Shown here in pieces: positions 1-64,000 of a DNA stretch of 64,000 bases. The DNA comes from Myxococcales bacterium (lineage in GTDB: Bacteria; Myxococcota_A; Polyangia; Polyangiales; DASUME01): assembly GCA_047601445.1 (NCBI GenBank), contig JASGJH010000001.1:4256001-4320000 (forward strand), written 5' to 3'. Below the pieces are notes generated by a model. It did no database searches, was not told where the DNA came from, and saw only the letters and a list, made by a program, of their open reading frames with translations. The position numbers and the translations under genes are program-made. The number at the start of each line of letters is the position of its first letter. The stretch's first letter is position 1.

Positions 1-485
1 TCGCGGCCGAACAAGATGAAGACAAAGCTCTTGAGGTAGCTGATCATGAAGTCGTGGGCCGCCGGGTGCTCCCTAAGTCCGTACAGCAGCCGATAGCGCC
101 AGGTGGCGGTCCGCTTCTCTTCATGTAGCTCGACCTCAGCCCCATTGTGCATGATGCGGTGGTAGCGAGAGACGCAGTGCGCGGCTTCGCGCATCGTCCT
201 GCAGGACCGGGCCGCAAACTCGAGGGCGTCCATGTCTCCGAGCTGTACATTGCGGCCCGCCTTGAGCCCCAGCTGCGGATCTCCAAGGACCGCCACGATG
301 TTCGCGAGCAACCGCATCGTCGTGGCGTGTGGTACCCGAGCGTCCGGCTTGCGCAGCTCCTCGAAGTTCAGGTTCTCCGCGAACAGAAGCCGAATATATC
401 GAGGGTCGGCGCCGCACGTCCGAATGAACGGCCAGAAGAAACGGACCGAGAGGGAGACTTTCTCGTGCTCGCGTTGCGCTGCCAC
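1..485 (-). CDS. AraC-family transcriptional regulator (OruR/VirS-type N-terminal ligand-binding domain), runs off window start
   Basis: Not in the ORF track; translated by hand: VAAQREHEKVSLSVRFFWPF...KPDARVPHATTMRLLANIVAVLGDPQLGLKAG...ALEFAARSCRTMREAAHCVSRYHRIM. This matches the GDPxLGL...S.TL.EA...RY pattern of the other AraC genes here. GTG start at 485 is tentative. Confidence 0.75.
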   Translation of the reverse strand, partial: MAAQREHEKVSLSVRFFWPFIRTCGADPRYIRLLFAENLNFEELRKPDARVPHATTMRLLANIVAVLGDPQLGLKAGRNVQLGDMDALEFAARSCRTMREAAHCVSRYHRIMHNGAEVELHEEKRTATWRYRLLYGLREHPAAHDFMISYLKSFVFILFGR

Positions 486-589
486 GGTTCTCGCTAAGTC
501 TTCATGCTGGCGCGAAACCCACCATTGACGCAAGCGCGCCAACCGTCACTGTGCGAATCCACACCACCACTCGACCACGCCGCGTCGGC

Positions 590-853
590 TTAATCCAGTA
601 CCCTGCACCTCTGAAACATTTCTAAACATTGGCTCCAGCGACTGCGGCTCCGCTGCCCTCCAACACGCCTCCTCGATGATCCGCTGACGCGAGCGATACT
701 GCCCGGTGTCTCGCCGGTCAGCGGAACGAACGCATGGGATCCCGATAGTCGACCCGAGTCCACGGCCGCCTGGCCGAAGAGCGGTTCGGGCGTAGTGCCC
801 TGGTGCAAGAGAAATGCTTGGAGCTCCCGGAGAAGGTAAGACGACACTTCCAT
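590..853 (-). pseudogene. possible truncated AraC N-terminal remnant
   Basis: MEVSSYLLRELQAFLLHQGTTPEPLFGQAAVDSGRLSGSHAFVPL resembles the first ~45 aa of the AraC paralogues (e.g. VLSSWARIVVDALAARGLDPAPVLSAAGF...PNARHSI); similarity is lost afterwards. Confidence 0.35.
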
Positions 854-1033
854 CGAAGCAGCTTAGGACGCCGCGATGAATGACTTCGATAGCGCCGAAA
901 GTCATTCGACTAACCTCGGGCGTCAGGCATGCGTGTCGTCAGCGCACCAAAGAATGGCGCTGTCGGACCTGGTCCATGGCGCGCGCAATGGGCACGAATG
1001 GAGGCGACCGTTCCTTTCGAAAGGTGTTGTCTC

Positions 1034-1894
1034 ATGAAGTCACTTGCAGGCAAGGTGGCCGCGATCACCGGCGCGGGTTCCGGCATCGGGCGCGCCACGG
1101 CAGCGCTACTGGCCAGACATGGATGCCATTTGGCGCTTTCGGACGTGGACTCGGCAGGACTCGCCCAGACTCTGAAGGACTGCTCCGGATCAGGGGTCCA
1201 AATCAGCGCAACGCTCGTAGACGTCGCGGACCGTGAGGCCATGCACGGGTGGGCCGACCTCTGTGTACGGCAACACGACAAGGTCAACCTGATCCTCAAT
1301 AACGCCGGCGTGTCCGTAGCTGCGTCCGTCGAGGGTATCCGTTACGAGGACTTCGACTGGATCATGGGAATCAACTTCTGGGGCGTCGTACACGGAACCA
1401 AGGCATTTCTCCCGCACATCAAGCGTGCCGGCGAGGGAGCGATCGTGAATGTGTCCAGCGTGTTCGGATTCATCGGAATTCCAGGCCAATCCTCCTATAA
1501 CGCCTCCAAGTTCGCCGTGCGCGGGTTCACCGAAGCGCTCCGCGCAGAGCTCGACATCGAGGGCACGGGCATCGGAGTGACGTGCGTTCATCCTGGAGGT
1601 ATCCGTACCAACATCGCGCGCAACGCTCGCGTGACGGAGCACGAGGGGCTCATCGACGAACGCTCGACGCTAGAATTCGAGAAGGTACTGCGCACATCTT
1701 CCGAGACTGCAGCGAAGAGCATCGTCCATGGCATCCTCAAGAACCAGCGCCGGGTCCTGATCGGCGTCGACGCCGTCGCCATCGATCTGATGCAGCGCTT
1801 CATGCCGACAGGCTACCAGGCGGCGATCGCTGCTGGCGGTAGGTTGCGCAAGCGCCAGATGCTGCCCAAGGCAGGAAAGGCGCTGACCCCATGA
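1034..1894 (+). CDS. short-chain dehydrogenase/reductase (SDR)
   Basis: TGAGSGIG Rossmann motif, NNAG, NVSS, catalytic YNASK; ATG at 1034 preceded by AAGGTG. Confidence 0.93.
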   Translation: MKSLAGKVAAITGAGSGIGRATAALLARHGCHLALSDVDSAGLAQTLKDCSGSGVQISATLVDVADREAMHGWADLCVRQHDKVNLILNNAGVSVAASVEGIRYEDFDWIMGINFWGVVHGTKAFLPHIKRAGEGAIVNVSSVFGFIGIPGQSSYNASKFAVRGFTEALRAELDIEGTGIGVTCVHPGGIRTNIARNARVTEHEGLIDERSTLEFEKVLRTSSETAAKSIVHGILKNQRRVLIGVDAVAIDLMQRFMPTGYQAAIAAGGRLRKRQMLPKAGKALTP

Positions 1895-3534
1895 CGCCCA
1901 AGCCCTCGCCCCATGGGACCAAGCCAGATCATGACATCCTCATCATCGGGACCGGATTCGCCGGCCTGGGTATGGCGATTCAGCTAAAGAAATCCGGCTT
2001 CCATGACTTCGTGCTGATCGAGAAGGAACCAGACGTCGGTGGCACGTGGTTGGTCAACCGCTACCCGGGGTGCGCATGCGATGTCCAATCGCATCTGTAC
2101 TCGTTCTCTTTCGAGCCGAATGCAGATTGGTCCCGTGAGTTTGCGACCCAGCCGGAGATCCTTGCCTACCTTCGGCGCTGCACCGACAAGCACGCCCTAC
2201 GCAGCCACGTTCAGTTTGGCACGCAAGTGGTCGGCGCACGCTACGACGACCAAGCTCAGGTCTGGCGCATCATCCTCGCGAGCACCGACGAGGTCGACGC
2301 CGTCGTGAAACAGCTTGGACTGAAGCCAGGCGAAGTGCCGGCCTCGGAAGCCGCAGTGGCCGAACTGCGCACGCGCACTGTCAGCGCGCGCGTCCTAGTG
2401 TCTGGTCTCGGCGGCCTCTCGACGCCAGCTTATCCGAATCTACCCGGCATCGAAGACTTTCGTGGCGTCACCTTCCACTCGCAGCGGTGGCGCGAAGACT
2501 ACGACTTGCGCGGCAAGCGTGTGGCCGTGATCGGAACGGGTGCTTCGGCGATCCAGTTCGTACCACAAATACAGCCCTTGGTGGCTCAGCTCGACGTGTA
2601 CCAGCGCACGCCCCCCTGGATTCTGCCGAAGTTTGACCGCTCACTCGGATGGCTGGAGCGCTGGTTCCTGCGCAACGTGCCTGGCGTTCGTGCTCTGCGA
2701 AGGCTCGCACTGTACCTGCGGCTGGAAGCACGGGCAGTCGCATTCATGCACGCCACCTGGCTGCTCGCGTTCGCAACGCTGCCTGCAAGGCTCTACCTGC
2801 GCCTTCGGGTTCGTGACCCGGTGTTGCGAAGAAAGCTCACTCCCAAGTATTCCGTAGGCTGTAAGCGTGTTCTCCTCTCGAACGACTGGCTCCCGGCCCT
2901 TACTGCACCCAACGTATCCCTCGTGAGCGAAGGTGCGGCCAGCGTAAAGCAGCACTCGGTGGTCGATGCGAGCGGCGTCGAGCGGCCCGCAGACGCCATC
3001 ATTTTCGGCACCGGTTTTCGGGTAAGCGACCCTATTCCGTCGGGACTCTTGCGCGGTCGCGATGGACGCGACCTCGCGGCGGAATGGAAGGAGAGCGGCC
3101 CCGAGGCATACAAAGGTACCACCATCAACGGCTTTCCAAACCTGTTCGTGCTCGTGGGGCCGAACACGGCCATCGGCCATACCTCGCTGGTCTACATGAT
3201 CGAGTCGCAAATCCGCTACGTAATGAGCGCACTCGAGTACATGCGCAAACAGGGTGTGGCAACGCTCGAAGTGAAGCGGGCTGCTCAGACCGAGTTCAAT
3301 CGGGAGATCCAGCGGCGCTCAGCTGGCACGGTGTTCACCGCAGGCGGGTGCCGAAGCTACTACCTAGACGCCAAGACCTCCAAGAACATCGCGATCTGGC
3401 CTGATTACAGCTTCCGTTTTCGTCAACTAACGAGGCGCTTCGACCCGCAGCAATACCACCTGTCTCCGGCGACCTGTGCGCAGGCATCGCCGTTCGCTTC
3501 GGCTGACCGTCCGCCGCGCGACGCCTTGGCCTGA
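1891..3534 (+). CDS. Baeyer-Villiger-type flavin monooxygenase
   Basis: GTGFAG and GTGASA Rossmann motifs, GGTWLVNRYPGCACD, BVMO fingerprint FRGVTFHSQRW; ATGA overlap with the SDR stop. Confidence 0.93.
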   Translation: MTPKPSPHGTKPDHDILIIGTGFAGLGMAIQLKKSGFHDFVLIEKEPDVGGTWLVNRYPGCACDVQSHLYSFSFEPNADWSREFATQPEILAYLRRCTDKHALRSHVQFGTQVVGARYDDQAQVWRIILASTDEVDAVVKQLGLKPGEVPASEAAVAELRTRTVSARVLVSGLGGLSTPAYPNLPGIEDFRGVTFHSQRWREDYDLRGKRVAVIGTGASAIQFVPQIQPLVAQLDVYQRTPPWILPKFDRSLGWLERWFLRNVPGVRALRRLALYLRLEARAVAFMHATWLLAFATLPARLYLRLRVRDPVLRRKLTPKYSVGCKRVLLSNDWLPALTAPNVSLVSEGAASVKQHSVVDASGVERPADAIIFGTGFRVSDPIPSGLLRGRDGRDLAAEWKESGPEAYKGTTINGFPNLFVLVGPNTAIGHTSLVYMIESQIRYVMSALEYMRKQGVATLEVKRAAQTEFNREIQRRSAGTVFTAGGCRSYYLDAKTSKNIAIWPDYSFRFRQLTRRFDPQQYHLSPATCAQASPFASADRPPRDALA

Positions 3535-3547
3535 GTATCGTCTCAGG

Positions 3548-4726
3548 TCAAAGGATCACGACATCTTCACATGCGAAGCTCGCGTTCAGTGTGACCTTGG
3601 GGTTCTGCCTCAACTCATCGCAGGCCTTTCCGACCAAACGCAGCGTCTGTAGGTCCGCCTCGACCTCATAGCCGTCGTTGCCATTGCATTCCAGGGCCTT
3701 GCCATTGAGCGAGACCTCACCGGCACACTCGCGACCGGCCACGATCGTCCCTTCGAGCTTCACGTCGCAACTCACGGTGCCGCCGATGATCTTCGTCAGC
3801 GCGGCCACCAAGCCGTTCTTGTCCTCTGGGCGGAATGCCTTCTCACCGGTAGCACCGGCCTTCGCCACATCTTCGAGATGGGCGGCCACATCGGCGTCAT
3901 TGCCCGCCAACGAAATTGCGAAGGTCTTGATCCCTTGCTTGGCAAGGTCGGTCACCGTCGCTACCGCTTGCATGTCGGTGGCTTCCGTCGCCGGAACGCC
4001 ATCGTGAAAATCGCATAGGTTGGGCTTCCCGTCCGTTGCCAACACCACGTAGGCAGGCCCTTGCTGCGCGGACGGCTTGGAGGCCTTGATTCGATTGCTC
4101 AGCTCGATCAGCGCATAGTGCGTCGGTGTGCTCGCGCCAGTTTGGTTCGCGGGGTAAGCCGTGGCGATCGCGCCTGCATTGTTGAGTGTCGGGGCCACCT
4201 CGATGGCCCGCGGACATACTCCGGGCACGTATACACCGGGAGCGGACAGGCCACCGTCGTAGACGTACAGCCCGAACGCAACGCTTTCCTGAAGCTTGGA
4301 CACGAGGCCCCCGCTCTGTGCCACCAGAGCGTCGCGAAGGAGACTCCAGCGCGACGCCCCGCCAGCGGCGAGCGGCGCGGCCATGCTCCCGGAGCCATCG
4401 ACGAGTAGCCAAACGGTTGGAATGACGCGCTGCACGTCCAGCTCGGCGCGCGCACAGGTCCCGGGTCCTTCTCCGTCTCCTTGTCCGGGCGCGTCGTCGC
4501 CGGTGCGATCGCCGTCGCCGGATCCGTCGTCACCACTTCCGTCTCCGTCGCCGCTCCCCGTTTTGCCTCCGTCGTCGACTTCGCCGGATAGGCCGCCGCT
4601 ACGCCCGGGAGGCTTGTCCGGTCCCCCGCAGCTCACCAAAACGGCGAGTGCGGATGGAAGCAGAACGCCATTCGTCAGGCGGGTCAGCGAGCAGACGTTG
4701 CAAGACCAAAATGCGTGATGAAGCAT
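3548..4726 (-). CDS. vWA-domain lipoprotein
   Basis: Lipobox-like VLVSC, Gly/Asp linker, MIDAS DGSGS, TPT, LATDGKPN, Cys-containing C-terminal domain; start uncertain (4726 or 4798). Confidence 0.8.
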   Translation of the reverse strand: MLHHAFWSCNVCSLTRLTNGVLLPSALAVLVSCGGPDKPPGRSGGLSGEVDDGGKTGSGDGDGSGDDGSGDGDRTGDDAPGQGDGEGPGTCARAELDVQRVIPTVWLLVDGSGSMAAPLAAGGASRWSLLRDALVAQSGGLVSKLQESVAFGLYVYDGGLSAPGVYVPGVCPRAIEVAPTLNNAGAIATAYPANQTGASTPTHYALIELSNRIKASKPSAQQGPAYVVLATDGKPNLCDFHDGVPATEATDMQAVATVTDLAKQGIKTFAISLAGNDADVAAHLEDVAKAGATGEKAFRPEDKNGLVAALTKIIGGTVSCDVKLEGTIVAGRECAGEVSLNGKALECNGNDGYEVEADLQTLRLVGKACDELRQNPKVTLNASFACEDVVIL

Positions 4727-4794
4727 GCACTGATCTATCGCTTCAAATCTTCGAGGGAGACAATGACAGCAGCTAGTCGAGAACGTGACACGAC

Positions 4795-7215
4795 TCAACT
4801 CGACCGCTTGCCGCGCGCTGCTTGAGTACGCTCGCTGCTCGCATCATTTACGTGGTCCAGGAGCGCATTGCTCGACGAGGCGAGCGCCAGCTGCATGGAG
4901 GCCCCGAGTTCCGGGGGCCCGAGCATCCGATGGACGAGCCGATCGGCGCGGGCGATCAGAGCAGGATTGCCCGAAGCCCGGAATTGCTGTTCGCTCGCAC
5001 GAACCGCCTGCTCGCACGCCGAAAGGTCCTCCATTTCCCAGGCGACCCGCGCCTGCACCTCGTACACGGCTCCGAGCAACACGGGATGTGCCGACGAGCG
5101 AAGGCGCTTGCGGAGGGCGTCGATCCGCTGCAGAGCGACTTCTGAGCGACCGAGCCGCGCCGAGGCCAAAATGTGCTGAAGCTCGACTTCCGTGAATAAC
5201 GTGGCGTAGGCCTCATCCGCCTCGGTCAGCTGGGGCAGGATCGCATTGCAGGCCTCGAGAGCGCGCGCGTGGTTGCCGTTTTCGTTGCTAACGCGCGCGA
5301 TCAGGCCGTGGGTGAGGGCCCAGCCGACGAAGCTGCGCGGAGCACGTTCGGCTAGTACCTCCATGATCATGGCTTCCACATGCTCGGGTCGCTCCCCTCC
5401 CACCACCGCGAGCGCGCCGGATGCCAGCCGCGCGTACAGCGCGAGCGAAGGGGCTCGCTTGCTCGCCGACTCCAGCCGGTCTCGAACTCTTTGTAGAGCG
5501 ATTGCGTCCGATGCCGCCACGTGGATCGGGATCAGCGCCGCAGCCTCCCACATCTCGACTTGCCAAGCGGAGCCGGTGTGCGCCGCGTGAAGCTCCACCT
5601 GTTCTCGATGGCGCTCGGCCTCTGCCTGCTGGCCGCGGTTTTCGTAGTAGAGAAACCGGAGCTCACTCGCGATCATCCTATAGAAATTGAGACCGCTCCC
5701 ATCCAACGCCGCCGCGCTCTCGAGTGCCGCGCTCCCGTCGGCCTGAAAGCTGGCGAGAGCCCCCCGCGCGAAGTGGCAGCCTGCCAGGAACAATTCACGC
5801 GCTGGCTGCTCGATGAGCCTGTAGAATCGGGGATCTTGAAAGTTCCGAATCAGCGTCTCGAAGGCTACCTGAGCCTCCGCGGGTCGCTCACGACCAATCT
5901 GCTCCAGGGCGCGGCAGAAGTCGTAGGCGCCGCGCGCAGACGCGCGCCTGGGAAGGCAAGCGAAGGGGGCCAATGTGTCGGCGATTCGGCGGGCATGGTC
6001 GGCGTCGAGCACGACGATGGACGAGGCCGTCAGCGTGCTCGTCGTTCCGATGAGATGAAACACGGCGTCGACAAAGGAGTACGTGCGCTCCCGACGTGGC
6101 GCCGAGTAGAACCTGATACAAGCCCATCCAACAGCGATCGCCAGGGCAACGAGTGGCCCCCAAAAGCGCTGAAGGCGCCTGGCGAGTGCGACCCCAGTCA
6201 CTTGCTCCACCGCGTCGAGCGCTTCTTCCCCGTAGCGCTCTCCCCAACTGCGGTCCTCGTAGTACGCGGCATGTGCCAGCGCGCTCAGCAGGGGCACCCT
6301 CTCGTAGACCGAAAGGCGGTGCCGTCGATAGACGAGCAGCGCGCTTTCGAGCGCGTGGCCCATGTAGTTCAGGTTGGCGATCATCCTTTGCGTCGCCACG
6401 ATGTCCGAGCAAACTCGCGCGATCAATCGGGCGCCCGCCAGCTCCTGGCCGCCCTGCATCAGATGCCACCCGGCCTCGATGCGCAGGGTTCGGTCGTCGT
6501 CCTCATGGGCCACGAGTGTGAGCACCTCCCCCAGGCGGCGATGCGTGTGGCGCAGGTCGATTTCGTCCATCCTTCGAGTCATGGCCTCTCTTACGGCGAG
6601 GCTGCTGAAGCGATAGCGCCCTTGATCCACTTGCAGCACATCCCATCGGACAAGCTCGCCGAGCAGGGCCTGTGCAGGGACCGACGTTTCGCGCACCAAG
6701 CGCTGACATAGGCCAATCGTGGGTTCTAGACGCAGCAAGGCAATGCCGCGAACGAGGGCGGTCGCTTCGGCGCTGAGTGGAGCAAACCGATCCATGAGGG
6801 CGTCGTCGAAGAGATCGGGCAGCTGCGCGTCCGGTCGGTGCTCGGGCAACACCCAAAAGCCGTTCAGATACCGTATCTGACCACGTGCCATGAGCTGACG
6901 CACGATCTGCAGACAGTACAGCGGAGCACCCATGGTGCGCTGATGCAACCATTCCGCGAATCGTGGTGCGCACGGGGCATCGCCGAAGGCCGAGCGAATC
7001 CAGGCCAACGTCTCGTGGGGCGCAAACCCCGCAAGCAGTACGGGGACGGTGGAGTTGCGCAGGGCGGTGAGGCCGATCGATCGGAGCTGCTCGCCGGACG
7101 CGCGCTCAGTGACCGCGAGAAGGAGCCGGTGCTGGGGTGCAAGGCGCGCGAGCGACGACAGAACTCCGAGACTCGCGTCATCGGCGTGCTCCACGTTGTC
7201 AACTCCGATTACCAC
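4795..7215 (-). CDS. C-terminal part (Walker B and helical/TPR-like region) of a Ser/Thr kinase-ATPase; separated from its N-terminal part by a frameshift
   Basis: Frame is open from about 7278 (DSSCGLAIEQWFAELTKSRPVVIGVDNVEHADDAS), with Walker B-like VDNVEHAD and GAPLY motif typical of AAA_16/STAND-like ATPases. Confidence 0.75.
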   Translation of the reverse strand: MVIGVDNVEHADDASLGVLSSLARLAPQHRLLLAVTERASGEQLRSIGLTALRNSTVPVLLAGFAPHETLAWIRSAFGDAPCAPRFAEWLHQRTMGAPLYCLQIVRQLMARGQIRYLNGFWVLPEHRPDAQLPDLFDDALMDRFAPLSAEATALVRGIALLRLEPTIGLCQRLVRETSVPAQALLGELVRWDVLQVDQGRYRFSSLAVREAMTRRMDEIDLRHTHRRLGEVLTLVAHEDDDRTLRIEAGWHLMQGGQELAGARLIARVCSDIVATQRMIANLNYMGHALESALLVYRRHRLSVYERVPLLSALAHAAYYEDRSWGERYGEEALDAVEQVTGVALARRLQRFWGPLVALAIAVGWACIRFYSAPRRERTYSFVDAVFHLIGTTSTLTASSIVVLDADHARRIADTLAPFACLPRRASARGAYDFCRALEQIGRERPAEAQVAFETLIRNFQDPRFYRLIEQPARELFLAGCHFARGALASFQADGSAALESAAALDGSGLNFYRMIASELRFLYYENRGQQAEAERHREQVELHAAHTGSAWQVEMWEAAALIPIHVAASDAIALQRVRDRLESASKRAPSLALYARLASGALAVVGGERPEHVEAMIMEVLAERAPRSFVGWALTHGLIARVSNENGNHARALEACNAILPQLTEADEAYATLFTEVELQHILASARLGRSEVALQRIDALRKRLRSSAHPVLLGAVYEVQARVAWEMEDLSACEQAVRASEQQFRASGNPALIARADRLVHRMLGPPELGASMQLALASSSNALLDHVNDASSERTQAARGKRSS

Positions 7216-8548
7216 TGGCCGCGATTTCGTTAGCTCTGCGAACCATTGCTCGATGGCGAGCCCACAGCTCGAATCCGCCTACCATCGGGGGTGAACTTGA
7301 CGCTGGCAGGAGGTCTTCGACATCCCTCCCCAGTGCCGCCAGCGCTGGCCGGCAGAAACGAGAAGCCATTCGTGCAGCGTCGGGAGCGAGCTCGAACGCG
7401 CGTAACACAAGCGCGCGCAACGTCGCATAAGGACGACGCATCATGCTCGCGTCCACCTCGAGCACGCAAGCGCCCCCCATCCTGGCCTGAAGCATCTGCT
7501 CGTCGAGCAACCGGGAGCGGCCCACGCCCGGCGGCCCCTCCACTCGATATGCACCGCCGCCCTCGGTGAGCGCTCCTTTGGCAGCCCTCGACAGGATGTT
7601 CATCTCGCGCTCGCGGCCGATGAAGGCGGGTCGACGCAAGAAGCTCTCGGCCAGCCGCGCCGCATCCTCCTCGACCTCGGGAGCCAGATTCCCGATGACG
7701 TTGAGACGCGCGATCACTTCTGCTGCGCTGGCGGGACGGGCGAGCGGGTTCCTGCTGAGTAAGCTCATTACGAGTGCGTCGAGGTCTTCCGGCACACTGG
7801 GAGACCAGGCGGAGGGCGGGGGCGGGTCAGTCTCCCAGATCCGCTCCAGTTCCTCGACCCGCCGCGCGGGATAGGCGTGCCGCTTGGTCAGGATCCAGTA
7901 CGCGAGAGCGCCGAGGGAATACAGGTCGGCGCGCTGGTCCAAGGGCGCACCGAACCATGCCTCCGGGGGAATGCACGGCGCGGTCCCCACAATCTCTCCC
8001 CGATGGCCGAAGGACGCAAGGGCACCGAAGTCGAGCAGCTTGGAGTGCCCGTCCGGTGTGCGTCGCACGTTGTTTGGACTTACATCGCGGTGAAGGAGCC
8101 GGCGAGCATGCAGGAGCGCGAGCGAGGTCGCGACGTCGCGCAGGCAAAAACACGCTTCGCGGCACTCCATGGGCCCAACACGGCGAAGGTCCTCGCCTTG
8201 CAAGAGCTCCATCGTGTAGAAGTTCCCGAGCTCGTCGCTGCCATAATCGAAGGCTCGGATGATGCGGGGATGGTCCAACGAGGAAAGCGCCTGATACTCG
8301 CGCTCGAGGGCACGCAGTCCCGCGCTGCCTGCGCTCTCGAGCTTCACGCGCTTGAGCGCCCTCTCCTCGCCGGCCAGATGATCGAACACACGATAGACGA
8401 CGCCCATGCCTCCCGAGGCCAGCTGCTGCAGGACTTCGTAGCGGTCCTTTCGTGCGGTGGGCGCCGAACCACTCGCCGGAGTCGAGTCCGAAGTGAAGGG
8501 TCCGCGCTCTTTGGAGGAAACGTCGTGCACAACCGTTCGAGGGTGCAC
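7199..8548 (-). CDS. Ser/Thr protein kinase plus P-loop (N-terminal part of frameshifted kinase-ATPase)
   Basis: LASGGMGVVY, ALK, HRDVSPNN, LLDFG, ADLYSLG; then FIGRERE and P-loop EGPPGVGRS; start uncertain. Confidence 0.85.
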   Translation of the reverse strand: MHPRTVVHDVSSKERGPFTSDSTPASGSAPTARKDRYEVLQQLASGGMGVVYRVFDHLAGEERALKRVKLESAGSAGLRALEREYQALSSLDHPRIIRAFDYGSDELGNFYTMELLQGEDLRRVGPMECREACFCLRDVATSLALLHARRLLHRDVSPNNVRRTPDGHSKLLDFGALASFGHRGEIVGTAPCIPPEAWFGAPLDQRADLYSLGALAYWILTKRHAYPARRVEELERIWETDPPPPSAWSPSVPEDLDALVMSLLSRNPLARPASAAEVIARLNVIGNLAPEVEEDAARLAESFLRRPAFIGREREMNILSRAAKGALTEGGGAYRVEGPPGVGRSRLLDEQMLQARMGGACVLEVDASMMRRPYATLRALVLRAFELAPDAARMASRFCRPALAALGRDVEDLLPASSSPPMVGGFELWARHRAMVRRANEIAASGNRS

Positions 8549-8707
8549 TGTATCATTTGGTCGATGCCTCCTTGAAGTGGCGGCCCCGGGCTGGACGCGC
8601 CAATGCGAGACGCCGTACACACTCGGCTGCGCAGCAGTGAGCACAGTTCTTGTCCGGCAGTCTGCTGGAAAGGTCGGCCAGGTACCCAAGCGGGCGGATT
8701 TTGCGAT

Positions 8708-10093
<1,386 letters not shown>

Positions 10094-10211
10094 GACAAAC
10101 CTCTCAAGAAGGCAAGGAGCAAGTGACTAAGTCCTGATAGAACAGGACCATGTCACAGAGGCTCATGCAGCTCGCGCCGTTAGCTGCGCAGGGTGCGCCA
10201 ACGGAACAGTC

Positions 10212-10730
10212 TCACATGCGCTGAGTCGGCTCACTTCCCGACGCGAGTGCGGCCGCATTGCGTGCTGCGTTGAACAGCAATTGCTCCGCAAGACCGTCGG
10301 CCAACAGGGTTTCGATGCGCGATCCCAGAAAGGGCACGGGTACCTTTGCAGTGACTTCGAACGTGGACTCGTAGCGGCAGCCCGCGGAGCTCGGTTCGAG
10401 GAAACTGCGACCACTCGCTCTACCAGGCATGCCTTGTACTTCGACGGCAAACTCGGCGACCCATCGCTTGCCCTGCCTACGCCAGTAGGTTTTTTCGGTG
10501 GCCCAATGCGTCGGCTCGACCCACCCCTTGACGAAGTGAGGCAGGTCAATGGTGCGCTGACGCGCGATGGTCAGCCGGAACCCACCATCCACCTCATCGA
10601 GCTGGATGTCGATCTCGCGGTCGCCAGCAGCTGCACTGCGATCACGCAAGAAGCCCGGATCCAGAACTAGCGCCGCGACGCGATCGGGGTCCGCGGCGTA
10701 CTCAAAGGAAATGCGACGTGAGACGGTCAT
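10212..10730 (-). CDS. DUF2505 / SRPBCC-like protein
   Basis: FEYAADPDRVAALVLDPGFL N-terminus and VTAKVPVPFLGSRIE C-terminal motif typical of DUF2505. Confidence 0.7.
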   Translation of the reverse strand: MTVSRRISFEYAADPDRVAALVLDPGFLRDRSAAAGDREIDIQLDEVDGGFRLTIARQRTIDLPHFVKGWVEPTHWATEKTYWRRQGKRWVAEFAVEVQGMPGRASGRSFLEPSSAGCRYESTFEVTAKVPVPFLGSRIETLLADGLAEQLLFNAARNAAALASGSEPTQRM

Positions 10731-10832
10731 GGGGCGGTCGTCCCACGGACTCACGTCACCGGCATTGACCGCCAGACACCCAATCTGGTGACCTGATAAC
10801 AGCCTTGGGCGTGAGGCGTTGCACCCTCTGCA

Positions 10833-11330
10833 TCAGAAGCGACTCAAGAGATAGCCGCTCGCCCCGGGCAGCTTTCCGTCGATCGCAATCGTGGCGACAC
10901 CAGGCGGCACCAGGTCCGCCGGCACGTACGTGATTGCCCCTGGTAGCGAGGCGACCACCCGCGCCGCTAGGTCCTCGGTCGGCAATGTGCGAGGCGGTTC
11001 CTGGCCGGTGCGAATGCGGCGGTCGACCCAGAATCGGCCCGCTTCGTCGGGGTCGCGACCCAGCACGATGCGGTCGAAGCGCTCGCGCAGAGGCGAGCCG
11101 GCAGGTTGATTGATCGGGATGAAGTACCTCCCGCGCGCGTACTGCGTGGAGTTTCCCTCGAAGATACTGCGGAGCTCCGACAAGCTGAGGCCACGCACCG
11201 CCTCGCCTTTGGCGACGATCACGACCAGCGGCGGCGGATGCTCGCCTTGCGCAGAGCCCGACCGAGGCCCGGGGGCCGCTCCGAGGAGCGCGAGGCTGAG
11301 CACGAATGCGATAGCTAACCTGCTTCCCAT
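10833..11330 (-). CDS. small PstS-like periplasmic protein (single-lobe phosphate-ABC substrate-binding-like)
   Basis: Signal peptide; LVVIV...LSLSELRSIF.G; FWVDRRIR.G..PP; VASLPGAITYVP; IAIDG. Confidence 0.72.
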   Translation of the reverse strand: MGSRLAIAFVLSLALLGAAPGPRSGSAQGEHPPPLVVIVAKGEAVRGLSLSELRSIFEGNSTQYARGRYFIPINQPAGSPLRERFDRIVLGRDPDEAGRFWVDRRIRTGQEPPRTLPTEDLAARVVASLPGAITYVPADLVPPGVATIAIDGKLPGASGYLLSRF

Positions 11331-11337
11331 GTTCGCC

Positions 11338-12681
11338 TCAGAATGCCAACGCTACCTGCGCCTGCAGGACGCGGAAGGTCCCTGGTCCGGTGCCCCGGAC
11401 AGTCGTTGCGTTCAGGTAGCTGGCTTTGATCGCGAGCTCGTCGAGCGGCCTCAGATTGAGACCGCCCTCGATGGTCACGACCCCAAGCTCGCCGGCAGGC
11501 CCTGGACTTTGGTTGTACTCGGTGAGCACGAAGGGCATGGTCCCTAACCAATGGAACCGATAGCCCCCGAGGAAGTAGCCCCCATAGTCCCAACTATCGT
11601 CCATGGGTGGTGGGGACATGGCACCGCCCGGCGGCGCCATGGGTCGCCCCTTATCGGTGTACTTGCGGCGTGAACCAAGCAGCTCGGTCTGCAGGTGCCA
11701 GCCGCGAAACTTCCACACCAGGTCCCCAGCCCAGCTGCCGAGGTGGAATTGGGAGCTGATCCGCTCGACGGCTGCCGGGAAGAGCCCATTCGAGGCAGGC
11801 TCGTAGATGCTGTCCGTGCTGAGTCCGTAGTATCCCGAAAGGCCGACGCGCAGCTCACCTCGAGCTCGCCTCCCCCACCATAGCCGCCCACCCACGGCCT
11901 TGTTCTCGTCGAGATCGCCATACTCGGAGATCGGCCCCGTTCCGTTGGAGAGAGTAAAATGATACCCAAGCTCGCTGCCCCCGGGAGTCTGCCAACGGCC
12001 CAACAGCTCGAGCCCAGTTTGGCGCTCGGGAAAGGAAAGCATGGTCACGAAGGGGCGCTGGACGGGTATGACGACAGGTGAGCCATGGTCGACATTCCAA
12101 ATGCCGAAGGGCGTGAGGTACTGCCCCAGACGCAAGGTCAACAGCGGGAAGATGTCCCAGTCGATGTAGATTCGCTCGATGACCACGCCTCCCCAGCGCA
12201 GGTCGCGCCCGAGCTGGTTGTAGTCTTGCACTGAGGTGCTTACACGCGTGCGGCCCAAGGGGTCCTGCGCCAGCGTTCCATTGGGGAGGTAGGTAAAGCG
12301 CACCTCGCCCAGCATCCGCAACGTGCGACTCAGCTCCTTCGCCAGGTACACGTTGAAGTTGCCGATGTAGAAGCTCGAATGGCCACCGTTGGACAGCAGC
12401 AGCCGTAGCGGACTCGACTGGGGAACGGCCAAATACGAGAAAGTGAAGTCCGTGAAGCCGCTGAGCTCAGGCGGACGCCGCAGGGGATTCTGCGTACGCG
12501 GAAACCCAAGTAGAGCGAGCTCTTCGGGTGACAACTGCTCCGACGTGGGGGAAGCGACCTTCGCGCCAGCGTCGGTGGGCTCCTGCGCCTCTGCTAACGC
12601 GCAACCCGGCGCGCAAAGAGCCGACAAGAGCAGCCACCGCAGGCCTCCCTTGCACTGCCCCCTCGAGCGGGTAAGGCGCAT
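11338..12681 (-). CDS. outer-membrane beta-barrel / porin-like protein
   Basis: Signal peptide, amphipathic strands, LGQYLTPFGIWNVDHGSP, NKAVGGR, C-terminal aromatic residue (QVALAF). Confidence 0.78.
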   Translation of the reverse strand: MRLTRSRGQCKGGLRWLLLSALCAPGCALAEAQEPTDAGAKVASPTSEQLSPEELALLGFPRTQNPLRRPPELSGFTDFTFSYLAVPQSSPLRLLLSNGGHSSFYIGNFNVYLAKELSRTLRMLGEVRFTYLPNGTLAQDPLGRTRVSTSVQDYNQLGRDLRWGGVVIERIYIDWDIFPLLTLRLGQYLTPFGIWNVDHGSPVVIPVQRPFVTMLSFPERQTGLELLGRWQTPGGSELGYHFTLSNGTGPISEYGDLDENKAVGGRLWWGRRARGELRVGLSGYYGLSTDSIYEPASNGLFPAAVERISSQFHLGSWAGDLVWKFRGWHLQTELLGSRRKYTDKGRPMAPPGGAMSPPPMDDSWDYGGYFLGGYRFHWLGTMPFVLTEYNQSPGPAGELGVVTIEGGLNLRPLDELAIKASYLNATTVRGTGPGTFRVLQAQVALAF

Positions 12682-12937
12682 TCGTGGAGGCCGACGGTAA
12701 GGTCATCGTGCGCCGGTGGCAACACCTGTTTGTTCCACCAAGCCGCGCCGTCGCTTGCTTGGCCCTGTTTGGTGCTGAGCCGCTCGCTCTTCGAAGGGCT
12801 CCTGAACGAGAACGCTCTCTTGCGCGCGTCACCGCACCTGTCGTCGCGGGGGGCAACCATGCCAGTGCGGATTCCAAGTTCCTTACGCAGGCGATCCGAC
12901 CGATCGATGCGGTAGCTTTTTCGGACGGAGGGGCAAG

Positions 12938-14695
12938 ATGCAGGCTGCGGCCACGATTCATCACACGAGTGCGACGCATAGCCCCGCGAGCAGGGATGAA
13001 AGATTCGACACGACCGAGCCTACCGACCGCGATGCGCCGCGCGTGCCGACCATCCTGCTCGCCGACGACGACCCCTCCGTGGTGGAGGCCCTACGCGAAG
13101 ACTTGGAGTCCATGCACTATGGGATCCGAGTAGCCTATAGCGGACGCGAATGCTTGGCCGAGCTGGGAGCGGGCGGCATCGATCTGGTGCTGCTCGACTT
13201 GATGATGCCAGAAGTCTCCGGGTTCCAAGTCCTGCAGTCGCTCTCGGCCAGCACGCCCTTGCGCAACCTACCCGTCGTGGTGTTGTCCGCACGCGGCAAC
13301 GATGCCGCCCGTGCCTTGAAGGCGGGCGCCGTGGATTACGTGACGAAGCCGTGGGAACCCGAGGAGCTGCTCATGCGCGTGGGGACGCACCTCAGGCTGC
13401 GCGAGCGCGAGCAGGAGCTCGCCTTGGCCGTCACACGCCTCGACCAGCGCAAGCGCGAACTGGAGAATGAAATCGTAGAGCGCAAGCGTGCCGAGGCACG
13501 ACTGGCCATGGCGAGTCGCATGTCCTCGGTCGGAGTCGTCGCCGCCGGCGTCGCCCACGAGATCAACAATCCCTTGACCTACCTAATAGGGAACTTGGAT
13601 CTCGCGCACGAGCAGCTGAATCTCCCTGCCATTCAGAAGCTCCAGATGGGTTCCGCTCCGGTTCTTCGGATGGTGGACCAAGCGCGCGAAGGCGCGGAAC
13701 GGGTTCGCCTGATCGTCCGGGACCTCAAGGCTTTTTCACGGCCCGATTCGGAAGAGCTGGAGTCCGTCAATGTCGTGGAGGTACTGGAGTCAGTGCTGCG
13801 CTTTGCCGGTCACGAGATCAAGCACCGGGCCAAGATCGAGTGGGACAGGCGGCCGACCCCCCGCGTGGTCGGAAACGCTTCGCGCCTGAGCCAAGTTCTC
13901 CTGAACATCGTGGCCAACGCTGCCCAGGCGATGGAACACGGTTCGCCAGACCGCGACGTGCTACGGGTGGAGACCTGCCTCGTTTCGATGGATTCCCAGC
14001 CAGCCGTCGAAGCGGACGTGTCCGCCCGCGCGCAGTGTTCTGACGACATGCTCGAGATCCGACTGCGAGACTCGGGCTCGGGCATGGATGCCTACACCGC
14101 TGCCCATGCATTCGACCTGTTCTATACCACCAAGACCAAGGGCACCGGCACGGGTCTCGGGCTGGCGCTGTGCCGCAAGATCGTCGAAGGATTTGGTGGA
14201 CGCATCGCGCTCCGGAGCGAGCGCGGCAAGGGAACGGAAGTGACCGTGACTCTGCGCGTGAGCCATGAACGGGACGTCGCCCCGGGAGCTACTCGTGCGG
14301 CGCCTGCGGCACCCACCTCGGAGATGCAAAAGGGGCACCTGCTGGTCATCGACGACGAGCCCGAGATCGGCGCTTTGATCATGACCTTTCTTGCCCGCCA
14401 CTACCACGTGCAAGTCGTCCATGAATCGACGGCGGCACTCAGTCTCCTCCGCTCCGGCCACCACTTCGATCTCGTGCTCTGCGATCTGATGATGACAGGC
14501 GTCAATGGCATCGATCTCTATGAGACCGTGCGACGGGAGCTCGTTGGTGGAGGCCCACCATTCGTGTTCATGACGGGAGGTCCATGCACCCAGCGAGCCG
14601 CTGCTTTCGTCAAACAGCACAAGAGCCGGGTGCTGGAGAAGCCCTTCTCACCGACTCGGCTCACGGAGACACTCGAAGCCGCGAGGAGTCACTGA
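12938..14695 (+). CDS. cytoplasmic hybrid sensor histidine kinase (REC-HisKA-HATPase-REC)
   Basis: ADDD/LLDLMMP/KPW receiver; AHEINNPL H-box; NIVANA, DSGSGM, GTGLGL; C-terminal receiver LCDLMM; GGAGG RBS. Confidence 0.92.
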   Translation: MQAAATIHHTSATHSPASRDERFDTTEPTDRDAPRVPTILLADDDPSVVEALREDLESMHYGIRVAYSGRECLAELGAGGIDLVLLDLMMPEVSGFQVLQSLSASTPLRNLPVVVLSARGNDAARALKAGAVDYVTKPWEPEELLMRVGTHLRLREREQELALAVTRLDQRKRELENEIVERKRAEARLAMASRMSSVGVVAAGVAHEINNPLTYLIGNLDLAHEQLNLPAIQKLQMGSAPVLRMVDQAREGAERVRLIVRDLKAFSRPDSEELESVNVVEVLESVLRFAGHEIKHRAKIEWDRRPTPRVVGNASRLSQVLLNIVANAAQAMEHGSPDRDVLRVETCLVSMDSQPAVEADVSARAQCSDDMLEIRLRDSGSGMDAYTAAHAFDLFYTTKTKGTGTGLGLALCRKIVEGFGGRIALRSERGKGTEVTVTLRVSHERDVAPGATRAAPAAPTSEMQKGHLLVIDDEPEIGALIMTFLARHYHVQVVHESTAALSLLRSGHHFDLVLCDLMMTGVNGIDLYETVRRELVGGGPPFVFMTGGPCTQRAAAFVKQHKSRVLEKPFSPTRLTETLEAARSH

Positions 14696-17233
14696 GTGCA
14701 CCTGCGCCGCCGCAAGCCTGGTGCCCAGGATGGCCAAGCGCTCTCACCACAAGTCCGGGGGGTGATCGCCACTGGCGTGCAGATTCGCCTGGCGATCGCC
14801 GCGATCACGATGAGCCTCGTGCTGATCTTGTCGGTGATGACCGTGTTCTCCATCGATCGGGTCTTCAACTGGTTGACGCCAATCGCCGAGCAGGACCTAC
14901 GTTGGAAGGCCGAGCGTGGACTGGTCGAGCTCCGTCGAGGTGCCGAAGTTGGGCTACTGCTGCGCGACCAGGGCCTATTGCGTGCAGCGGTGCACTCCTA
15001 CGCCCTCGATCCAGACGTCGAGGCCATCGCGGTCGAGGACCGCGCTGGCATCCAGGTTTACCGGCATGCGAAGCGTCCCTTCTCCTCCGATGCACTGTTC
15101 GCGGGGTCCTCGAACATCGTACACAGCGAGCCGGGCCGCTTGCGCTCGTGGTCGCCGATCGCGATCGAAGGGAGGACGATCGGCCGATTGGGGCTCGCCA
15201 TCTCGACGAACCGAGTGTCTGCAGGTGCCACGTTGCGTAGCCGGGTGATTTGGTCTGCGCTCGGTGTAGGCATGCTCGCGGCATTGCTTTCATTCGTGAC
15301 CGTGCGGAGCTACGTCGCGCCCCTCCTAAACGTAACCCGGAAAGCCTTCGTGGACCTCGAGCAGCGCACGAGTGAGGCGCTGGCAGCTGACCGAGCCAAG
15401 AGTCGATTCCTCGCCAACGTGAGTCACGAGCTTCGCACCCCTCTGAATGGCGTGCTCGGGATGACCCGCCTCCTCCTGCAGGGTGAGCTATCAAGCGGCC
15501 AGCGCCGACGAGGCGAGATCATCCTTCAGGCCTCGGAGAACTTGCTCGTGCTCATCAACGACCTGTTGGATGCCACGGTCGCCGAGGCAGGCCATCTGCG
15601 CCTTTCGCCCGCCCCTTGCGAGCTGCGACGCCGCGTGCAGGAACGGGCCGAATTGCTGGCGACCGGCGCGCGAAGCAACGCGCTCGACATTGCTTGCAAC
15701 ATCGCCGACGAGGTCCCCTCCGTGGTGGTCATGGATGGCGAGCGCTTCGAGCAGGTCCTGAACAATGTGCTCGGAAACGCCATCAAGTTCACCACGCGAG
15801 GTGATGTCGAAGTATCGCTGCGACTCGTCGACCCGGCGGTACCAGGACCTCAGCCCCGCCTCCACGTAGAGGTGAGCGACATGGGTCCAGGCATCGCGGA
15901 AGCAGATCAACCGAAGTTGTTTCGAGCTTTCTCCCAACTCGACACGTCTGCTTCGCGACGGCACGAGGGAACCGGGCTCGGGCTCGCCATTTCAAGGCAT
16001 CTATTGGAGTGCATGGGCGGTGAGATTGGCCTGCGCAGCGAGCCCGGGAAGGGAGCGTGCTTCTGGTTCGCGCTCCCCTGCGAGGTCTTGACTCCCGCGC
16101 CACCACCGCTGCACGGCCCTCACAGGCTTCGGGTGCTGGTCGCCGACGAAAGTGCGATGTACCGCCGCCTCGTTGGCGCCTGGTGCTCGAATTGGGGAAT
16201 GGACGTGCAGATCGTGGAGGCTGCGACCGACATTCTGCCTCTCCTTCATTCATCTCGAGCCGGTGGCAATCCTGTCTCCGTGTTGATCATTGACGCCCGC
16301 ATGGTGCGTGCGCAAGGCCCGGCGCTGCTGCAGTCCCTGGCGACCTCTCTTGCTCAGAGCTTGCATGTAATCTGCCTCGCGTCGCCGCTCGATGACGTAC
16401 CCAAGCTGCCGGATGCGTTGAGTGCCAGAGTGCTGATGAAGCCCGTGCGCCCGGAAGCCCTGTTTGCCTTGGTCACGGGCCAGGCAACCGAGCGTGTTGG
16501 CCCCCCGCCTCGGTCTCCAAGCGCAGCCCCAAAGGGCGGCAGGGTTCTGGTAGTCGACGACCACGACGTCAGCCGAGAGGTCGCTGCAGAGGTGGTGCGT
16601 GGCCTGGGCTACACGTGCGATACCGCCGAAAGCGGCAAGCAAGCCCTCGAAGCCGTGGCTCGGCTAACCTATGACATGGTCTTGATGGACTGCCAGATGC
16701 CGGAGATGACCGGCTACGAAGCGACTCGCGCGATCCGCAGGTTGCCGCAATCCGAGACAGCCTCCATCCCGATTTTGGCCCTCACGGCCCACGCGCTCCC
16801 CGAAGAGGAAACCCGGGTGCGTAAGGCGGGGATGAACGGACTGCTCACCAAACCCCTGTCACCGGAACGCCTAGAAGACGCTTTGAAGCGGCATGTGACA
16901 CCCCCCCCAGCGACCCGCGAGGTTCCTTCCCCACGGCCACGGCGCTCGGCCCGCGTGCTCGAGCTGTTTTTGCGCCCAGTTCCGGATCAGCTCCAGCGGC
17001 TCCACGTCGCCATCGAGCGTGGCGCGCTGTCGGATGCAGCCCAGGAGGCGCACCGCCTGAAAGGCGGCTCCGCGAATGTCGGGGCGATGGAATTCTCGGC
17101 TCTTGCGGCCACCCTGGAGGACGCCTGCAACCGCGGCAGCGCCGACGACGCAGACGCATTCGCGCAACACCTCGACCGCGCGTTCCCTGCACTGAAAGCC
17201 CAGATCGAGCAGGAGATCGCGGACCGCGCCTAA
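14696..17233 (+). CDS. membrane hybrid histidine kinase (TM-periplasmic-TM, HisKA, HATPase, 2xREC, Hpt)
   Basis: SHELRTPLNG, GNAIKFT, GTGLGL, LMDCQMP, Hpt AHRLKGGSANVGA. Confidence 0.92.
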   Translation: MHLRRRKPGAQDGQALSPQVRGVIATGVQIRLAIAAITMSLVLILSVMTVFSIDRVFNWLTPIAEQDLRWKAERGLVELRRGAEVGLLLRDQGLLRAAVHSYALDPDVEAIAVEDRAGIQVYRHAKRPFSSDALFAGSSNIVHSEPGRLRSWSPIAIEGRTIGRLGLAISTNRVSAGATLRSRVIWSALGVGMLAALLSFVTVRSYVAPLLNVTRKAFVDLEQRTSEALAADRAKSRFLANVSHELRTPLNGVLGMTRLLLQGELSSGQRRRGEIILQASENLLVLINDLLDATVAEAGHLRLSPAPCELRRRVQERAELLATGARSNALDIACNIADEVPSVVVMDGERFEQVLNNVLGNAIKFTTRGDVEVSLRLVDPAVPGPQPRLHVEVSDMGPGIAEADQPKLFRAFSQLDTSASRRHEGTGLGLAISRHLLECMGGEIGLRSEPGKGACFWFALPCEVLTPAPPPLHGPHRLRVLVADESAMYRRLVGAWCSNWGMDVQIVEAATDILPLLHSSRAGGNPVSVLIIDARMVRAQGPALLQSLATSLAQSLHVICLASPLDDVPKLPDALSARVLMKPVRPEALFALVTGQATERVGPPPRSPSAAPKGGRVLVVDDHDVSREVAAEVVRGLGYTCDTAESGKQALEAVARLTYDMVLMDCQMPEMTGYEATRAIRRLPQSETASIPILALTAHALPEEETRVRKAGMNGLLTKPLSPERLEDALKRHVTPPPATREVPSPRPRRSARVLELFLRPVPDQLQRLHVAIERGALSDAAQEAHRLKGGSANVGAMEFSALAATLEDACNRGSADDADAFAQHLDRAFPALKAQIEQEIADRA

Positions 17234-17259
17234 ATTCGTGAGCGGTAGGCGACTCATCA

Positions 17260-18627
17260 TTAGGCATGTTGCTGGTCATGAGTCGGAAAGGAAAGGCTCA
17301 CTCGGGTCCCCTGCCCCAACGCACTTTCGACCGACAGCGTCCCTTCGTGTGCCTCCACGATTCGCTTGGCCATCGACAGCCCGAGACCCAAGCCGCCGCT
17401 GCGCCGGCTTCGACTCCTGTCGGTGCGGAAGAAAGGGGTCGCCAGGTACGGGAGGTCTGCGGCGGCGATCCCGATTCCTCGGTCTTGCACGGCGATCGTG
17501 AGGAGTGCATCCGAGTGACGCGCAGTGAGCTCCACCGCTGAGTCCGAGTCGGAATAGGCATGCGCATTTTCGAGCAGGTTCTCCAATACCCGTCGCAAGA
17601 GCATGGCGTTGCCCGTCATGACTGGCAGCTCTGGCTCGCAATGGAACTCCAGCGTGCGCTCGGGATGCGATGCTCGGAATCTGCTGGCTGCCTTTGCGAG
17701 TAGCTGTTCCATCTCGATCTGCTCGCCGCGGAAGCGGACCAACCCTTCTCCTGCCTTTCCGAGTGCGAGATCGAGCCGTGCAGTATGGAGGACATCAGTC
17801 ACGAGTTGCTCGAGTTCCCCGAGATCCTCCGCGATCGCGGAGAGCGACTCCCGCGCCATGCTCGCGTCTCCCTCGTCTGCGAGATCGAGCGCCACCCGAA
17901 TACGGGCCATGGGCGTGCGCAGTTCGTGGGAGACATTGGCGATGAGCTCCTGTTGCGCGCGGAGCAGCTTGGCCACGCGCTCGGCCATTTCGTCGAAGGT
18001 GTTGGCGAGTTCGCCGAACTCGTCGTTGCGACGTAGCCCTACCCTGACGTTCAGGTCACCCGCGCCGAGCTTGCGCGCGGCCAGCGCCAACGCCGCAAGG
18101 GGCGCCGCGAACGAGCGCGCCAGGATGATCGAGGCAACCGCGGTCGCGATCATGGACCCGCCGAAAGCCCAAAGAAAAGCGCTTTGGAGCGGCGGGGGTG
18201 GATTGGGAAGGTAAAGCGCGTAGCCATCAACTTGCCCTTGCGTGCCGAGGGGAACCGCCACCCGCGGTGGTACGCCATCCTCGAGGTACGATGACTGCAC
18301 GCGAAGCTTGGCCAACTGTGTCGGAGCCAGGGGCGCGAGAGGCGGCTGCACATTGGAGGTGATCAAGCGCCCCTCGAAGTCGTAGACACTGACCGCCCCT
18401 CCGAGGACGCCCTTCACCCTCGCGAGCTCCCTTCCGAGCGCGTCGGGTTCGTGTAGGCGCTCCGAGATTCCCTGCACCGCGAAGAGCGCCTCACGACTGA
18501 CGATGCCGCGCGCGTGCGGGTGGACGGACTGGGAGAACGCCAAGATCAAACAGCCGAGGATCGCCACAAGCAGCGCGAGACTAAGCCCGTAGATCCGAAA
18601 GGTCAGGCGACTCAGCCGCGGCACCAT
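17260..18627 (-). CDS. HAMP-domain sensor histidine kinase
   Basis: Two TM segments, HAMP (DEFGELANTFDEMA), SHELRTPM, NLLENA, DRGIGI, GLGLGL. Confidence 0.92.
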   Translation of the reverse strand: MVPRLSRLTFRIYGLSLALLVAILGCLILAFSQSVHPHARGIVSREALFAVQGISERLHEPDALGRELARVKGVLGGAVSVYDFEGRLITSNVQPPLAPLAPTQLAKLRVQSSYLEDGVPPRVAVPLGTQGQVDGYALYLPNPPPPLQSAFLWAFGGSMIATAVASIILARSFAAPLAALALAARKLGAGDLNVRVGLRRNDEFGELANTFDEMAERVAKLLRAQQELIANVSHELRTPMARIRVALDLADEGDASMARESLSAIAEDLGELEQLVTDVLHTARLDLALGKAGEGLVRFRGEQIEMEQLLAKAASRFRASHPERTLEFHCEPELPVMTGNAMLLRRVLENLLENAHAYSDSDSAVELTARHSDALLTIAVQDRGIGIAAADLPYLATPFFRTDRSRSRRSGGLGLGLSMAKRIVEAHEGTLSVESALGQGTRVSLSFPTHDQQHA

Positions 18628-18631
18628 GGCT

Positions 18632-19330
18632 CTATCCTTCGTCGAACTGGGAGTCGCCCGCCAACATGTAGCCCGATCCTCTCACGGTCTTCAGCAGCCG
18701 CGGACGCCGCGAGTCATCGCCGAGCTTCTGGCGCAGGCGTGAGATCTGCACGTCGATGGAGCGATCGAAGGCGTCCTCTGCGTCTCCCTTCGCAAGGTAG
18801 AGCAGTCGCTCACGCCCCAGCACACGGCCTGCATGTTCGGCGAGTGCACGCAGCAGTGCGAACTCGTATGCAGTAAGGGCTAACGGACGGCCATCGAGGC
18901 TGGCACGAAGCGCCTGTGGGTCGATCAAGAGCCCACCGACACGCAGCACTTCATTGGCTGGTCCGGCCTTACCCCGAGCACGCCGCACGTGGGCCCGTAT
19001 GCGCGCGACGAGCTCACGTGACGAGAACGGCTTGGCGACGTAGTCGTCTGCGCCGAGCTCCAGCCCCATCACACGGTCCGCCTCTTCGTCGCGGGCCGTC
19101 AGAATCACGATGGGAACATCCGTGCGTGCGCGCAGCTCCTTGCACACCGAAAGACCGTCGAGACTCGGCAGCGAGAGGTCGAGCAACACGACATCGGGAC
19201 GCTCTCGGAGCGCCTCCTTCAAGCCCTGCTTGCCGTCGGGGACCCAGGTGACCTGAACCCCATGGCTCTCCAGGTAACGTGAAGTGAGCTGCGCTAAGCG
19301 CTCGTCGTCCTCGATGAACAGCACTCTCAT
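18632..19330 (-). CDS. OmpR/PhoB-family response regulator
   Basis: IEDD, LLDLSLP, GADDYVAKPF, winged helix DRSIDVQISRLRQKL...KTVRGSGY. Confidence 0.95.
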   Translation of the reverse strand: MRVLFIEDDERLAQLTSRYLESHGVQVTWVPDGKQGLKEALRERPDVVLLDLSLPSLDGLSVCKELRARTDVPIVILTARDEEADRVMGLELGADDYVAKPFSSRELVARIRAHVRRARGKAGPANEVLRVGGLLIDPQALRASLDGRPLALTAYEFALLRALAEHAGRVLGRERLLYLAKGDAEDAFDRSIDVQISRLRQKLGDDSRRPRLLKTVRGSGYMLAGDSQFDEG

Positions 19331-19514
19331 GACCAACCCTTCGAATAGTCCGCAGCTAGAGCCTGCACCTCCACAGAAGCAGCGCTCGTCTCACCATCGA
19401 CGGCAGTGATCGACGTTACTAGCCGGATTCGCTGCAGCTTCTTCATGTTGCCCAACTGTGTCGAAATGTGAACTCGCGAAGATCCGCCTCCCGAGCTCTA
19501 TACCATTTCTGAGC

Positions 19515-20306
19515 ATGCTGAATCAGGGGAGAGTCGACCAGGCGGGCCGCGTACTGGTGATCGACGACGACGAGATCGCGCTCGAGAGCATCCGCGATGT
19601 GCTCGCAGAAGCAGGCTTCCAGGTGCATTGCCTGACGTCTCCAATCGGAGCCACACAGGTGATCGTGAGCCACGGGATCGACGCGGTGGTGGTGGACCTG
19701 AACATGCCCGTCCTACGCGGAGACCGCTTCATTTCCCTGCTGCGAAGCTGGGAACGCATCCGCGACCTGCCCACGATCCTGCTTTCAGGAGCGTCCACCG
19801 AAACGTTGGAGAAGCTGGCCCAGCAGATGCCCGGCGTGCAAACGGTGACCAAGGAGAGCATGCGGCGTCTGCTGCCCCTGGCACTGCGACGAAGCATGGC
19901 CCGGGAGAGGGCGCATCCGACGTCGCTGCGCCGCGCAACGGATCTGAGCTCCGTGGAGAAGGGTGCGCTCGCGAGCGCTGCGCAAGCCAGCCTGAAAGTT
20001 CTGCTCGAAGGAGCCGCCGGACGCGAGATCCAGTGGGAGTCGTTGCTCCATACGCTGAAACTCCTGCGAGACCACGCGCAGCAGGTGGGGACGGCGCAGC
20101 TGGTCAAGCTGACCGCCAAGCTCGTTGAGGTCGGCGAACGCTGTGCCGATCGCCGGAACTTGGTGCCTGACGCACGTCTCGCGCTGCGCGGCGCCCTCGA
20201 CTTCCTCACCTGCTTGGAGGGCTCGAACGCCGGACCCCGGCTGCCCCAGATGGCGGCCGTGCATCTCTCACGCCTCGAGCGCGTCCTGGAGGACCTTTCC
20301 AAGTGA
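19515..20306 (+). CDS. response regulator with C-terminal helical (Hpt-like) domain
   Basis: VIDDD, VVDLNMP receiver; C-terminal LLHTLKLLRDHAQQVG resembles a Hpt helix; GTGA overlap with the next kinase. Confidence 0.78.
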   Translation: MLNQGRVDQAGRVLVIDDDEIALESIRDVLAEAGFQVHCLTSPIGATQVIVSHGIDAVVVDLNMPVLRGDRFISLLRSWERIRDLPTILLSGASTETLEKLAQQMPGVQTVTKESMRRLLPLALRRSMARERAHPTSLRRATDLSSVEKGALASAAQASLKVLLEGAAGREIQWESLLHTLKLLRDHAQQVGTAQLVKLTAKLVEVGERCADRRNLVPDARLALRGALDFLTCLEGSNAGPRLPQMAAVHLSRLERVLEDLSK

Positions 20307-22954
20307 CTGATACGAAGTCGACCTTGCCGGCAGGCTCTGCGGACCTGAAACACGACGCGCTTCTCCTCGAGGCCGAGCAAACGGCTCTCCTGGGAAGGCG
20401 CATCAAGCTTGGCTTCATGTGCTTTTCGAGCGGCCTCTTGCTCGCACTCTCCGGGATGATTTTCCTGATCGTCACCCAGATATTCGACTCGCTGACACCC
20501 GCCGTACAGCGCGACCTCGAGTGGAAGGCTTCTCGCGGCGCCCTCGCGCTGAGCCGCGAAATCGAGTACGGCGCCCTCACTGAAGACGCAAAGGCGCTCG
20601 CCTCTCAGGTGGCTCACTACGCCAGTGATCCCGATGTGAACGCCATCGTCGTGGTGAGCGCAACCGGAAAGCCGCTGTACGAGCGCGGCGCGACGCCCCT
20701 CACCCGGGCGGAGTTGTTCCGAGGCAAGCCCGGGGCCATCGAGCAGTCAGGCCATGCCTACTTCTCGCACGGGGATGCCGTGATCGAGGGAGTACTCGTC
20801 GGACGGGTGGCAATCGTCGTCTCGACCGAGCGCCTGCGTGCAGGAGACCGTCTGCGCAACACCGTGCTGCTCTCGGGCGCGACCGGCTGCCTCGTCGCCC
20901 TTGCCCTTGCTCTCGCCTTCGTGAGTCTGTACGTGAGCCCGTTGCTCGAGATTGTCCGCGGTGCCTTCGCCCGGCTCGCCGAGACCACGGCGCAGGCACT
21001 CGAGGCGACCCGGCTCAAGAGCGAGTTTCTGGCGAACATGAGCCACGAGATCCGCACGCCGATGAATGGTGTGCTGGCGATGACCGACATGCTGTTGCGC
21101 ACCCAGCTCGACGCGAGACAGGCCCGCTTTGCGGACGTGGTGCGAGCCTCCGCCCGCAGCCTGCTGACGATCATCAACGACATCCTGGACTTCTCCAAGA
21201 TCGAAGCTGGCAAGTACGAACTCTCACCGAGCGACTTTGACCTACGAATCCAGGTTCAGGAGACGATGGAGCTGTTGGCTCCGCGCGCCCGGGAGAAGCA
21301 GCTCGAGTTTGCCTATCGCATCGCCCCCGACGTTCCGCGTCTGGTGCGGACGGATCCCGACCGCTTCAAACAAGTGCTGACCAACCTGCTCGGCAACGCG
21401 ATCAAGTTCACCGAGAAGGGCGAGATCGTGCTGACAATCAGCGCCGCGCGACAGGAGGGATCCCAGCTCACGCTGCGCTGCTCCGTGCGCGATACAGGCC
21501 CCGGAGTCAGCCCGCAGAACCTCCTGCGCCTGTTCAGCTCCTTCTCCCAAGTCGACGGCTCGAGCACGCGACGCTATGGCGGGACCGGCCTCGGGCTCGT
21601 CATCTCCAGAAAGCTAGCGGAGCTCATGGGTGGCACCGTCACCGTCGACAGCAAGCTGGGTGAGGGAAGCACCTTCGTCTTCAGCGCGCAAGCTGTGGAG
21701 GTCTCGAAGCCAGAGGTCCACCCCGCGAGCGCCCAAGCCGGCAAGCGAGTACTGATCGTGGACGACAGCGCGTTGGTGCGTGGTCTACTCGAAGAGCAGC
21801 TAGTGTACTGGGGGATGCGCTGTGTCAGCGTGGACAGCGCCGCTGACGCCATGCTGTGTATCGAGCGCGCCCTGATGGAAGGTACGCCCTTCGACGCGGT
21901 GCTGCTGGACGCCGAACTGCCAGCACAAGAAGGGCTCGAACTCGCTCGCGCTGTCGTCACGAGCCCAATGACTCTACCGCTCGTCTTGATGACCACGGAG
22001 AGCGATTCGAACCGCCCTCCAGCGCTGCAAAGGCTGCCCACCCTCGCCAAGCCGCTGCGGGAGTCGGACCTTTTCGATCGCCTGATGGACGCGTTTCACC
22101 TCCCCCGCGGCCAGGCGCAGGGCGCGGCGATGCAGGTCGGACAACGCCGCAAACAGCTGTGCGGACGGGTGCTCGCAGTAGATGACAACGAGATCAATCA
22201 GGCCGTGGCGGAGGAGCTGCTTGCCGAACTCGGACTCGAGGCGGACGTAGTGAGCAATGGGCTCGAGGCGTTTCACGCCGTGCAAAAGCACCGCTACGGG
22301 GTCGTCTTGATGGACTGTCAGATGCCCGTCATGGACGGCTATGCCGCTGCACGCGCCATTCGCGGGTGGGAAGCGGAACACCAGGCACCACGAACGCCCA
22401 TCGTTGCACTGACAGCCCACGCTCTGTCGGGAGAGCGCGAGAAGGTGTTGGCGGCCGGCATGGACGATTACCTGACGAAGCCCATCCCGGTGCGCTCGTT
22501 GGAAGCAACGCTGACGCGGTTCTTGTCGGGCGTACCAGCACCGGTCGCACCGCTGAAGGAAGACATCAGCGCACAGGATGAACGGCGTGTGCCGCTCGTT
22601 GCCCGACCTGAGAACGACGCGACCAGTGAGCTGCTGGCGCCGGACGCGCCGCGCTCCACACGCGTCATCGAGCTCTTTCTGACACGCGTTCCAGACCAAA
22701 TTGCGGACCTCTCGCATGCCGTCGCGAGCACCGACGCGGGACGGGTCCGGTCGGTCGCCCACAAGCTCAAGGGCAGCTGCACGAGCGTGGGCGCCGCGCC
22801 CATGGCGATGCTGTGCGAGCAGATGGATCACGACGCATCGTCAGGCGATCTGAGTCGCGCGAGTGAGCGCGCAAGCAAGCTCACGACCTTGTTCTCCGAG
22901 ACGGCCCGTCTACTCGAGCAGGAGATGCAGCGGAGTAAAAGCGCGTCTGCCTGA
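20303..22954 (+). CDS. membrane hybrid histidine kinase (BarA-like architecture, 2xREC, Hpt)
   Basis: SHEIRTPMNG, LDFSKIEAG, GNAIKFT, GGTGLGL, LMDCQMP, Hpt AHKLKGSCTSVGA; periplasmic domain homologous to that of 14696..17233. Confidence 0.93.
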   Translation: MTDTKSTLPAGSADLKHDALLLEAEQTALLGRRIKLGFMCFSSGLLLALSGMIFLIVTQIFDSLTPAVQRDLEWKASRGALALSREIEYGALTEDAKALASQVAHYASDPDVNAIVVVSATGKPLYERGATPLTRAELFRGKPGAIEQSGHAYFSHGDAVIEGVLVGRVAIVVSTERLRAGDRLRNTVLLSGATGCLVALALALAFVSLYVSPLLEIVRGAFARLAETTAQALEATRLKSEFLANMSHEIRTPMNGVLAMTDMLLRTQLDARQARFADVVRASARSLLTIINDILDFSKIEAGKYELSPSDFDLRIQVQETMELLAPRAREKQLEFAYRIAPDVPRLVRTDPDRFKQVLTNLLGNAIKFTEKGEIVLTISAARQEGSQLTLRCSVRDTGPGVSPQNLLRLFSSFSQVDGSSTRRYGGTGLGLVISRKLAELMGGTVTVDSKLGEGSTFVFSAQAVEVSKPEVHPASAQAGKRVLIVDDSALVRGLLEEQLVYWGMRCVSVDSAADAMLCIERALMEGTPFDAVLLDAELPAQEGLELARAVVTSPMTLPLVLMTTESDSNRPPALQRLPTLAKPLRESDLFDRLMDAFHLPRGQAQGAAMQVGQRRKQLCGRVLAVDDNEINQAVAEELLAELGLEADVVSNGLEAFHAVQKHRYGVVLMDCQMPVMDGYAAARAIRGWEAEHQAPRTPIVALTAHALSGEREKVLAAGMDDYLTKPIPVRSLEATLTRFLSGVPAPVAPLKEDISAQDERRVPLVARPENDATSELLAPDAPRSTRVIELFLTRVPDQIADLSHAVASTDAGRVRSVAHKLKGSCTSVGAAPMAMLCEQMDHDASSGDLSRASERASKLTTLFSETARLLEQEMQRSKSASA

Positions 22955-23031
22955 TGAAGGCTCGCGAAGGGTACTTGGACGAAAGTTTTGCTCAGGTCAC
23001 GGATACCTGAGCTGAAGTGGGGAGGGACAAC

Positions 23032-23460
23032 GTGATGATGTGGTGGGCGCGACCCCTGGCTGGGGTCGTTTGGGTTGGGTGCGCTTGCGCGTGCCTCTAC
23101 GACGCAGACAACCGTTGCGGATCGCACCAGGTGTTGATCGACGACAGTTGCGTGTGTGAAACCGGCTACGCGCTGGAGGGCAACGCCTGCGAGATGCAGC
23201 CTCGAGCGGGCGTCGGAAACGACGCGGGAACAGGGGGCGACGATATAGCGTCGCGCTATACGGGCCAGAAGGAGCCCTGCGCTGCCGACGCTGACTGTGC
23301 AGACTTCGACGCCACCTTCTGCGACACGCGGAACAACTACTGTGTGGTGCCAGACTGCATGGACGGGAGCTGCGACCAGGGCTGGACGTGCACGGACCTG
23401 TCCGAGTTCATGCCGGGCTTGCCCAAGGTTTGCACCTTCGACGCGGACCGGCCGTCATGA
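23032..23460 (+). CDS. Cys-rich (EGF-like) putative lipoprotein
   Basis: GGAGG RBS, hydrophobic N-terminus ending CACAC, CVCETGY..C EGF-like motif, many cysteines; ATGA overlap with the porin gene. Confidence 0.7.
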   Translation: MMMWWARPLAGVVWVGCACACLYDADNRCGSHQVLIDDSCVCETGYALEGNACEMQPRAGVGNDAGTGGDDIASRYTGQKEPCAADADCADFDATFCDTRNNYCVVPDCMDGSCDQGWTCTDLSEFMPGLPKVCTFDADRPS

Positions 23461-24809
23461 CGCGGAATCCGCGCACATGGACGACTGTTCGGCGAGTCGG
23501 ATGCGCTCTCATGTGCCTCGGGTTGGCGGCGGCCGAAGCGCCAGCGTCGGCACAGGACGTTCGAGCGTCGCAAGCACCGGAGCCCCCGCCTGCAGGGGTG
23601 ACCAGCGAGGACCAAGCAGCGCTCGACACGCTGCTCGACGACGACTCGAGCGCTGAGAGTGAGCGTCCGAACCTTTCGCTCTACGGCTTCGCGGACGCCT
23701 CGGTCGAACGGATGTACTCGACCGGCAAGGGACCGAGCCTCGCAGAGTCGCCCGTCTTCACTGTGGGCAACGTCAACGTGTACCTGGCCAGCAACCTCAC
23801 GCACGGTTTCTCGAGCCTGATCGAGGTTCGCTTCTCGTACTTGCCCAACGGGACGGCCGGAGCGTCTGGCAGCTACGAGACGACCAGCGCTGCGGACTCG
23901 GCCAACTTCGGGCGCACGGAGCAGTGGGGAGGCATCGTCTTGCAGCGCGTGCACCTCGACTACAGCTTTCGCGGTTGGCTCAACGTGCGCGTCGGTCAGT
24001 TCCTGACGCCTTATGGGATTTGGAACGTGGACCACGGCAGCCCCACCATCATCGGCACCAACAAGCCCTACGTGGTCGGCGATGGCCTCTTCCCGCAACG
24101 TCAAACGGGCCTGGAGGTGTTTGGCTCCCGGCTATTCGGCGCTACGACCCTGGGCTATCACGTCACGGTCTCCAACGGCCGCAGCGACGTCCTGAACTCC
24201 GATTTCGACAAGAACAAAGCCTTGGGTGGGCGCCTGTTCTTGGCGAGCGATGCGATCGGCGCGTTCAAGCTTGGTGTCTCGGCATATGGGGGTCGCGCCA
24301 CCATGCAGCCCTACTCAGGGCTCGACACCACGTCGACACCTCCCTTGCCGGCCAAGCTCTCGGACAATCAGTACGACGAGCTAGCATTGGCAGGAGACCT
24401 TCAGTGGGATCTCGGGAACCTGCATCTGCAGGGGGAAGGCATCCTGCGTCAGGTTCGCTATCTCGAGGCAGGCCGCAAGACACAGACGGACTTCACCGGG
24501 GCACTCACGGGTCTCGTGCCCGACAACCTGCGCTGGGGTTGGTACGGCCTCGCGGGATATCGTCTACCGTGGCTCGCCGCGATGCCCTTCGTCTTGGTGG
24601 AGCAAAATTGCGGAATCGCCGGCAGCAGTCCGACTGGCGCGTTCTTCGATCCTGCAGGCCGCATTCTCACGCTCACGGGCGGACTCAACGTGCGGCCGGT
24701 ACCGAGCGTGGTGTTGAAAGTGCAAGCGACCTGGATCAAGCCCCCGGCCGACGGGCCAGGGGCCGGCTCCCTAACGGCCGTTTCCGGCCAGGCAGCGTGG
24801 GCATTCTAA
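23457..24809 (+). CDS. outer-membrane beta-barrel / porin-like protein (paralogue of 11338..12681)
   Basis: Signal peptide; shared motifs GNVNVYLA, EVRFSYLPNG, GQFLTPYGIWNVDHGSP, NKALGGR; ends QAAWAF. Confidence 0.78.
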   Translation: MTRNPRTWTTVRRVGCALMCLGLAAAEAPASAQDVRASQAPEPPPAGVTSEDQAALDTLLDDDSSAESERPNLSLYGFADASVERMYSTGKGPSLAESPVFTVGNVNVYLASNLTHGFSSLIEVRFSYLPNGTAGASGSYETTSAADSANFGRTEQWGGIVLQRVHLDYSFRGWLNVRVGQFLTPYGIWNVDHGSPTIIGTNKPYVVGDGLFPQRQTGLEVFGSRLFGATTLGYHVTVSNGRSDVLNSDFDKNKALGGRLFLASDAIGAFKLGVSAYGGRATMQPYSGLDTTSTPPLPAKLSDNQYDELALAGDLQWDLGNLHLQGEGILRQVRYLEAGRKTQTDFTGALTGLVPDNLRWGWYGLAGYRLPWLAAMPFVLVEQNCGIAGSSPTGAFFDPAGRILTLTGGLNVRPVPSVVLKVQATWIKPPADGPGAGSLTAVSGQAAWAF

Positions 24810-25324
24810 TGCGATTTTTTTTCCACATCCTCAAGGCAACCATGCTCGGCCTCGTGGTCATCACGCTGGTGACCGATGGCTCCCTCGCGCTCGCATCGGC
24901 CCAGCCGACAGTGAGTGGACCGACGCCCCTGGTCGTGATCGTATCCGCTCGTTCGGGCATCCACGATCTACCTAAAGCTCTGCTGAAGCGCATTTTCCTG
25001 GGCGAAGCCTCCGAGTACCAAGGCACACGCTTCGTTCCTCTCAACTACGTCGTGAGTGACCCGGTCCGTCGCGCATTCGACGAGATGCTGCTGGGTTTTG
25101 CCGGCGATGCGGCTGGTCGGTACTGGGTCGACCGCCGCATACGCGGACAGGGGCTCCCCCCACGGATCGCCCCGTCGAGTGCCGTCGTGCGCGTCGCCGT
25201 GGCCAAGCTCCCCGGAGCCATCGGCTACGTGCGTCCCGCGGACCTGGATGCGTCCGTGCGCGCGGTGACCGTGGATGGCTTGCCATACACGGCGGCAGAC
25301 TACGCGCTGCGGGCCTCGCGCTAG
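24809..25324 (+). CDS. small PstS-like periplasmic protein (paralogue of 10833..11330)
   Basis: TAATG overlap; MRFFFHILK signal, LVVIVS, LKRIFLG, YWVDRRIRGQGLPP, VAKLPGAIGYV, VDG. The ORF track extends this frame upstream to 23924 as a shadow. Confidence 0.75.
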   Translation: MRFFFHILKATMLGLVVITLVTDGSLALASAQPTVSGPTPLVVIVSARSGIHDLPKALLKRIFLGEASEYQGTRFVPLNYVVSDPVRRAFDEMLLGFAGDAAGRYWVDRRIRGQGLPPRIAPSSAVVRVAVAKLPGAIGYVRPADLDASVRAVTVDGLPYTAADYALRASR

Positions 25325-25373
25325 GCAAACCGCGCGGTCAAGGCTGTCAACGAAAGAAGGTCGGGCGGACACG

Positions 25374-26327
25374 ATGGCGGACGCTCAACGCGAGCACACA
25401 TCGCTACTATTCAGCTGGCTACCTCGCGCGCTCACGAAGCCTCAGGAGCCGCCGACCTTACGGAACCCGCTGCTGGAGAGTCGTATGTTCGTGTCGACGC
25501 TGGTCGTGAAGGGGATCGCGACCGAACTTCAACGGCATGGTCACGACACCTCGGCCTGGCTGCGTCGTGCAAAGCTCGAGCCCCCTGACTCGCCTGGCGC
25601 GCCGACCCATATAGACGTCCGCGCGTGCGCCGACCTCGCCGAGGAGGCCGCGCGTGCTCTCGATGATCCCGCTCTCGGTCTGACCATCGCGTCGCGAGAG
25701 CACGCGTTCACCTTTCATTTGCTCGGCTACATGCTGCTGTCGTCTCGCAATCTTCTCGAGGCATTCAGGCTGTGCCAGAAATACTCCTGCCTCGTCATGG
25801 ACAATCTGCGGTTCGAGGTGGTGGATCTCGGTGCGCGCACTCATCTTCGTTTCGAGGTGCTCGCGGCCGGCGACTCCGCGTTCGCTCATTTTTGCGAAGA
25901 TCTCACGGTCGCGCTCGTCTATCGCTTGATCATGCACCAGGTCCCAGGCGCACCAGCGCCAGAGGTATGGTTGAGCCGCCCACGGCCCGATCGAACTGCG
26001 CGCTATCACGAGCTCTTCTCGGGCCGGGTGCGCTTCGGAGCAAGTCGCTGCGAGGTCCTCGTCGCGCGGGACCTTCTGGAAATCCGGCAGTCCCACGGTG
26101 ACCCGCACGTTCTCGAGTGGCTGAAGAAAGCTGCCGACGCGGCTCTTCTACGGGACCGTTCGGCCGTGTCCACCATGACCGAGCGGGTGCGAATGGTGCT
26201 TGCGAAGGAACCTGACGGCCGCACGCCGCTTGCCCACGAGAATCGCTGCCCAGCTGGGTGTCGGCGCGCGCGGGCTCCGGAGGCACCTTCGCGACGAAGG
26301 GAGCAGCGTTCGAGCTCTTCTCGATGA
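25374..26327 (+). CDS. AraC-family regulator, ligand-binding part (frameshifted before the HTH)
   Basis: LDDPALGL, LLGYMLLSSRNLLEA, YHELFSGRVRFG; frame drifts after LAKEP (~26210). Confidence 0.8.
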   Translation: MADAQREHTSLLFSWLPRALTKPQEPPTLRNPLLESRMFVSTLVVKGIATELQRHGHDTSAWLRRAKLEPPDSPGAPTHIDVRACADLAEEAARALDDPALGLTIASREHAFTFHLLGYMLLSSRNLLEAFRLCQKYSCLVMDNLRFEVVDLGARTHLRFEVLAAGDSAFAHFCEDLTVALVYRLIMHQVPGAPAPEVWLSRPRPDRTARYHELFSGRVRFGASRCEVLVARDLLEIRQSHGDPHVLEWLKKAADAALLRDRSAVSTMTERVRMVLAKEPDGRTPLAHENRCPAGCRRARAPEAPSRRREQRSSSSR

Positions 26328-26538
26328 ACATCGCATGCGAGCCGCCCGCGCCATCCTTGCGATGCCCAATACGACCGTGAAGGAGACCGCCGAGCGCCTC
26401 GGCTACTCGGAGCCGAGCGCCTTCCACCGTGCATTCAAGCGGTGGACCGGCTCGACCCCCCACGACTTCTTGATTGCGCAGCGCGGGCATGGCGCCCCCC
26501 GTCCCCTGGAGCCCGGGCGTCCGAGCCCACTGCTCTAG
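26200..26538 (+). CDS. AraC HTH part of the frameshifted regulator
   Basis: IAAQLGVGARGLRRHLRDEG...AERLGYSEPSAFHRAFKRWTGSTP. Confidence 0.8.
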   Translation: MRRNLTAARRLPTRIAAQLGVGARGLRRHLRDEGSSVRALLDEHRMRAARAILAMPNTTVKETAERLGYSEPSAFHRAFKRWTGSTPHDFLIAQRGHGAPRPLEPGRPSPLL

Positions 26539-26673
26539 GCCAGGCGGCATCTCGCGAAGGAACACTGTTCAGGCGCCTGTCACGAGTCCGTGCGCCCAGT
26601 GTCATTCCATCAAACGAGAGTAGCGGGCAATGTCCCCGTACCTGCTCCGGCACCACGCTCCAAGGAGTCTCGG

Positions 26674-28245
26674 ATGCATAGCCACGTGCGTTGGGCGCCT
26701 CCGGTTGCGCTCTCTCTCTCCGTTCTGATCACCCAAGCTTCCCTTTCAAGCTGCGTGGATGACAAGCTTCCCCCGTCCAGCTGCGGCAGCTCCACAGCAT
26801 GTGCCGCCACCGAGCAGTCCTCAAAGAAGCTGCCCTGCGACGTCCAGACATTGCTGACCGATCGCTGCGGCGAGTGCCATGGCACCCGCAACGAGCATCC
26901 CGCTCCCATGAAGCTGGTGAGCTGGGATGACCTGCATGCGGACGCGCCGACCCTCGACGCAAAAGTCTACGATGCTGTGCTCACGCGCGTGACCAGTAAG
27001 CAGAAGCCGATGCCACCCATGCCCTACGAGGCGCTCACTGAAAGCGAGGTCGCCACTCTGAAGCAGTGGGTAGAAGAGGGGGCGCCTGCGCGCAAATCCG
27101 GCCTATCTTGCACGGGCGACGATGACGATCGAAATCATGGAGATGGAGATGGTGACGGCGACGATGTGGATGCTACCGGCGATGGTGATGTCAGCCCTGG
27201 CGACGGCGGCACTGATCCTGGCGACCATCCCCCTCCAAGCTACGAGGCCACGGATCGGAGTGGTGGGCCGGACGACTGCGATACCTACTACGAGCTACGC
27301 GCGCACGGGAAGCAGGTGGACTACGACAACACGCCGTTCAAGGTGAACGCCAACCTGGGCAACGACGGAAATCAATATCACTGCTTCTACTTCAAGGCCC
27401 CCTACAGCCAGGGCGACGATGGTCTTTGGTTCAAACCATTGATCGACAAGAGCAAGATTCTCCACCATTGGCTCCTGTATGGAACCGATTCGCTGCCATA
27501 TCCATCTGGCTCTTCCGCGCCCTGCAGCGCGGCAGAGCCGGGTGCCTACCTGCTGGCCGGCTGGGCGCCGGGGGCTGCTGAAACGACCATGCCGGAGGGC
27601 GTCGGCATGCAGATGCCGGGCGGCATCGGCGGGTTGATCCTCGAAGTCCACTACTACAATCCTGGTGCGGAATCCTTCGAGGACCGCAGCGGCGTAAAGT
27701 TCTGCACTGCCCCCGAGAAAGCACGCGAGCACGAGGCAGCCGTTCACTTCACGGGGGGTGAAGGCATCTGTTTGCCGCCGCAAACGACCCACGACGTGGT
27801 CGGAATTTGCGAGCCTCCCGACAACGTCGGCGACATTCACATCATCAACATCTGGCCGCACATGCACAAGCTTGGGATTCGCATGGAGGTGAACCTGTAC
27901 CGCGCAAACGGTGCGAAGGAAGTCTTGCACGACAAGCCGTTCAACTTCGACAACCAGATCGGCTATCCGAAGGATGTCGTCCTCAAGCCCGGGGATCGAC
28001 TCGAGACCATCTGCCACTATGAGAACACCACGGACCGCTACGTCCCGTTCGGCGAAAAGACACAAACCGAGATGTGCTACGGGTTTATCACCGCGTGGCC
28101 TGCTGCGGCGCTCACGACGGACCCGCTGACGTACAACCCCATTGATGTCATCGGCACGGGTATCCAGCCGGCCAGGCGTTGCCTCGACCCCGATGGGATC
28201 TTCGGGAGCTGCAACGGGCTCGCGGACTATCCTTTGCCACGCTGA
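26674..28245 (+). CDS. lipoprotein: c-type cytochrome domain fused to copper type II (PHM/DBH-like) monooxygenase
   Basis: AAGGAG RBS; LSSC lipobox; CGECH haem motif with PMPP; copper ligands LHHW, EVHY, PHMH, EMC. Confidence 0.82.
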   Translation: MHSHVRWAPPVALSLSVLITQASLSSCVDDKLPPSSCGSSTACAATEQSSKKLPCDVQTLLTDRCGECHGTRNEHPAPMKLVSWDDLHADAPTLDAKVYDAVLTRVTSKQKPMPPMPYEALTESEVATLKQWVEEGAPARKSGLSCTGDDDDRNHGDGDGDGDDVDATGDGDVSPGDGGTDPGDHPPPSYEATDRSGGPDDCDTYYELRAHGKQVDYDNTPFKVNANLGNDGNQYHCFYFKAPYSQGDDGLWFKPLIDKSKILHHWLLYGTDSLPYPSGSSAPCSAAEPGAYLLAGWAPGAAETTMPEGVGMQMPGGIGGLILEVHYYNPGAESFEDRSGVKFCTAPEKAREHEAAVHFTGGEGICLPPQTTHDVVGICEPPDNVGDIHIINIWPHMHKLGIRMEVNLYRANGAKEVLHDKPFNFDNQIGYPKDVVLKPGDRLETICHYENTTDRYVPFGEKTQTEMCYGFITAWPAAALTTDPLTYNPIDVIGTGIQPARRCLDPDGIFGSCNGLADYPLPR

Positions 28246-28300
28246 AACCGGTCGGCGTGGCGCCGAGTGTATATCCGGCGTGGCGTCAGGTTGGGACCCG

Positions 28301-29185
28301 TCAAAGATCCGCCTGGCGGAAGTCGCTCGCGCCCGTCGGCTTCACGCTGAGGAACGGCTTGTACCGCGAATCACCCACCAGGTAGACCTCTAGCCACGAC
28401 AGACCGAAGCGCCCGATGGCACCACTTTCGTTGGCGGGATCGTTTCCGACCCAGTGATCGCCATTTTCCACCTGATAGATGAGGCGAGGATTGGTTTCCA
28501 TGCTGTCGTACATCGGCTGCGACTGCCCCCCTGCCAGATTGTCGATGGGAGCGTTTCCCCCGGCGATGAGCATGCATGGGACTTTCATCGCTGGAAACGT
28601 GAAGGTCCCCCAGGAAGCAAGACCGACGGCTGCCTTGAGCTCGGGATGTTCGCTGGCTGCAAGCAGCGCTCCACCTCCACCCATCGACCAGCCCATCACG
28701 CCGAGGCGTTCAAGATCCAACTTGCCCTGGAGAGGACTCTGGTCGCGGGTTTGCTCCGCCCTGACGGTTTCCAGCGCATCGAGCAGCGCCTCCTTCCGTT
28801 CGTCGGGGAAGTCCGTCGTAGGGTTGTTGGTGCCGATCGTGATGGCCACGATCCCATGGGAGGCTAGAAAAGGGCCCCAGTCAGCGATGTCGCCTTCGCT
28901 CGACGCAAAACCGGGAACGATCGCCACCGCGGCAAAAGGCGGCGTGCCGTCTTCCGGATACCACATGGTCTGCGACCCGTAGTCGGGGCCATCGCGCAGC
29001 CCCTCCGCCTGGCCGTAGCTCCTCACGGCGAGCATCCCCATCCTGCTCGCCGAAATCGCGGTTGGTCCCTCTTCCGTCGATGCGTCCACAACCTCATGTC
29101 CCATCGCCGGCAGACTGCCGGGCGGATCACTGCCGCAAGCAAGGAGAAGTAGTGAAGTGAGAGAGGGCAATGGTGCTGGTCGCAA
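28301..29185 (-). CDS. PETase/cutinase-like (dienelactone-hydrolase fold) lipoprotein esterase
   Basis: LLLAC lipobox; AIVPGF, WGPFLASHG, GVMGWSMGGGG, LASW, PID, NGDH, GDSRY; collinear with bacterial polyester hydrolases as I recall them. Confidence 0.85.
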   Translation of the reverse strand: MRPAPLPSLTSLLLLACGSDPPGSLPAMGHEVVDASTEEGPTAISASRMGMLAVRSYGQAEGLRDGPDYGSQTMWYPEDGTPPFAAVAIVPGFASSEGDIADWGPFLASHGIVAITIGTNNPTTDFPDERKEALLDALETVRAEQTRDQSPLQGKLDLERLGVMGWSMGGGGALLAASEHPELKAAVGLASWGTFTFPAMKVPCMLIAGGNAPIDNLAGGQSQPMYDSMETNPRLIYQVENGDHWVGNDPANESGAIGRFGLSWLEVYLVGDSRYKPFLSVKPTGASDFRQADL

Positions 29186-29408
29186 GCTTCACAGCTCCTG
29201 AGCGTTTGGTGAACTGGACGGAAACGCATGGTCGATGATGACGGGCGCCGCGGCGCTCGAGTCCGAAGCATCATCATCAGGATGGATATCCGATCGAACG
29301 CGGGGCAAGCAATGACATCAGGTCGTTGCAGGATTGACTAGATGGAGGCTCCTTTCGCGGCAGCGAAACGACACTTACCTGGTACACGAACCGAGTCGCG
29401 TTGGCCGC

Positions 29409-30437
29409 CTATGATGACGAATGCCACCGTTCCTGGCCGGTGCGCTCCACGCCAACGTTGGCTCGTGAGGGTCCACTCGTCAGGTTTCTGAGCAGGAACT
29501 CGCGCTCGTCTGCGACGATTCGCTCGAATCCCGCATCGGTGTAGTAATCGAAGTGCCCCAGCGGATAGCACACCAGCTGGACGTTGCGGCTGCGCAAAGC
29601 AGCCCGGACGGTAGCCGTCGCCGGCGCGATGGAGTCCTGCTCCGCGACCGCAACGAGCACAGGGACTCGTGCCTTGGCGAGCCGTAGCCCCGGTGCGTAG
29701 AAAGGTATGGTCAGGCCGATTCGTGCGCTCACCCGGTTCTGCCAGCGGCCCGAGGCTTCCACCTCCGGGGAAACTAGCTTCTGGTAGCCAGACTTCGAAT
29801 CCGGCGCGGACATCATGGCCAACTGACCAGGATGCCCAATCAAAGGAATATATGCCGGAGATCTCCCGAGCACGCCCCGCACCAAGTCGACGAGACCGGC
29901 CAAAAAAATACGAAGCGCCGTGAGCCAAGGAATTCTGAGTGCGCTGGCGAGACCGCTCGAGAAGGGGACCTGGGAAATGGCGGCCCGGATGCCGAGCTCT
30001 TCGGCGGCCAAGGTCATCACGTGCCCTCCTCCGAAGGAGGAGCCCCATATGCAGATTCGGCTCGGGTCGACGTTCGGAAGCGTACGTGCGAAGGCGATGG
30101 CTGCCCGGAAGTCTGCGAGCTGGCGCCGTATGGACAGAAGCTCACGCGGATAGCCCGAGCTCCCACCGTAGTGCCGATAGTCAAAGACAAGCACGGAGAT
30201 ACCCGCCTGATGGAACCGTCGCGCAAAGGCATCCAGACCGAGCTCGCGGGTCGCCCCGAAACCATGGGCCATCACGATGGCCGGGTGGAGGCCAGGCCCT
30301 CGCGCCGGGTACCACCAACCTGCGCAGCTCTCAGTGTCCACCTGAAAGCGCACTTCCTGACGCCCGCTGACATCACATGCTGTCGTCGTTCTGCTAACCA
30401 TGTCCGGCTCCCTCTCGGGCTCACGGGAGTGTCCCAT
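29409..30437 (-). CDS. alpha/beta fold hydrolase
   Basis: VMAHGFG, FDYRHYGGSSG, WGSSFGGGH, AEQD, GHFD; GGAGG RBS before ATG at 30437. Confidence 0.88.
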   Translation of the reverse strand: MGHSREPEREPDMVSRTTTACDVSGRQEVRFQVDTESCAGWWYPARGPGLHPAIVMAHGFGATRELGLDAFARRFHQAGISVLVFDYRHYGGSSGYPRELLSIRRQLADFRAAIAFARTLPNVDPSRICIWGSSFGGGHVMTLAAEELGIRAAISQVPFSSGLASALRIPWLTALRIFLAGLVDLVRGVLGRSPAYIPLIGHPGQLAMMSAPDSKSGYQKLVSPEVEASGRWQNRVSARIGLTIPFYAPGLRLAKARVPVLVAVAEQDSIAPATATVRAALRSRNVQLVCYPLGHFDYYTDAGFERIVADEREFLLRNLTSGPSRANVGVERTGQERWHSSS

Positions 30438-30478
30438 GACACCTCCAGCGCCCGTCCGCTGCACACCTCGAGATCTGA

Positions 30479-31489
30479 TCATTTCGCAACCAGGCCAAGC
30501 TCCCGTAGAAATGTCAGCTCCTCGGTGATCACATCGCCGAACAGAGGGCCGCTATACACATCGAAGTGACCGCCGCGAACCTCGTAGAGTCGCGCGCCCG
30601 TCGCGTTGGCGAACTCGCGAGCGGGCGCAGCGGGGGCGACCTGGTCATCCGTCGCAACCACCACGAGTACGGGTGGTTGTTCAGTTCGTTTCACGCTGTC
30701 GGGACTGTAGTTCGGCAGCTGCAACACGAAGCGGGCAGGAGTCTCGTTGGTCCACGGCGCGCCCCGAGGAAACAACGCAAGATACGCATCTCTCGTTCCG
30801 GGTTGAGTCATCAGCGCTATATCACCAGGGAGACCCACGAATGGAATGGTCACCGTCCTCTGCGCGCCGTCGGCGGTCGAGCTGACAGCTAACCCGGCCA
30901 CGTTACCAGTGTCGGAAGCTGCAGACGACGCGGGGCCGTTCACATGGGGCACCTGGGAGATCACCGCGGCCACGCCAGGCAATGTGGCGCTGACGGTCAG
31001 TACATGACCGCCAGAGAACGACGTCCCCCAGAGGATGAGCTTGGCGGGGTCGATGCCAGACAGGCCGGTGGCGTACGCAATGGCCGCACGCCAGTCCTCG
31101 AGCTGATGGTCCACATCCACGAGTTGGCGAGGCTCGCCCTCGCTCTCGCCGAAGTGGCGATAGTCGAACGCAAGCACGGTCACGCCCGCCGCGACGAATC
31201 GCTCGATGAACGGCGGAAGTCCCGCTGACACGAGCAGACCGAGACCATGCGCCATGACCATCACCGAACCATTGGCTGCGCCTGAACGCCAAACCTGGCC
31301 AGACACACGCTGATTGCCCACGAGGAAGGACACTTTCTCAGTCTTCGAATCCGAGCCCTCAGCTCCATTTCCGCCTGTGTCGCTGTCTTCCTGCGCACCC
31401 ATCGTGTCACCGACTGCACCAACTTGGCTCCCATCAGAGCATCCGAGCAGCAAGAACATCACAGCTAGAAGACGATAAGCTCTGGGCAT
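30479..31489 (-). CDS. lipoprotein alpha/beta fold hydrolase (paralogue of the downstream gene)
   Basis: LLGC lipobox, VMAHGLG, FDYRHFGESEG, WGTSFSGGH, TDD, GGHFD; GGAG RBS before ATG at 31489. Confidence 0.88.
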   Translation of the reverse strand: MPRAYRLLAVMFLLLGCSDGSQVGAVGDTMGAQEDSDTGGNGAEGSDSKTEKVSFLVGNQRVSGQVWRSGAANGSVMVMAHGLGLLVSAGLPPFIERFVAAGVTVLAFDYRHFGESEGEPRQLVDVDHQLEDWRAAIAYATGLSGIDPAKLILWGTSFSGGHVLTVSATLPGVAAVISQVPHVNGPASSAASDTGNVAGLAVSSTADGAQRTVTIPFVGLPGDIALMTQPGTRDAYLALFPRGAPWTNETPARFVLQLPNYSPDSVKRTEQPPVLVVVATDDQVAPAAPAREFANATGARLYEVRGGHFDVYSGPLFGDVITEELTFLRELGLVAK

Positions 31490-31596
31490 GTGCTTTCTCC
31501 GTGCGTAAGTAAGGAACTCATAGGCGACGCGTCCGCGAAAGTTCGGATGAGACCCTGCCAGGACGCGCACGGCGAGGGTTCGTCGGGGCGGATCGC

Positions 31597-32331
31597 TCAG
31601 GGGCAGCGTTGTGCGCAGACGCTTCCGATGACGGGGAGTCCAGTGATGCAGTTGCCCCTTAGCCCCATCGTGGTGCACACCGCGCCCGTCGTCGTGCACG
31701 CAGGGTCTCGTGGCGGTGCCGTATAAACTCCGCTGTTGATGGTGCACGATTTCTCGGCGATTACCTCGTTACCGAGAACCGACGTGGTGGTGCACATGAA
31801 CCCGCCAGACGTGGGGCACGGAGCAGTAGTACCAGCATCGCCCAAGTTCGGGATGCCGCCATCGGTGATGTCCACGATGAGCTCGCTGACGGTCTTGCAT
31901 TGTCCAGTCGGCTTCGCGTCGTCGGAGCACTTCTGGTATGTCTGGCCCCCCTCGCAGCGCGCATATTGGCCGTCGAGCATCGGAAGAGAAATACACACAT
32001 TCGTGAGCGCGCCGCCGTCTGCATCGGCTAGCTGAGCTTGGGTCATGCAGACTCCCGATGGCACCCCGTCCATACAAACTTTGTAGCCATCCTTCCCGTC
32101 GCTGGTCGTACACGCCTGCACCTCGAGGCTCGTGCCAGCGAGCGACATGCATGTTGCTTCGCCACCGTCGCCGTCTCCGTCTCCATCGCCGGGTGCATCT
32201 CCATCCCCATTCCCGTTGATGGCCCCGGCCTGTTTGGGAGCGGGATCGTCGCCACAGGCAATGAGCCCTCCGCCGATGAGAGTGAGTGCCATGATGGAAA
32301 GCTGAACCTTGCTAAGCACAGAACGCCGCAT
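31597..32331 (-). CDS. Cys-rich hypothetical lipoprotein
   Basis: MRRSVLSK...LIAC lipobox, GDGDGD linker, many cysteines in repeated small modules. Confidence 0.72.
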   Translation of the reverse strand: MRRSVLSKVQLSIMALTLIGGGLIACGDDPAPKQAGAINGNGDGDAPGDGDGDGDGGEATCMSLAGTSLEVQACTTSDGKDGYKVCMDGVPSGVCMTQAQLADADGGALTNVCISLPMLDGQYARCEGGQTYQKCSDDAKPTGQCKTVSELIVDITDGGIPNLGDAGTTAPCPTSGGFMCTTTSVLGNEVIAEKSCTINSGVYTAPPRDPACTTTGAVCTTMGLRGNCITGLPVIGSVCAQRCP

Positions 32332-32474
32332 GTTTGACTCCAGGTTGTCGAGCGCTCGAGCGCCCGCTGTCATCGTGGACATAGCTAGGACTGGACGGCC
32401 TCTTGCATGACGATGCCGACCAAGTGTCAATCCATGGCGACGAGGGGGAATCGCCAAGCCACACCGCACGAGCC

Positions 32475-33695
32475 TCAAAGGCATAGCTCGCCCGCGCAGA
32501 AGCAGTTCCACACGTCTCCGTCGCTCGGATAGTAGAGTCCGAAGACGTTGCACATCTGATCGCGGCCCAACTCCCCGAAGCTAACCTGAGTGTCGGTTGG
32601 GTTGTCGAACTCGCACTCGAAGCTGATGTAGTCGCCAGCCTTGACCGCCAGGTAGCCACTAGTGGCGCCCCATACCCCGGAATCGTCGAGGGGCGGGTTC
32701 TGGATCCGGGGCGTGAACAAGGCGTTGCCGGGCAGGTCCCAGTCCCTGGTCTCGTAGACCTTCACCGGCGTGCCTCCTTCGGGCTCATGCCAGACGGTGA
32801 AGCGGGTGCCGTTCTGGTGGAAGTGACCCGTGACCATGCCGATGTGCCGGTCACCCGGAACGAGACAACGTCCACGCGCGGTTTTCACGCCCTTGCTATT
32901 CGGGGGAACGTTGATGGCGCCCTGAAACATGGTGATCATATCGACCTCGTTGACCACAGTCTCTCTGGGCGTGGCCTTCAAGTAGATCCAGGCTTCGCGC
33001 AGGATCTCGCGATCCGTGGTGTTCACGTAGTGCAGGTCCAGACGCAGCAAAGAGTTCGGCAGGACCTTTTGGCCCAAGCCATAGTCGGGGTCTCCGGGCA
33101 CGGCGGGCTGGGCCTCCGATGCAATGCCGTCGGTCGACAGATCGATCTGCGGGTCCTGGGAGCCGAGCAACCAGCGCGACCCTATCGCCTCGCCCTGATT
33201 GCACGGCGCTGGCTCGCCCTCCACCACGCCTTGAGGAAGTTCCGACGGCATGGTCACGATCAGGTGGTGGGAATAGGGGCGCATGCGGCCGCTGTAGCGC
33301 TTGAGGTAGACCGGCTCGGTGTTGGTCGTACGCACGTAGACGCAGTTCTCGGCCTCAGCAAAGGCGCCCAACGTGTACTTCTTGATCTCGGTGGGATCCT
33401 TGTAGTCCGCGGGGCCGTAGTGAAGCAGCAGGCCATCCTCGGAGCTTGCGGGCTGGCAAACCGCCAGGTCATCGCCTTCGTAGCCGGTCTTGACAGGGCA
33501 CAGGGGAGCGCCGTGCTGATCCGTGCAGCGCACCGCACCGTCCACACAGTCGCCGCCGTAGCGGCCAATGCCGTGCTGCTGGTTCGCCCCGTCCTGCTCA
33601 ACCTTGTCGCGCTCGCTGACCTCGCGTCCGTCTCCGCAGGCTGACGCCCCCAGAACGAAGCACAAGACGCTGCTCGACCTCCAAGCCTTGTCCAT
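32475..33695 (-). CDS. copper type II monooxygenase-like lipoprotein
   Basis: ASAC lipobox; SHHL, LHYVN, GHFH, DQMC copper-ligand motifs; GGAG RBS. Confidence 0.72.
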   Translation of the reverse strand: MDKAWRSSSVLCFVLGASACGDGREVSERDKVEQDGANQQHGIGRYGGDCVDGAVRCTDQHGAPLCPVKTGYEGDDLAVCQPASSEDGLLLHYGPADYKDPTEIKKYTLGAFAEAENCVYVRTTNTEPVYLKRYSGRMRPYSHHLIVTMPSELPQGVVEGEPAPCNQGEAIGSRWLLGSQDPQIDLSTDGIASEAQPAVPGDPDYGLGQKVLPNSLLRLDLHYVNTTDREILREAWIYLKATPRETVVNEVDMITMFQGAINVPPNSKGVKTARGRCLVPGDRHIGMVTGHFHQNGTRFTVWHEPEGGTPVKVYETRDWDLPGNALFTPRIQNPPLDDSGVWGATSGYLAVKAGDYISFECEFDNPTDTQVSFGELGRDQMCNVFGLYYPSDGDVWNCFCAGELCL

Positions 33696-33887
33696 GTCTT
33701 TCTCCACACTCGCAATATTCAAGTCGGAGGTGAGGGCCGTTCGTATGATGCAGTTGACGACAACGTCCGTACTGATCGCGCCAGCTCAATCCCTTCGAAA
33801 GCGCCGAGGTCGGCCCCTGCCCTGCCGTTCCGTGCCGTCACACGCGTGGTCTAACCGGACGGACACTCACTGCGACGAACGAAGACC

Positions 33888-34931
33888 TCAAAAGATTGGC
33901 GAGCACTCGACGCCGACCGACACGTTGTGAGCTTCGCCGCCGCGTAGAGTCACGCAAGCCTTCCCTTGCACCGAGACGGACTGCATGTCCTCTCCTACGA
34001 CCCAGCCATCGGGACCGTCGAGGGGCAGCGTGCCGTTGTCGAGCTGCACCCTGACATACTTTGGATCGTCGATCTTCTGGTCGAGCTCGAACTTGCAGCT
34101 CCGGGCGGCGCCCACGACTTCCTGAAACTGCGCCACCAACGCTTGCTGATCACCGATGTCGCGGTGCGCCTTGTCGCCCGTAGCACCCGCCACGGCCATG
34201 CGATCCAGCGCGTCCTTCTCGGCCTGGCCGGCGATGTGATAGCCAAGCACGTAGGTCTTCACGTCGTCTCTCGCCATCGCCGTGATCGTGCCGATGCATT
34301 CGGTCACCATGGCCTCGTCCACGCCCCCAGCGGCGCAGTTCGGCGCGCCATCCGTGATCAGCACGACATACTTGGGCGGGATGACCTGCCCCATGTCGAA
34401 GAGCTCGCCACCCATCGCGCCCTGAGCCGTCTTGAGCGCCGCGGCCGTAGGCGTATTGCCCCAAGGTGCCAGAGTCGTGAGGAGGTTCTTGATGGCGCCG
34501 GCGTTGTTGGCCTTGATAGGAACATCCACGGCGCTCGCGCTGCAGGTAAAGCCACCAGCATCGGGAAAGACCATCAGTCCGAATTCGATCTCTTTCTCGA
34601 ACTTTGCGGTGACCGTCTGCACGGCGCTCACGGCGGGCTCCCAGCCATTGCCGATCATGCTCAAGGAGCGGTCGAACACCACGAGTATCCGCGGTCGGAT
34701 CGGAGAACTGCTGACCGAGTATTCCGTGCAGACCGCCGAATTGTCATCATCCGTGTCACGGCTGTCATCACCTGACGACGTCGGACCTTCGTCGGCCGGG
34801 GTACCGTTGCGGTCGGGCGGGTCGTCGCCGTCGCCTCCGAGTGGGTCCTGGCCGAGCGTGGGAGAAGGCTCGCTGCCGCAAGCTGAGATGAGGGTGAGCA
34901 AAGCAGGCAAGAGCAAGAGCTGAATCCGCAT
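33888..34931 (-). CDS. vWA-domain lipoprotein (paralogue of 3548..4726)
   Basis: ISAC lipobox, MIDAS DRSLS, GNTPT, LITDGAPNC, similar C-terminal SC...C domain. Confidence 0.82.
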   Translation of the reverse strand: MRIQLLLLPALLTLISACGSEPSPTLGQDPLGGDGDDPPDRNGTPADEGPTSSGDDSRDTDDDNSAVCTEYSVSSSPIRPRILVVFDRSLSMIGNGWEPAVSAVQTVTAKFEKEIEFGLMVFPDAGGFTCSASAVDVPIKANNAGAIKNLLTTLAPWGNTPTAAALKTAQGAMGGELFDMGQVIPPKYVVLITDGAPNCAAGGVDEAMVTECIGTITAMARDDVKTYVLGYHIAGQAEKDALDRMAVAGATGDKAHRDIGDQQALVAQFQEVVGAARSCKFELDQKIDDPKYVRVQLDNGTLPLDGPDGWVVGEDMQSVSVQGKACVTLRGGEAHNVSVGVECSPIF

Positions 34932-35180
34932 GAAGTCCTCCCAAGCAAGCGCGTCCCCGAGGAGGGCGCCAATTAAGTTTCACGTCAGTCGACCTCCGCG
35001 CGTCGCACGCTCTCCAGTGGGTATCGCGAGCGCAGGAATGACGGACGCCACTCATGATGCACTTGGCGCCAGCCATGAAAGGCCCAGCAGATGTCTGGCG
35101 CCATTGGGCGCACTATTGGCGGCTGGTTGCGCGCAGTACCGAGACCGATCGGGTAATCGTTTGAGGAGCGGAGGAACCTC

Positions 35181-36275
35181 ATGCAGCGGTCCGAGCCCGA
35201 GCTCGAGCAAGCAGTTCGAAACTCCACGGCAGCTCGCCGTGAGATCCAGGCTATCGCCGACGCGGCGCGGGCCCGGCATGGCTGGCTCGCCCACCAGGAT
35301 ACGATTGGACTCACCATTTTCCTGGTGAGCACGGGAGCAGTGCTGGGCGGCGCGGCCGCCTACGCCTATGGCGTTTTGCCCGCGTGGCTAGCGGTGGTGT
35401 CTGCGGCCTTCTTCATGTCGCTCCTGCACGAGTTGGAGCACGATCTGATTCATCGTCTGTACTTCAAAGACCATCCAGTTCTCTACGCCACCATGATGGT
35501 CGGCGTCTGGCTGCTCCGGCCCAGCACCATCAATCCCTTCGTGCGTCGAGACTGGCATCTTCACCACCATCGCGTCTCGGGCACCGCAACCGATCTCGAA
35601 GAGCGCGCCCTGGCCAACGGCGAGCGATGGGGACCGCGCCGACTGTTCATGACCTTCGACAGCTTTCTCGCCTTTGCGCTACGCCCGCGCACTGCGCGCG
35701 AGATGCTGCTGGGGTACGCGTCCGCCCAGAAACCCAAGACGCACGAGGAGTACATGCGAATCCGCCTGCGGAACCTATTCTCGCCTTTTCCGCTCGGTCA
35801 CCTGCACTTCGGAATCTGGTATCTGTTTCTCTTCGTCCACGCCCTGGGCCTGCTCTCGCCCTCCCTGGCGGCGTCGCTCCCAGACGTCGTCCAGCGTTCG
35901 ATGTCTACCGTGGATTTCCTGGTCGTAGTCCTGGTGATCCCCAATGTGCTGCGCTCGTTCTGCTTGCACTTCGTCTCCTCGAACATCCACTACTACGAGG
36001 ACATCGAGTCGCGAAACATCGTGCAGCAAACGCAAGTATGGTGCTCGCCGTGGGTCATCCCGCTGCAGCTATTCTGCTTCAACTTCGGCTCGACCCACGC
36101 CATTCATCATTTCGTGGTGCAGGAGCCCTTCTACCTGCGTCAGTTGATCGCTGGCGAAGCGCACAAGGTGATGCGCGAGCACGGAGTTCGCTTCAATGAC
36201 TTCGGCACGCTCCTACGCGCGAATCGCTGGACGCGGGTGCACCAGGGCGCGAAACGCCCTCTGTTAGTGCCGTGA
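35181..36275 (+). CDS. membrane fatty acid desaturase family protein
   Basis: Three His boxes HELEH, HLHHH, HAIHH; TM segments; GGAGG RBS. Confidence 0.9.
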   Translation: MQRSEPELEQAVRNSTAARREIQAIADAARARHGWLAHQDTIGLTIFLVSTGAVLGGAAAYAYGVLPAWLAVVSAAFFMSLLHELEHDLIHRLYFKDHPVLYATMMVGVWLLRPSTINPFVRRDWHLHHHRVSGTATDLEERALANGERWGPRRLFMTFDSFLAFALRPRTAREMLLGYASAQKPKTHEEYMRIRLRNLFSPFPLGHLHFGIWYLFLFVHALGLLSPSLAASLPDVVQRSMSTVDFLVVVLVIPNVLRSFCLHFVSSNIHYYEDIESRNIVQQTQVWCSPWVIPLQLFCFNFGSTHAIHHFVVQEPFYLRQLIAGEAHKVMREHGVRFNDFGTLLRANRWTRVHQGAKRPLLVP

Positions 36276-36365
36276 CAAAAGAGCGCCCGAGTCAGCCAAA
36301 GCATCAAGCGCGGTCAGCTCAGAGTCTTTGCAACAGTCGCGAAGCTGCACAATCATGAGCCGTGT

Positions 36366-37382
36366 ATGCGGGTGCGCCGAAGCGGATCGGTACTCTCCAG
36401 TTGGGCACGGATCGTCGTGGATGCTCTGGCTGCTCGCGGCCTTGACCCCGCGCCGGTGCTCAGCGCGGCAGGCTTCGCCGAAGACGCGTTCCGCGATCCG
36501 AACGCTCGCCACTCCATTGCTGTCACGGCTCGCCTCTGGCACCTGGCCGCTGCGCACGCGGGCGATCCGGCCTTCGGGTTGCAAGTCGCCAAGCATGCGC
36601 GCTTAACCTCCTTCCATGCTCTCGGATACGCCGTCATTGCCAGTGCCACGCTCGGCGAGGCTCTGGATCGCGCCGTCCGCTACTGCGAGCTCGTGGTCGA
36701 CGCAGGCACGCTCGAACTGGAGCACGTGGGCGAGGAGTCCATCCTGCGCATCATGACGAGGGCCGGCTACGAATCGGGTGGGATCGAGCTCCGCGACGCC
36801 CTCCTGTCGATGATCGTGCGCAGCATGCGCAAGCTGAGCGGCGGAGCGTTCGTACTTTCCAGGGTAGAAATTCGACGCCCACCCACCGCGAATCTGGCGG
36901 CTTATCAGCGATTTTTTGCCTGTCCGGTCACGCTCGCGGAGCACGACGCTCTGCATTTCGACCGAGCGCTGCTGTCCGCTCCCCTCGTCGCAGCGAACGC
37001 GGACTTGGCGCGATTCAATGAAGGAGCGGCTCGCGAGTATTTGCGGAGCATGTCGGCGCAAACGGTGGTCGACCGGGTGCGCGAGGCGATCATGGAGCGC
37101 CTTCCCAGCGATGTGTCCCCGGAGCTCATCGCACGCAAGCTCGGCATGAGCCTGCGTAGCATGCAGCGCAGCCTGCGCGAGCGGGAGACTAGCTACGAGG
37201 ACGTGCTGCGCGAGCTACGTCTAGAGCTGGCGCAGGCCCATCTGCGCGCCGGACGCTACTCGAACGCCGAGATCGCGTTTCTGCTCGGCTACGAGAGCCC
37301 GAGTGCGTTCTCCCGGGCGTTCCGCCGCTGGACTGGACGCTCGCCGTCTGAGTTTGCTCAACGCCGCCCGCCGCACAGCTGA
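36366..37382 (+). CDS. AraC-family transcriptional regulator
   Basis: GDPAFGL, ALGYAVIASATLGEAL, HTH IAFLLGYESPSAFSRAFRRWTG. Confidence 0.93.
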   Translation: MRVRRSGSVLSSWARIVVDALAARGLDPAPVLSAAGFAEDAFRDPNARHSIAVTARLWHLAAAHAGDPAFGLQVAKHARLTSFHALGYAVIASATLGEALDRAVRYCELVVDAGTLELEHVGEESILRIMTRAGYESGGIELRDALLSMIVRSMRKLSGGAFVLSRVEIRRPPTANLAAYQRFFACPVTLAEHDALHFDRALLSAPLVAANADLARFNEGAAREYLRSMSAQTVVDRVREAIMERLPSDVSPELIARKLGMSLRSMQRSLRERETSYEDVLRELRLELAQAHLRAGRYSNAEIAFLLGYESPSAFSRAFRRWTGRSPSEFAQRRPPHS

Positions 37383-37471
37383 ACGTCGTCGACAGTGCCG
37401 CAGACGAGGCCGTCCGCTTTTCTCTTGGCCGGCGCCTGCTGCGCCCGCGGCCGCCGTCGTTGAGCTCACCG

Positions 37472-38452
37472 CTAGTGCGTTTGCTCGCGCCGCAAGAACC
37501 GACCAGGGGTCTGGCCTGTCCATCGCTTGAATGCGCGATAGAACGCCGCGTTGCTGGAAAAGCCTAGCGACCGCGCGATTTCCGCGATCGCACGTCCTTC
37601 TCGTAGATATTGCTTGGCTCGATCAACTCGTGCGTTGTCGAGGGCTCGACGATACGAGAACCCTTCGAGGGCCAGGCGTCTTCGTAGCGTTCCGTGGGCC
37701 ACGCCCAGGTGGGTCCCCACGGACGCCAGGCTGGGCGAGGGCGACTGGAGCTTCTCGGCCTGTTCGAGGATCTGGCTTACCAGCAGGCCCGACGCCTTCG
37801 ATGCGCGAGCTTCCCTGCGCAGTCGGCTCGCCGCATGTCCCAGGGTCGCCGAGAGCTCTAGATCGGTGTGGGGCAGCGCGACGTCGAGCATCCCCCGTTC
37901 CAAGGCCAGCGCCTGCTTGCCGGCATAGAACTCCAACGGGCTCTGGAACGTGTCCATGTATTCCGAAGCGTAGCTCGGTGGAGGGTAAGCGAACGACAGC
38001 CGCGTGGGCGCTGCGGGAGCAACCTTGAGGTAGTCCTTGCGAATGCGCTCAACGAACGCGAACGTAAATTCGGTCCAAAAGCGCGTGGCCACGTTCGACT
38101 CCGATTGAACCCGGAGATGGAGCTCAGCACACTCCTCCTCTTCCGCCAACTTGACCGCCAGGCCTGTCGTGAGCAGCGGCACATTCCGCGCGAACGAGAG
38201 GAGTGCGCCGCGAACGCTGGCTGAGACCAGCATCACGTGTGCCACGACGTGCGTGGTGTAGAGCCGCGCGCGCGCACCGAGCCGTAAGCCAAGCCCTCCG
38301 CACCTTGATTGATTGACAAGCACCTCCAGAAACTCGTCGGCCTCCGGTCCGATCAGGTCACGCTCCAGGGCGAGCGGGGATGCGACGACCACGCCGAGTA
38401 TTCGCTGCGTCTCGGCCACAAGTGCCTGTGCGAACGAGCTCGAGACCCTCAT
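37472..38452 (-). CDS. AraC-family transcriptional regulator
   Basis: GLGLRLG, SASVRGAL, HTH IARSLGFSSNAAFYRAFKRWTGQTP. Confidence 0.88.
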   Translation of the reverse strand: MRVSSSFAQALVAETQRILGVVVASPLALERDLIGPEADEFLEVLVNQSRCGGLGLRLGARARLYTTHVVAHVMLVSASVRGALLSFARNVPLLTTGLAVKLAEEEECAELHLRVQSESNVATRFWTEFTFAFVERIRKDYLKVAPAAPTRLSFAYPPPSYASEYMDTFQSPLEFYAGKQALALERGMLDVALPHTDLELSATLGHAASRLRREARASKASGLLVSQILEQAEKLQSPSPSLASVGTHLGVAHGTLRRRLALEGFSYRRALDNARVDRAKQYLREGRAIAEIARSLGFSSNAAFYRAFKRWTGQTPGRFLRREQTH

Positions 38453-38708
38453 ATTTGAGCATCCTAAGCCAAGGGCTTGGTAGTGGCACTGACCGACCAC
38501 GGAGACTGTGATTGACAGCGGCGATTACTCGGCGGGTTGCGCGGCACTCCATTCGAGCGCAGTAGCAGCGCGGTCACGAGGGAGTGTCTTGGCGGCAACT
38601 GCGACCACGAGGGAAGTATCGTAGGGTCGCGTCGCTCTCAAAGACTGTCGTGGCGAATGCTCTGTGTTCGCCACGAGCTTCTTCGTTGAGGGCCACTGGA
38701 GATGGACG

Positions 38709-41700
38709 ATGCTGCGTTCACGCCCTATTCGCATTCTTTTGCCCGCGCTGGTGCTTGGTGCCTGCGCCCAAGATCCTTGGACCTATCCGAGCCGCGAGTC
38801 CATGTCCGTGGGCAGCGAGGTTTTTCGAGTGTTCTGCAAGCGAGTGGCCAGCGCAGATCACCCCGAAGATCTTGAAGGCACCCAGTTCAACGCGGCATGT
38901 CTCGGGCAGGAGGAATTGGCGGATCCGTCGCCACACCTGGGCGCGCTGCTCGAGCGCAGGCCCAAGGTGGTGTCCACGGTCGACCGCATCCTCGGAGAGA
39001 GTACCGTCACTCAGCCGAAGTTCGTCAACACGCTCGAAACCGACGAGTTGCGAAACTTTCTGAAGGACATTATTCCCCTTTACGACGCCCCCGAGGAACG
39101 GCTTCCCAAGTCGACGCGCGTGCTGTCGGCCGTGGCCGAGCGCCTGATCGACGGGAAAGACAAGACTGGCCAGAAAGCGCTCACGGCGCTCTCGGAGATC
39201 ACCGGGCGCAGTGGCTACCGAAAGCTCGAACTGGCGTTAGGCCTGGTGCGCCCGCTTCTCGAGTATCCGGAGCTCGACACCTTCGCCGAGAATGGTCTGC
39301 GTGCGATCGCGAGGGGAGGCGTGGCCGAGAAATCGCTCGACGAGATCTCGCTCGGCCTGGCCGCGGAACTCGCTAACTATTCCCCGGATCCACCGGCCCC
39401 GGACTCCACGCTACTGGTGGCGCGTGACCTGCTGCTTTCGCCCATCCTTCAGAATGACCAGCCCGAGCGCGAGCCCATCTTCATCACCCGGCGCGACAAG
39501 CGTGGCGTTGCGCTTCCATTCGGGGCCCCGGAAGAGCTGAGGCTCCCGTTCGCGGACGACGATGGCGATGGCTTGGCCGACGTGGACAAGTTCGGTCGCT
39601 TCGTCACCCATGGTGAGCCCAAGATCATTCCGTCGCCCTACCCGATCGCCAGTGAGTCCAAGGTACAGCGCGACGCCTCGGGACACGCCCTCAACGTTTG
39701 GACCACCAGCACGGAGCTGTCGGAAGGCGACCCGCTCTACTCCTATTTCGACGCGCAACCCACCCTAATCGGCGCCCTGGTACGGGAGACATCGCGGCTT
39801 ACCGTGCCTGCCAAGGAAGGCGACCGAACTTCCTTGGAGAAGCTTGGGCGCGGCCTCCAGGTTCTCTTTGGGCTAAACAGCCCCCGCAAGAGCAAGTACG
39901 GCAAACTCGAACTGGAGTTCACCGGCCCGAACCCCGAATCGGGGGCCGCCTATGATCTGATCCACGCCGTGGGCGCCGCAGCTCGGGCCAACCCCGATGC
40001 GGTTCGTCGCTTCCTTCAGCTCTTCGCGCGCGCCATGCAGGAGCGCGAGCACGAGATGACCTCGTTCGTGGACATGGCGCTGCGTATCAACGATCGCGGC
40101 AAGATGCACGAGGAAGCCGTTCTGGTGGGCGACCAGGGCCCCGGTATGCCCCATCGCTTCTGGGATGACCTGATCGCGATCATCGTTCGCGCATCGAATC
40201 GACCGGGACTGATGGAGGGCTTGATCCGCTGGATCACGCTGCCCGAGACCCAGGCCGCTGGGCAGATCTTCGCCGATTGGATGCAGTACGCGGACCCGGC
40301 CAAATACAAGGGCGCGGACTTCACGCCATCGGAGGCGAACGGCACGTTCAAAGCGCCGGAGCAAGTGGACATGCTGAACGCCCAGGTCGAGGTGAATTAC
40401 AAGACCGAACCCGACCGCAGTCAGCCGAGCGTTGGCAAGAATCGCAGCGTGTGGCAGCAGACCATGTCGATGGTGCACAACTTGCGCCAACCCATCTGCA
40501 ACAAGGATGGGACGGTGCTCCACCTCGTGCTCAGCTGTGAGAGACAGCCCGTCGCCTGCGGGATCGGCGCGATTAGGGACTATCCCTGGTCGGGCTCCTA
40601 CAAGAAATGCGAGCTCTTCGAGATCCAACACATGGTCAGGATTTGGTCGCAGGCGATCCTCGGCAAAGCCGAGATCGTGCACAAGCCAGAGGACTTCAGA
40701 ACTGGAATCTACACCGTCTTTGGCGTGGACACCTTCGAGGTGCAGGAGCTGGAGAGCCAAATTACAGGATTCAACCAGCATCCGACACCCGGGTCCTTTG
40801 CGCGCTTCATCTACGCCCCGCCCAACCAGTTCATTCAGAAGATGAAGCCAGACGTGACGATCGATGGCGCCAAAGTCGAGGAGGTCGACCCCTACGCCCT
40901 CTTCGCCATGGAGGTAAAACACAAGAACGCGAACGGGATGAGTTTCCTCGAAGCGGGCAAGCCACTGGTAGAGCTGTTCGAGACCCACGAGCTCACGGCG
41001 CCCGGCAAGGATTCTACCGGCGTCGATGTACCCGGCGGCTCCCTCAAGGATGGCTACCTGTTGGCGGACCTATTGAACGTGTTTCACATGCACTGGGGCT
41101 CTCGAACCGAAGAGCCTTGCAACGGCGTTCCAGCATGCACCCAGCACACCGATCCGAAGGGCAAGTTCTTCTCCTACCAGACAGACATCCGCAGCTATGA
41201 ACCGCTGCTAGTCGAGATCTTGCGCGACGAGAAGTTGATCGAGGTACTCGCGGCGGCCACCAAGGCGCTCGATTCCATCAGCATCGAGGGGAAGAACGGA
41301 GTTCAGATCCTCACCGAGTTCGCCGAGACGATGGTGAAGCCTCAGAAGGACCTGACCTACCGCGACGGGACCATGAGCGCCAAGAACAACGTGGGCGAAG
41401 ACGTCGGGTACGTATCTCCGCTCTACCTGTTCCTCGACGGCCTGAAGCGGATGGACCAGAACTTCGCGGCCCCGGAGATGGCAGATCGTGTCGATGCCTG
41501 GCGCGAAGCGCGCAGCGAGATCGTCGATCTCTTTCTGACGGTCGAGGACCTTGATGGCAAGAAGCGCCTCAAGGATCGCATCGGCTGGTCCATCTTCATC
41601 AAGGCGCTGGGCTTCCTGCAGGACCGCATCAAGGTGCACCAGGACGCCAAGGACATAGACGAGTGGGCCGTGAGCCTCGCGCCACGTGCGGCCACGTTCT

Positions 41701-42308
41701 TCGATACCCCGCTGATTGCCGGCCTACTTCACCTGTTCGATCAATCCTGGGACGAGCCCGCCGCCGGACGCGAGCTCATGCGATTCATCACGTACGTGGT
41801 GGACGAGCAAAAGAACGCTGTTGGCTTCGAGACTACGTTGGTGGCGCTCGCGGACCTTCTGCAGCTGCTGGAGGACTCACCGCGCATTGCGCCACTACTC
41901 GACCTCGCCGCCGAGGCTGCCACGCCAGGGGTGTCTCAGTCGATCGAAGGCACAGGAGGAAAGGACTTCGACCCTGACAAGGGATTGCTGCGGAGCCTCG
42001 TCGAACTCACGAACACCTTGCTGAAGGTGCATACTCGACGCCCGAGTACCCTGCAGAGGGTGGCTCACAATCTGGTGGCTACCGATCGCGCCGAAGATCA
42101 GACCCCGCTCGAAGCCCTGATCGACTTTATCAGTGAAGTGGAGCGCGTCGATCCCACCAAGCCCAGCTCGGCTCCCCTCGATCGCGACGATCTCGAGACG
42201 GTGGCCAACTCACTCCATTCCTTCATGGCCGACGACGGCCATGGACTCGAGCGGCTCTACGACGTGATCCAGAACCGTGTGATTTCTCCATCCAAGGCCC
42301 AGGAATAG
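38709..42308 (+). CDS. large (~1200 aa) hypothetical lipoprotein
   Basis: LVLGAC lipobox; long ORF with GC3-biased codons; DDDGDGLAD Ca-binding-like loop; mostly helical; no recognised catalytic motif. Confidence 0.8.
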   Translation: MLRSRPIRILLPALVLGACAQDPWTYPSRESMSVGSEVFRVFCKRVASADHPEDLEGTQFNAACLGQEELADPSPHLGALLERRPKVVSTVDRILGESTVTQPKFVNTLETDELRNFLKDIIPLYDAPEERLPKSTRVLSAVAERLIDGKDKTGQKALTALSEITGRSGYRKLELALGLVRPLLEYPELDTFAENGLRAIARGGVAEKSLDEISLGLAAELANYSPDPPAPDSTLLVARDLLLSPILQNDQPEREPIFITRRDKRGVALPFGAPEELRLPFADDDGDGLADVDKFGRFVTHGEPKIIPSPYPIASESKVQRDASGHALNVWTTSTELSEGDPLYSYFDAQPTLIGALVRETSRLTVPAKEGDRTSLEKLGRGLQVLFGLNSPRKSKYGKLELEFTGPNPESGAAYDLIHAVGAAARANPDAVRRFLQLFARAMQEREHEMTSFVDMALRINDRGKMHEEAVLVGDQGPGMPHRFWDDLIAIIVRASNRPGLMEGLIRWITLPETQAAGQIFADWMQYADPAKYKGADFTPSEANGTFKAPEQVDMLNAQVEVNYKTEPDRSQPSVGKNRSVWQQTMSMVHNLRQPICNKDGTVLHLVLSCERQPVACGIGAIRDYPWSGSYKKCELFEIQHMVRIWSQAILGKAEIVHKPEDFRTGIYTVFGVDTFEVQELESQITGFNQHPTPGSFARFIYAPPNQFIQKMKPDVTIDGAKVEEVDPYALFAMEVKHKNANGMSFLEAGKPLVELFETHELTAPGKDSTGVDVPGGSLKDGYLLADLLNVFHMHWGSRTEEPCNGVPACTQHTDPKGKFFSYQTDIRSYEPLLVEILRDEKLIEVLAAATKALDSISIEGKNGVQILTEFAETMVKPQKDLTYRDGTMSAKNNVGEDVGYVSPLYLFLDGLKRMDQNFAAPEMADRVDAWREARSEIVDLFLTVEDLDGKKRLKDRIGWSIFIKALGFLQDRIKVHQDAKDIDEWAVSLAPRAATFFDTPLIAGLLHLFDQSWDEPAAGRELMRFITYVVDEQKNAVGFETTLVALADLLQLLEDSPRIAPLLDLAAEAATPGVSQSIEGTGGKDFDPDKGLLRSLVELTNTLLKVHTRRPSTLQRVAHNLVATDRAEDQTPLEALIDFISEVERVDPTKPSSAPLDRDDLETVANSLHSFMADDGHGLERLYDVIQNRVISPSKAQE

Positions 42309-42313
42309 ACGTA

Positions 42314-43729
42314 ATGCGCAAGTTGGTCACAGCGGGCGGATTCTCCCGCGAGCATTCCATCATCGTCGTCTTTGCGCTCGCGCTCAGTGCGGCCCTGGGT
42401 ATCGTGCCTCAGCGCGTTCAGGCTAGCGGCTGGTACTTCACCGAGCGCGGTGTGCGCTCCCTGGGGCGCGGCGGCGCCTTCGTGGCCGGGGCCAAGGGTG
42501 CCGAGTCGCTGTGGATCAACCCTGCGGGTCTCAAGGGCTCCGGAAACAGCTTCACCATGGAAGGGAACCTGAACTTCCTGCGCGGCTCATTCCAGCGACT
42601 GGACGACGCGGGCACCGTGCGCGCCAAAGAAGATGTCGAGATCGCCTATCTTCCGATCCCGATGTTCGCCGTCACCAAGGATTTCGGACTCGAAGACTTC
42701 AGCTTCGGCTTCGGCGTCTACCTGCCACAATTCGCCGTCACCAGCTGGCCGAGCCAGGTGAACGGCGGACCCGCTCCGAACCGCTACTCGCTGTACTCGA
42801 TCAAGGGCAGCATCTTCGGCAACTTCACAGCTGGTGTCGCCTACCACGGCATCCCGGGTCTCTCGCTCGGGCTAACGGCTGCACTCATCACAGGTCGCTT
42901 CAAGGCGTCGACCGCACTCAGCGCTTGCGACGGCTTTCTCTGCGTCAACCCCGAAGATCCCACGTTCGACGTAACCGCGAGCATCACGATGCGCCGCTTC
43001 GCGAGCGTGATGATCGGCGCCGGCCTGATATACGATATGGGCCCCGTCAGCATAGGAGCTTCGCTCCAACCCCCCTGGAACATGAAGGGCCGGACGGACC
43101 TCGACGTGACCCTGCCGAGCGATCCCGCCTTTTCGCAGGCCAAGATCGAAGGAACCGGGGGGAAGATGGACGTGCCCTTCCCGTGGATCGGACGCGTGGG
43201 CGTCGAAGTGCATCCCAGCGAATCATTTCGTTTCGAGCTCGCCGCCGTGTATGAAGGTTGGTCACGCCAGGACGAAATCACAGTCAAGGCCAACGACATG
43301 TGGATCCGTGACGTGATCGGGATCGGAGACTACCAAGTAGGCTCGATCAAGATCCAGCGCATGATGAGCGACGCCTACAGCTTCCGTGGCGGCTTCGAGT
43401 ACTTCATGGAAGACATGGGACTGACCCTCCGCATGGGAGCGTCCTACGACACCACGGCCATCAAGGACAAGGCCATGTCTCCAATGACGCTGGATGCCAA
43501 CAAGGTCGTCGCGGGCATGGGCGTCACGCTCCATGCGGGATCCGTGCTCGACATCGACGTGCTCTACGGACACGTGTTCATGCCGGATCGACAGATCCGG
43601 AACAGCGAGATCATCCAGCCCACTGCCATTCGGCCGCCACAGTCGGCCGCCGCTCAGTCACACATCGGCAACGGAACCTACACCATGGAGTCCGACTTCG
43701 CCGGGCTTGGTGCAACGTTCCACTTCTGA
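42314..43729 (+). CDS. OmpP1/FadL/TodX-family outer-membrane transport protein
   Basis: Signal peptide then ASGW...GRGGA...WINPAGL hatch motif; beta strands; C-terminal Phe. Confidence 0.88.
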   Translation: MRKLVTAGGFSREHSIIVVFALALSAALGIVPQRVQASGWYFTERGVRSLGRGGAFVAGAKGAESLWINPAGLKGSGNSFTMEGNLNFLRGSFQRLDDAGTVRAKEDVEIAYLPIPMFAVTKDFGLEDFSFGFGVYLPQFAVTSWPSQVNGGPAPNRYSLYSIKGSIFGNFTAGVAYHGIPGLSLGLTAALITGRFKASTALSACDGFLCVNPEDPTFDVTASITMRRFASVMIGAGLIYDMGPVSIGASLQPPWNMKGRTDLDVTLPSDPAFSQAKIEGTGGKMDVPFPWIGRVGVEVHPSESFRFELAAVYEGWSRQDEITVKANDMWIRDVIGIGDYQVGSIKIQRMMSDAYSFRGGFEYFMEDMGLTLRMGASYDTTAIKDKAMSPMTLDANKVVAGMGVTLHAGSVLDIDVLYGHVFMPDRQIRNSEIIQPTAIRPPQSAAAQSHIGNGTYTMESDFAGLGATFHF

Positions 43730-43812
43730 ATCGGCAATGTGCTCGAAGTCAAACTCCGAGGCCCACCGCGAACCGAGCGACTGGCGCCGGGCAACCGCGC
43801 TGCGAAAAGCGC

Positions 43813-44592
43813 CTACGACTCGAATCCTCGCGAGGAGAAGCGCCGTCTGGCCCAACGATAGGTAGCGGCCGCCACTCGGAGCAGCGGCACCCGGTCGTAC
43901 CAGTTGGGCGTGATGTCGCTGCGCGAGCTGGATTGGGTGCCCAGAGTTGGGTTCGTGGCCAGGGTCAGGGCTTGAGGATGTTGCAAGCGGTAGGTGTAGA
44001 GAGCACCGTCCAAGTGCATGCGACCGCCGCGCGGGTCGCCGGGCGGACGGGACAGCACCTCTTCCAAGAAATGCGCGACCTTCTCGATGTACTCGCCGCG
44101 CACGGCGTAGAAGTGGGCTGAGCCAAGGCCATCGGCATAGGGGCCGATCGGTGAGGGCGGTAGTGGGTCACCGACTTCCCCATAGCCGAGGTACGCGAGA
44201 GCCCAGTCGTCCTGACACAGACGCTCGACAATCTGTGCTTCTCGTTCCACGAACAGCGGCGAGATCGCCAGGTCGTCTTCGATGATCAGCACGCTACGCA
44301 GACCTTCGCGCTGGGCCTGCCGAAGGATCGCGAGATGACTCAAGAAGCAACCGTGCGCGCCCAGGCTCGGAAAGCCGGCGAGCTCGCTGGCCGTGCGAGC
44401 GCGAAAAAACTCGACCTTCGAAGGGTCGACCAGGCCTGCACGCACGAGCTCGGCCTCTACACTGCGTCGTCGATCGGTACGCTCCGGCAGATTGATCACG
44501 AATGCCCGATCGAAGTACTCCAACAGACGCTGTGGACGCGCCGCACGCCTTGCATCGTTGTCCAGGGCGTCCTGCCCGATCAAACCGCTCAT
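43813..44592 (-). CDS. glycosyltransferase family 25
   Basis: FVINLPERTDRR, GAHGCFLSH, LIIEDDL. Confidence 0.85.
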   Translation of the reverse strand: MSGLIGQDALDNDARRAARPQRLLEYFDRAFVINLPERTDRRRSVEAELVRAGLVDPSKVEFFRARTASELAGFPSLGAHGCFLSHLAILRQAQREGLRSVLIIEDDLAISPLFVEREAQIVERLCQDDWALAYLGYGEVGDPLPPSPIGPYADGLGSAHFYAVRGEYIEKVAHFLEEVLSRPPGDPRGGRMHLDGALYTYRLQHPQALTLATNPTLGTQSSSRSDITPNWYDRVPLLRVAAATYRWARRRFSSRGFES

Positions 44593-45132
44593 GCGTCAAC
44601 CTCCGAAACGAAGCTCGTGAATCGTGTTCGTGCGCACCTTCGACGTCAAATCGTCGCGTCGCGTCTCCAATTCGGCACGCTCGCATTGGAGCACGTCGCA
44701 CGAACGTCTATTCGAGCTTGACCATGCTGCTCCTGGAACGGATGGCCAATTCGTCCGCGCGACGAAGAGCCAAGTCTTCCGGCCTCGTTGCGCCGGGACC
44801 CCGGGTGATGCCGGCGTCTGCACGCACCCTGCTCGTCCGTCGCGACGAGCAGGCGGCGCTCGCGGCACACAATGACCTGGTCTCGCTCGTGCGCGCGAGA
44901 GTGCCTCCCGATGGTCCCGCGACGAGCCGATCTCCGCTTGTTCGAATCAGCCAATGCAGAGCCGTCTTCGAGATTCATGCGGCTCACTGAGGCCACGCCA
45001 ACTCACCTGTGTCAGTGCTGCGAACCGATGCTCTCGAAGACGCACGAGCGCACATGGCGAACGCTCACGCAGCTCGACCCAAGCCGTCGAGATTGCGTGC
45101 CTGGCGCTCCGTGGCGAAGCCTCGCCGGAAGC

Positions 45133-45148
45133 AGGCCCGAGGTTTGCA
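45133..45148 (+). promoter_or_regulatory. putative sigma-54 (-24/-12) promoter
   Basis: AGGCCCGAGGTTTGCA has GG and GC at canonical spacing (consensus TGGCACG-N4-TTGCW), ~50 bp upstream of the TIGR03118 gene. Confidence 0.5.
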
Positions 45149-45200
45149 AACGGGATGGCGCTCAGTGAGCGCCCACCATGGGCATCGCGGGAGTAACATC

Positions 45201-46370
45201 ATGTCTGTTCGAAGTCTGTTCCTGAGTGGAAGGCTGAGTATGGCCGTCGCGTTGATTGCGGTCGGTGCCTGTAGCGACAGCAGCTCGGGCACAACGAGCG
45301 CGATCTCGAACGCCTATGGAGATGGCGACGGCGATGGAACGAGCGGGGGCTCCAACTCCGCCACCTACACCCCCACCGCGTTGGTCGGCGATACCAGCGG
45401 ATCAGCCCCGGTCGTCGATCCGAATCTGATCAATCCCTGGGGAATTGCCTATGGTCCTGACACCGCGTTCTGGGTCGCCGACAACGGTACCGGGAAGTCG
45501 ACCGTGTACGATGGCAAGGGCGCTCCACAGCCGGCCAACGCACCGCTGATCGTGGGCATGCCGCTGCCCGCAGGCTCAGCCGATAAGGCCGCAAAGCCCA
45601 CGGGCATCGCGTACTACGGTGGCAAGGCGTTCAAGGTGAGTGCAAGCGGTGAGAGCGCGAGCGCAAGGTTCCTGTTCGCGACCGAACAGGGCACCATCCT
45701 GGGCTGGACGTCGGACCTGACGCCCGACGAGGCGATTCTGGCGGTCGACGCGTCCGGCGACGATGCGATCTTCAAGGGGCTCACGCTGGTGCCACACGAC
45801 AAATCGGAGTGGCTCGCGGTCACGGACTTTCACAATGGCGTGATCAGGGTCTACGACGACAAGTTCAAGCCGGTCACCCTGGCGAAGGGCGCCTTCGTGG
45901 ATTCCGATCTTCCCCAGGGCTACGCGCCCTTCGGTATCCAGCTCGTCGGCAAGTACGTCTACGTGACCTACGCTCAACAGGACGCTGACAAGGAGGACGA
46001 TGTGCCTGGCGAGGGCCTGGGTTATGTGAGTCAGTTCAAGACCGACGGCACGTTCGTCAAGCAAGTCATCTCGAAGACGGTCCTCAACGCTCCGTGGGCG
46101 GTGGCCGTCGCGCCCAAGCGATTCGGCAAGTTCGGCGGCGCGTTGCTGATCGGCAATTTCGGCGACGGCACAATCAACGCATTCGACAGCAAGAGCCACA
46201 AGCTCTTGGGAACTCTCAGCGGCGGCAATGGAAAGCCCCTCGTCATCGATGGCTTGTGGGGATTGGTCGCGGGCAATGGCAAGGGGGCTGGCTCCAGTAA
46301 CACGCTCTACTTCACGGCGGGGCCAAGCGACGAAAGCCACGGCGTGTTCGGAAAAATCGAGGCGAAATGA
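45201..46370 (+). CDS. TIGR03118-family (beta-propeller-like) lipoprotein
   Basis: VGAC lipobox; DPNLINPWGI, WVADNGTG, PTGI, GYAPFGI, LNAPW, GNFGDGTINAF, DGLWGL, LYFTAGP. Confidence 0.88.
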   Translation: MSVRSLFLSGRLSMAVALIAVGACSDSSSGTTSAISNAYGDGDGDGTSGGSNSATYTPTALVGDTSGSAPVVDPNLINPWGIAYGPDTAFWVADNGTGKSTVYDGKGAPQPANAPLIVGMPLPAGSADKAAKPTGIAYYGGKAFKVSASGESASARFLFATEQGTILGWTSDLTPDEAILAVDASGDDAIFKGLTLVPHDKSEWLAVTDFHNGVIRVYDDKFKPVTLAKGAFVDSDLPQGYAPFGIQLVGKYVYVTYAQQDADKEDDVPGEGLGYVSQFKTDGTFVKQVISKTVLNAPWAVAVAPKRFGKFGGALLIGNFGDGTINAFDSKSHKLLGTLSGGNGKPLVIDGLWGLVAGNGKGAGSSNTLYFTAGPSDESHGVFGKIEAK

Positions 46371-46471
46371 CGTGTGTGCGCGTGCTCGAAGCACGCTGAA
46401 AGGAGGAGTCTCAACTGGAGGACCAACGTGATCGGCCCACGCACAGTGCGCCGGTCACGGGCCTTCAGGGG

Positions 46472-47323
46472 CTATTGGCCGCAGAACGGCGCGAAGGGCA
46501 CGCTGCCGAGCGCCACACGGGGCAAGTTGAAGGGCATGCAGGCCCCCTGTGCTGGATCGCAACGATAGGGCGTCTCACGTCCGCAGTCGTCATCGGTCTG
46601 GCATGCGAGGGAATAGTAGGGCCCGCCCGGACCACCGTAGATCAGGGCCCCCTCGGCTGGCACACAGCCTTGCTTTGCATCGACCATGCAAAAGCCGCCG
46701 GGCCACGGCACGATGAAGCGATCGACGCACTGCCCCGCACCACATTCGCTCGGTTCGTGACAGGGAGCCCCCAACGGCACATCACACTGTGGACTGGTGG
46801 GCGGTACATCCGGCCGGCACGGCAGTGGCGCGAAGACCATGTGCAGACCAGGCTCGACATCGATGCGTGCGGGTCCGACGCGCGCGGGCAAGCGGCGGCT
46901 GGCATATACCAAGGCATAGGGCCCGAGGCCGCCAGCCCACGGTTCGTTGGGGTCTCGCCGAGCGTTCTGATTCAGGTCTTCGTAGACCATGATGCGCCCC
47001 AAGGCGAAGTCGCGCTCGTCGGGCCGAGTAGGATCCCAGGCGAGCATCGGCGAAGGCTCCTCGAACAGATTCAGCGTGTAGTTGGCGCCGTCGCGCGCCG
47101 GCTGCGAGGTCGACACCTGCTCCACCAGATCTTCGGCCCCATCCTGGAGTCCGTGGGCCCAGAACGCGGCCGCGCGCGGATGCCGCAGCGGAACCCCGGT
47201 CTCGTTCGCGACGGTGGTGCGCACCGTGTCGAGGGGAACGCCGCGGTAGCTCTGGTCCACCAGCGTGTCGCACCCGGGAAGTCCGAGCGCGAACAAGGCG
47301 AGCCCTACTCTCACAGACGCCAT
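46472..47323 (-). CDS. Cys-rich hypothetical lipoprotein
   Basis: LPGC lipobox, YEDLNQNARRD Ca-binding-like loop, C-terminal Cys-rich region (WPGGFC, CQTDDDC); overlaps the caspase stop. Confidence 0.75.
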   Translation of the reverse strand: MASVRVGLALFALGLPGCDTLVDQSYRGVPLDTVRTTVANETGVPLRHPRAAAFWAHGLQDGAEDLVEQVSTSQPARDGANYTLNLFEEPSPMLAWDPTRPDERDFALGRIMVYEDLNQNARRDPNEPWAGGLGPYALVYASRRLPARVGPARIDVEPGLHMVFAPLPCRPDVPPTSPQCDVPLGAPCHEPSECGAGQCVDRFIVPWPGGFCMVDAKQGCVPAEGALIYGGPGGPYYSLACQTDDDCGRETPYRCDPAQGACMPFNLPRVALGSVPFAPFCGQ

Positions 47324-48894
47324 ACGAGTCCCCCCGCTGCCCACCAGGTCAGGATCGAAGCGAGCTCGCTCGCATGGGCCGCGCCGTCCTGCACCTGTGA
47401 GCGCTGAAAGAGCGCCGTCATCGGCCCCGCCTCGAGGTGGAGCGCGGCCCCCGCGAAGAGCGGGCACTCGAGCATCGCGAAGGCACCCAAGTTCACGCCG
47501 TAGGCCAACCGTACGGGCTGCGGTGCGCCCACGGTCTGACGATGCACGCCGCCCTCGAACAACACGCCCAGGCCCACGCTGGCCCAGCGCAGGTCCTTGA
47601 CCCGAGCAAAGGTCAGCCCCGCCATCAGCTCGTCGTGATGGCCTTCGCGCTGGTGATCGTCGTAGTGGAGAGTCGTCCGCCCCAGGCGTGCCCGAAGAGA
47701 CATGCTCAACCAGGAAAAATCGAGCCCATACCCAAGCACAAGCTGAGGCGCGAGACCGGCATCGATCAACTCACCGTGCACCCCTCCGAGCGCCAAGAGC
47801 CCCTGGGTCGGCGGACGGGAGACATGCTCGCTGCCCCCCTTGCGCACCAGTCGGTCGTAGCGAATGGCCTCGTAGGCAGACTGACCGAGGTCCAGCTCGC
47901 TTCCGCTCGCCACCTCCACCCGATACTCCCTGTATTCGTCGGGAAAGCGCTGCTGGATCGTATAAGCCCCCGCCGGCAGCGCGATCCGCGTGCCTGCCTT
48001 GTCGGGAGACAGCTCGGCCAGCACGTGGCCGCCACGTGCCGCGGTGATCAAGTAGGTTGCGCTCTCGGCGAGGCGCACCGTGCCAGCGTGAGCGGCCTGG
48101 AGGTCCAGGCGCGAGAGCACGATCGGCGCACGTCCCTTGACGTCGTATTCGTAGGTCGGGTGCTGCAACGCCACGGTGCGACCCGTGGAGGCCAGCGTCT
48201 GTGCGTAGGCGTAGGCGTAGGTCTCGTTCAGCGTGACTTGGCGATCCCCATCGCGGTCCGCCGCACCACGCAGCGCGTTCACCAGGTGATGGGAGAAGAA
48301 CGAGCCCTGCAGGGCATCGGACTCCTGGCTCGACTCACCGGCGGCGCTCGAGGTGATGATGACGCTACCCTCGGCCGAGCCCTGCCCCTCCACGGAGATC
48401 TGAAAAGACGGCGCCGGTTTCACGCCTTTCACCCGCGTCACTTCCCCAGAGCGACAAGAGTCGACCACCAGGATGCGCACGCTCGCCGGAGAACCAGCGA
48501 CCAGGTTGCGCAACTCTTCGAACGGGAGACGCGTGGAGTCCATGTGCAGCGCGTCGGCGTCGGCGTGACCCGAGTAGAACACGATCAACGTGCTGGGGCG
48601 CTCCTTCGAGCTGTGGTTGCGGATCTCGGTGTTGGTCTCGAGCAGCGTGCGCCGCACCGTATCGACCTGCTCCCCCAACAACATGGTGCTGCGCCGCCCC
48701 GAGACGCCTCCGAACATGCGGAGCACCTCGGCGATCTCCTTGGCGTCCCGCTCCGCATAGAGCAGCGTGGTCTCGCTGCGGTCCCCCTGGTTGTTGCCGA
48801 TCGAGACCAGCCAGGTGTTCGCGTCTTCGGCGCGCGCCGCCACCGCGAAACTCAAGTAGTAGGCCGCAGCCCACGCACATAGGAAACGGATCAT
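47311..48894 (-). CDS. exported caspase-family (peptidase C14) protein with C-terminal beta-barrel-like domain
   Basis: Signal peptide; LLYAERDA; catalytic FYSGH and VVDSCRSG; SQES...FFSHHL..ALRGAAD; amphipathic strands ending GLVWRL. Confidence 0.87.
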   Translation of the reverse strand: MIRFLCAWAAAYYLSFAVAARAEDANTWLVSIGNNQGDRSETTLLYAERDAKEIAEVLRMFGGVSGRRSTMLLGEQVDTVRRTLLETNTEIRNHSSKERPSTLIVFYSGHADADALHMDSTRLPFEELRNLVAGSPASVRILVVDSCRSGEVTRVKGVKPAPSFQISVEGQGSAEGSVIITSSAAGESSQESDALQGSFFSHHLVNALRGAADRDGDRQVTLNETYAYAYAQTLASTGRTVALQHPTYEYDVKGRAPIVLSRLDLQAAHAGTVRLAESATYLITAARGGHVLAELSPDKAGTRIALPAGAYTIQQRFPDEYREYRVEVASGSELDLGQSAYEAIRYDRLVRKGGSEHVSRPPTQGLLALGGVHGELIDAGLAPQLVLGYGLDFSWLSMSLRARLGRTTLHYDDHQREGHHDELMAGLTFARVKDLRWASVGLGVLFEGGVHRQTVGAPQPVRLAYGVNLGAFAMLECPLFAGAALHLEAGPMTALFQRSQVQDGAAHASELASILTWWAAGGLVWRL

Positions 48895-49661
48895 CGGGCC
48901 TTTTCCAGACGGAAGCCACTGGTGGTGCAGCCCTCTGCGCACGTCGGCGAAGCATCGGGGCCGCGGCTCACGCAGTGTTCGGGGCTCGGACAGTGCACCA
49001 ACCAGAGAGACTCATGCCCTGCGGATGCGTCCAACTCGACCGCTCCCTCCAGCAATTCGTCCTGCAATTTGGGCATTTGCTTCGCGCTGCTGCCATCGAG
49101 GGGCCACGCCGTGTAGCGCTTGCCGTCCGCTTCGATGCCCACCACGCTGACGAAGCCAGACCCGGGCGTGGAGATGGAGAAGCGCAGGCGGTCGCCCGCT
49201 TGGAATCGACTTCCGCTCGAGGCCTCTTCGCTGTGCCCGTCGCGCGCCCTGAATATGCGCAGCTTCAAGCCTCCCTTGAGCCGCGTGGTTTGCACGAGCG
49301 CGGACTCCCCATCGCCGGGTACCGCGACTGGCCGCCAGAGAGCCAACACCGCAGCTGCCGCCACCGCCAAGCCACCGAAACCGCTCATCAGCGCCTTCCA
49401 GCGCCAGCCACGCGCAGCAGCTCGCGGAGCTACCTGCTCCTGGGCGACGATGCGCTGCAACACCGCGCGGCTATCGAGCTCGGGAAAGGCCTGAAATCCA
49501 CGCTGCCGCTCCCGTAGGACCGCCTTGCAGTGCTCACAAGCGTTCAGGTGGGACTCGAGTGCGCGCTTCGCCTCGAAGGAGAGTTCACCCGCGACCAGGC
49601 GGTCGAGCGCCAGGTCGGACGGACAATCGGGAGAGACGCGAACGAACTCCGTGCTCATCAC
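48891..49661 (-). CDS. zinc-finger (zf-HC2) anti-sigma factor with TM and DUF4384-like periplasmic domain
   Basis: HLNACEHC ZAS motif, one TM helix, then RLKGG...GDRLRF motif. Confidence 0.8.
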   Translation of the reverse strand: MMSTEFVRVSPDCPSDLALDRLVAGELSFEAKRALESHLNACEHCKAVLRERQRGFQAFPELDSRAVLQRIVAQEQVAPRAAARGWRWKALMSGFGGLAVAAAAVLALWRPVAVPGDGESALVQTTRLKGGLKLRIFRARDGHSEEASSGSRFQAGDRLRFSISTPGSGFVSVVGIEADGKRYTAWPLDGSSAKQMPKLQDELLEGAVELDASAGHESLWLVHCPSPEHCVSRGPDASPTCAEGCTTSGFRLEKAR

Positions 49662-50224
49662 TCCACCTCGGTGCGCGTCACCGCAGACTGCGGTCGCTCC
49701 TGCTCACGTGTCCCGGACGACGGGCGCTCGCGGCATCCCTGCAATTCTGCCTGCGCCCAGGCCTGAAAGCGCTCGAGCAGGTTTCCCACCGTGCGCCGTG
49801 ACACGCCCAGCAACTCGGCGACCTCATCGTGGGACATACCGTCGACGAACACGTACACCGCCGCCTGACCTTCGCGCTCGTCGGCCCGCGCGAGCAACCC
49901 GCGCATCACGAAGGCGTCGAACATCCCAGTCGTTGCACCGTTCTCGGCGGTGGTTCCGTGAATCTCCATCAGCTCGTCCCGCCGGCGTCGATCCCGCAGC
50001 GTGTTGAGGCAGTAGTTCGTGGTGATCCGATAGAGCCAGGTGGTGGTGGTGCTGCGCTGTTCGAAGTCGTCGGAGCCCCGCATGACGCGGATGAACACTT
50101 CCTGCAGGGCTTCCTGTGCGTCCTCGGGGTTGCCCAGAATGCGCAGCGCTCGGCGATACACCATCGGCCCGTGCTGCTCGTACAGACGCGCGAGCGTGCG
50201 TCCGTCGATCGTCTCGCCCCCCAT
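49658..50224 (-). CDS. ECF RNA polymerase sigma factor
   Basis: DAQEALQEVFIR, WLYRITTNYCL (region 2); GMSHDEVAELLGVSRRTV (region 4); start probably ATG 50224, not 50854. Confidence 0.92.
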   Translation of the reverse strand: MGGETIDGRTLARLYEQHGPMVYRRALRILGNPEDAQEALQEVFIRVMRGSDDFEQRSTTTTWLYRITTNYCLNTLRDRRRRDELMEIHGTTAENGATTGMFDAFVMRGLLARADEREGQAAVYVFVDGMSHDEVAELLGVSRRTVGNLLERFQAWAQAELQGCRERPSSGTREQERPQSAVTRTEVE

Positions 50225-50525
50225 TTCGCGAGATGATAAGGGAGCCAGGTCGGCGGCGAAAGTTGCCGTCAGTGAAACAGCAGGGGCACAGCTCTGAGGC
50301 ACGTAGATTGGACACGTGGCCGAACTCGGCGGGCAAACGTGGCATACCCTTTTTTTTGCTCGCGCGCACATTCCCCCAGCATCTCCCACAGCCCCCCTGC
50401 GCCCTGCGGCCGGACCGCGCAGTGACTTGTGTCGGACAGCGCACCGCCGCGGCGTTTCGAGGCCGATTTCCTCGCGCTCCTGCGCTCGTCGTTGCCCAAT
50501 TGCGCGCGCCACGGGTCGAACCAGC

Positions 50526-51137
50526 ATGGCAAACCCAGAGCGACTCGAGGTCCTTCGCACGTCGGTCACGCAAAAGTGCGCGTTGGCGGCGAACATCGTC
50601 AACGCCCGCCTTGCCCAGCATCGCATCGGCGATCGACGCGCCCCGCGGGTCCTGCAGGTCAGCATGCCAGACGCCCCGAGCAGCCAGGGCGGGCGCACCG
50701 CACGCCAGGCCATCCGGCTGGTGACCACCCACGGACCGCAACTGCCGCTGATGTGCGGTTGGCTGGAAGTTACGCACGAGCGCGCAGAGCTACGGACGTA
50801 CGCCAGCCTGGCGGCGCAACACCGCGACCGCTTCGGGCGCAGCATCACCTGCACACGTGACGACTACAGCGCGCTCATGGGAGCGCTCGAAGAGCTCTTG
50901 TCCGGGATGGGCATCCAAGTGGTCTACGTGGAGCGCAGCGACGCCGACGGGCTGTCAGGAAGCAGCCCTGCTCCGCGCAGTGCGCAGCCGGGCTCGAACG
51001 GAGGACTGGCCGCCGCGGCCGGAATGCTGCTCGTGCTCTCCGGCATCGGCTTCGCATGGTTGCTGGCCGACGTTCCGAATGCGGGTAAGCGGGCCTTGGC
51101 GCAGCCGGTGGCAGCGGCTAACGCCGATGCGCGCTAA
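50526..51137 (+). CDS. hypothetical protein with C-terminal TM helix
   Basis: Coherent ORF from ATG 50526 with GC3 bias; C-terminal hydrophobic segment. Confidence 0.6.
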   Translation: MANPERLEVLRTSVTQKCALAANIVNARLAQHRIGDRRAPRVLQVSMPDAPSSQGGRTARQAIRLVTTHGPQLPLMCGWLEVTHERAELRTYASLAAQHRDRFGRSITCTRDDYSALMGALEELLSGMGIQVVYVERSDADGLSGSSPAPRSAQPGSNGGLAAAAGMLLVLSGIGFAWLLADVPNAGKRALAQPVAAANADAR

Positions 51138-51180
51138 GCGCCCACTCTCGCCGCTCCTCGGCATCCAACGTCTCGGCGGT

Positions 51181-51732
51181 TCAGCCCTTGCGCGCCAGCC
51201 AAGTCAACCGATATTCGCAGTACGGAGCGCCCTGGCGCGTGCAGGAGGCATGCGCCACGGCTGGCATCAATACACCGGTGCGTTCCAGGAGAGAAAGGAG
51301 CAGGCCCTCCTGCAGCACACAGTTGAAAGTCTGCGTGCGCCGCATCACGAGGGAGCTCGCGGATTGCTCGGTGATTTCCCAACCCCGTCCCTTGGGATCT
51401 CGGATCATCGTGCTGGCCGCCCACTTCAACGACTCCATGATGGCCAGCGGCGTGGGCTTCTGCAGCTTCGCGCTCCTCACGATGGTGTCGTAGACGCGCT
51501 GACCGATGGCGCGTCCCGCGCTTCGCACGCTCGCGCTGCCCACGTTCTTCTCGATCCAGTCGCAGATATCATTGTAGCGCTGCATGTCGGTGAATTGCTC
51601 GGGACGCGCAGGATCGAGGTTCGCCGCCATCTCAAAGGCTGGCTTACACAAGCTGCGTACGCGCTCGTATTCCGCGAGAACATCAAACACAAACCCGGAC
51701 ATGAGGGTCACTCCCTCAGTGGACTCGTCCAT
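51181..51732 (-). CDS. stand-alone V4R-like domain protein
   Basis: AGRAIG motif, FNC..EG, and C-terminal HASCTRQGAPYCEY (C-x3-G-x3-C-x-aromatic) typical of V4R domains. Confidence 0.62.
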   Translation of the reverse strand: MDESTEGVTLMSGFVFDVLAEYERVRSLCKPAFEMAANLDPARPEQFTDMQRYNDICDWIEKNVGSASVRSAGRAIGQRVYDTIVRSAKLQKPTPLAIMESLKWAASTMIRDPKGRGWEITEQSASSLVMRRTQTFNCVLQEGLLLSLLERTGVLMPAVAHASCTRQGAPYCEYRLTWLARKG

Positions 51733-51971
51733 TCTTCCCCCCTTTGGTGGAAATACCCTCCGCGAATATTGGACACAAGGTTGAAGTCTTCCTGAGCACT
51801 CCACCTAAGTAAGGCTCCGCCCAGGGTGGCCAGCTCCCGAACGGCATCGCTCACGGACACACTGGCAGGCCCGCAGGCGGACGCTGCATTCTTTTCAGCG
51901 CCCTGGAACGACATGATCCAAGGCCCGTTGCGAGCCCCACGCGTCACGACCCCCCGTGATAGGTTGCAGCC

Positions 51972-53945
51972 ATGGGGGAGGCGGACCGCCAACGGATCGA
52001 GGCCCTTGAGAAGGAGAACGCTGCCATGCGCCTCCGGATCGCGGAGCTGCAGCGCGGGGCCGAGAGGGACGCGCACACCGTTGGAACTACCCTGTTCGAG
52101 CGAGAGGAGCTGCTCCGGGACGCGGAGCGCGTAGCGCACCTGGGGACGTGGACCTGGGACGTGGCCAGCGGTCAGGCCACGTGGTCCGACGAGCTGTATC
52201 GCATTCTCGGTCACGAGCCCGCGAGCGTCGTGCCGTCGCCAGAAGCCTTTCTCGGCCAAGTCCACCACGAGGACCGAGCGATGGTGCAAGCTGAGATGTC
52301 GCGGTCGATGAATACCGGTGTCGCCCGCGCTTCAGCCTTTCGCATCGTGCGACCGGACGGGTCCACGAGGCATGCCACGGGGTCGTCCGTCATGCTGTAC
52401 GATGCAGCAGGGGCGGTCCGGCGCATGGTGGGCGGCGTGCTCGATCGGACCGACAGTCTGGAAGCCGAGGCGAAGATGCGCCGAACGCTCGCATTGCTCG
52501 AGGAAGCACAGCGCTTTGCACACCTGGGCAGCTGGCGCTTCGCTCCGAGCACGGGCGAGCTCGAGTGGTCGCAAGAGTTTTGCCGCATCGCCGGACTCGA
52601 TGACGACGTGAAACCGCGCGTGGAGCAATTCTTCGACCGTCTGGTACCCGAGGATCGACCGCGTTTCGAGGCGAGCTATCGGGCGGCGCATCAGTCCCTT
52701 GTCATCCCCGAGATCGAGGGGCGCCTGAAGCGGCCAGATGGCACGGTGCGACACGTCCGTTTGACGGCTTTTGCGGTGGATGGAGCGGACGGCCGACGCG
52801 AACTGCGCGGCACCATGCTGGATACGACCGACCAGGTCTTGTTGCGGGAAGAGCTCGCCCAGTCGCAGAAGATGGAAGCCGTGGGCAGGTTGGCCGGCGG
52901 CATCGCTCACGACTTCAACAACATGCTCACGGTCATCCTCGCCAACCTCGATCTGTTGGCCATGCGCGTCGGGTCGTCGGTCGAGATCGACAGCTCGCTG
53001 CAGGCCTTGAGTTCGGCGGCCAACCTCACGCGCAGGCTATTGGCCTTCGGTCGCAAGGCGCAGCTTTCTCTCAAGCTGGTGGCTCCGAACGTGCTCGTCC
53101 GCTCGATGACCGCATTGATGCAGCGACTGGTCGGCGACGAGGTCCGGCTCGAGATCGCTCTTGCCCCCGATCTCCCTGAAGTACGCATCGATCCACTCGA
53201 AATGGAGCGAGCGCTGGTCAATCTCGTCGTCAACGCGCGGGATGCCATGCCGGGCGGTGGCGCCGTGTACATCACCACGGGCGCACGCGAGGTCGACGGA
53301 GTACTCGAAGTCGAGCTCATGGTCGGAGACGAGGGACCGGGCATCGACGAGGCCGTTCGTCCGCACATCTTCGAGCCCTTCTTCACCACGCGCAGCGACG
53401 CCGGCGGCACGGGTCTCGGACTCGCCACCGTGCTCGGCACGGCCGAACAGCACGGCGGCACGGTGCGCGTGGCTTCTCGCGCAGGCGGAGGAACCGTCTT
53501 CACCATCGCCCTTCCCGCCGCCGCAGTCGATGACAGGACGGTGGCCCCGAGACGCCCCGGGCGCCGCGCCGACAGCCTGCGCCCGCTCGAGGTTCTCGTC
53601 ATCGACGACGAAGCAAACGTCGCCGCGGTAACGCGGCGAACGCTCGAGGCGCGGGGGCACACGGTGCGCATTGCGACGGATCCGGAAGAAGCACTACACG
53701 TTTGGGCCGAACACGGGACCTCCATCGACCTCATCATCTGCGACATCGTGATGGCCAAGATGCGTGGGCCAGCGCTCGTCGAACGCATGGGCGATGTAGG
53801 CGTCAAGCCGCGCGTACTTTTCATGACGGGTTACAGCGAGGAGGCTGCGCAGCGAGCGCTCGGTCACCCCGTGTTAGCCAAACCCTTCACGGCCCGTGAA
53901 CTGATCGCCGCCATCGGCGAAGCGATCGGAGAGCGCAGCGACTGA
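51972..53945 (+). CDS. cytoplasmic PAS-PAS hybrid histidine kinase
   Basis: Two PAS_3-like domains (AHLGTWTWD, AHLGSWRF), AHDFNN H-box, NLVVNARDA, GTGLGL, receiver ICDIVM. Confidence 0.92.
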   Translation: MGEADRQRIEALEKENAAMRLRIAELQRGAERDAHTVGTTLFEREELLRDAERVAHLGTWTWDVASGQATWSDELYRILGHEPASVVPSPEAFLGQVHHEDRAMVQAEMSRSMNTGVARASAFRIVRPDGSTRHATGSSVMLYDAAGAVRRMVGGVLDRTDSLEAEAKMRRTLALLEEAQRFAHLGSWRFAPSTGELEWSQEFCRIAGLDDDVKPRVEQFFDRLVPEDRPRFEASYRAAHQSLVIPEIEGRLKRPDGTVRHVRLTAFAVDGADGRRELRGTMLDTTDQVLLREELAQSQKMEAVGRLAGGIAHDFNNMLTVILANLDLLAMRVGSSVEIDSSLQALSSAANLTRRLLAFGRKAQLSLKLVAPNVLVRSMTALMQRLVGDEVRLEIALAPDLPEVRIDPLEMERALVNLVVNARDAMPGGGAVYITTGAREVDGVLEVELMVGDEGPGIDEAVRPHIFEPFFTTRSDAGGTGLGLATVLGTAEQHGGTVRVASRAGGGTVFTIALPAAAVDDRTVAPRRPGRRADSLRPLEVLVIDDEANVAAVTRRTLEARGHTVRIATDPEEALHVWAEHGTSIDLIICDIVMAKMRGPALVERMGDVGVKPRVLFMTGYSEEAAQRALGHPVLAKPFTARELIAAIGEAIGERSD

Positions 53946-54130
53946 ACTGCGCGCATCGGGCTCCATGAACCAGGACGCCCGCAGCGATCACCCTGAGCCA
54001 CTAACTCTCGACAACGACAAGATTTACGCCTCATCAACGCCCGACGACATTGCCCCTGCAACGAAGATTCTGCACGCGGCGCAGATCTTTTTGGCGGCCT
54101 CCACGTCGATTGGCGAACGGAGTAATCGGG

Positions 54131-55606
54131 ATGAGCCAGAACGAAGGCACGGGGCACGGGGCACCACCGAAGGCACCGGGTGGACGCCCGGGTGCGATGA
54201 CCATGGCCATGCAGGCCGTGAACACCAAGCCGCTCGGCCCGAAAGTGCTGCGCATCGGGGTGATTCAAGGCGGCAAAATCGTCCAAGAGCGCATCGTCCG
54301 CAAGCGCGAGACCGTGACGGTTGGTAGCTCCGAGCACAATCACTTCGTGCTCAGTGCCGCGGGAGGAGCGCCGCGCTTCGAGCTCTTCCAGCTCATCGGC
54401 AACGACTACATCCTCAATTTCACAGAGTCGATGTCGGGCCGCGTTGGACTGCCGGCGGGCGTTCAGACACTCGAGCAGCTGCGTAGTTCCGGTGCGGCGC
54501 GCAACGCCGGGACGCACTGGCAGGTGAAGCTCAACGACAATTCGCGCGGCAAGGTCGTTATCGGCGATGTGACGCTGCTCTTTCAGTTCGTGACGGCCCC
54601 TCCCGTTCAACCTCGCCCGCAATTGCCGGCCGCGGCACGCGGTGGCCTGGCCAAGAGCGTCGATTGGATGTTCACGGCGTTCGTGCTGTTCTCCTTCATG
54701 GGACACTTCGGCCTGGTGGTGTACTTGGAGAACACCGACTGGCCCCTCGAGCAAGGCCTCGGCGTGATCCCCAAGCAATACATTCCTTTGGTCATGATCG
54801 AAGAGCCCGAACCGGAGAAGGCTCCGACCATCGACGATGGACATACCCAAGACACCGTGGCCGAGCCAACCCCTGCGCCGAGCAAGCCCGTCGAAAAACC
54901 GCGTGGCGAAAGCGACCAGGCCAGGCCCGGCAACCAGAAAGACAGCGCTGGCGACGTCGGCAAGGTTGCCGACCGGATCGCCGAGGAAGCGGGGAATGCT
55001 GCCGAAGCCATGCTGCTCGGTGCGCTGAGCGTAGACCAAGGTGGCGCGCTCAAGAACGTCTTGGCCGGCGGCGCGATCATGGGGAATGCCGCGGATATCT
55101 TGGCCGAGGCGGAGGGCGTGGGCATCGCGAACGGAGCGGCCGGCGCCGTCAAGATGCGCAGCGGCAGCGGCAACGGCGGCAGGGTTGGAGACCTGGGCCG
55201 CCTCGTTTCCGCAGGCGGCAGTGGCACCATCGGAGACGGGAACGGGCCCGTCGAAGGCCCGCTGCGCGGCACCTTCAAGCCCATGACTGGCGACACCATC
55301 GGCGGCAGTGGCGACTTCGACCCCAAGTTCGTGATCGCCATGATCCGGCAGCGACAAGCCGCCATCAAGGCGTGCTACGAGCACCGCTTGCGCGCGAACT
55401 CGGCGCTCGAGGGCAAGCTTGCCGTTCAGTTCACCATCGAAGAATCCGGCACGATCTCCAAGCCGAGCGTGACCGAGAACAGCACCAACGACGCGGAACT
55501 CGCGGCGTGCGTCCTCGGAGTGATCAAGAACTTCCGCTTCAACCCGGGGCCCGCGGGAGGTAGCGTGATGTTCTCCTTCCCCTTCGTGTTCTCGCGGCAG
55601 AACTGA
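54131..55606 (+). CDS. AgmX/PglI-type TonB C-terminal domain protein (gliding-motility Glt-like)
   Basis: N-terminal FHA-like beta domain, single TM with SxxxH (SFMGH), Pro/Gly-rich linker, IKACYE..L...LEGK...FTI...C...FPFVF C-terminal domain. Confidence 0.78.
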   Translation: MSQNEGTGHGAPPKAPGGRPGAMTMAMQAVNTKPLGPKVLRIGVIQGGKIVQERIVRKRETVTVGSSEHNHFVLSAAGGAPRFELFQLIGNDYILNFTESMSGRVGLPAGVQTLEQLRSSGAARNAGTHWQVKLNDNSRGKVVIGDVTLLFQFVTAPPVQPRPQLPAAARGGLAKSVDWMFTAFVLFSFMGHFGLVVYLENTDWPLEQGLGVIPKQYIPLVMIEEPEPEKAPTIDDGHTQDTVAEPTPAPSKPVEKPRGESDQARPGNQKDSAGDVGKVADRIAEEAGNAAEAMLLGALSVDQGGALKNVLAGGAIMGNAADILAEAEGVGIANGAAGAVKMRSGSGNGGRVGDLGRLVSAGGSGTIGDGNGPVEGPLRGTFKPMTGDTIGGSGDFDPKFVIAMIRQRQAAIKACYEHRLRANSALEGKLAVQFTIEESGTISKPSVTENSTNDAELAACVLGVIKNFRFNPGPAGGSVMFSFPFVFSRQN

Positions 55607-55649
55607 CGGGGCGGCAAAAACCACGCGGGCGTGCTAGCGCGCACGTTGT

Positions 55650-56429
55650 ATGTCGAAGAAACGTCGGAGACGGCGGAGGCCCAGCGGACGCTCCGAACTC
55701 ATGGAGATGCGGGAACGCCTCTTGGCGACGAGCTTTCCGCGCATCCAGATGGTCGCCATCCTGATCCTGGCGGGCTTGGGGGCTTTTCTGAGCTCGGCCC
55801 TGCTCCTCCGGCTCGGCTTCGACGGCATGGCATCGCGCTACGCCCTGGCGGCATTGTTTGGTTACCTCGCCTTCCTGGGGCTGGTGCGGCTGTGGATCAG
55901 CTACCAGCAAAGCAGCCTGTCCCTCGACGGACTCGACGTCCCGGATCTAGCGAACATCGAGCTCCCCAACGTCAATCTCGGAGGTCTCGGTGACGGCTCC
56001 GACGCGTTGGCGCGTGCCGCAGATTCGTTCGAAGGCGGAGGCGGCTCGTTCGGAGGAGCTGGCGCGAGTGGCTCCTGGGGCGCACCCGAATCAAGCAGTA
56101 GCTTCGACCTGGACGGCGTGGACTTCGACGAAGCATGGCCCATCGTGCTCGCCGTGGTGGCCTTGCTGGCAGGTGTGGCAGCAGTGGGTTTCGTGATCTG
56201 GTCGTCGCCGATCATGTTCGCCGAGGTGCTGCTCGACGCCGCCGTCGTCGGTGCAGTGTTCAAGCGCGCCCGTCGCCGCGAGCGGCGCCACTGGGTGCAC
56301 GGTGTGTTACGTCGCACGTGGATCCCGGGACTCTTACTGGCCCTGTTCGCCGCCCTCGGCGGGTTCGCCCTCCAGACGGCAGAACCCCAAGCGCGCACGT
56401 TAGGTGAGGTGATTCACGCGAACGAATGA
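55650..56429 (+). CDS. hypothetical membrane protein
   Basis: Several TM segments and internal FEGGGGSFGGAGASGSW Gly-rich motif. Confidence 0.7.
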   Translation: MSKKRRRRRRPSGRSELMEMRERLLATSFPRIQMVAILILAGLGAFLSSALLLRLGFDGMASRYALAALFGYLAFLGLVRLWISYQQSSLSLDGLDVPDLANIELPNVNLGGLGDGSDALARAADSFEGGGGSFGGAGASGSWGAPESSSSFDLDGVDFDEAWPIVLAVVALLAGVAAVGFVIWSSPIMFAEVLLDAAVVGAVFKRARRRERRHWVHGVLRRTWIPGLLLALFAALGGFALQTAEPQARTLGEVIHANE

Positions 56430-56498
56430 CCGATTCATCATCGACGAGCGCGGCTTGTTAAAGAAAGGCACGCTTTGCGCTTGGGGCTCGCGTCCCCC

Positions 56499-57032
56499 TC
56501 ATCGATCCGCGTAGCAGAGCACATCGCGCCCCCCAAACCGCACTCTCTCTGGGCCATCCCATGCCTCAAGTACGTCGTGAAGCCGGTCATAGTTGGACAG
56601 CAGGTCCTCGATACCAAGCGGCTTGAACGGATCCAGCGCAGGATGCTCTACGAGACTGAGGTCCAGGCGATAAGCGATCCCCCTGTGTAGGGTGATGTTT
56701 TCCATGCAATGCGTGTGGAACTCCCCAACACGCTCCAGCGCCAGGGACCGAAGTTCTGCAGGCGGCGTGTCCCCTGGGACGATCATCTCGACCTTGCCCC
56801 CGTCGTTGAGCTCAACGCGCAAGCTCAGCACGTCGGGCTCGCCTGCCCACTCGGCCATTTGGATGACGTCTGCCGACCGTACCATCGGCAGACCGCGCGC
56901 GAACCACAACAGGCGAAGATACGTCCGGTTGAAGAACCACGGCGCCGGAAAGTAGGCGTTCCAGGCTAGGCCAGCCGCTGCGAACAACCCGACCAAGACC
57001 ATACCAGTGCGCTTCTTCCAGTGAGCTACCAT
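56499..57032 (-). CDS. hypothetical protein with N-terminal TM/signal
   Basis: Basic N-terminus plus hydrophobic stretch; fills the gap between convergent genes. Confidence 0.5.
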   Translation of the reverse strand: MVAHWKKRTGMVLVGLFAAAGLAWNAYFPAPWFFNRTYLRLLWFARGLPMVRSADVIQMAEWAGEPDVLSLRVELNDGGKVEMIVPGDTPPAELRSLALERVGEFHTHCMENITLHRGIAYRLDLSLVEHPALDPFKPLGIEDLLSNYDRLHDVLEAWDGPERVRFGGRDVLCYADR

Positions 57033-57274
57033 GTGGATCCCAGTTGTAGCGCGCGGCACGGTAGAACGTTCGCAGCGACGCCTTCGGAAATGACTACGCC
57101 ACCATCCGTGACCGAGATGGCATGAACGGTGGTAGCCCGTCCGAAGCCATGGTCATTTCATACGAATGCGCTGCGCACTCTCTCTCCACCTGTGCATGGA
57201 GTCTGCAAACCGATATAGAGCACCGACCGATCGCGACACGGACTTTCCGTGCCGCGGTGGCATCGAGGAGAACC

Positions 57275-58054
57275 ATGCTCGCCGCCCCCGTCAAAACGCC
57301 GCCGCCGCCGCCGTCGACACCGAGCGATCAAGTCATGGAGATTGCGCGCGTACTCGAGTCCTACGCGCGCCGCTTCGAGCAACAGAGGGATAGCCGGGCC
57401 ATCTTCACGACTGCCTACGTGCACCTGAGTCGGGAGCTGGCCGACGCATTGAAGACCGACACCTTCGACGATCCGGTTTGGATAGCGCAGCTGGCCCAAG
57501 TCTTCGTGCGCTACTACTTCGATGCCATCCATGCCTACGACGGGCACTGCCTGGCCCAGGGGGCCTGGGCCACGGTTTTCCGAGCGCTCGAACAGCGTAG
57601 GACCTCGGTGCTGGAGGATCTCGTGCTGGGCATGACGGCCCACATCGTGAACGACCTGCCACAAGCCCTGTGCGAGGTCGGTATGGTGGGGCCAGATGGC
57701 GTCTCCCGCGTGCGGGACTTTCACACGATGAACGACGTTCTGGGCAGGGCCATCGGCAAGGTGCAGAAAGCGGTCGAGGATCGCTACGACGGCAGCCTCG
57801 GCTTTCTCGACCGGGTGCTCGAGAGCTACGACGAGGTCCTGACGAACTACGGCCTGCGGATTTCTCGCGCGGCCGGCTGGTACAACGCGGTGCGCCTGAT
57901 GGAGAGCGGAGATCGCCAGGCCATCCTGGACTCGCTCAGCCGCAGTCCCGCAATTACCCTGAACAGACTGCTCGAACCACCGGTCTGGTCGCTGCGCCTG
58001 CTGGTCCGGGGCTCGCGTCTGGTCTCGCGTGTCTGTCGCCGCTGGCCCGAATGA
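57275..58054 (+). CDS. DUF5995-family protein
   Basis: GAGGAG RBS; F...Y...S, FDDPVW, FVRYY, W..VF, LGMTAHIVNDL, DF..MN motifs. Confidence 0.75.
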   Translation: MLAAPVKTPPPPPSTPSDQVMEIARVLESYARRFEQQRDSRAIFTTAYVHLSRELADALKTDTFDDPVWIAQLAQVFVRYYFDAIHAYDGHCLAQGAWATVFRALEQRRTSVLEDLVLGMTAHIVNDLPQALCEVGMVGPDGVSRVRDFHTMNDVLGRAIGKVQKAVEDRYDGSLGFLDRVLESYDEVLTNYGLRISRAAGWYNAVRLMESGDRQAILDSLSRSPAITLNRLLEPPVWSLRLLVRGSRLVSRVCRRWPE

Positions 58055-58071
58055 AGGAGCCTGCGCACGGT

Positions 58072-59001
58072 CTAGCCCTGCGACACGAGGTTCGCCTCGG
58101 GACGCCGGCGCTCGCCGCGCGCCAAGTAGGCCGCCAGCTCGGTGCGCGACCCGACTCGAAGCTTTCGGTAAATGCTGGCGAGCTGGTTCGCCACAGTGCG
58201 CTCGGCGACGCCGCGAACCTGAGCGATCTGACGGTAGGTATGGCCTTCGGCAATGTGGATGGCGACGCACAGCTCGCTGGTGGTCAGGAGCTCGGCAGAC
58301 AGCTGATGGGCATCGTTGCGCGCAGCCGAGCTCGTCATCACCAGCAGCCGCCCGTGTTCGTCACAGATGCGCCACGCGTCTCCGGTCAAGTCGCGCCAGA
58401 AGAGCGGCAGCTCGGAGCGGCTGTTCAGTCCGAACTTTGTCAGGACACTGGCGAGCGCGGTCGCAACGCTGGACATACTCACCCCGAGGTCACCGGCAAT
58501 CTCCTTGTTCAGGTTGCCCAACGCCGCCAGTGCGGCGACGTCGCGCTCCTGCGGGGTGAGGCCGCGCGGATCCACGAGGCCGGCGGGGTTGCGGTAGGCG
58601 ACCACGTAGCGTCGCCCGTCCGTGTCGAAGCGGTCCACCAGCGACCAACGCCCCGACAGCAGCGCATCCGTGCCCCCGGGCACGGCCTCCCCTCGGTCGT
58701 CGGCGCTGCGTCGGACCGCCTCCCGCAGGAGCTCGATGGCTTCCGGCTCGCGCGCCATTCCAGCTGCCTTTTGACAGCGCCCGTCGGTCTCGAACACGGC
58801 CTCCGCTGCCTCGCCGTCGAGCGAGCAGGTGTCTACTGCGCGCCGCAAGCGCAGCCCAGCACCGACGTGCACACCCAGCCCCCGAACGACCATCAGATAC
58901 GTGGGCGACCAGCGGATGGTCTGCGCGCTCGGGGCGACCACCATGAGACCGCGATTAACACCGTCGTTGACGCAGAATCCGGCCGCATCCCGCGCGCCCA
59001 T
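58072..59001 (-). CDS. LuxR-family regulator with two HTH domains (C-terminal part; frameshifted upstream)
   Basis: LTPQERDVAALAALGNLNKEIAGDLGVS and LTTSELCVAIHIAEGHTYRQIAQVRGVAERTV; frame is open upstream to ~59100. Confidence 0.82.
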   Translation of the reverse strand: MGARDAAGFCVNDGVNRGLMVVAPSAQTIRWSPTYLMVVRGLGVHVGAGLRLRRAVDTCSLDGEAAEAVFETDGRCQKAAGMAREPEAIELLREAVRRSADDRGEAVPGGTDALLSGRWSLVDRFDTDGRRYVVAYRNPAGLVDPRGLTPQERDVAALAALGNLNKEIAGDLGVSMSSVATALASVLTKFGLNSRSELPLFWRDLTGDAWRICDEHGRLLVMTSSAARNDAHQLSAELLTTSELCVAIHIAEGHTYRQIAQVRGVAERTVANQLASIYRKLRVGSRTELAAYLARGERRRPEANLVSQG

Positions 59002-59348
59002 CGGACGCGCGCTTTGCTGCAGGGTGTCGTACTCTCCCTCCTCGTAGTAGCCGCTGCTGCTATCGAGGTACCGCTTGTTGAAGAACGCTTCACGCAGCTT
59101 CCCCCCGCCAGGCGGAAAGAGAGCCGCAGCACCAGGGAATGCAGTGGGTGCGCACCCCGATTGATGACCTCGAGCAAGCGCGGTCTGTCAGACGAGAGGT
59201 CTACCAGCGTAAACAGAGTGCCATGTCCAAGCTCGACCAGATCCCCGAGCCCAGCGTGCACCCGCTCGATCCAGTTCGACCAATCGCCATCGACTCGGTA
59301 GACGGCCCGCAACACGTCCCTGCGCCCCTGATGGATCGAGCTACGCAT
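58893..59348 (-). CDS. N-terminal part of the LuxR regulator, out of frame at a G6 run
   Basis: One added G at 59101-59106 would join ...FRLAGG to KLREAFFNKRY...PMGARD. Confidence 0.55.
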   Translation of the reverse strand: MRSSIHQGRRDVLRAVYRVDGDWSNWIERVHAGLGDLVELGHGTLFTLVDLSSDRPRLLEVINRGAHPLHSLVLRLSFRLAGGSCVKRSSTSGTSIAAAATTRRESTTPCSKARVRWARGMRPDSASTTVLIAVSWWSPRARRPSAGRPRI

Positions 59349-59437
59349 TCCAATCTTCCCCGCATCAAACCAAACTGCTACATGTGCAGCACAGCAAGCT
59401 TACCTGGCCGAGCGTAAGGCCAGAAGAGGATTAGTCG

Positions 59438-61222
59438 ATGCCTCCAGTGATCAGAGTGTTCGGCGCCGGTGTCGCCGGCCTGACCGTGGCGCACGAGTTG
59501 GCCGCGCGCGGCATGCGTGTGATCGTGCACGAGCCCGACCGCATCGGCGGTAAGGCCGCCAGTCAGTTCGACGGTGACCTGCCAGGCGAGCATGGCTTCC
59601 GTTTCTTTGCCGGCTGGTATCTACATCTCACCAGTCTGCTCTCCCGCATCTCGACTGAGTCGGTCGCTGCGGACCCCGCTGCGGCGCTGGTCCAGGCACG
59701 GAAAGACGGCTTCGCCAACAGCGTCAAGGAGCGGCTGCAGCCCGTGGAGTACACATGGGGCTGCTGGGCGGGTCAGCCCGCCACGGCCGCCCTCCAGATC
59801 GCGCGCGCACCGGGGCAATGGCTGGAGTTCGTGCGGGGACTCTTCTCGCTGGTGCAGGGCATTTCACCCGCAGAGTTGCAGTCCTTCGTGGCCTTCAAGT
59901 CCCTGAGGCTCGCCCAGTTCTTCTTCACGCCACCGAGCCAGCGCCATCAACGATTCGACCACCTGTCCCTGGCCGAGTTCCTCGACATCAAGACCGACTC
60001 GGATATCGGTCTGGCACTGCGCCGCATCCCGAAGGCGCTGGTCGCCATGGACGGTTTCGCCGGCAGCTGCACCACGTTTCTAAACGCCTGCATGTTGAAC
60101 CAGGCTCCGAGCTGGAACCCGGACATGCCCCTCGACCGTGTGCTGAAGGGCCCCACCAGCAAGGCCTGGATCGAGCCCTGGGTCGCCATGCTCGAGGAGC
60201 TCGGTGTCACGTTCGACAAGAACGACGTGGCCCTCGACAGCATCGAGCTCGGCCCCGACGGCCTGGTGAGGAGGGCTCTCAGCGTGCTCGGCAATGAGCT
60301 CAAGGCGGACGCCTTCGTGCTCGCATTGCCGATCGACCACCTCAAGGATGTGTTCGTCCGGTCTCAGCTGCCGAGTCGCCCTGACTTGGACAAGCTGCTC
60401 AATGCGGACGTGGATGGTACGACAGCCTGGATGGTGGGTCTGCAACTCTATCTCACGCAGGCCACACCGTTGCATGCCGGTCACATGTTCGCGATCGATA
60501 GTCAGTACGGACTGACCGCGCTTGACCAGACCAAGGTCTGGAGCGACGAGTACGTGCAAGCCCTGGCCGCCAAGGATCCGAGCATCAAGGGTCTGATCTC
60601 CGCCATCGTCACGCAGTGGGAGAGCCACCCGGACGCCCCCAATGCGCCCAAGTATCCTTTGCCCAAGGACATCGACGACCGCGCCACGTTGCTCGATCAC
60701 GCCATCACGCAACTGGCGGCCTGTCGCTCGCCCAAGGACGAGCCGCTGTTCGACCCGAACGCGGTGTTCCACAAGCGCGTCGACGACAACGTCGACCTCG
60801 CCATGCCCCAGAAGAACAAGACCCGCATGCTCATTCACCCGCCCGGCGGCTGGCAGCGGCGCCCCACGGCCAGGACGAGCGTTCCCAATCTCTTCTTGGC
60901 GTCGGACTTCGTCAAGAACCCCGCCGACCTCGCGACGATGGAAGGCGCTTGCGCCGCGGGCAGCATCGCGGCCAACGCCATCCTCAGCTACCTGAACGTT
61001 GCCCCCGACGTGCAAGTCCACGACCTGGTGTCCGAGCTCGAGCCCAGCTGGCTCACCACGACGCGCAATACCTTCTCGTTGTTCACTGGCACGCTGGGCA
61101 TCAGCGAGGACGAAGCGCTCGCGCGCCTGCTCCCGGCCGATTCGGGAGACGCCGACAGGATGCGCGAGGCGACCAACACGCTGTTCAACCCCAACACGGA
61201 CTTTTCCAAGCTTCTAAAGTGA
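59438..61222 (+). CDS. FAD-dependent oxidoreductase (amine oxidase / phytoene desaturase-like)
   Basis: FGAGVAGL, IGGKA, GEHGFRFF, NLFLASD, ATMEGA; GAGGA RBS. Confidence 0.85.
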   Translation: MPPVIRVFGAGVAGLTVAHELAARGMRVIVHEPDRIGGKAASQFDGDLPGEHGFRFFAGWYLHLTSLLSRISTESVAADPAAALVQARKDGFANSVKERLQPVEYTWGCWAGQPATAALQIARAPGQWLEFVRGLFSLVQGISPAELQSFVAFKSLRLAQFFFTPPSQRHQRFDHLSLAEFLDIKTDSDIGLALRRIPKALVAMDGFAGSCTTFLNACMLNQAPSWNPDMPLDRVLKGPTSKAWIEPWVAMLEELGVTFDKNDVALDSIELGPDGLVRRALSVLGNELKADAFVLALPIDHLKDVFVRSQLPSRPDLDKLLNADVDGTTAWMVGLQLYLTQATPLHAGHMFAIDSQYGLTALDQTKVWSDEYVQALAAKDPSIKGLISAIVTQWESHPDAPNAPKYPLPKDIDDRATLLDHAITQLAACRSPKDEPLFDPNAVFHKRVDDNVDLAMPQKNKTRMLIHPPGGWQRRPTARTSVPNLFLASDFVKNPADLATMEGACAAGSIAANAILSYLNVAPDVQVHDLVSELEPSWLTTTRNTFSLFTGTLGISEDEALARLLPADSGDADRMREATNTLFNPNTDFSKLLK

Positions 61223-61286
61223 CGCTGCGCCGGCCCGGGACGTAAGCGCTCGGCTGCCACTTCCGCAGCTTCGCCATGCTCAAGGC

Positions 61287-61646
61287 TCAGCGCCGGCGCT
61301 TCGTTCCACGGACGCGAAGGCGCACCCTGATGCAGTAGGCGACGCCGACCACGGCTGCGAGAAACGCGGCGAGATAGGTCCCCGCGATGTTGGCGTGAGG
61401 GCCATCCAGGACGCTCACGCACATCGCTGCCATGAAGGCCGCCGGCAAAGCGACCAACGCCATGACGCAGCAGAGCAACACGTGAAGCCAACGAGGGATG
61501 TTGTCATCGGCGTAGAAGGCGGCCACGACAGGAGTCGAGACAGCGATCAGGGCCAAAATCGGCATTCCGAGGATCGGTAGGGCAAGCCTCGTGTCCGAGG
61601 CATAGGCGTGCGCTGGCTGCACCAGCGACAACACGATAAGCACCAC
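61287..61646 (-). CDS. small hypothetical membrane protein
   Basis: Three to four hydrophobic segments and basic C-terminus; start uncertain. Confidence 0.45.
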   Translation of the reverse strand: MVLIVLSLVQPAHAYASDTRLALPILGMPILALIAVSTPVVAAFYADDNIPRWLHVLLCCVMALVALPAAFMAAMCVSVLDGPHANIAGTYLAAFLAAVVGVAYCIRVRLRVRGTKRRR

Positions 61647-61743
61647 GTGCCCGCCGTGGCGGCCGTCGCCCCCGTCTCCCTTCACCCACCAACCTCCCCC
61701 GCGTCAACAGCACCCTAACGTGCTCTGCGTCGGAAGGACAGGT

Positions 61744-62076
61744 CTAAGGGGCGCCCTCTCCAGCTTGCTCGGCGAGGATGTAGCGTAGGAGCAGCTCGGT
61801 CTGCGCGTCGTCCAAGTGGGCCTTCTTGCCCATGCGCTTGGTGATCGAGGGCCACGCGTCCGCGTCAACCTTGTGCAGGTCGGGATAGCCATGGCACTTG
61901 TTGCAGTTGCCCACGAACAGCGACCGTCCGGCGTCGAGCGACTCGGAGGTGGAGTCCGGCCAGCGCGAGGTGGCCGCCTGGAGCGTTGCAGGACTGACGG
62001 GACCTGGCGCGGGCCCTTTGGCCGGATAGCAACCAGCGAGGACCAGTACAGCAGTCGATGCAGTAAGTGCTTTCAT
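61744..62076 (-). CDS. small c-type cytochrome lipoprotein
   Basis: GGAGG RBS, LAGC lipobox, CNKCH, W...KRM distal Met. Confidence 0.82.
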   Translation of the reverse strand: MKALTASTAVLVLAGCYPAKGPAPGPVSPATLQAATSRWPDSTSESLDAGRSLFVGNCNKCHGYPDLHKVDADAWPSITKRMGKKAHLDDAQTELLLRYILAEQAGEGAP

Positions 62077-62144
62077 GCTCGAGCCTCCATTGAGACGTTC
62101 ACTCTGGGACCCGAGAGGTGCTCTTTCAACGCTGCGTCGTCTCC

Positions 62145-62160
62145 AGGCACTGCCTTTGCA
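62145..62160 (+). promoter_or_regulatory. putative sigma-54 (-24/-12) promoter
   Basis: AGGCACTGCCTTTGCA is a near-consensus match with canonical GG/GC spacing, ~55 bp upstream of ATG 62215. Confidence 0.6.
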
Positions 62161-62214
62161 ACGAGTGGTGCGTCTCCACACGACGAACCGCCGTCGAGAA
62201 AAGTGAGTCGTCCG

Positions 62215-63612
62215 ATGCGTGCCATGTGGCTGAGTGCGTTGCTCGCGCTGACTTTCCCTTCTGTTGGATGCTCCGATGCTGGTGGCTCCGGGAGTTCACC
62301 GCTCGCTGCGCAAAGAGCAGCCGCACAGGTGAGCAACGCCTCCTCGGGCCCGGGGGTCGCGCCGAGCGCCACGCTCTCCTGGGTGGACGAGCAAGCCGTG
62401 CTCGACGCCAACGGACCCGTGCCCAAAGTCACCGCCAAGACCGTCTGCGGCTCGGACACGGAGACCTTTCTCGTGGAGCTCCTGAAGACGGCGCCCGGTG
62501 ACTCGACGGTGCAGCGCGAGTGGGCCGACGTGGACCCCGCCGGTGCTCAGGTCTCCATTCGCGGCGTGGTGAAGACGACGCACTTGGGCCCGCCCGACAT
62601 CCCCATGAATCACGCGCTTGGCGACGACCTGTCCATGAACGTGCTGCTCGAGAAGCCCTTCCTACCCTACACCTTCCACCTAGGTCCCAAGCCCGGCGAA
62701 GAAGGCGAGGACGCCATGCACGTGGAAATCTCCGCCGGCTACATCCCCCATGTTCCGGGGAAGAGAGGACCGAAAATGGGGCAGATCTGGAACGACTTGA
62801 CGGATCAGAACCGCCAGGGGTTTCAGCCCGGGTTCGCGCATCCGAACGTGGGCGACACGGCGCTGGTGCAGGGGCGCTACATCGTCGACTGCGGGCACCC
62901 CAACTATTCGAGCGAGCTCCACGCGATGAGCTTCGTGGCCTGGACCCAAACCCAACACGGACTCACCACGGCGCGCGCCTACTACAATGGCTATCGCGAC
63001 TCCGAAGACTACAACGTTGACTTCAGCCTCTCCGGTCAGACCGAGGACCCGGGGCGCTTCGAACTGCCGGGGACACGCACGCTGCCGGATCAATTGGAGG
63101 CAGAGGCTCCACGTCTGCTCGTTGGCAAGAAGCTACGCTTCTACGGACTGCTCGACGCGGTGGACATGCCGCCTCTGGACTGGCAGGTCTGCGCGCCCCC
63201 CGATGCCAGCGGCAGCCTTCGCTACGCCTATGACTTCGTCACGCGCTCGGGCGTCAAGCTGACCTTCGAACCCGACGCGCACACCGGATGCGTGGCGGTG
63301 CACACCAACTTCGAGCAGGCCTATCGTCCGGCTGACATCGCGACCCGCCGCTGCGACGTGAGCCTGAAGGCGGTCACTGAAGGGGCCAAGGGGGACCTCG
63401 AGAACAGCAGCTTCTCCTTCGGGGGCGTCGTGGGAAGACTGATCCCCGCCAACATCTTGGGAGGCCTGCCCGACCTGCCCATGGAAATCTCCTGCGCGGA
63501 TGCCCTGGCCGGCCCGAAGGTCAACGCCACGCCCAGCGGGCGCAATGTACGCGTGGACGACGGTCAGCCTTTTCCGTTTTACGGCGTACTCACGGTGACT
63601 CGTACCCGATAG
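62215..63612 (+). CDS. hypothetical lipoprotein
   Basis: MRAMWLSALLALTFPSVGC lipobox; His/Cys/Asp motifs NHALGDD, HVEIS, GRYIVDCGH, SELH. Confidence 0.75.
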   Translation: MRAMWLSALLALTFPSVGCSDAGGSGSSPLAAQRAAAQVSNASSGPGVAPSATLSWVDEQAVLDANGPVPKVTAKTVCGSDTETFLVELLKTAPGDSTVQREWADVDPAGAQVSIRGVVKTTHLGPPDIPMNHALGDDLSMNVLLEKPFLPYTFHLGPKPGEEGEDAMHVEISAGYIPHVPGKRGPKMGQIWNDLTDQNRQGFQPGFAHPNVGDTALVQGRYIVDCGHPNYSSELHAMSFVAWTQTQHGLTTARAYYNGYRDSEDYNVDFSLSGQTEDPGRFELPGTRTLPDQLEAEAPRLLVGKKLRFYGLLDAVDMPPLDWQVCAPPDASGSLRYAYDFVTRSGVKLTFEPDAHTGCVAVHTNFEQAYRPADIATRRCDVSLKAVTEGAKGDLENSSFSFGGVVGRLIPANILGGLPDLPMEISCADALAGPKVNATPSGRNVRVDDGQPFPFYGVLTVTRTR

Positions 63613-63717
63613 CCAACCCACGAGAACCTTCCTCCCACAGGGCGCTGGCAGCAGGTTCATGGCCTGGGACTGGAAGCATCGAGGCCGCCGGACGAGAAGT
63701 CCGCTACACTCCGGGCG

Positions 63718-64000
63718 ATGCTGGTCCAGGGACCGACCATGATCTTCCGGCACGTCGACGGCGTGTGGGTCGGCGTGCATACGGCGGAGCCGCCGACCGT
63801 GGACGAGTGGACCGCGTTGTGCGGCGAGGTAGCGCACCTACGTCGCGAGACGCGGGGGGTCATCATCTACACTGAGGGAGGCGGACCGGACTCCAAGCAA
63901 CGCGAGCTGCTGCGCGCGGCGCTTCAGAATACGCCGCAGCACGTCGCCGTTCTCACCCACTCGAGCGTGGTGCGACTGATCAGCACGACCCTCAACTGGC
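63718..64000 (+). CDS. STAS/SEC14-like small protein, runs off window end
   Basis: Translated by hand: MLVQGPTMIFRHVDGVWVGVHTAEPPTVDEW...IIYTEGGGPDSKQR...VAVLTHSSVVRLISTTLNW. Confidence 0.6.
   Translation, partial: MLVQGPTMIFRHVDGVWVGVHTAEPPTVDEWTALCGEVAHLRRETRGVIIYTEGGGPDSKQRELLRAALQNTPQHVAVLTHSSVVRLISTTLNW

Follow-up and report, generated by a model that had tools for sequence, protein, structure and literature searches.

A porin, a periplasmic protein with a single PstS-type lobe and, in this myxobacterial clade, a cysteine-rich lipoprotein are encoded and inherited together, and the triad is linked to transducers with two transmembrane (TM) helices and a CHASE8/Cache-like periplasmic domain. 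The window, a 64,000-nucleotide stretch of DNA analysed as a whole, holds two such cassettes (Table 1). The lipoprotein, outer-membrane (OM) pore and half PstS, with the membrane kinases, probably carry an outside signal across the envelope. The initial annotation had described two porin-like genes, each followed by a PstS-like gene (hereafter the mini-PBP) and each close to a Hpt-bearing hybrid kinase; all six genes were found where it had placed them, and the motifs that it quoted for the barrel, the mini-PBP and the kinase periplasmic domain are present. Both kinases have two TM helices, an H-box, N and G boxes, two receivers and the Hpt histidine. Stop and start codons overlap between the receiver gene and kinase 2, and again from the lipoprotein to the barrel and from the barrel to the mini-PBP. 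Copy 1 and its kinase are divergently oriented and are separated by a soluble REC-HK-REC gene, and no lipoprotein gene was found beside its barrel (the lipoprotein profile detects six ORFs in the whole genome, none here). No TM segment was found in the soluble kinase; a gene resembling it is also carried by loci L047, L051 and L136, which lack the lipoprotein. The C-terminal domain of the receiver protein did not match the Hpt profile. The HAMP-kinase/OmpR pair lies between the two cassettes, is absent at the paralogous locus L002 and is probably unrelated.

Table 1 Features of the two cassettes and of the genes between them
Feature	Position	Strand	Remarks
Mini-PBP 1	10833..11330	-	Predicted signal peptide and one PstS-type lobe; hydrophobic N-terminus
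Porin-like barrel 1	11338..12681	-	LTPFGIWNVDHGSP loop; Phe at C-terminus
Soluble REC-HisKA-HATPase-REC kinase	12938..14695	+	Divergent to barrel 1; abuts kinase 1
Hybrid kinase 1	14696..17233	+	TM-sensor-TM-HisKA-HATPase-REC-REC-Hpt; BarA/GacS-like layout
CHASE8/Cache-like periplasmic domain, kinase 1	14855..15253	+	
HAMP histidine kinase and OmpR-type regulator	17260..19336	-	Between the two cassettes
Receiver protein	19458..20306	+	C-terminal domain without known family; overlaps kinase 2 start (GTGA)
Hybrid kinase 2	20303..22954	+	Layout as in kinase 1
CHASE8/Cache-like periplasmic domain, kinase 2	20474..20872	+	
Cysteine-rich lipoprotein	23035..23460	+	Flanked by kinase 2 and barrel 2; ATGA overlap of its stop with the start of barrel 2
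Porin-like barrel 2	23457..24809	+	Ala/Pro/acidic extension at N-terminus
Mini-PBP 2	24809..25324	+	Start overlaps stop of barrel 2 (TAATG)

The arrangement had been read as a duplicated three-part module, and both halves of that description need correction. The genome contains seven barrel and mini-PBP pairs, and the two window copies are only 36–39% identical, each with a closer relative elsewhere, so that local duplication was rejected; judged from sequence, they are old paralogues among the seven. Identity is 36–39% between the two barrels, 39–42% between the two small proteins and 37% between the two kinases, and the nearest relative of copy 2 lies ~50 kb off with 62–75% identity. The part overlooked was the cysteine-rich lipoprotein, which adjoins six of the seven cassette copies in this genome. 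All five sensor-domain kinases, all six lipoproteins and all seven mini-PBPs of the genome sit at the seven barrel loci. Some copies of the cassette are instead accompanied by an MCP or by a NIT-domain sensor.

The mini-PBP family profile matches PstS structures (E 2e-10) over one lobe, and the mature chain (~135 aa) covers ~130 of the 240–320 PstS residues. The model of mini-PBP 2 has a pLDDT of 92.5 and aligns with PstS in Foldseek at TMq ~0.7 and TMt ~0.4. Neither window mini-PBP had a Pfam match at E 0.1, homologues matched PBP_like_2, and the profile found no match among the RmSBP structure entries. The PstS motif N-R-x-x-G-S-G-T/S-R, whose residues we take to bind phosphate from their role in E. 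coli PstS, becomes N-[HYLQ]-x-x-x-S-P-E/D-R; an acidic residue replaces the Thr in 74 of 96 mini-PBP rows, while the Ser/Thr of GSG is retained in 77 of the 96. From its sequence, then, the mini-PBP is a single PstS lobe without the phosphate-binding Arg, Gly and Thr, and it has a family-specific basic loop, YWIDRKIRG..PP. A fusion search among longer proteins, a weak kind of evidence, returned one mini-PBP match, P0171, which resembles read-through into the adjoining gene and was rejected.

The barrel has ~380 aa and its best matches are 16-strand porins. The structure closest to the AlphaFold model of barrel 2 (pLDDT 67) is OprP (2o4v; Z 24.4, rmsd 3.3, 288 aligned), with general porins ranking after it at Z 19–22, and we therefore model the barrel as an OprP-like porin fold. 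The barrel profile found no relative among PDB sequences and gave no sequence alignment to OprP; the invariant Arg and invariant acidic residues of the barrel are positions of our own alignment rather than of OprP. No OmpA-family Pfam match was found in the barrel or the lipoprotein. That the top fold matches are OprP and PstS, that 17 of 94 barrels show some match to Pfam Porin_O_P and that the GSG Ser/Thr is mostly kept would suit a descendant of OprP and PstS in which uptake or sensing of phosphate (or an oxyanion) persists. Such a system is nevertheless very improbable with one lobe only, an altered motif and the absence of PstC: its profile matched at none of 80 barrel loci (the best of 267, spread over about 68 named genomes) and at 0/25 of loci L001–L025, the two canonical pstC loci of this genome are separate from the cassettes, and the nearest PstC-like match to any of the seven copies is 217 kb distant. 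The mini-PBP was thus not found together with pstCAB at these loci, and the window itself, as had been noted, has no ABC permease or ATPase gene detectable with the PstC and ABC-ATPase profiles.

The lipoprotein of copy 2 has a predicted lipidated Cys at 23092 and 13 Cys in the mature chain, arranged as an EGF-like N-domain, a linker and a Cys-rich C-domain. Across the family the cysteines can all pair and the length is modular (113–231 aa). Lys and Asp are not among the common residues at the +2 position, so that sorting to the outer membrane is likely under the published rules (PMC3222651). Pfam matches were sporadic and gave no RcsF homology, the ESM Atlas yielded only leads under 0.9 (Dickkopf-N/DUF7107-like), and no fusions were found among longer proteins, which again is weak evidence. 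Seven of 83 rows (L078, L080, L109, L111, L119, L121 and L122) were omitted from the alignment because their start was uncertain or they were truncated or redundant, and the start of L002 was shifted to its CLYD cysteine. Over 251 genomes the lipoprotein profile had matches in at least 15; it was kept out of the co-occurrence counts because scoring covered just 12 candidates in each genome and missed one of the six copies in the genome studied here. So far the lipoprotein has been seen only in this myxobacterial barrel clade. Loci lacking it are scattered over the barrel tree (a quick tree, no bootstrap) and therefore are not a single subtype.

Among the best 80 of 267 barrels, a mini-PBP lies near 76, a lipoprotein near 68, the sensor domain near 35 and any profiled signalling domain near 47. 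In 251 genomes of the order, barrel and sensor domain occur together in 28, the barrel alone in 4, the sensor alone in 5 and neither in 214; the corresponding counts for 77 genomes of one family are 12, 1, 3 and 61, and in both sets kin genomes are not independent. At least one triad gene is present on 20 of 36 sensor-domain contigs (metagenomic and mostly short). At 19 more distant mini-PBP loci, a barrel match was found at 16 and a membrane kinase or MCP at 15 within ~4.5 kb; these counts omit G109 (one of 21 non-self matches) and L025, the latter because its Ser/Thr kinase is fused to a full-length PBP. The families thus do co-occur in other genomes.

The sensor domain is placed between two TM helices. 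The initial annotation considered it distinctive, and it is indeed common to the two kinases (35–36% identity), but it is not a unique fold: 32 of 70 members match CHASE8 at E≤0.05 (best 3.1e-7), scores weak enough that we treat it as a related subfamily. Its outputs, among 54 relatives scanned of 150 listed, are HK, hybrid HK, CheA-like kinase and SpoIIE/PP2C, with no GGDEF among them. In a complex prediction with mini-PBP, lipoprotein and sensor domain, the score was 0.40 against 0.00 for the best control; contacts were at least 95% consistent between runs, the partners had pLDDT values of 84 or more, and replacing the mini-PBP reduced the score to 0.00. Among the 157 solved complexes used for calibration, 18 scored ≤0.60, and 2 of 215 mismatches passed, both at ≤0.60. 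An interface, as the initial annotation had sought, is therefore predicted between sensor and mini-PBP, but the support it lends is weak.

The triad is kept in places where the sensor is not. Where a barrel locus has flanks of 5 kb or more in each direction (42 loci), the sensor domain is missing in 22 cases and any profiled signalling domain in 15. Three complete Sorangium genomes with lipoprotein, barrel and mini-PBP gave no sensor match when all candidates, or 150 of 220–247, were scored, and inspection of two of them revealed no membrane sensor next to the triad. These cases argue against an obligate relay. They also favour a self-contained OM uptake or gating unit that is the regulated output or a co-regulated neighbour of a kinase that never touches the mini-PBP; such a kinase would sense a ligand of its own. 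Pairwise divergences point the same way, correlating well for barrel and lipoprotein (0.73) and barrel and mini-PBP (0.57) and only weakly for mini-PBP and sensor (Spearman 0.15, n=42), and at L008, L011, L012, L014 and L019 the barrel and mini-PBP pair adjoins an HK with NtrC/OmpR in the opposite orientation, a usual layout of regulator and target. We nonetheless consider a self-contained unit unlikely: a separate receiver-only ORF, without DNA-binding output, is present at 25 of 35 sensor-bearing close-clade loci; the sensor domain stays linked while outputs vary (HK, PP2C, CheA-like); co-occurrence reaches 28/33 at genome level; no conserved inner-membrane transporter lies near the barrels, an ABC ATPase being present at 5 of the 80 loci; and the predicted sensor contact speaks, weakly, for a partnership. 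In some genomes the sensor is encoded elsewhere than the triad, which matches action in trans without proving it. Of the proposed relay through barrel, adaptor and kinase, the co-occurrence of the families and the tentative contact stand, but the kinase is the variable part, and what stays constant in this clade is the set of lipoprotein, barrel and mini-PBP.

It is also conceivable, though quite improbable, that the lipoprotein is the true kinase partner, spanning the periplasm as RcsF does to reach IgaA, with the mini-PBP serving as a porin plug or chaperone. The likely outer-membrane sorting, the disulfide-rich and length-modular chain and a divergence correlation with the sensor (0.27) slightly above that of the mini-PBP would agree with this, as would the reported competition of OmpA and IgaA for RcsF (PMC7553776). 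However, window copy 1, L047, L068, L083 and L136 have barrel, mini-PBP and sensor but no adjacent lipoprotein, and no lipoprotein match was found at 18 distant loci outside the clade, although transducers or barrels are there.

We marginally favour a model in which the mini-PBP acts as a shuttle linking a porin-lipoprotein complex to the kinase, similar to YfiBNR and PahSPK and built from different families. The cassette would then serve membrane signal transducers as an input line of their own. Porin and lipoprotein may form a receptor complex in the outer membrane, with the mini-PBP docking at its periplasmic face, probably via the basic loop. A cue other than phosphate would reach the porin or lipoprotein and move the mini-PBP between the porin and the kinase periplasmic domain, switching kinase activity, and a His-Asp-His relay would hand phosphate to the neighbouring receiver-only protein; such a relay suggests control of behaviour or of an enzyme rather than direct control of transcription. 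The mini-PBP family is also found beside unrelated sensor folds such as NIT, a pattern for which a single conserved interface would account poorly. A more specific version, in which the EGF-like lipoprotein is shown on the surface by its own porin, senses a large or contact cue (prey, kin or a surface) and, by way of the porin, releases ligand-free half-PstS onto the matching kinase, seems rather unlikely.

YfiBNR, with which the module was initially compared, likewise has an OM component, a soluble periplasmic protein and a 2-TM transducer whose periplasmic domain is of PAS/CHASE8 type; modular outputs (HK, MCP, Hpt) in distant homologues are a further similarity. In YfiN we assume, from its register rather than from an alignment to it, that the exposed Phe of the YfiR-binding AAVVF motif lies two before the Asp; no AAVVF-type Phe was found in the 70 sensor rows, where V/L/A/T/I occupies this place before the conserved Asp in 69. 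The window kinases also lack HAMP and GGDEF, in place of YfiR there is a PstS lobe, which gave no match to the YfiR family, and the OM part is a porin with a Cys-rich lipoprotein instead of the Pal-like peptidoglycan-binding lipoprotein YfiB. YfiR is described as binding the PAS-like periplasmic domain of YfiN (PMC3375315). The same three-part logic has a further experimental precedent in PahS-PahP-PahK-PahR of Cycloclasticus, where clustered genes encode an OM barrel, a periplasmic protein and a kinase and the barrel receptor reportedly passes the shuttle to the kinase (PMC10570129). As described there, PahS is a 687-aa, 22-strand TonB-dependent receptor, and PahP, at over 250 aa, is a full-size binding protein, whereas the cassette has a ~380-aa porin, a one-lobe shuttle and an additional lipoprotein. 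OprP/PstS and PstS-CtpL, in which a PstS-fold protein is reported to stimulate a receptor (PMC8050422), resemble the cassette in barrel and lobe folds; unlike OprP/PstS, its protein is half-size, with a changed phosphate motif and no pstCAB linkage. RmSBP is likewise a one-lobe binding protein encoded beside a signal transducer, an MCP, but it is like the C-terminal lobe of amino-acid-binding SBPs, and the accessible text of its report mentions no porin or lipoprotein (PMC10805632). The Rcs and CglB systems differ from the cassette, and our comparison showed no homology to either. Rcs ends in a hybrid-kinase phosphorelay. RcsF and the myxobacterial CglB are described as OM lipoproteins working with beta-barrel proteins (PMC7553776, PMC9946355), and the available accounts of RcsF-IgaA-RcsCD and CglB-GltABCHK include no half-PstS shuttle and no dedicated porin per kinase.

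Titles and abstract openings of the literature, mainly open-access, held no description of the cassette, including its lipoprotein version. To our knowledge, few systems relay an OM signal to a kinase via a soluble periplasmic shuttle. This one uses other parts, a general-porin-type barrel, a half PstS and a lipoprotein, and it connects to kinases, phosphatases and chemosensory arrays. The seven paralogues in one genome offer a ready-made comparison of cognate and non-cognate specificity. If the shuttle model is true, it would give a function to widespread genes now wrongly annotated as porins or phosphate ABC substrate-binding proteins, and a candidate surface-sensing route to myxobacteria; if the lipoprotein is in fact a surface receptor, predatory myxobacteria would have insulated lines from the outside to the cytoplasm, up to seven per cell.

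All six genes of the initial annotation (two porin-like barrels, two one-lobe PstS-like proteins, hereafter mini-PBPs, and two kinases) were recovered at the same positions, and each kinase is a Hpt-bearing hybrid as proposed, having two transmembrane helices, an H-box, an ATPase domain, two receivers and an Hpt domain with its His, an architecture like that of BarA/GacS. The periplasmic domain said to be shared by both kinases (the sensor domain) is ~36% identical between the two. The absence of a transporter was borne out by profile search: no ABC ATPase or PstC-like gene lies in the window, and the two ordinary pstC loci of the source genome are both outside it. Neither window barrel and neither window mini-PBP matched Pfam.

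Coordinates of the cassette genes, neighboring features and related loci (window positions unless a locus or the contig G000:C1 is named)
Feature	Location	Strand	Remarks
Mini-PBP 1	10833..11330	-	
Barrel 1	11338..12681	-	
Kinase 1	14696..17233	+	
Kinase 2	20303..22954	+	
Lipoprotein	23035..23460	+	between kinase 2 and barrel 2; stop overlaps barrel start
Barrel 2	23457..24809	+	
Mini-PBP 2	24809..25324	+	
Receiver C-terminal domain	19940-20306		~120 aa, receiver upstream of kinase 2; matches neither Pfam nor Hpt; shared solely with the L002 paralogue
AraC-type regulator	25275-26538		Arabinose_bd domain; helix-turn-helix part in a different frame near 26200, a possible sequencing indel
Ser/Thr kinase-ATPase-type gene	4795-8689		two overlapping ORFs (7199-8689, 4795-7215), possibly one gene broken by an indel
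Flanking genes	8708-10093 and 26590-32553		secreted or lipoprotein alpha/beta hydrolases, Asp-Gly-repeat lipoproteins
L003, chemosensory paralogue	L003:1100-11400 (G000:C1 about 4556000-4566400)		
L004, paralogous sensor kinase	L004:9000-11660 (G000:C1 about 6121000-6123658)		divided by an apparent frameshift immediately past the H-box (assembly indel, or else a broken copy)
NIT-domain membrane sensors	L036:4077-6734; L090:2613-4562		each adjoins a triad
PstS-Ser/Thr kinase fusion	L025:8015-10273		full-length PstS-like binding domain

The module had been described as duplicated, but tblastn against the entire 9.5-Mb genome found seven barrel and mini-PBP pairs and five kinases with the sensor domain, all five at barrel loci. 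Copies 1 and 2 are 36-39% identical; the nearest relative of copy 2 is L002, a locus ~50 kb off (identity of barrel 62%, mini-PBP 75%, lipoprotein 56%, sensor 68%), and that of copy 1 is L004. The most divergent barrel, mini-PBP and lipoprotein belong to L003, at the head of a cluster of chemosensory genes (MCP, CheA-REC, CheB/CheR-like); L001, the remaining one of the seven, is a barrel and mini-PBP pair without a membrane sensor. L099 likewise has these three genes upstream of CheW and MCP genes.

The lipoprotein is a fourth part, absent from copy 1, and forms a triad with barrel and mini-PBP. Its family profile matched six ORFs in the source genome at E<1e-18, every one at a barrel locus, the next match having E 0.015. 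Across the 80 barrel loci (1.07 Mb) on which the profile was itself trained, 69 ORFs matched, and 68 loci had one at most 1.6 kb from the barrel. All 77 aligned members (7 of 83 rows omitted) begin with Cys, usually as C-[VL]-Y-D, and have an odd number of Cys, with nine different values from 11 to 31, consistent with one lipidated Cys and all others paired in disulfides. Position +2 most often holds V, L, T, A or I; since Lys at +2 is the tendency of M. xanthus inner-membrane lipoproteins (PMC3222651), the protein would be sorted to the outer membrane. Three loci (L029, L060, L079) have lipoprotein and barrel with no adjoining mini-PBP within 5.8-8 kb of downstream sequence, and at L063 a single mini-PBP follows a tandem of two lipoprotein-barrel pairs.

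The barrel model (pLDDT 67, from a 7-row alignment) matched OprP best (Z 24.4, rmsd 3.3, 288 aligned), general porins having Z 19-22, and 17 of 94 members touched Porin_O_P of Pfam. The mini-PBP model (pLDDT 92.5) resembles one PstS lobe, with TM ~0.7 by query and ~0.4 by target. The N-R-x-x-G-S-G-T/S-R motif of PstS structures, whose residues act in phosphate binding, is lost from the mini-PBP, where N-[HYLQ]-x-x-x-S/T-P-E/D-R replaces it; invariant Trp, Arg and Pro lie in an insert peculiar to the mini-PBP family. That the cassette (triad plus linked kinase) handles phosphate, as the PstS-like lobe and the OprP match might suggest, is thus very improbable; it also falls outside PstSCAB/OprP by the membership tests, and PstC, whose company with the mini-PBP would have spoken against the initial proposal, occurred at none of the best 80 of 267 barrel matches. 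The sensor domain is Cache/PAS-like: CHASE8 was matched by 32 of 70 members, and the profile matches PDB 5o7j (E 6e-4), the periplasmic domain of GacS under the title 'Histidine kinase'. Relatives of the sensor domain number 268 at 50% clustering, and the 54 scanned carry HK, hybrid HK, CheA-like or SpoIIE outputs.

The cassette genes are linked well beyond this genome. Near those best 80 barrels, from ~68 genomes skewed to close relatives (those with names largely Polyangiaceae and other Myxococcota), we found a mini-PBP at 76, the lipoprotein at 68, the sensor at 35, any signaling domain at 47 and an ABC ATPase at 5; the 42 loci with at least 5 kb on each side gave 40, 39, 20 and 27 for the first four, and no PstC. 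A receiver-only protein occurred at 25 of the 35 sensor-bearing loci. Anchored on the sensor, 20 of 36 mostly short metagenome contigs had a triad gene (4 of the 9 longest). The expected co-occurrence also held among 251 genomes of the order (barrel and sensor 28, barrel alone 4, sensor alone 5, neither 214) and in a single family (12, 1, 3 and 61), with 7-16 candidates scored per genome and related genomes being non-independent. In a phylum sample, 20 of 151 genomes had a mini-PBP; among 19 fetched loci, 16 had a barrel match and 15 a nearby membrane kinase or MCP with diverse sensor domains, and the lipoprotein was found at L006 only, the sole close-clade locus. ESM Atlas look-alikes of the mini-PBP included Acidobacteriota and Pseudomonadota clusters. 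A membrane-anchored CheA-like kinase, sensor-(HAMP)-Hpt-HATPase without HisKA, recurs as a frequent partner of the pair (L016, L018, L021, L023; P0113, P0120, P0126 etc.).

Linkage is not uniform. In Sorangium strains So ce56, So ce1000 and So ce375 the triad is present and the sensor had no match, many triads stand alone amid unrelated genes (the sensor being elsewhere in four such genomes), and two adjoin sensors of the NIT-domain (nitrate/nitrite-sensing) family with CheA-like or PP2C output. The correlation of divergence is strong among the triad members (0.57-0.73) and weak for mini-PBP against sensor (0.15, permutation p 0.023), values that reflect shared history, not contact. These observations count against an obligate relay, and a stand-alone triad, as an output or mere neighbor of the signaling genes, is a minority possibility. 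Direct pairing of lipoprotein and kinase is improbable.

We lean, by a small measure, toward the mini-PBP shuttling between an outer-membrane receptor and the kinase; sequence and models show the linkage, the folds and the lost phosphate motif, and all contacts within the cassette, and the signal itself, we infer. Porin and lipoprotein together would be the receptor, the mini-PBP would divide between it and the kinase periplasmic domain, and the phosphorelay would end at the receiver-only protein. When the copy 2 mini-PBP, lipoprotein and sensor domain were folded jointly, the sensor scored 0.40 (runs 0.24, 0.46, 0.40) and the best of three controls 0.00, with contacts at least 95% consistent between runs and partner pLDDT at least 84. 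In calibration, 116 of 157 solved complexes reached the mark, as did 2 of 215 mismatches (18 solved and both mismatches at 0.60 or below), counts that apply just roughly to a three-chain job. A control keeping the lipoprotein and substituting the mini-PBP gave 0.00, so the score depends on the mini-PBP. The predicted contact between sensor and mini-PBP is weakly supported, and because linkage already made it likely, the prediction lifts its odds modestly; resemblance to solved binding-protein/sensor complexes could contribute to the score.

The analogy to YfiBNR drawn initially stands for the working (PMC3375315) and fails for membership, as the tests placed the cassette outside that system; the same is true of PahS-PahP-PahK (PMC10570129). 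One-lobe binding proteins adjoining MCPs are described, with no function given in the accessible text of PMC10805632, and their lobe family there is other than that of the mini-PBP. Literature searches, judged from titles and abstract openings, gave no description of the cassette. The cassette is real, with no prior characterization found, and its putative trans-envelope signaling is a variation on an already known kind. From the broad spread of mini-PBP and barrel, and a lipoprotein confined, among the 19 fetched loci, to the close-clade one, the barrel and mini-PBP are the widespread core, on which the lipoprotein and the CHASE8/Cache-like sensor subfamily are a myxobacterial elaboration.
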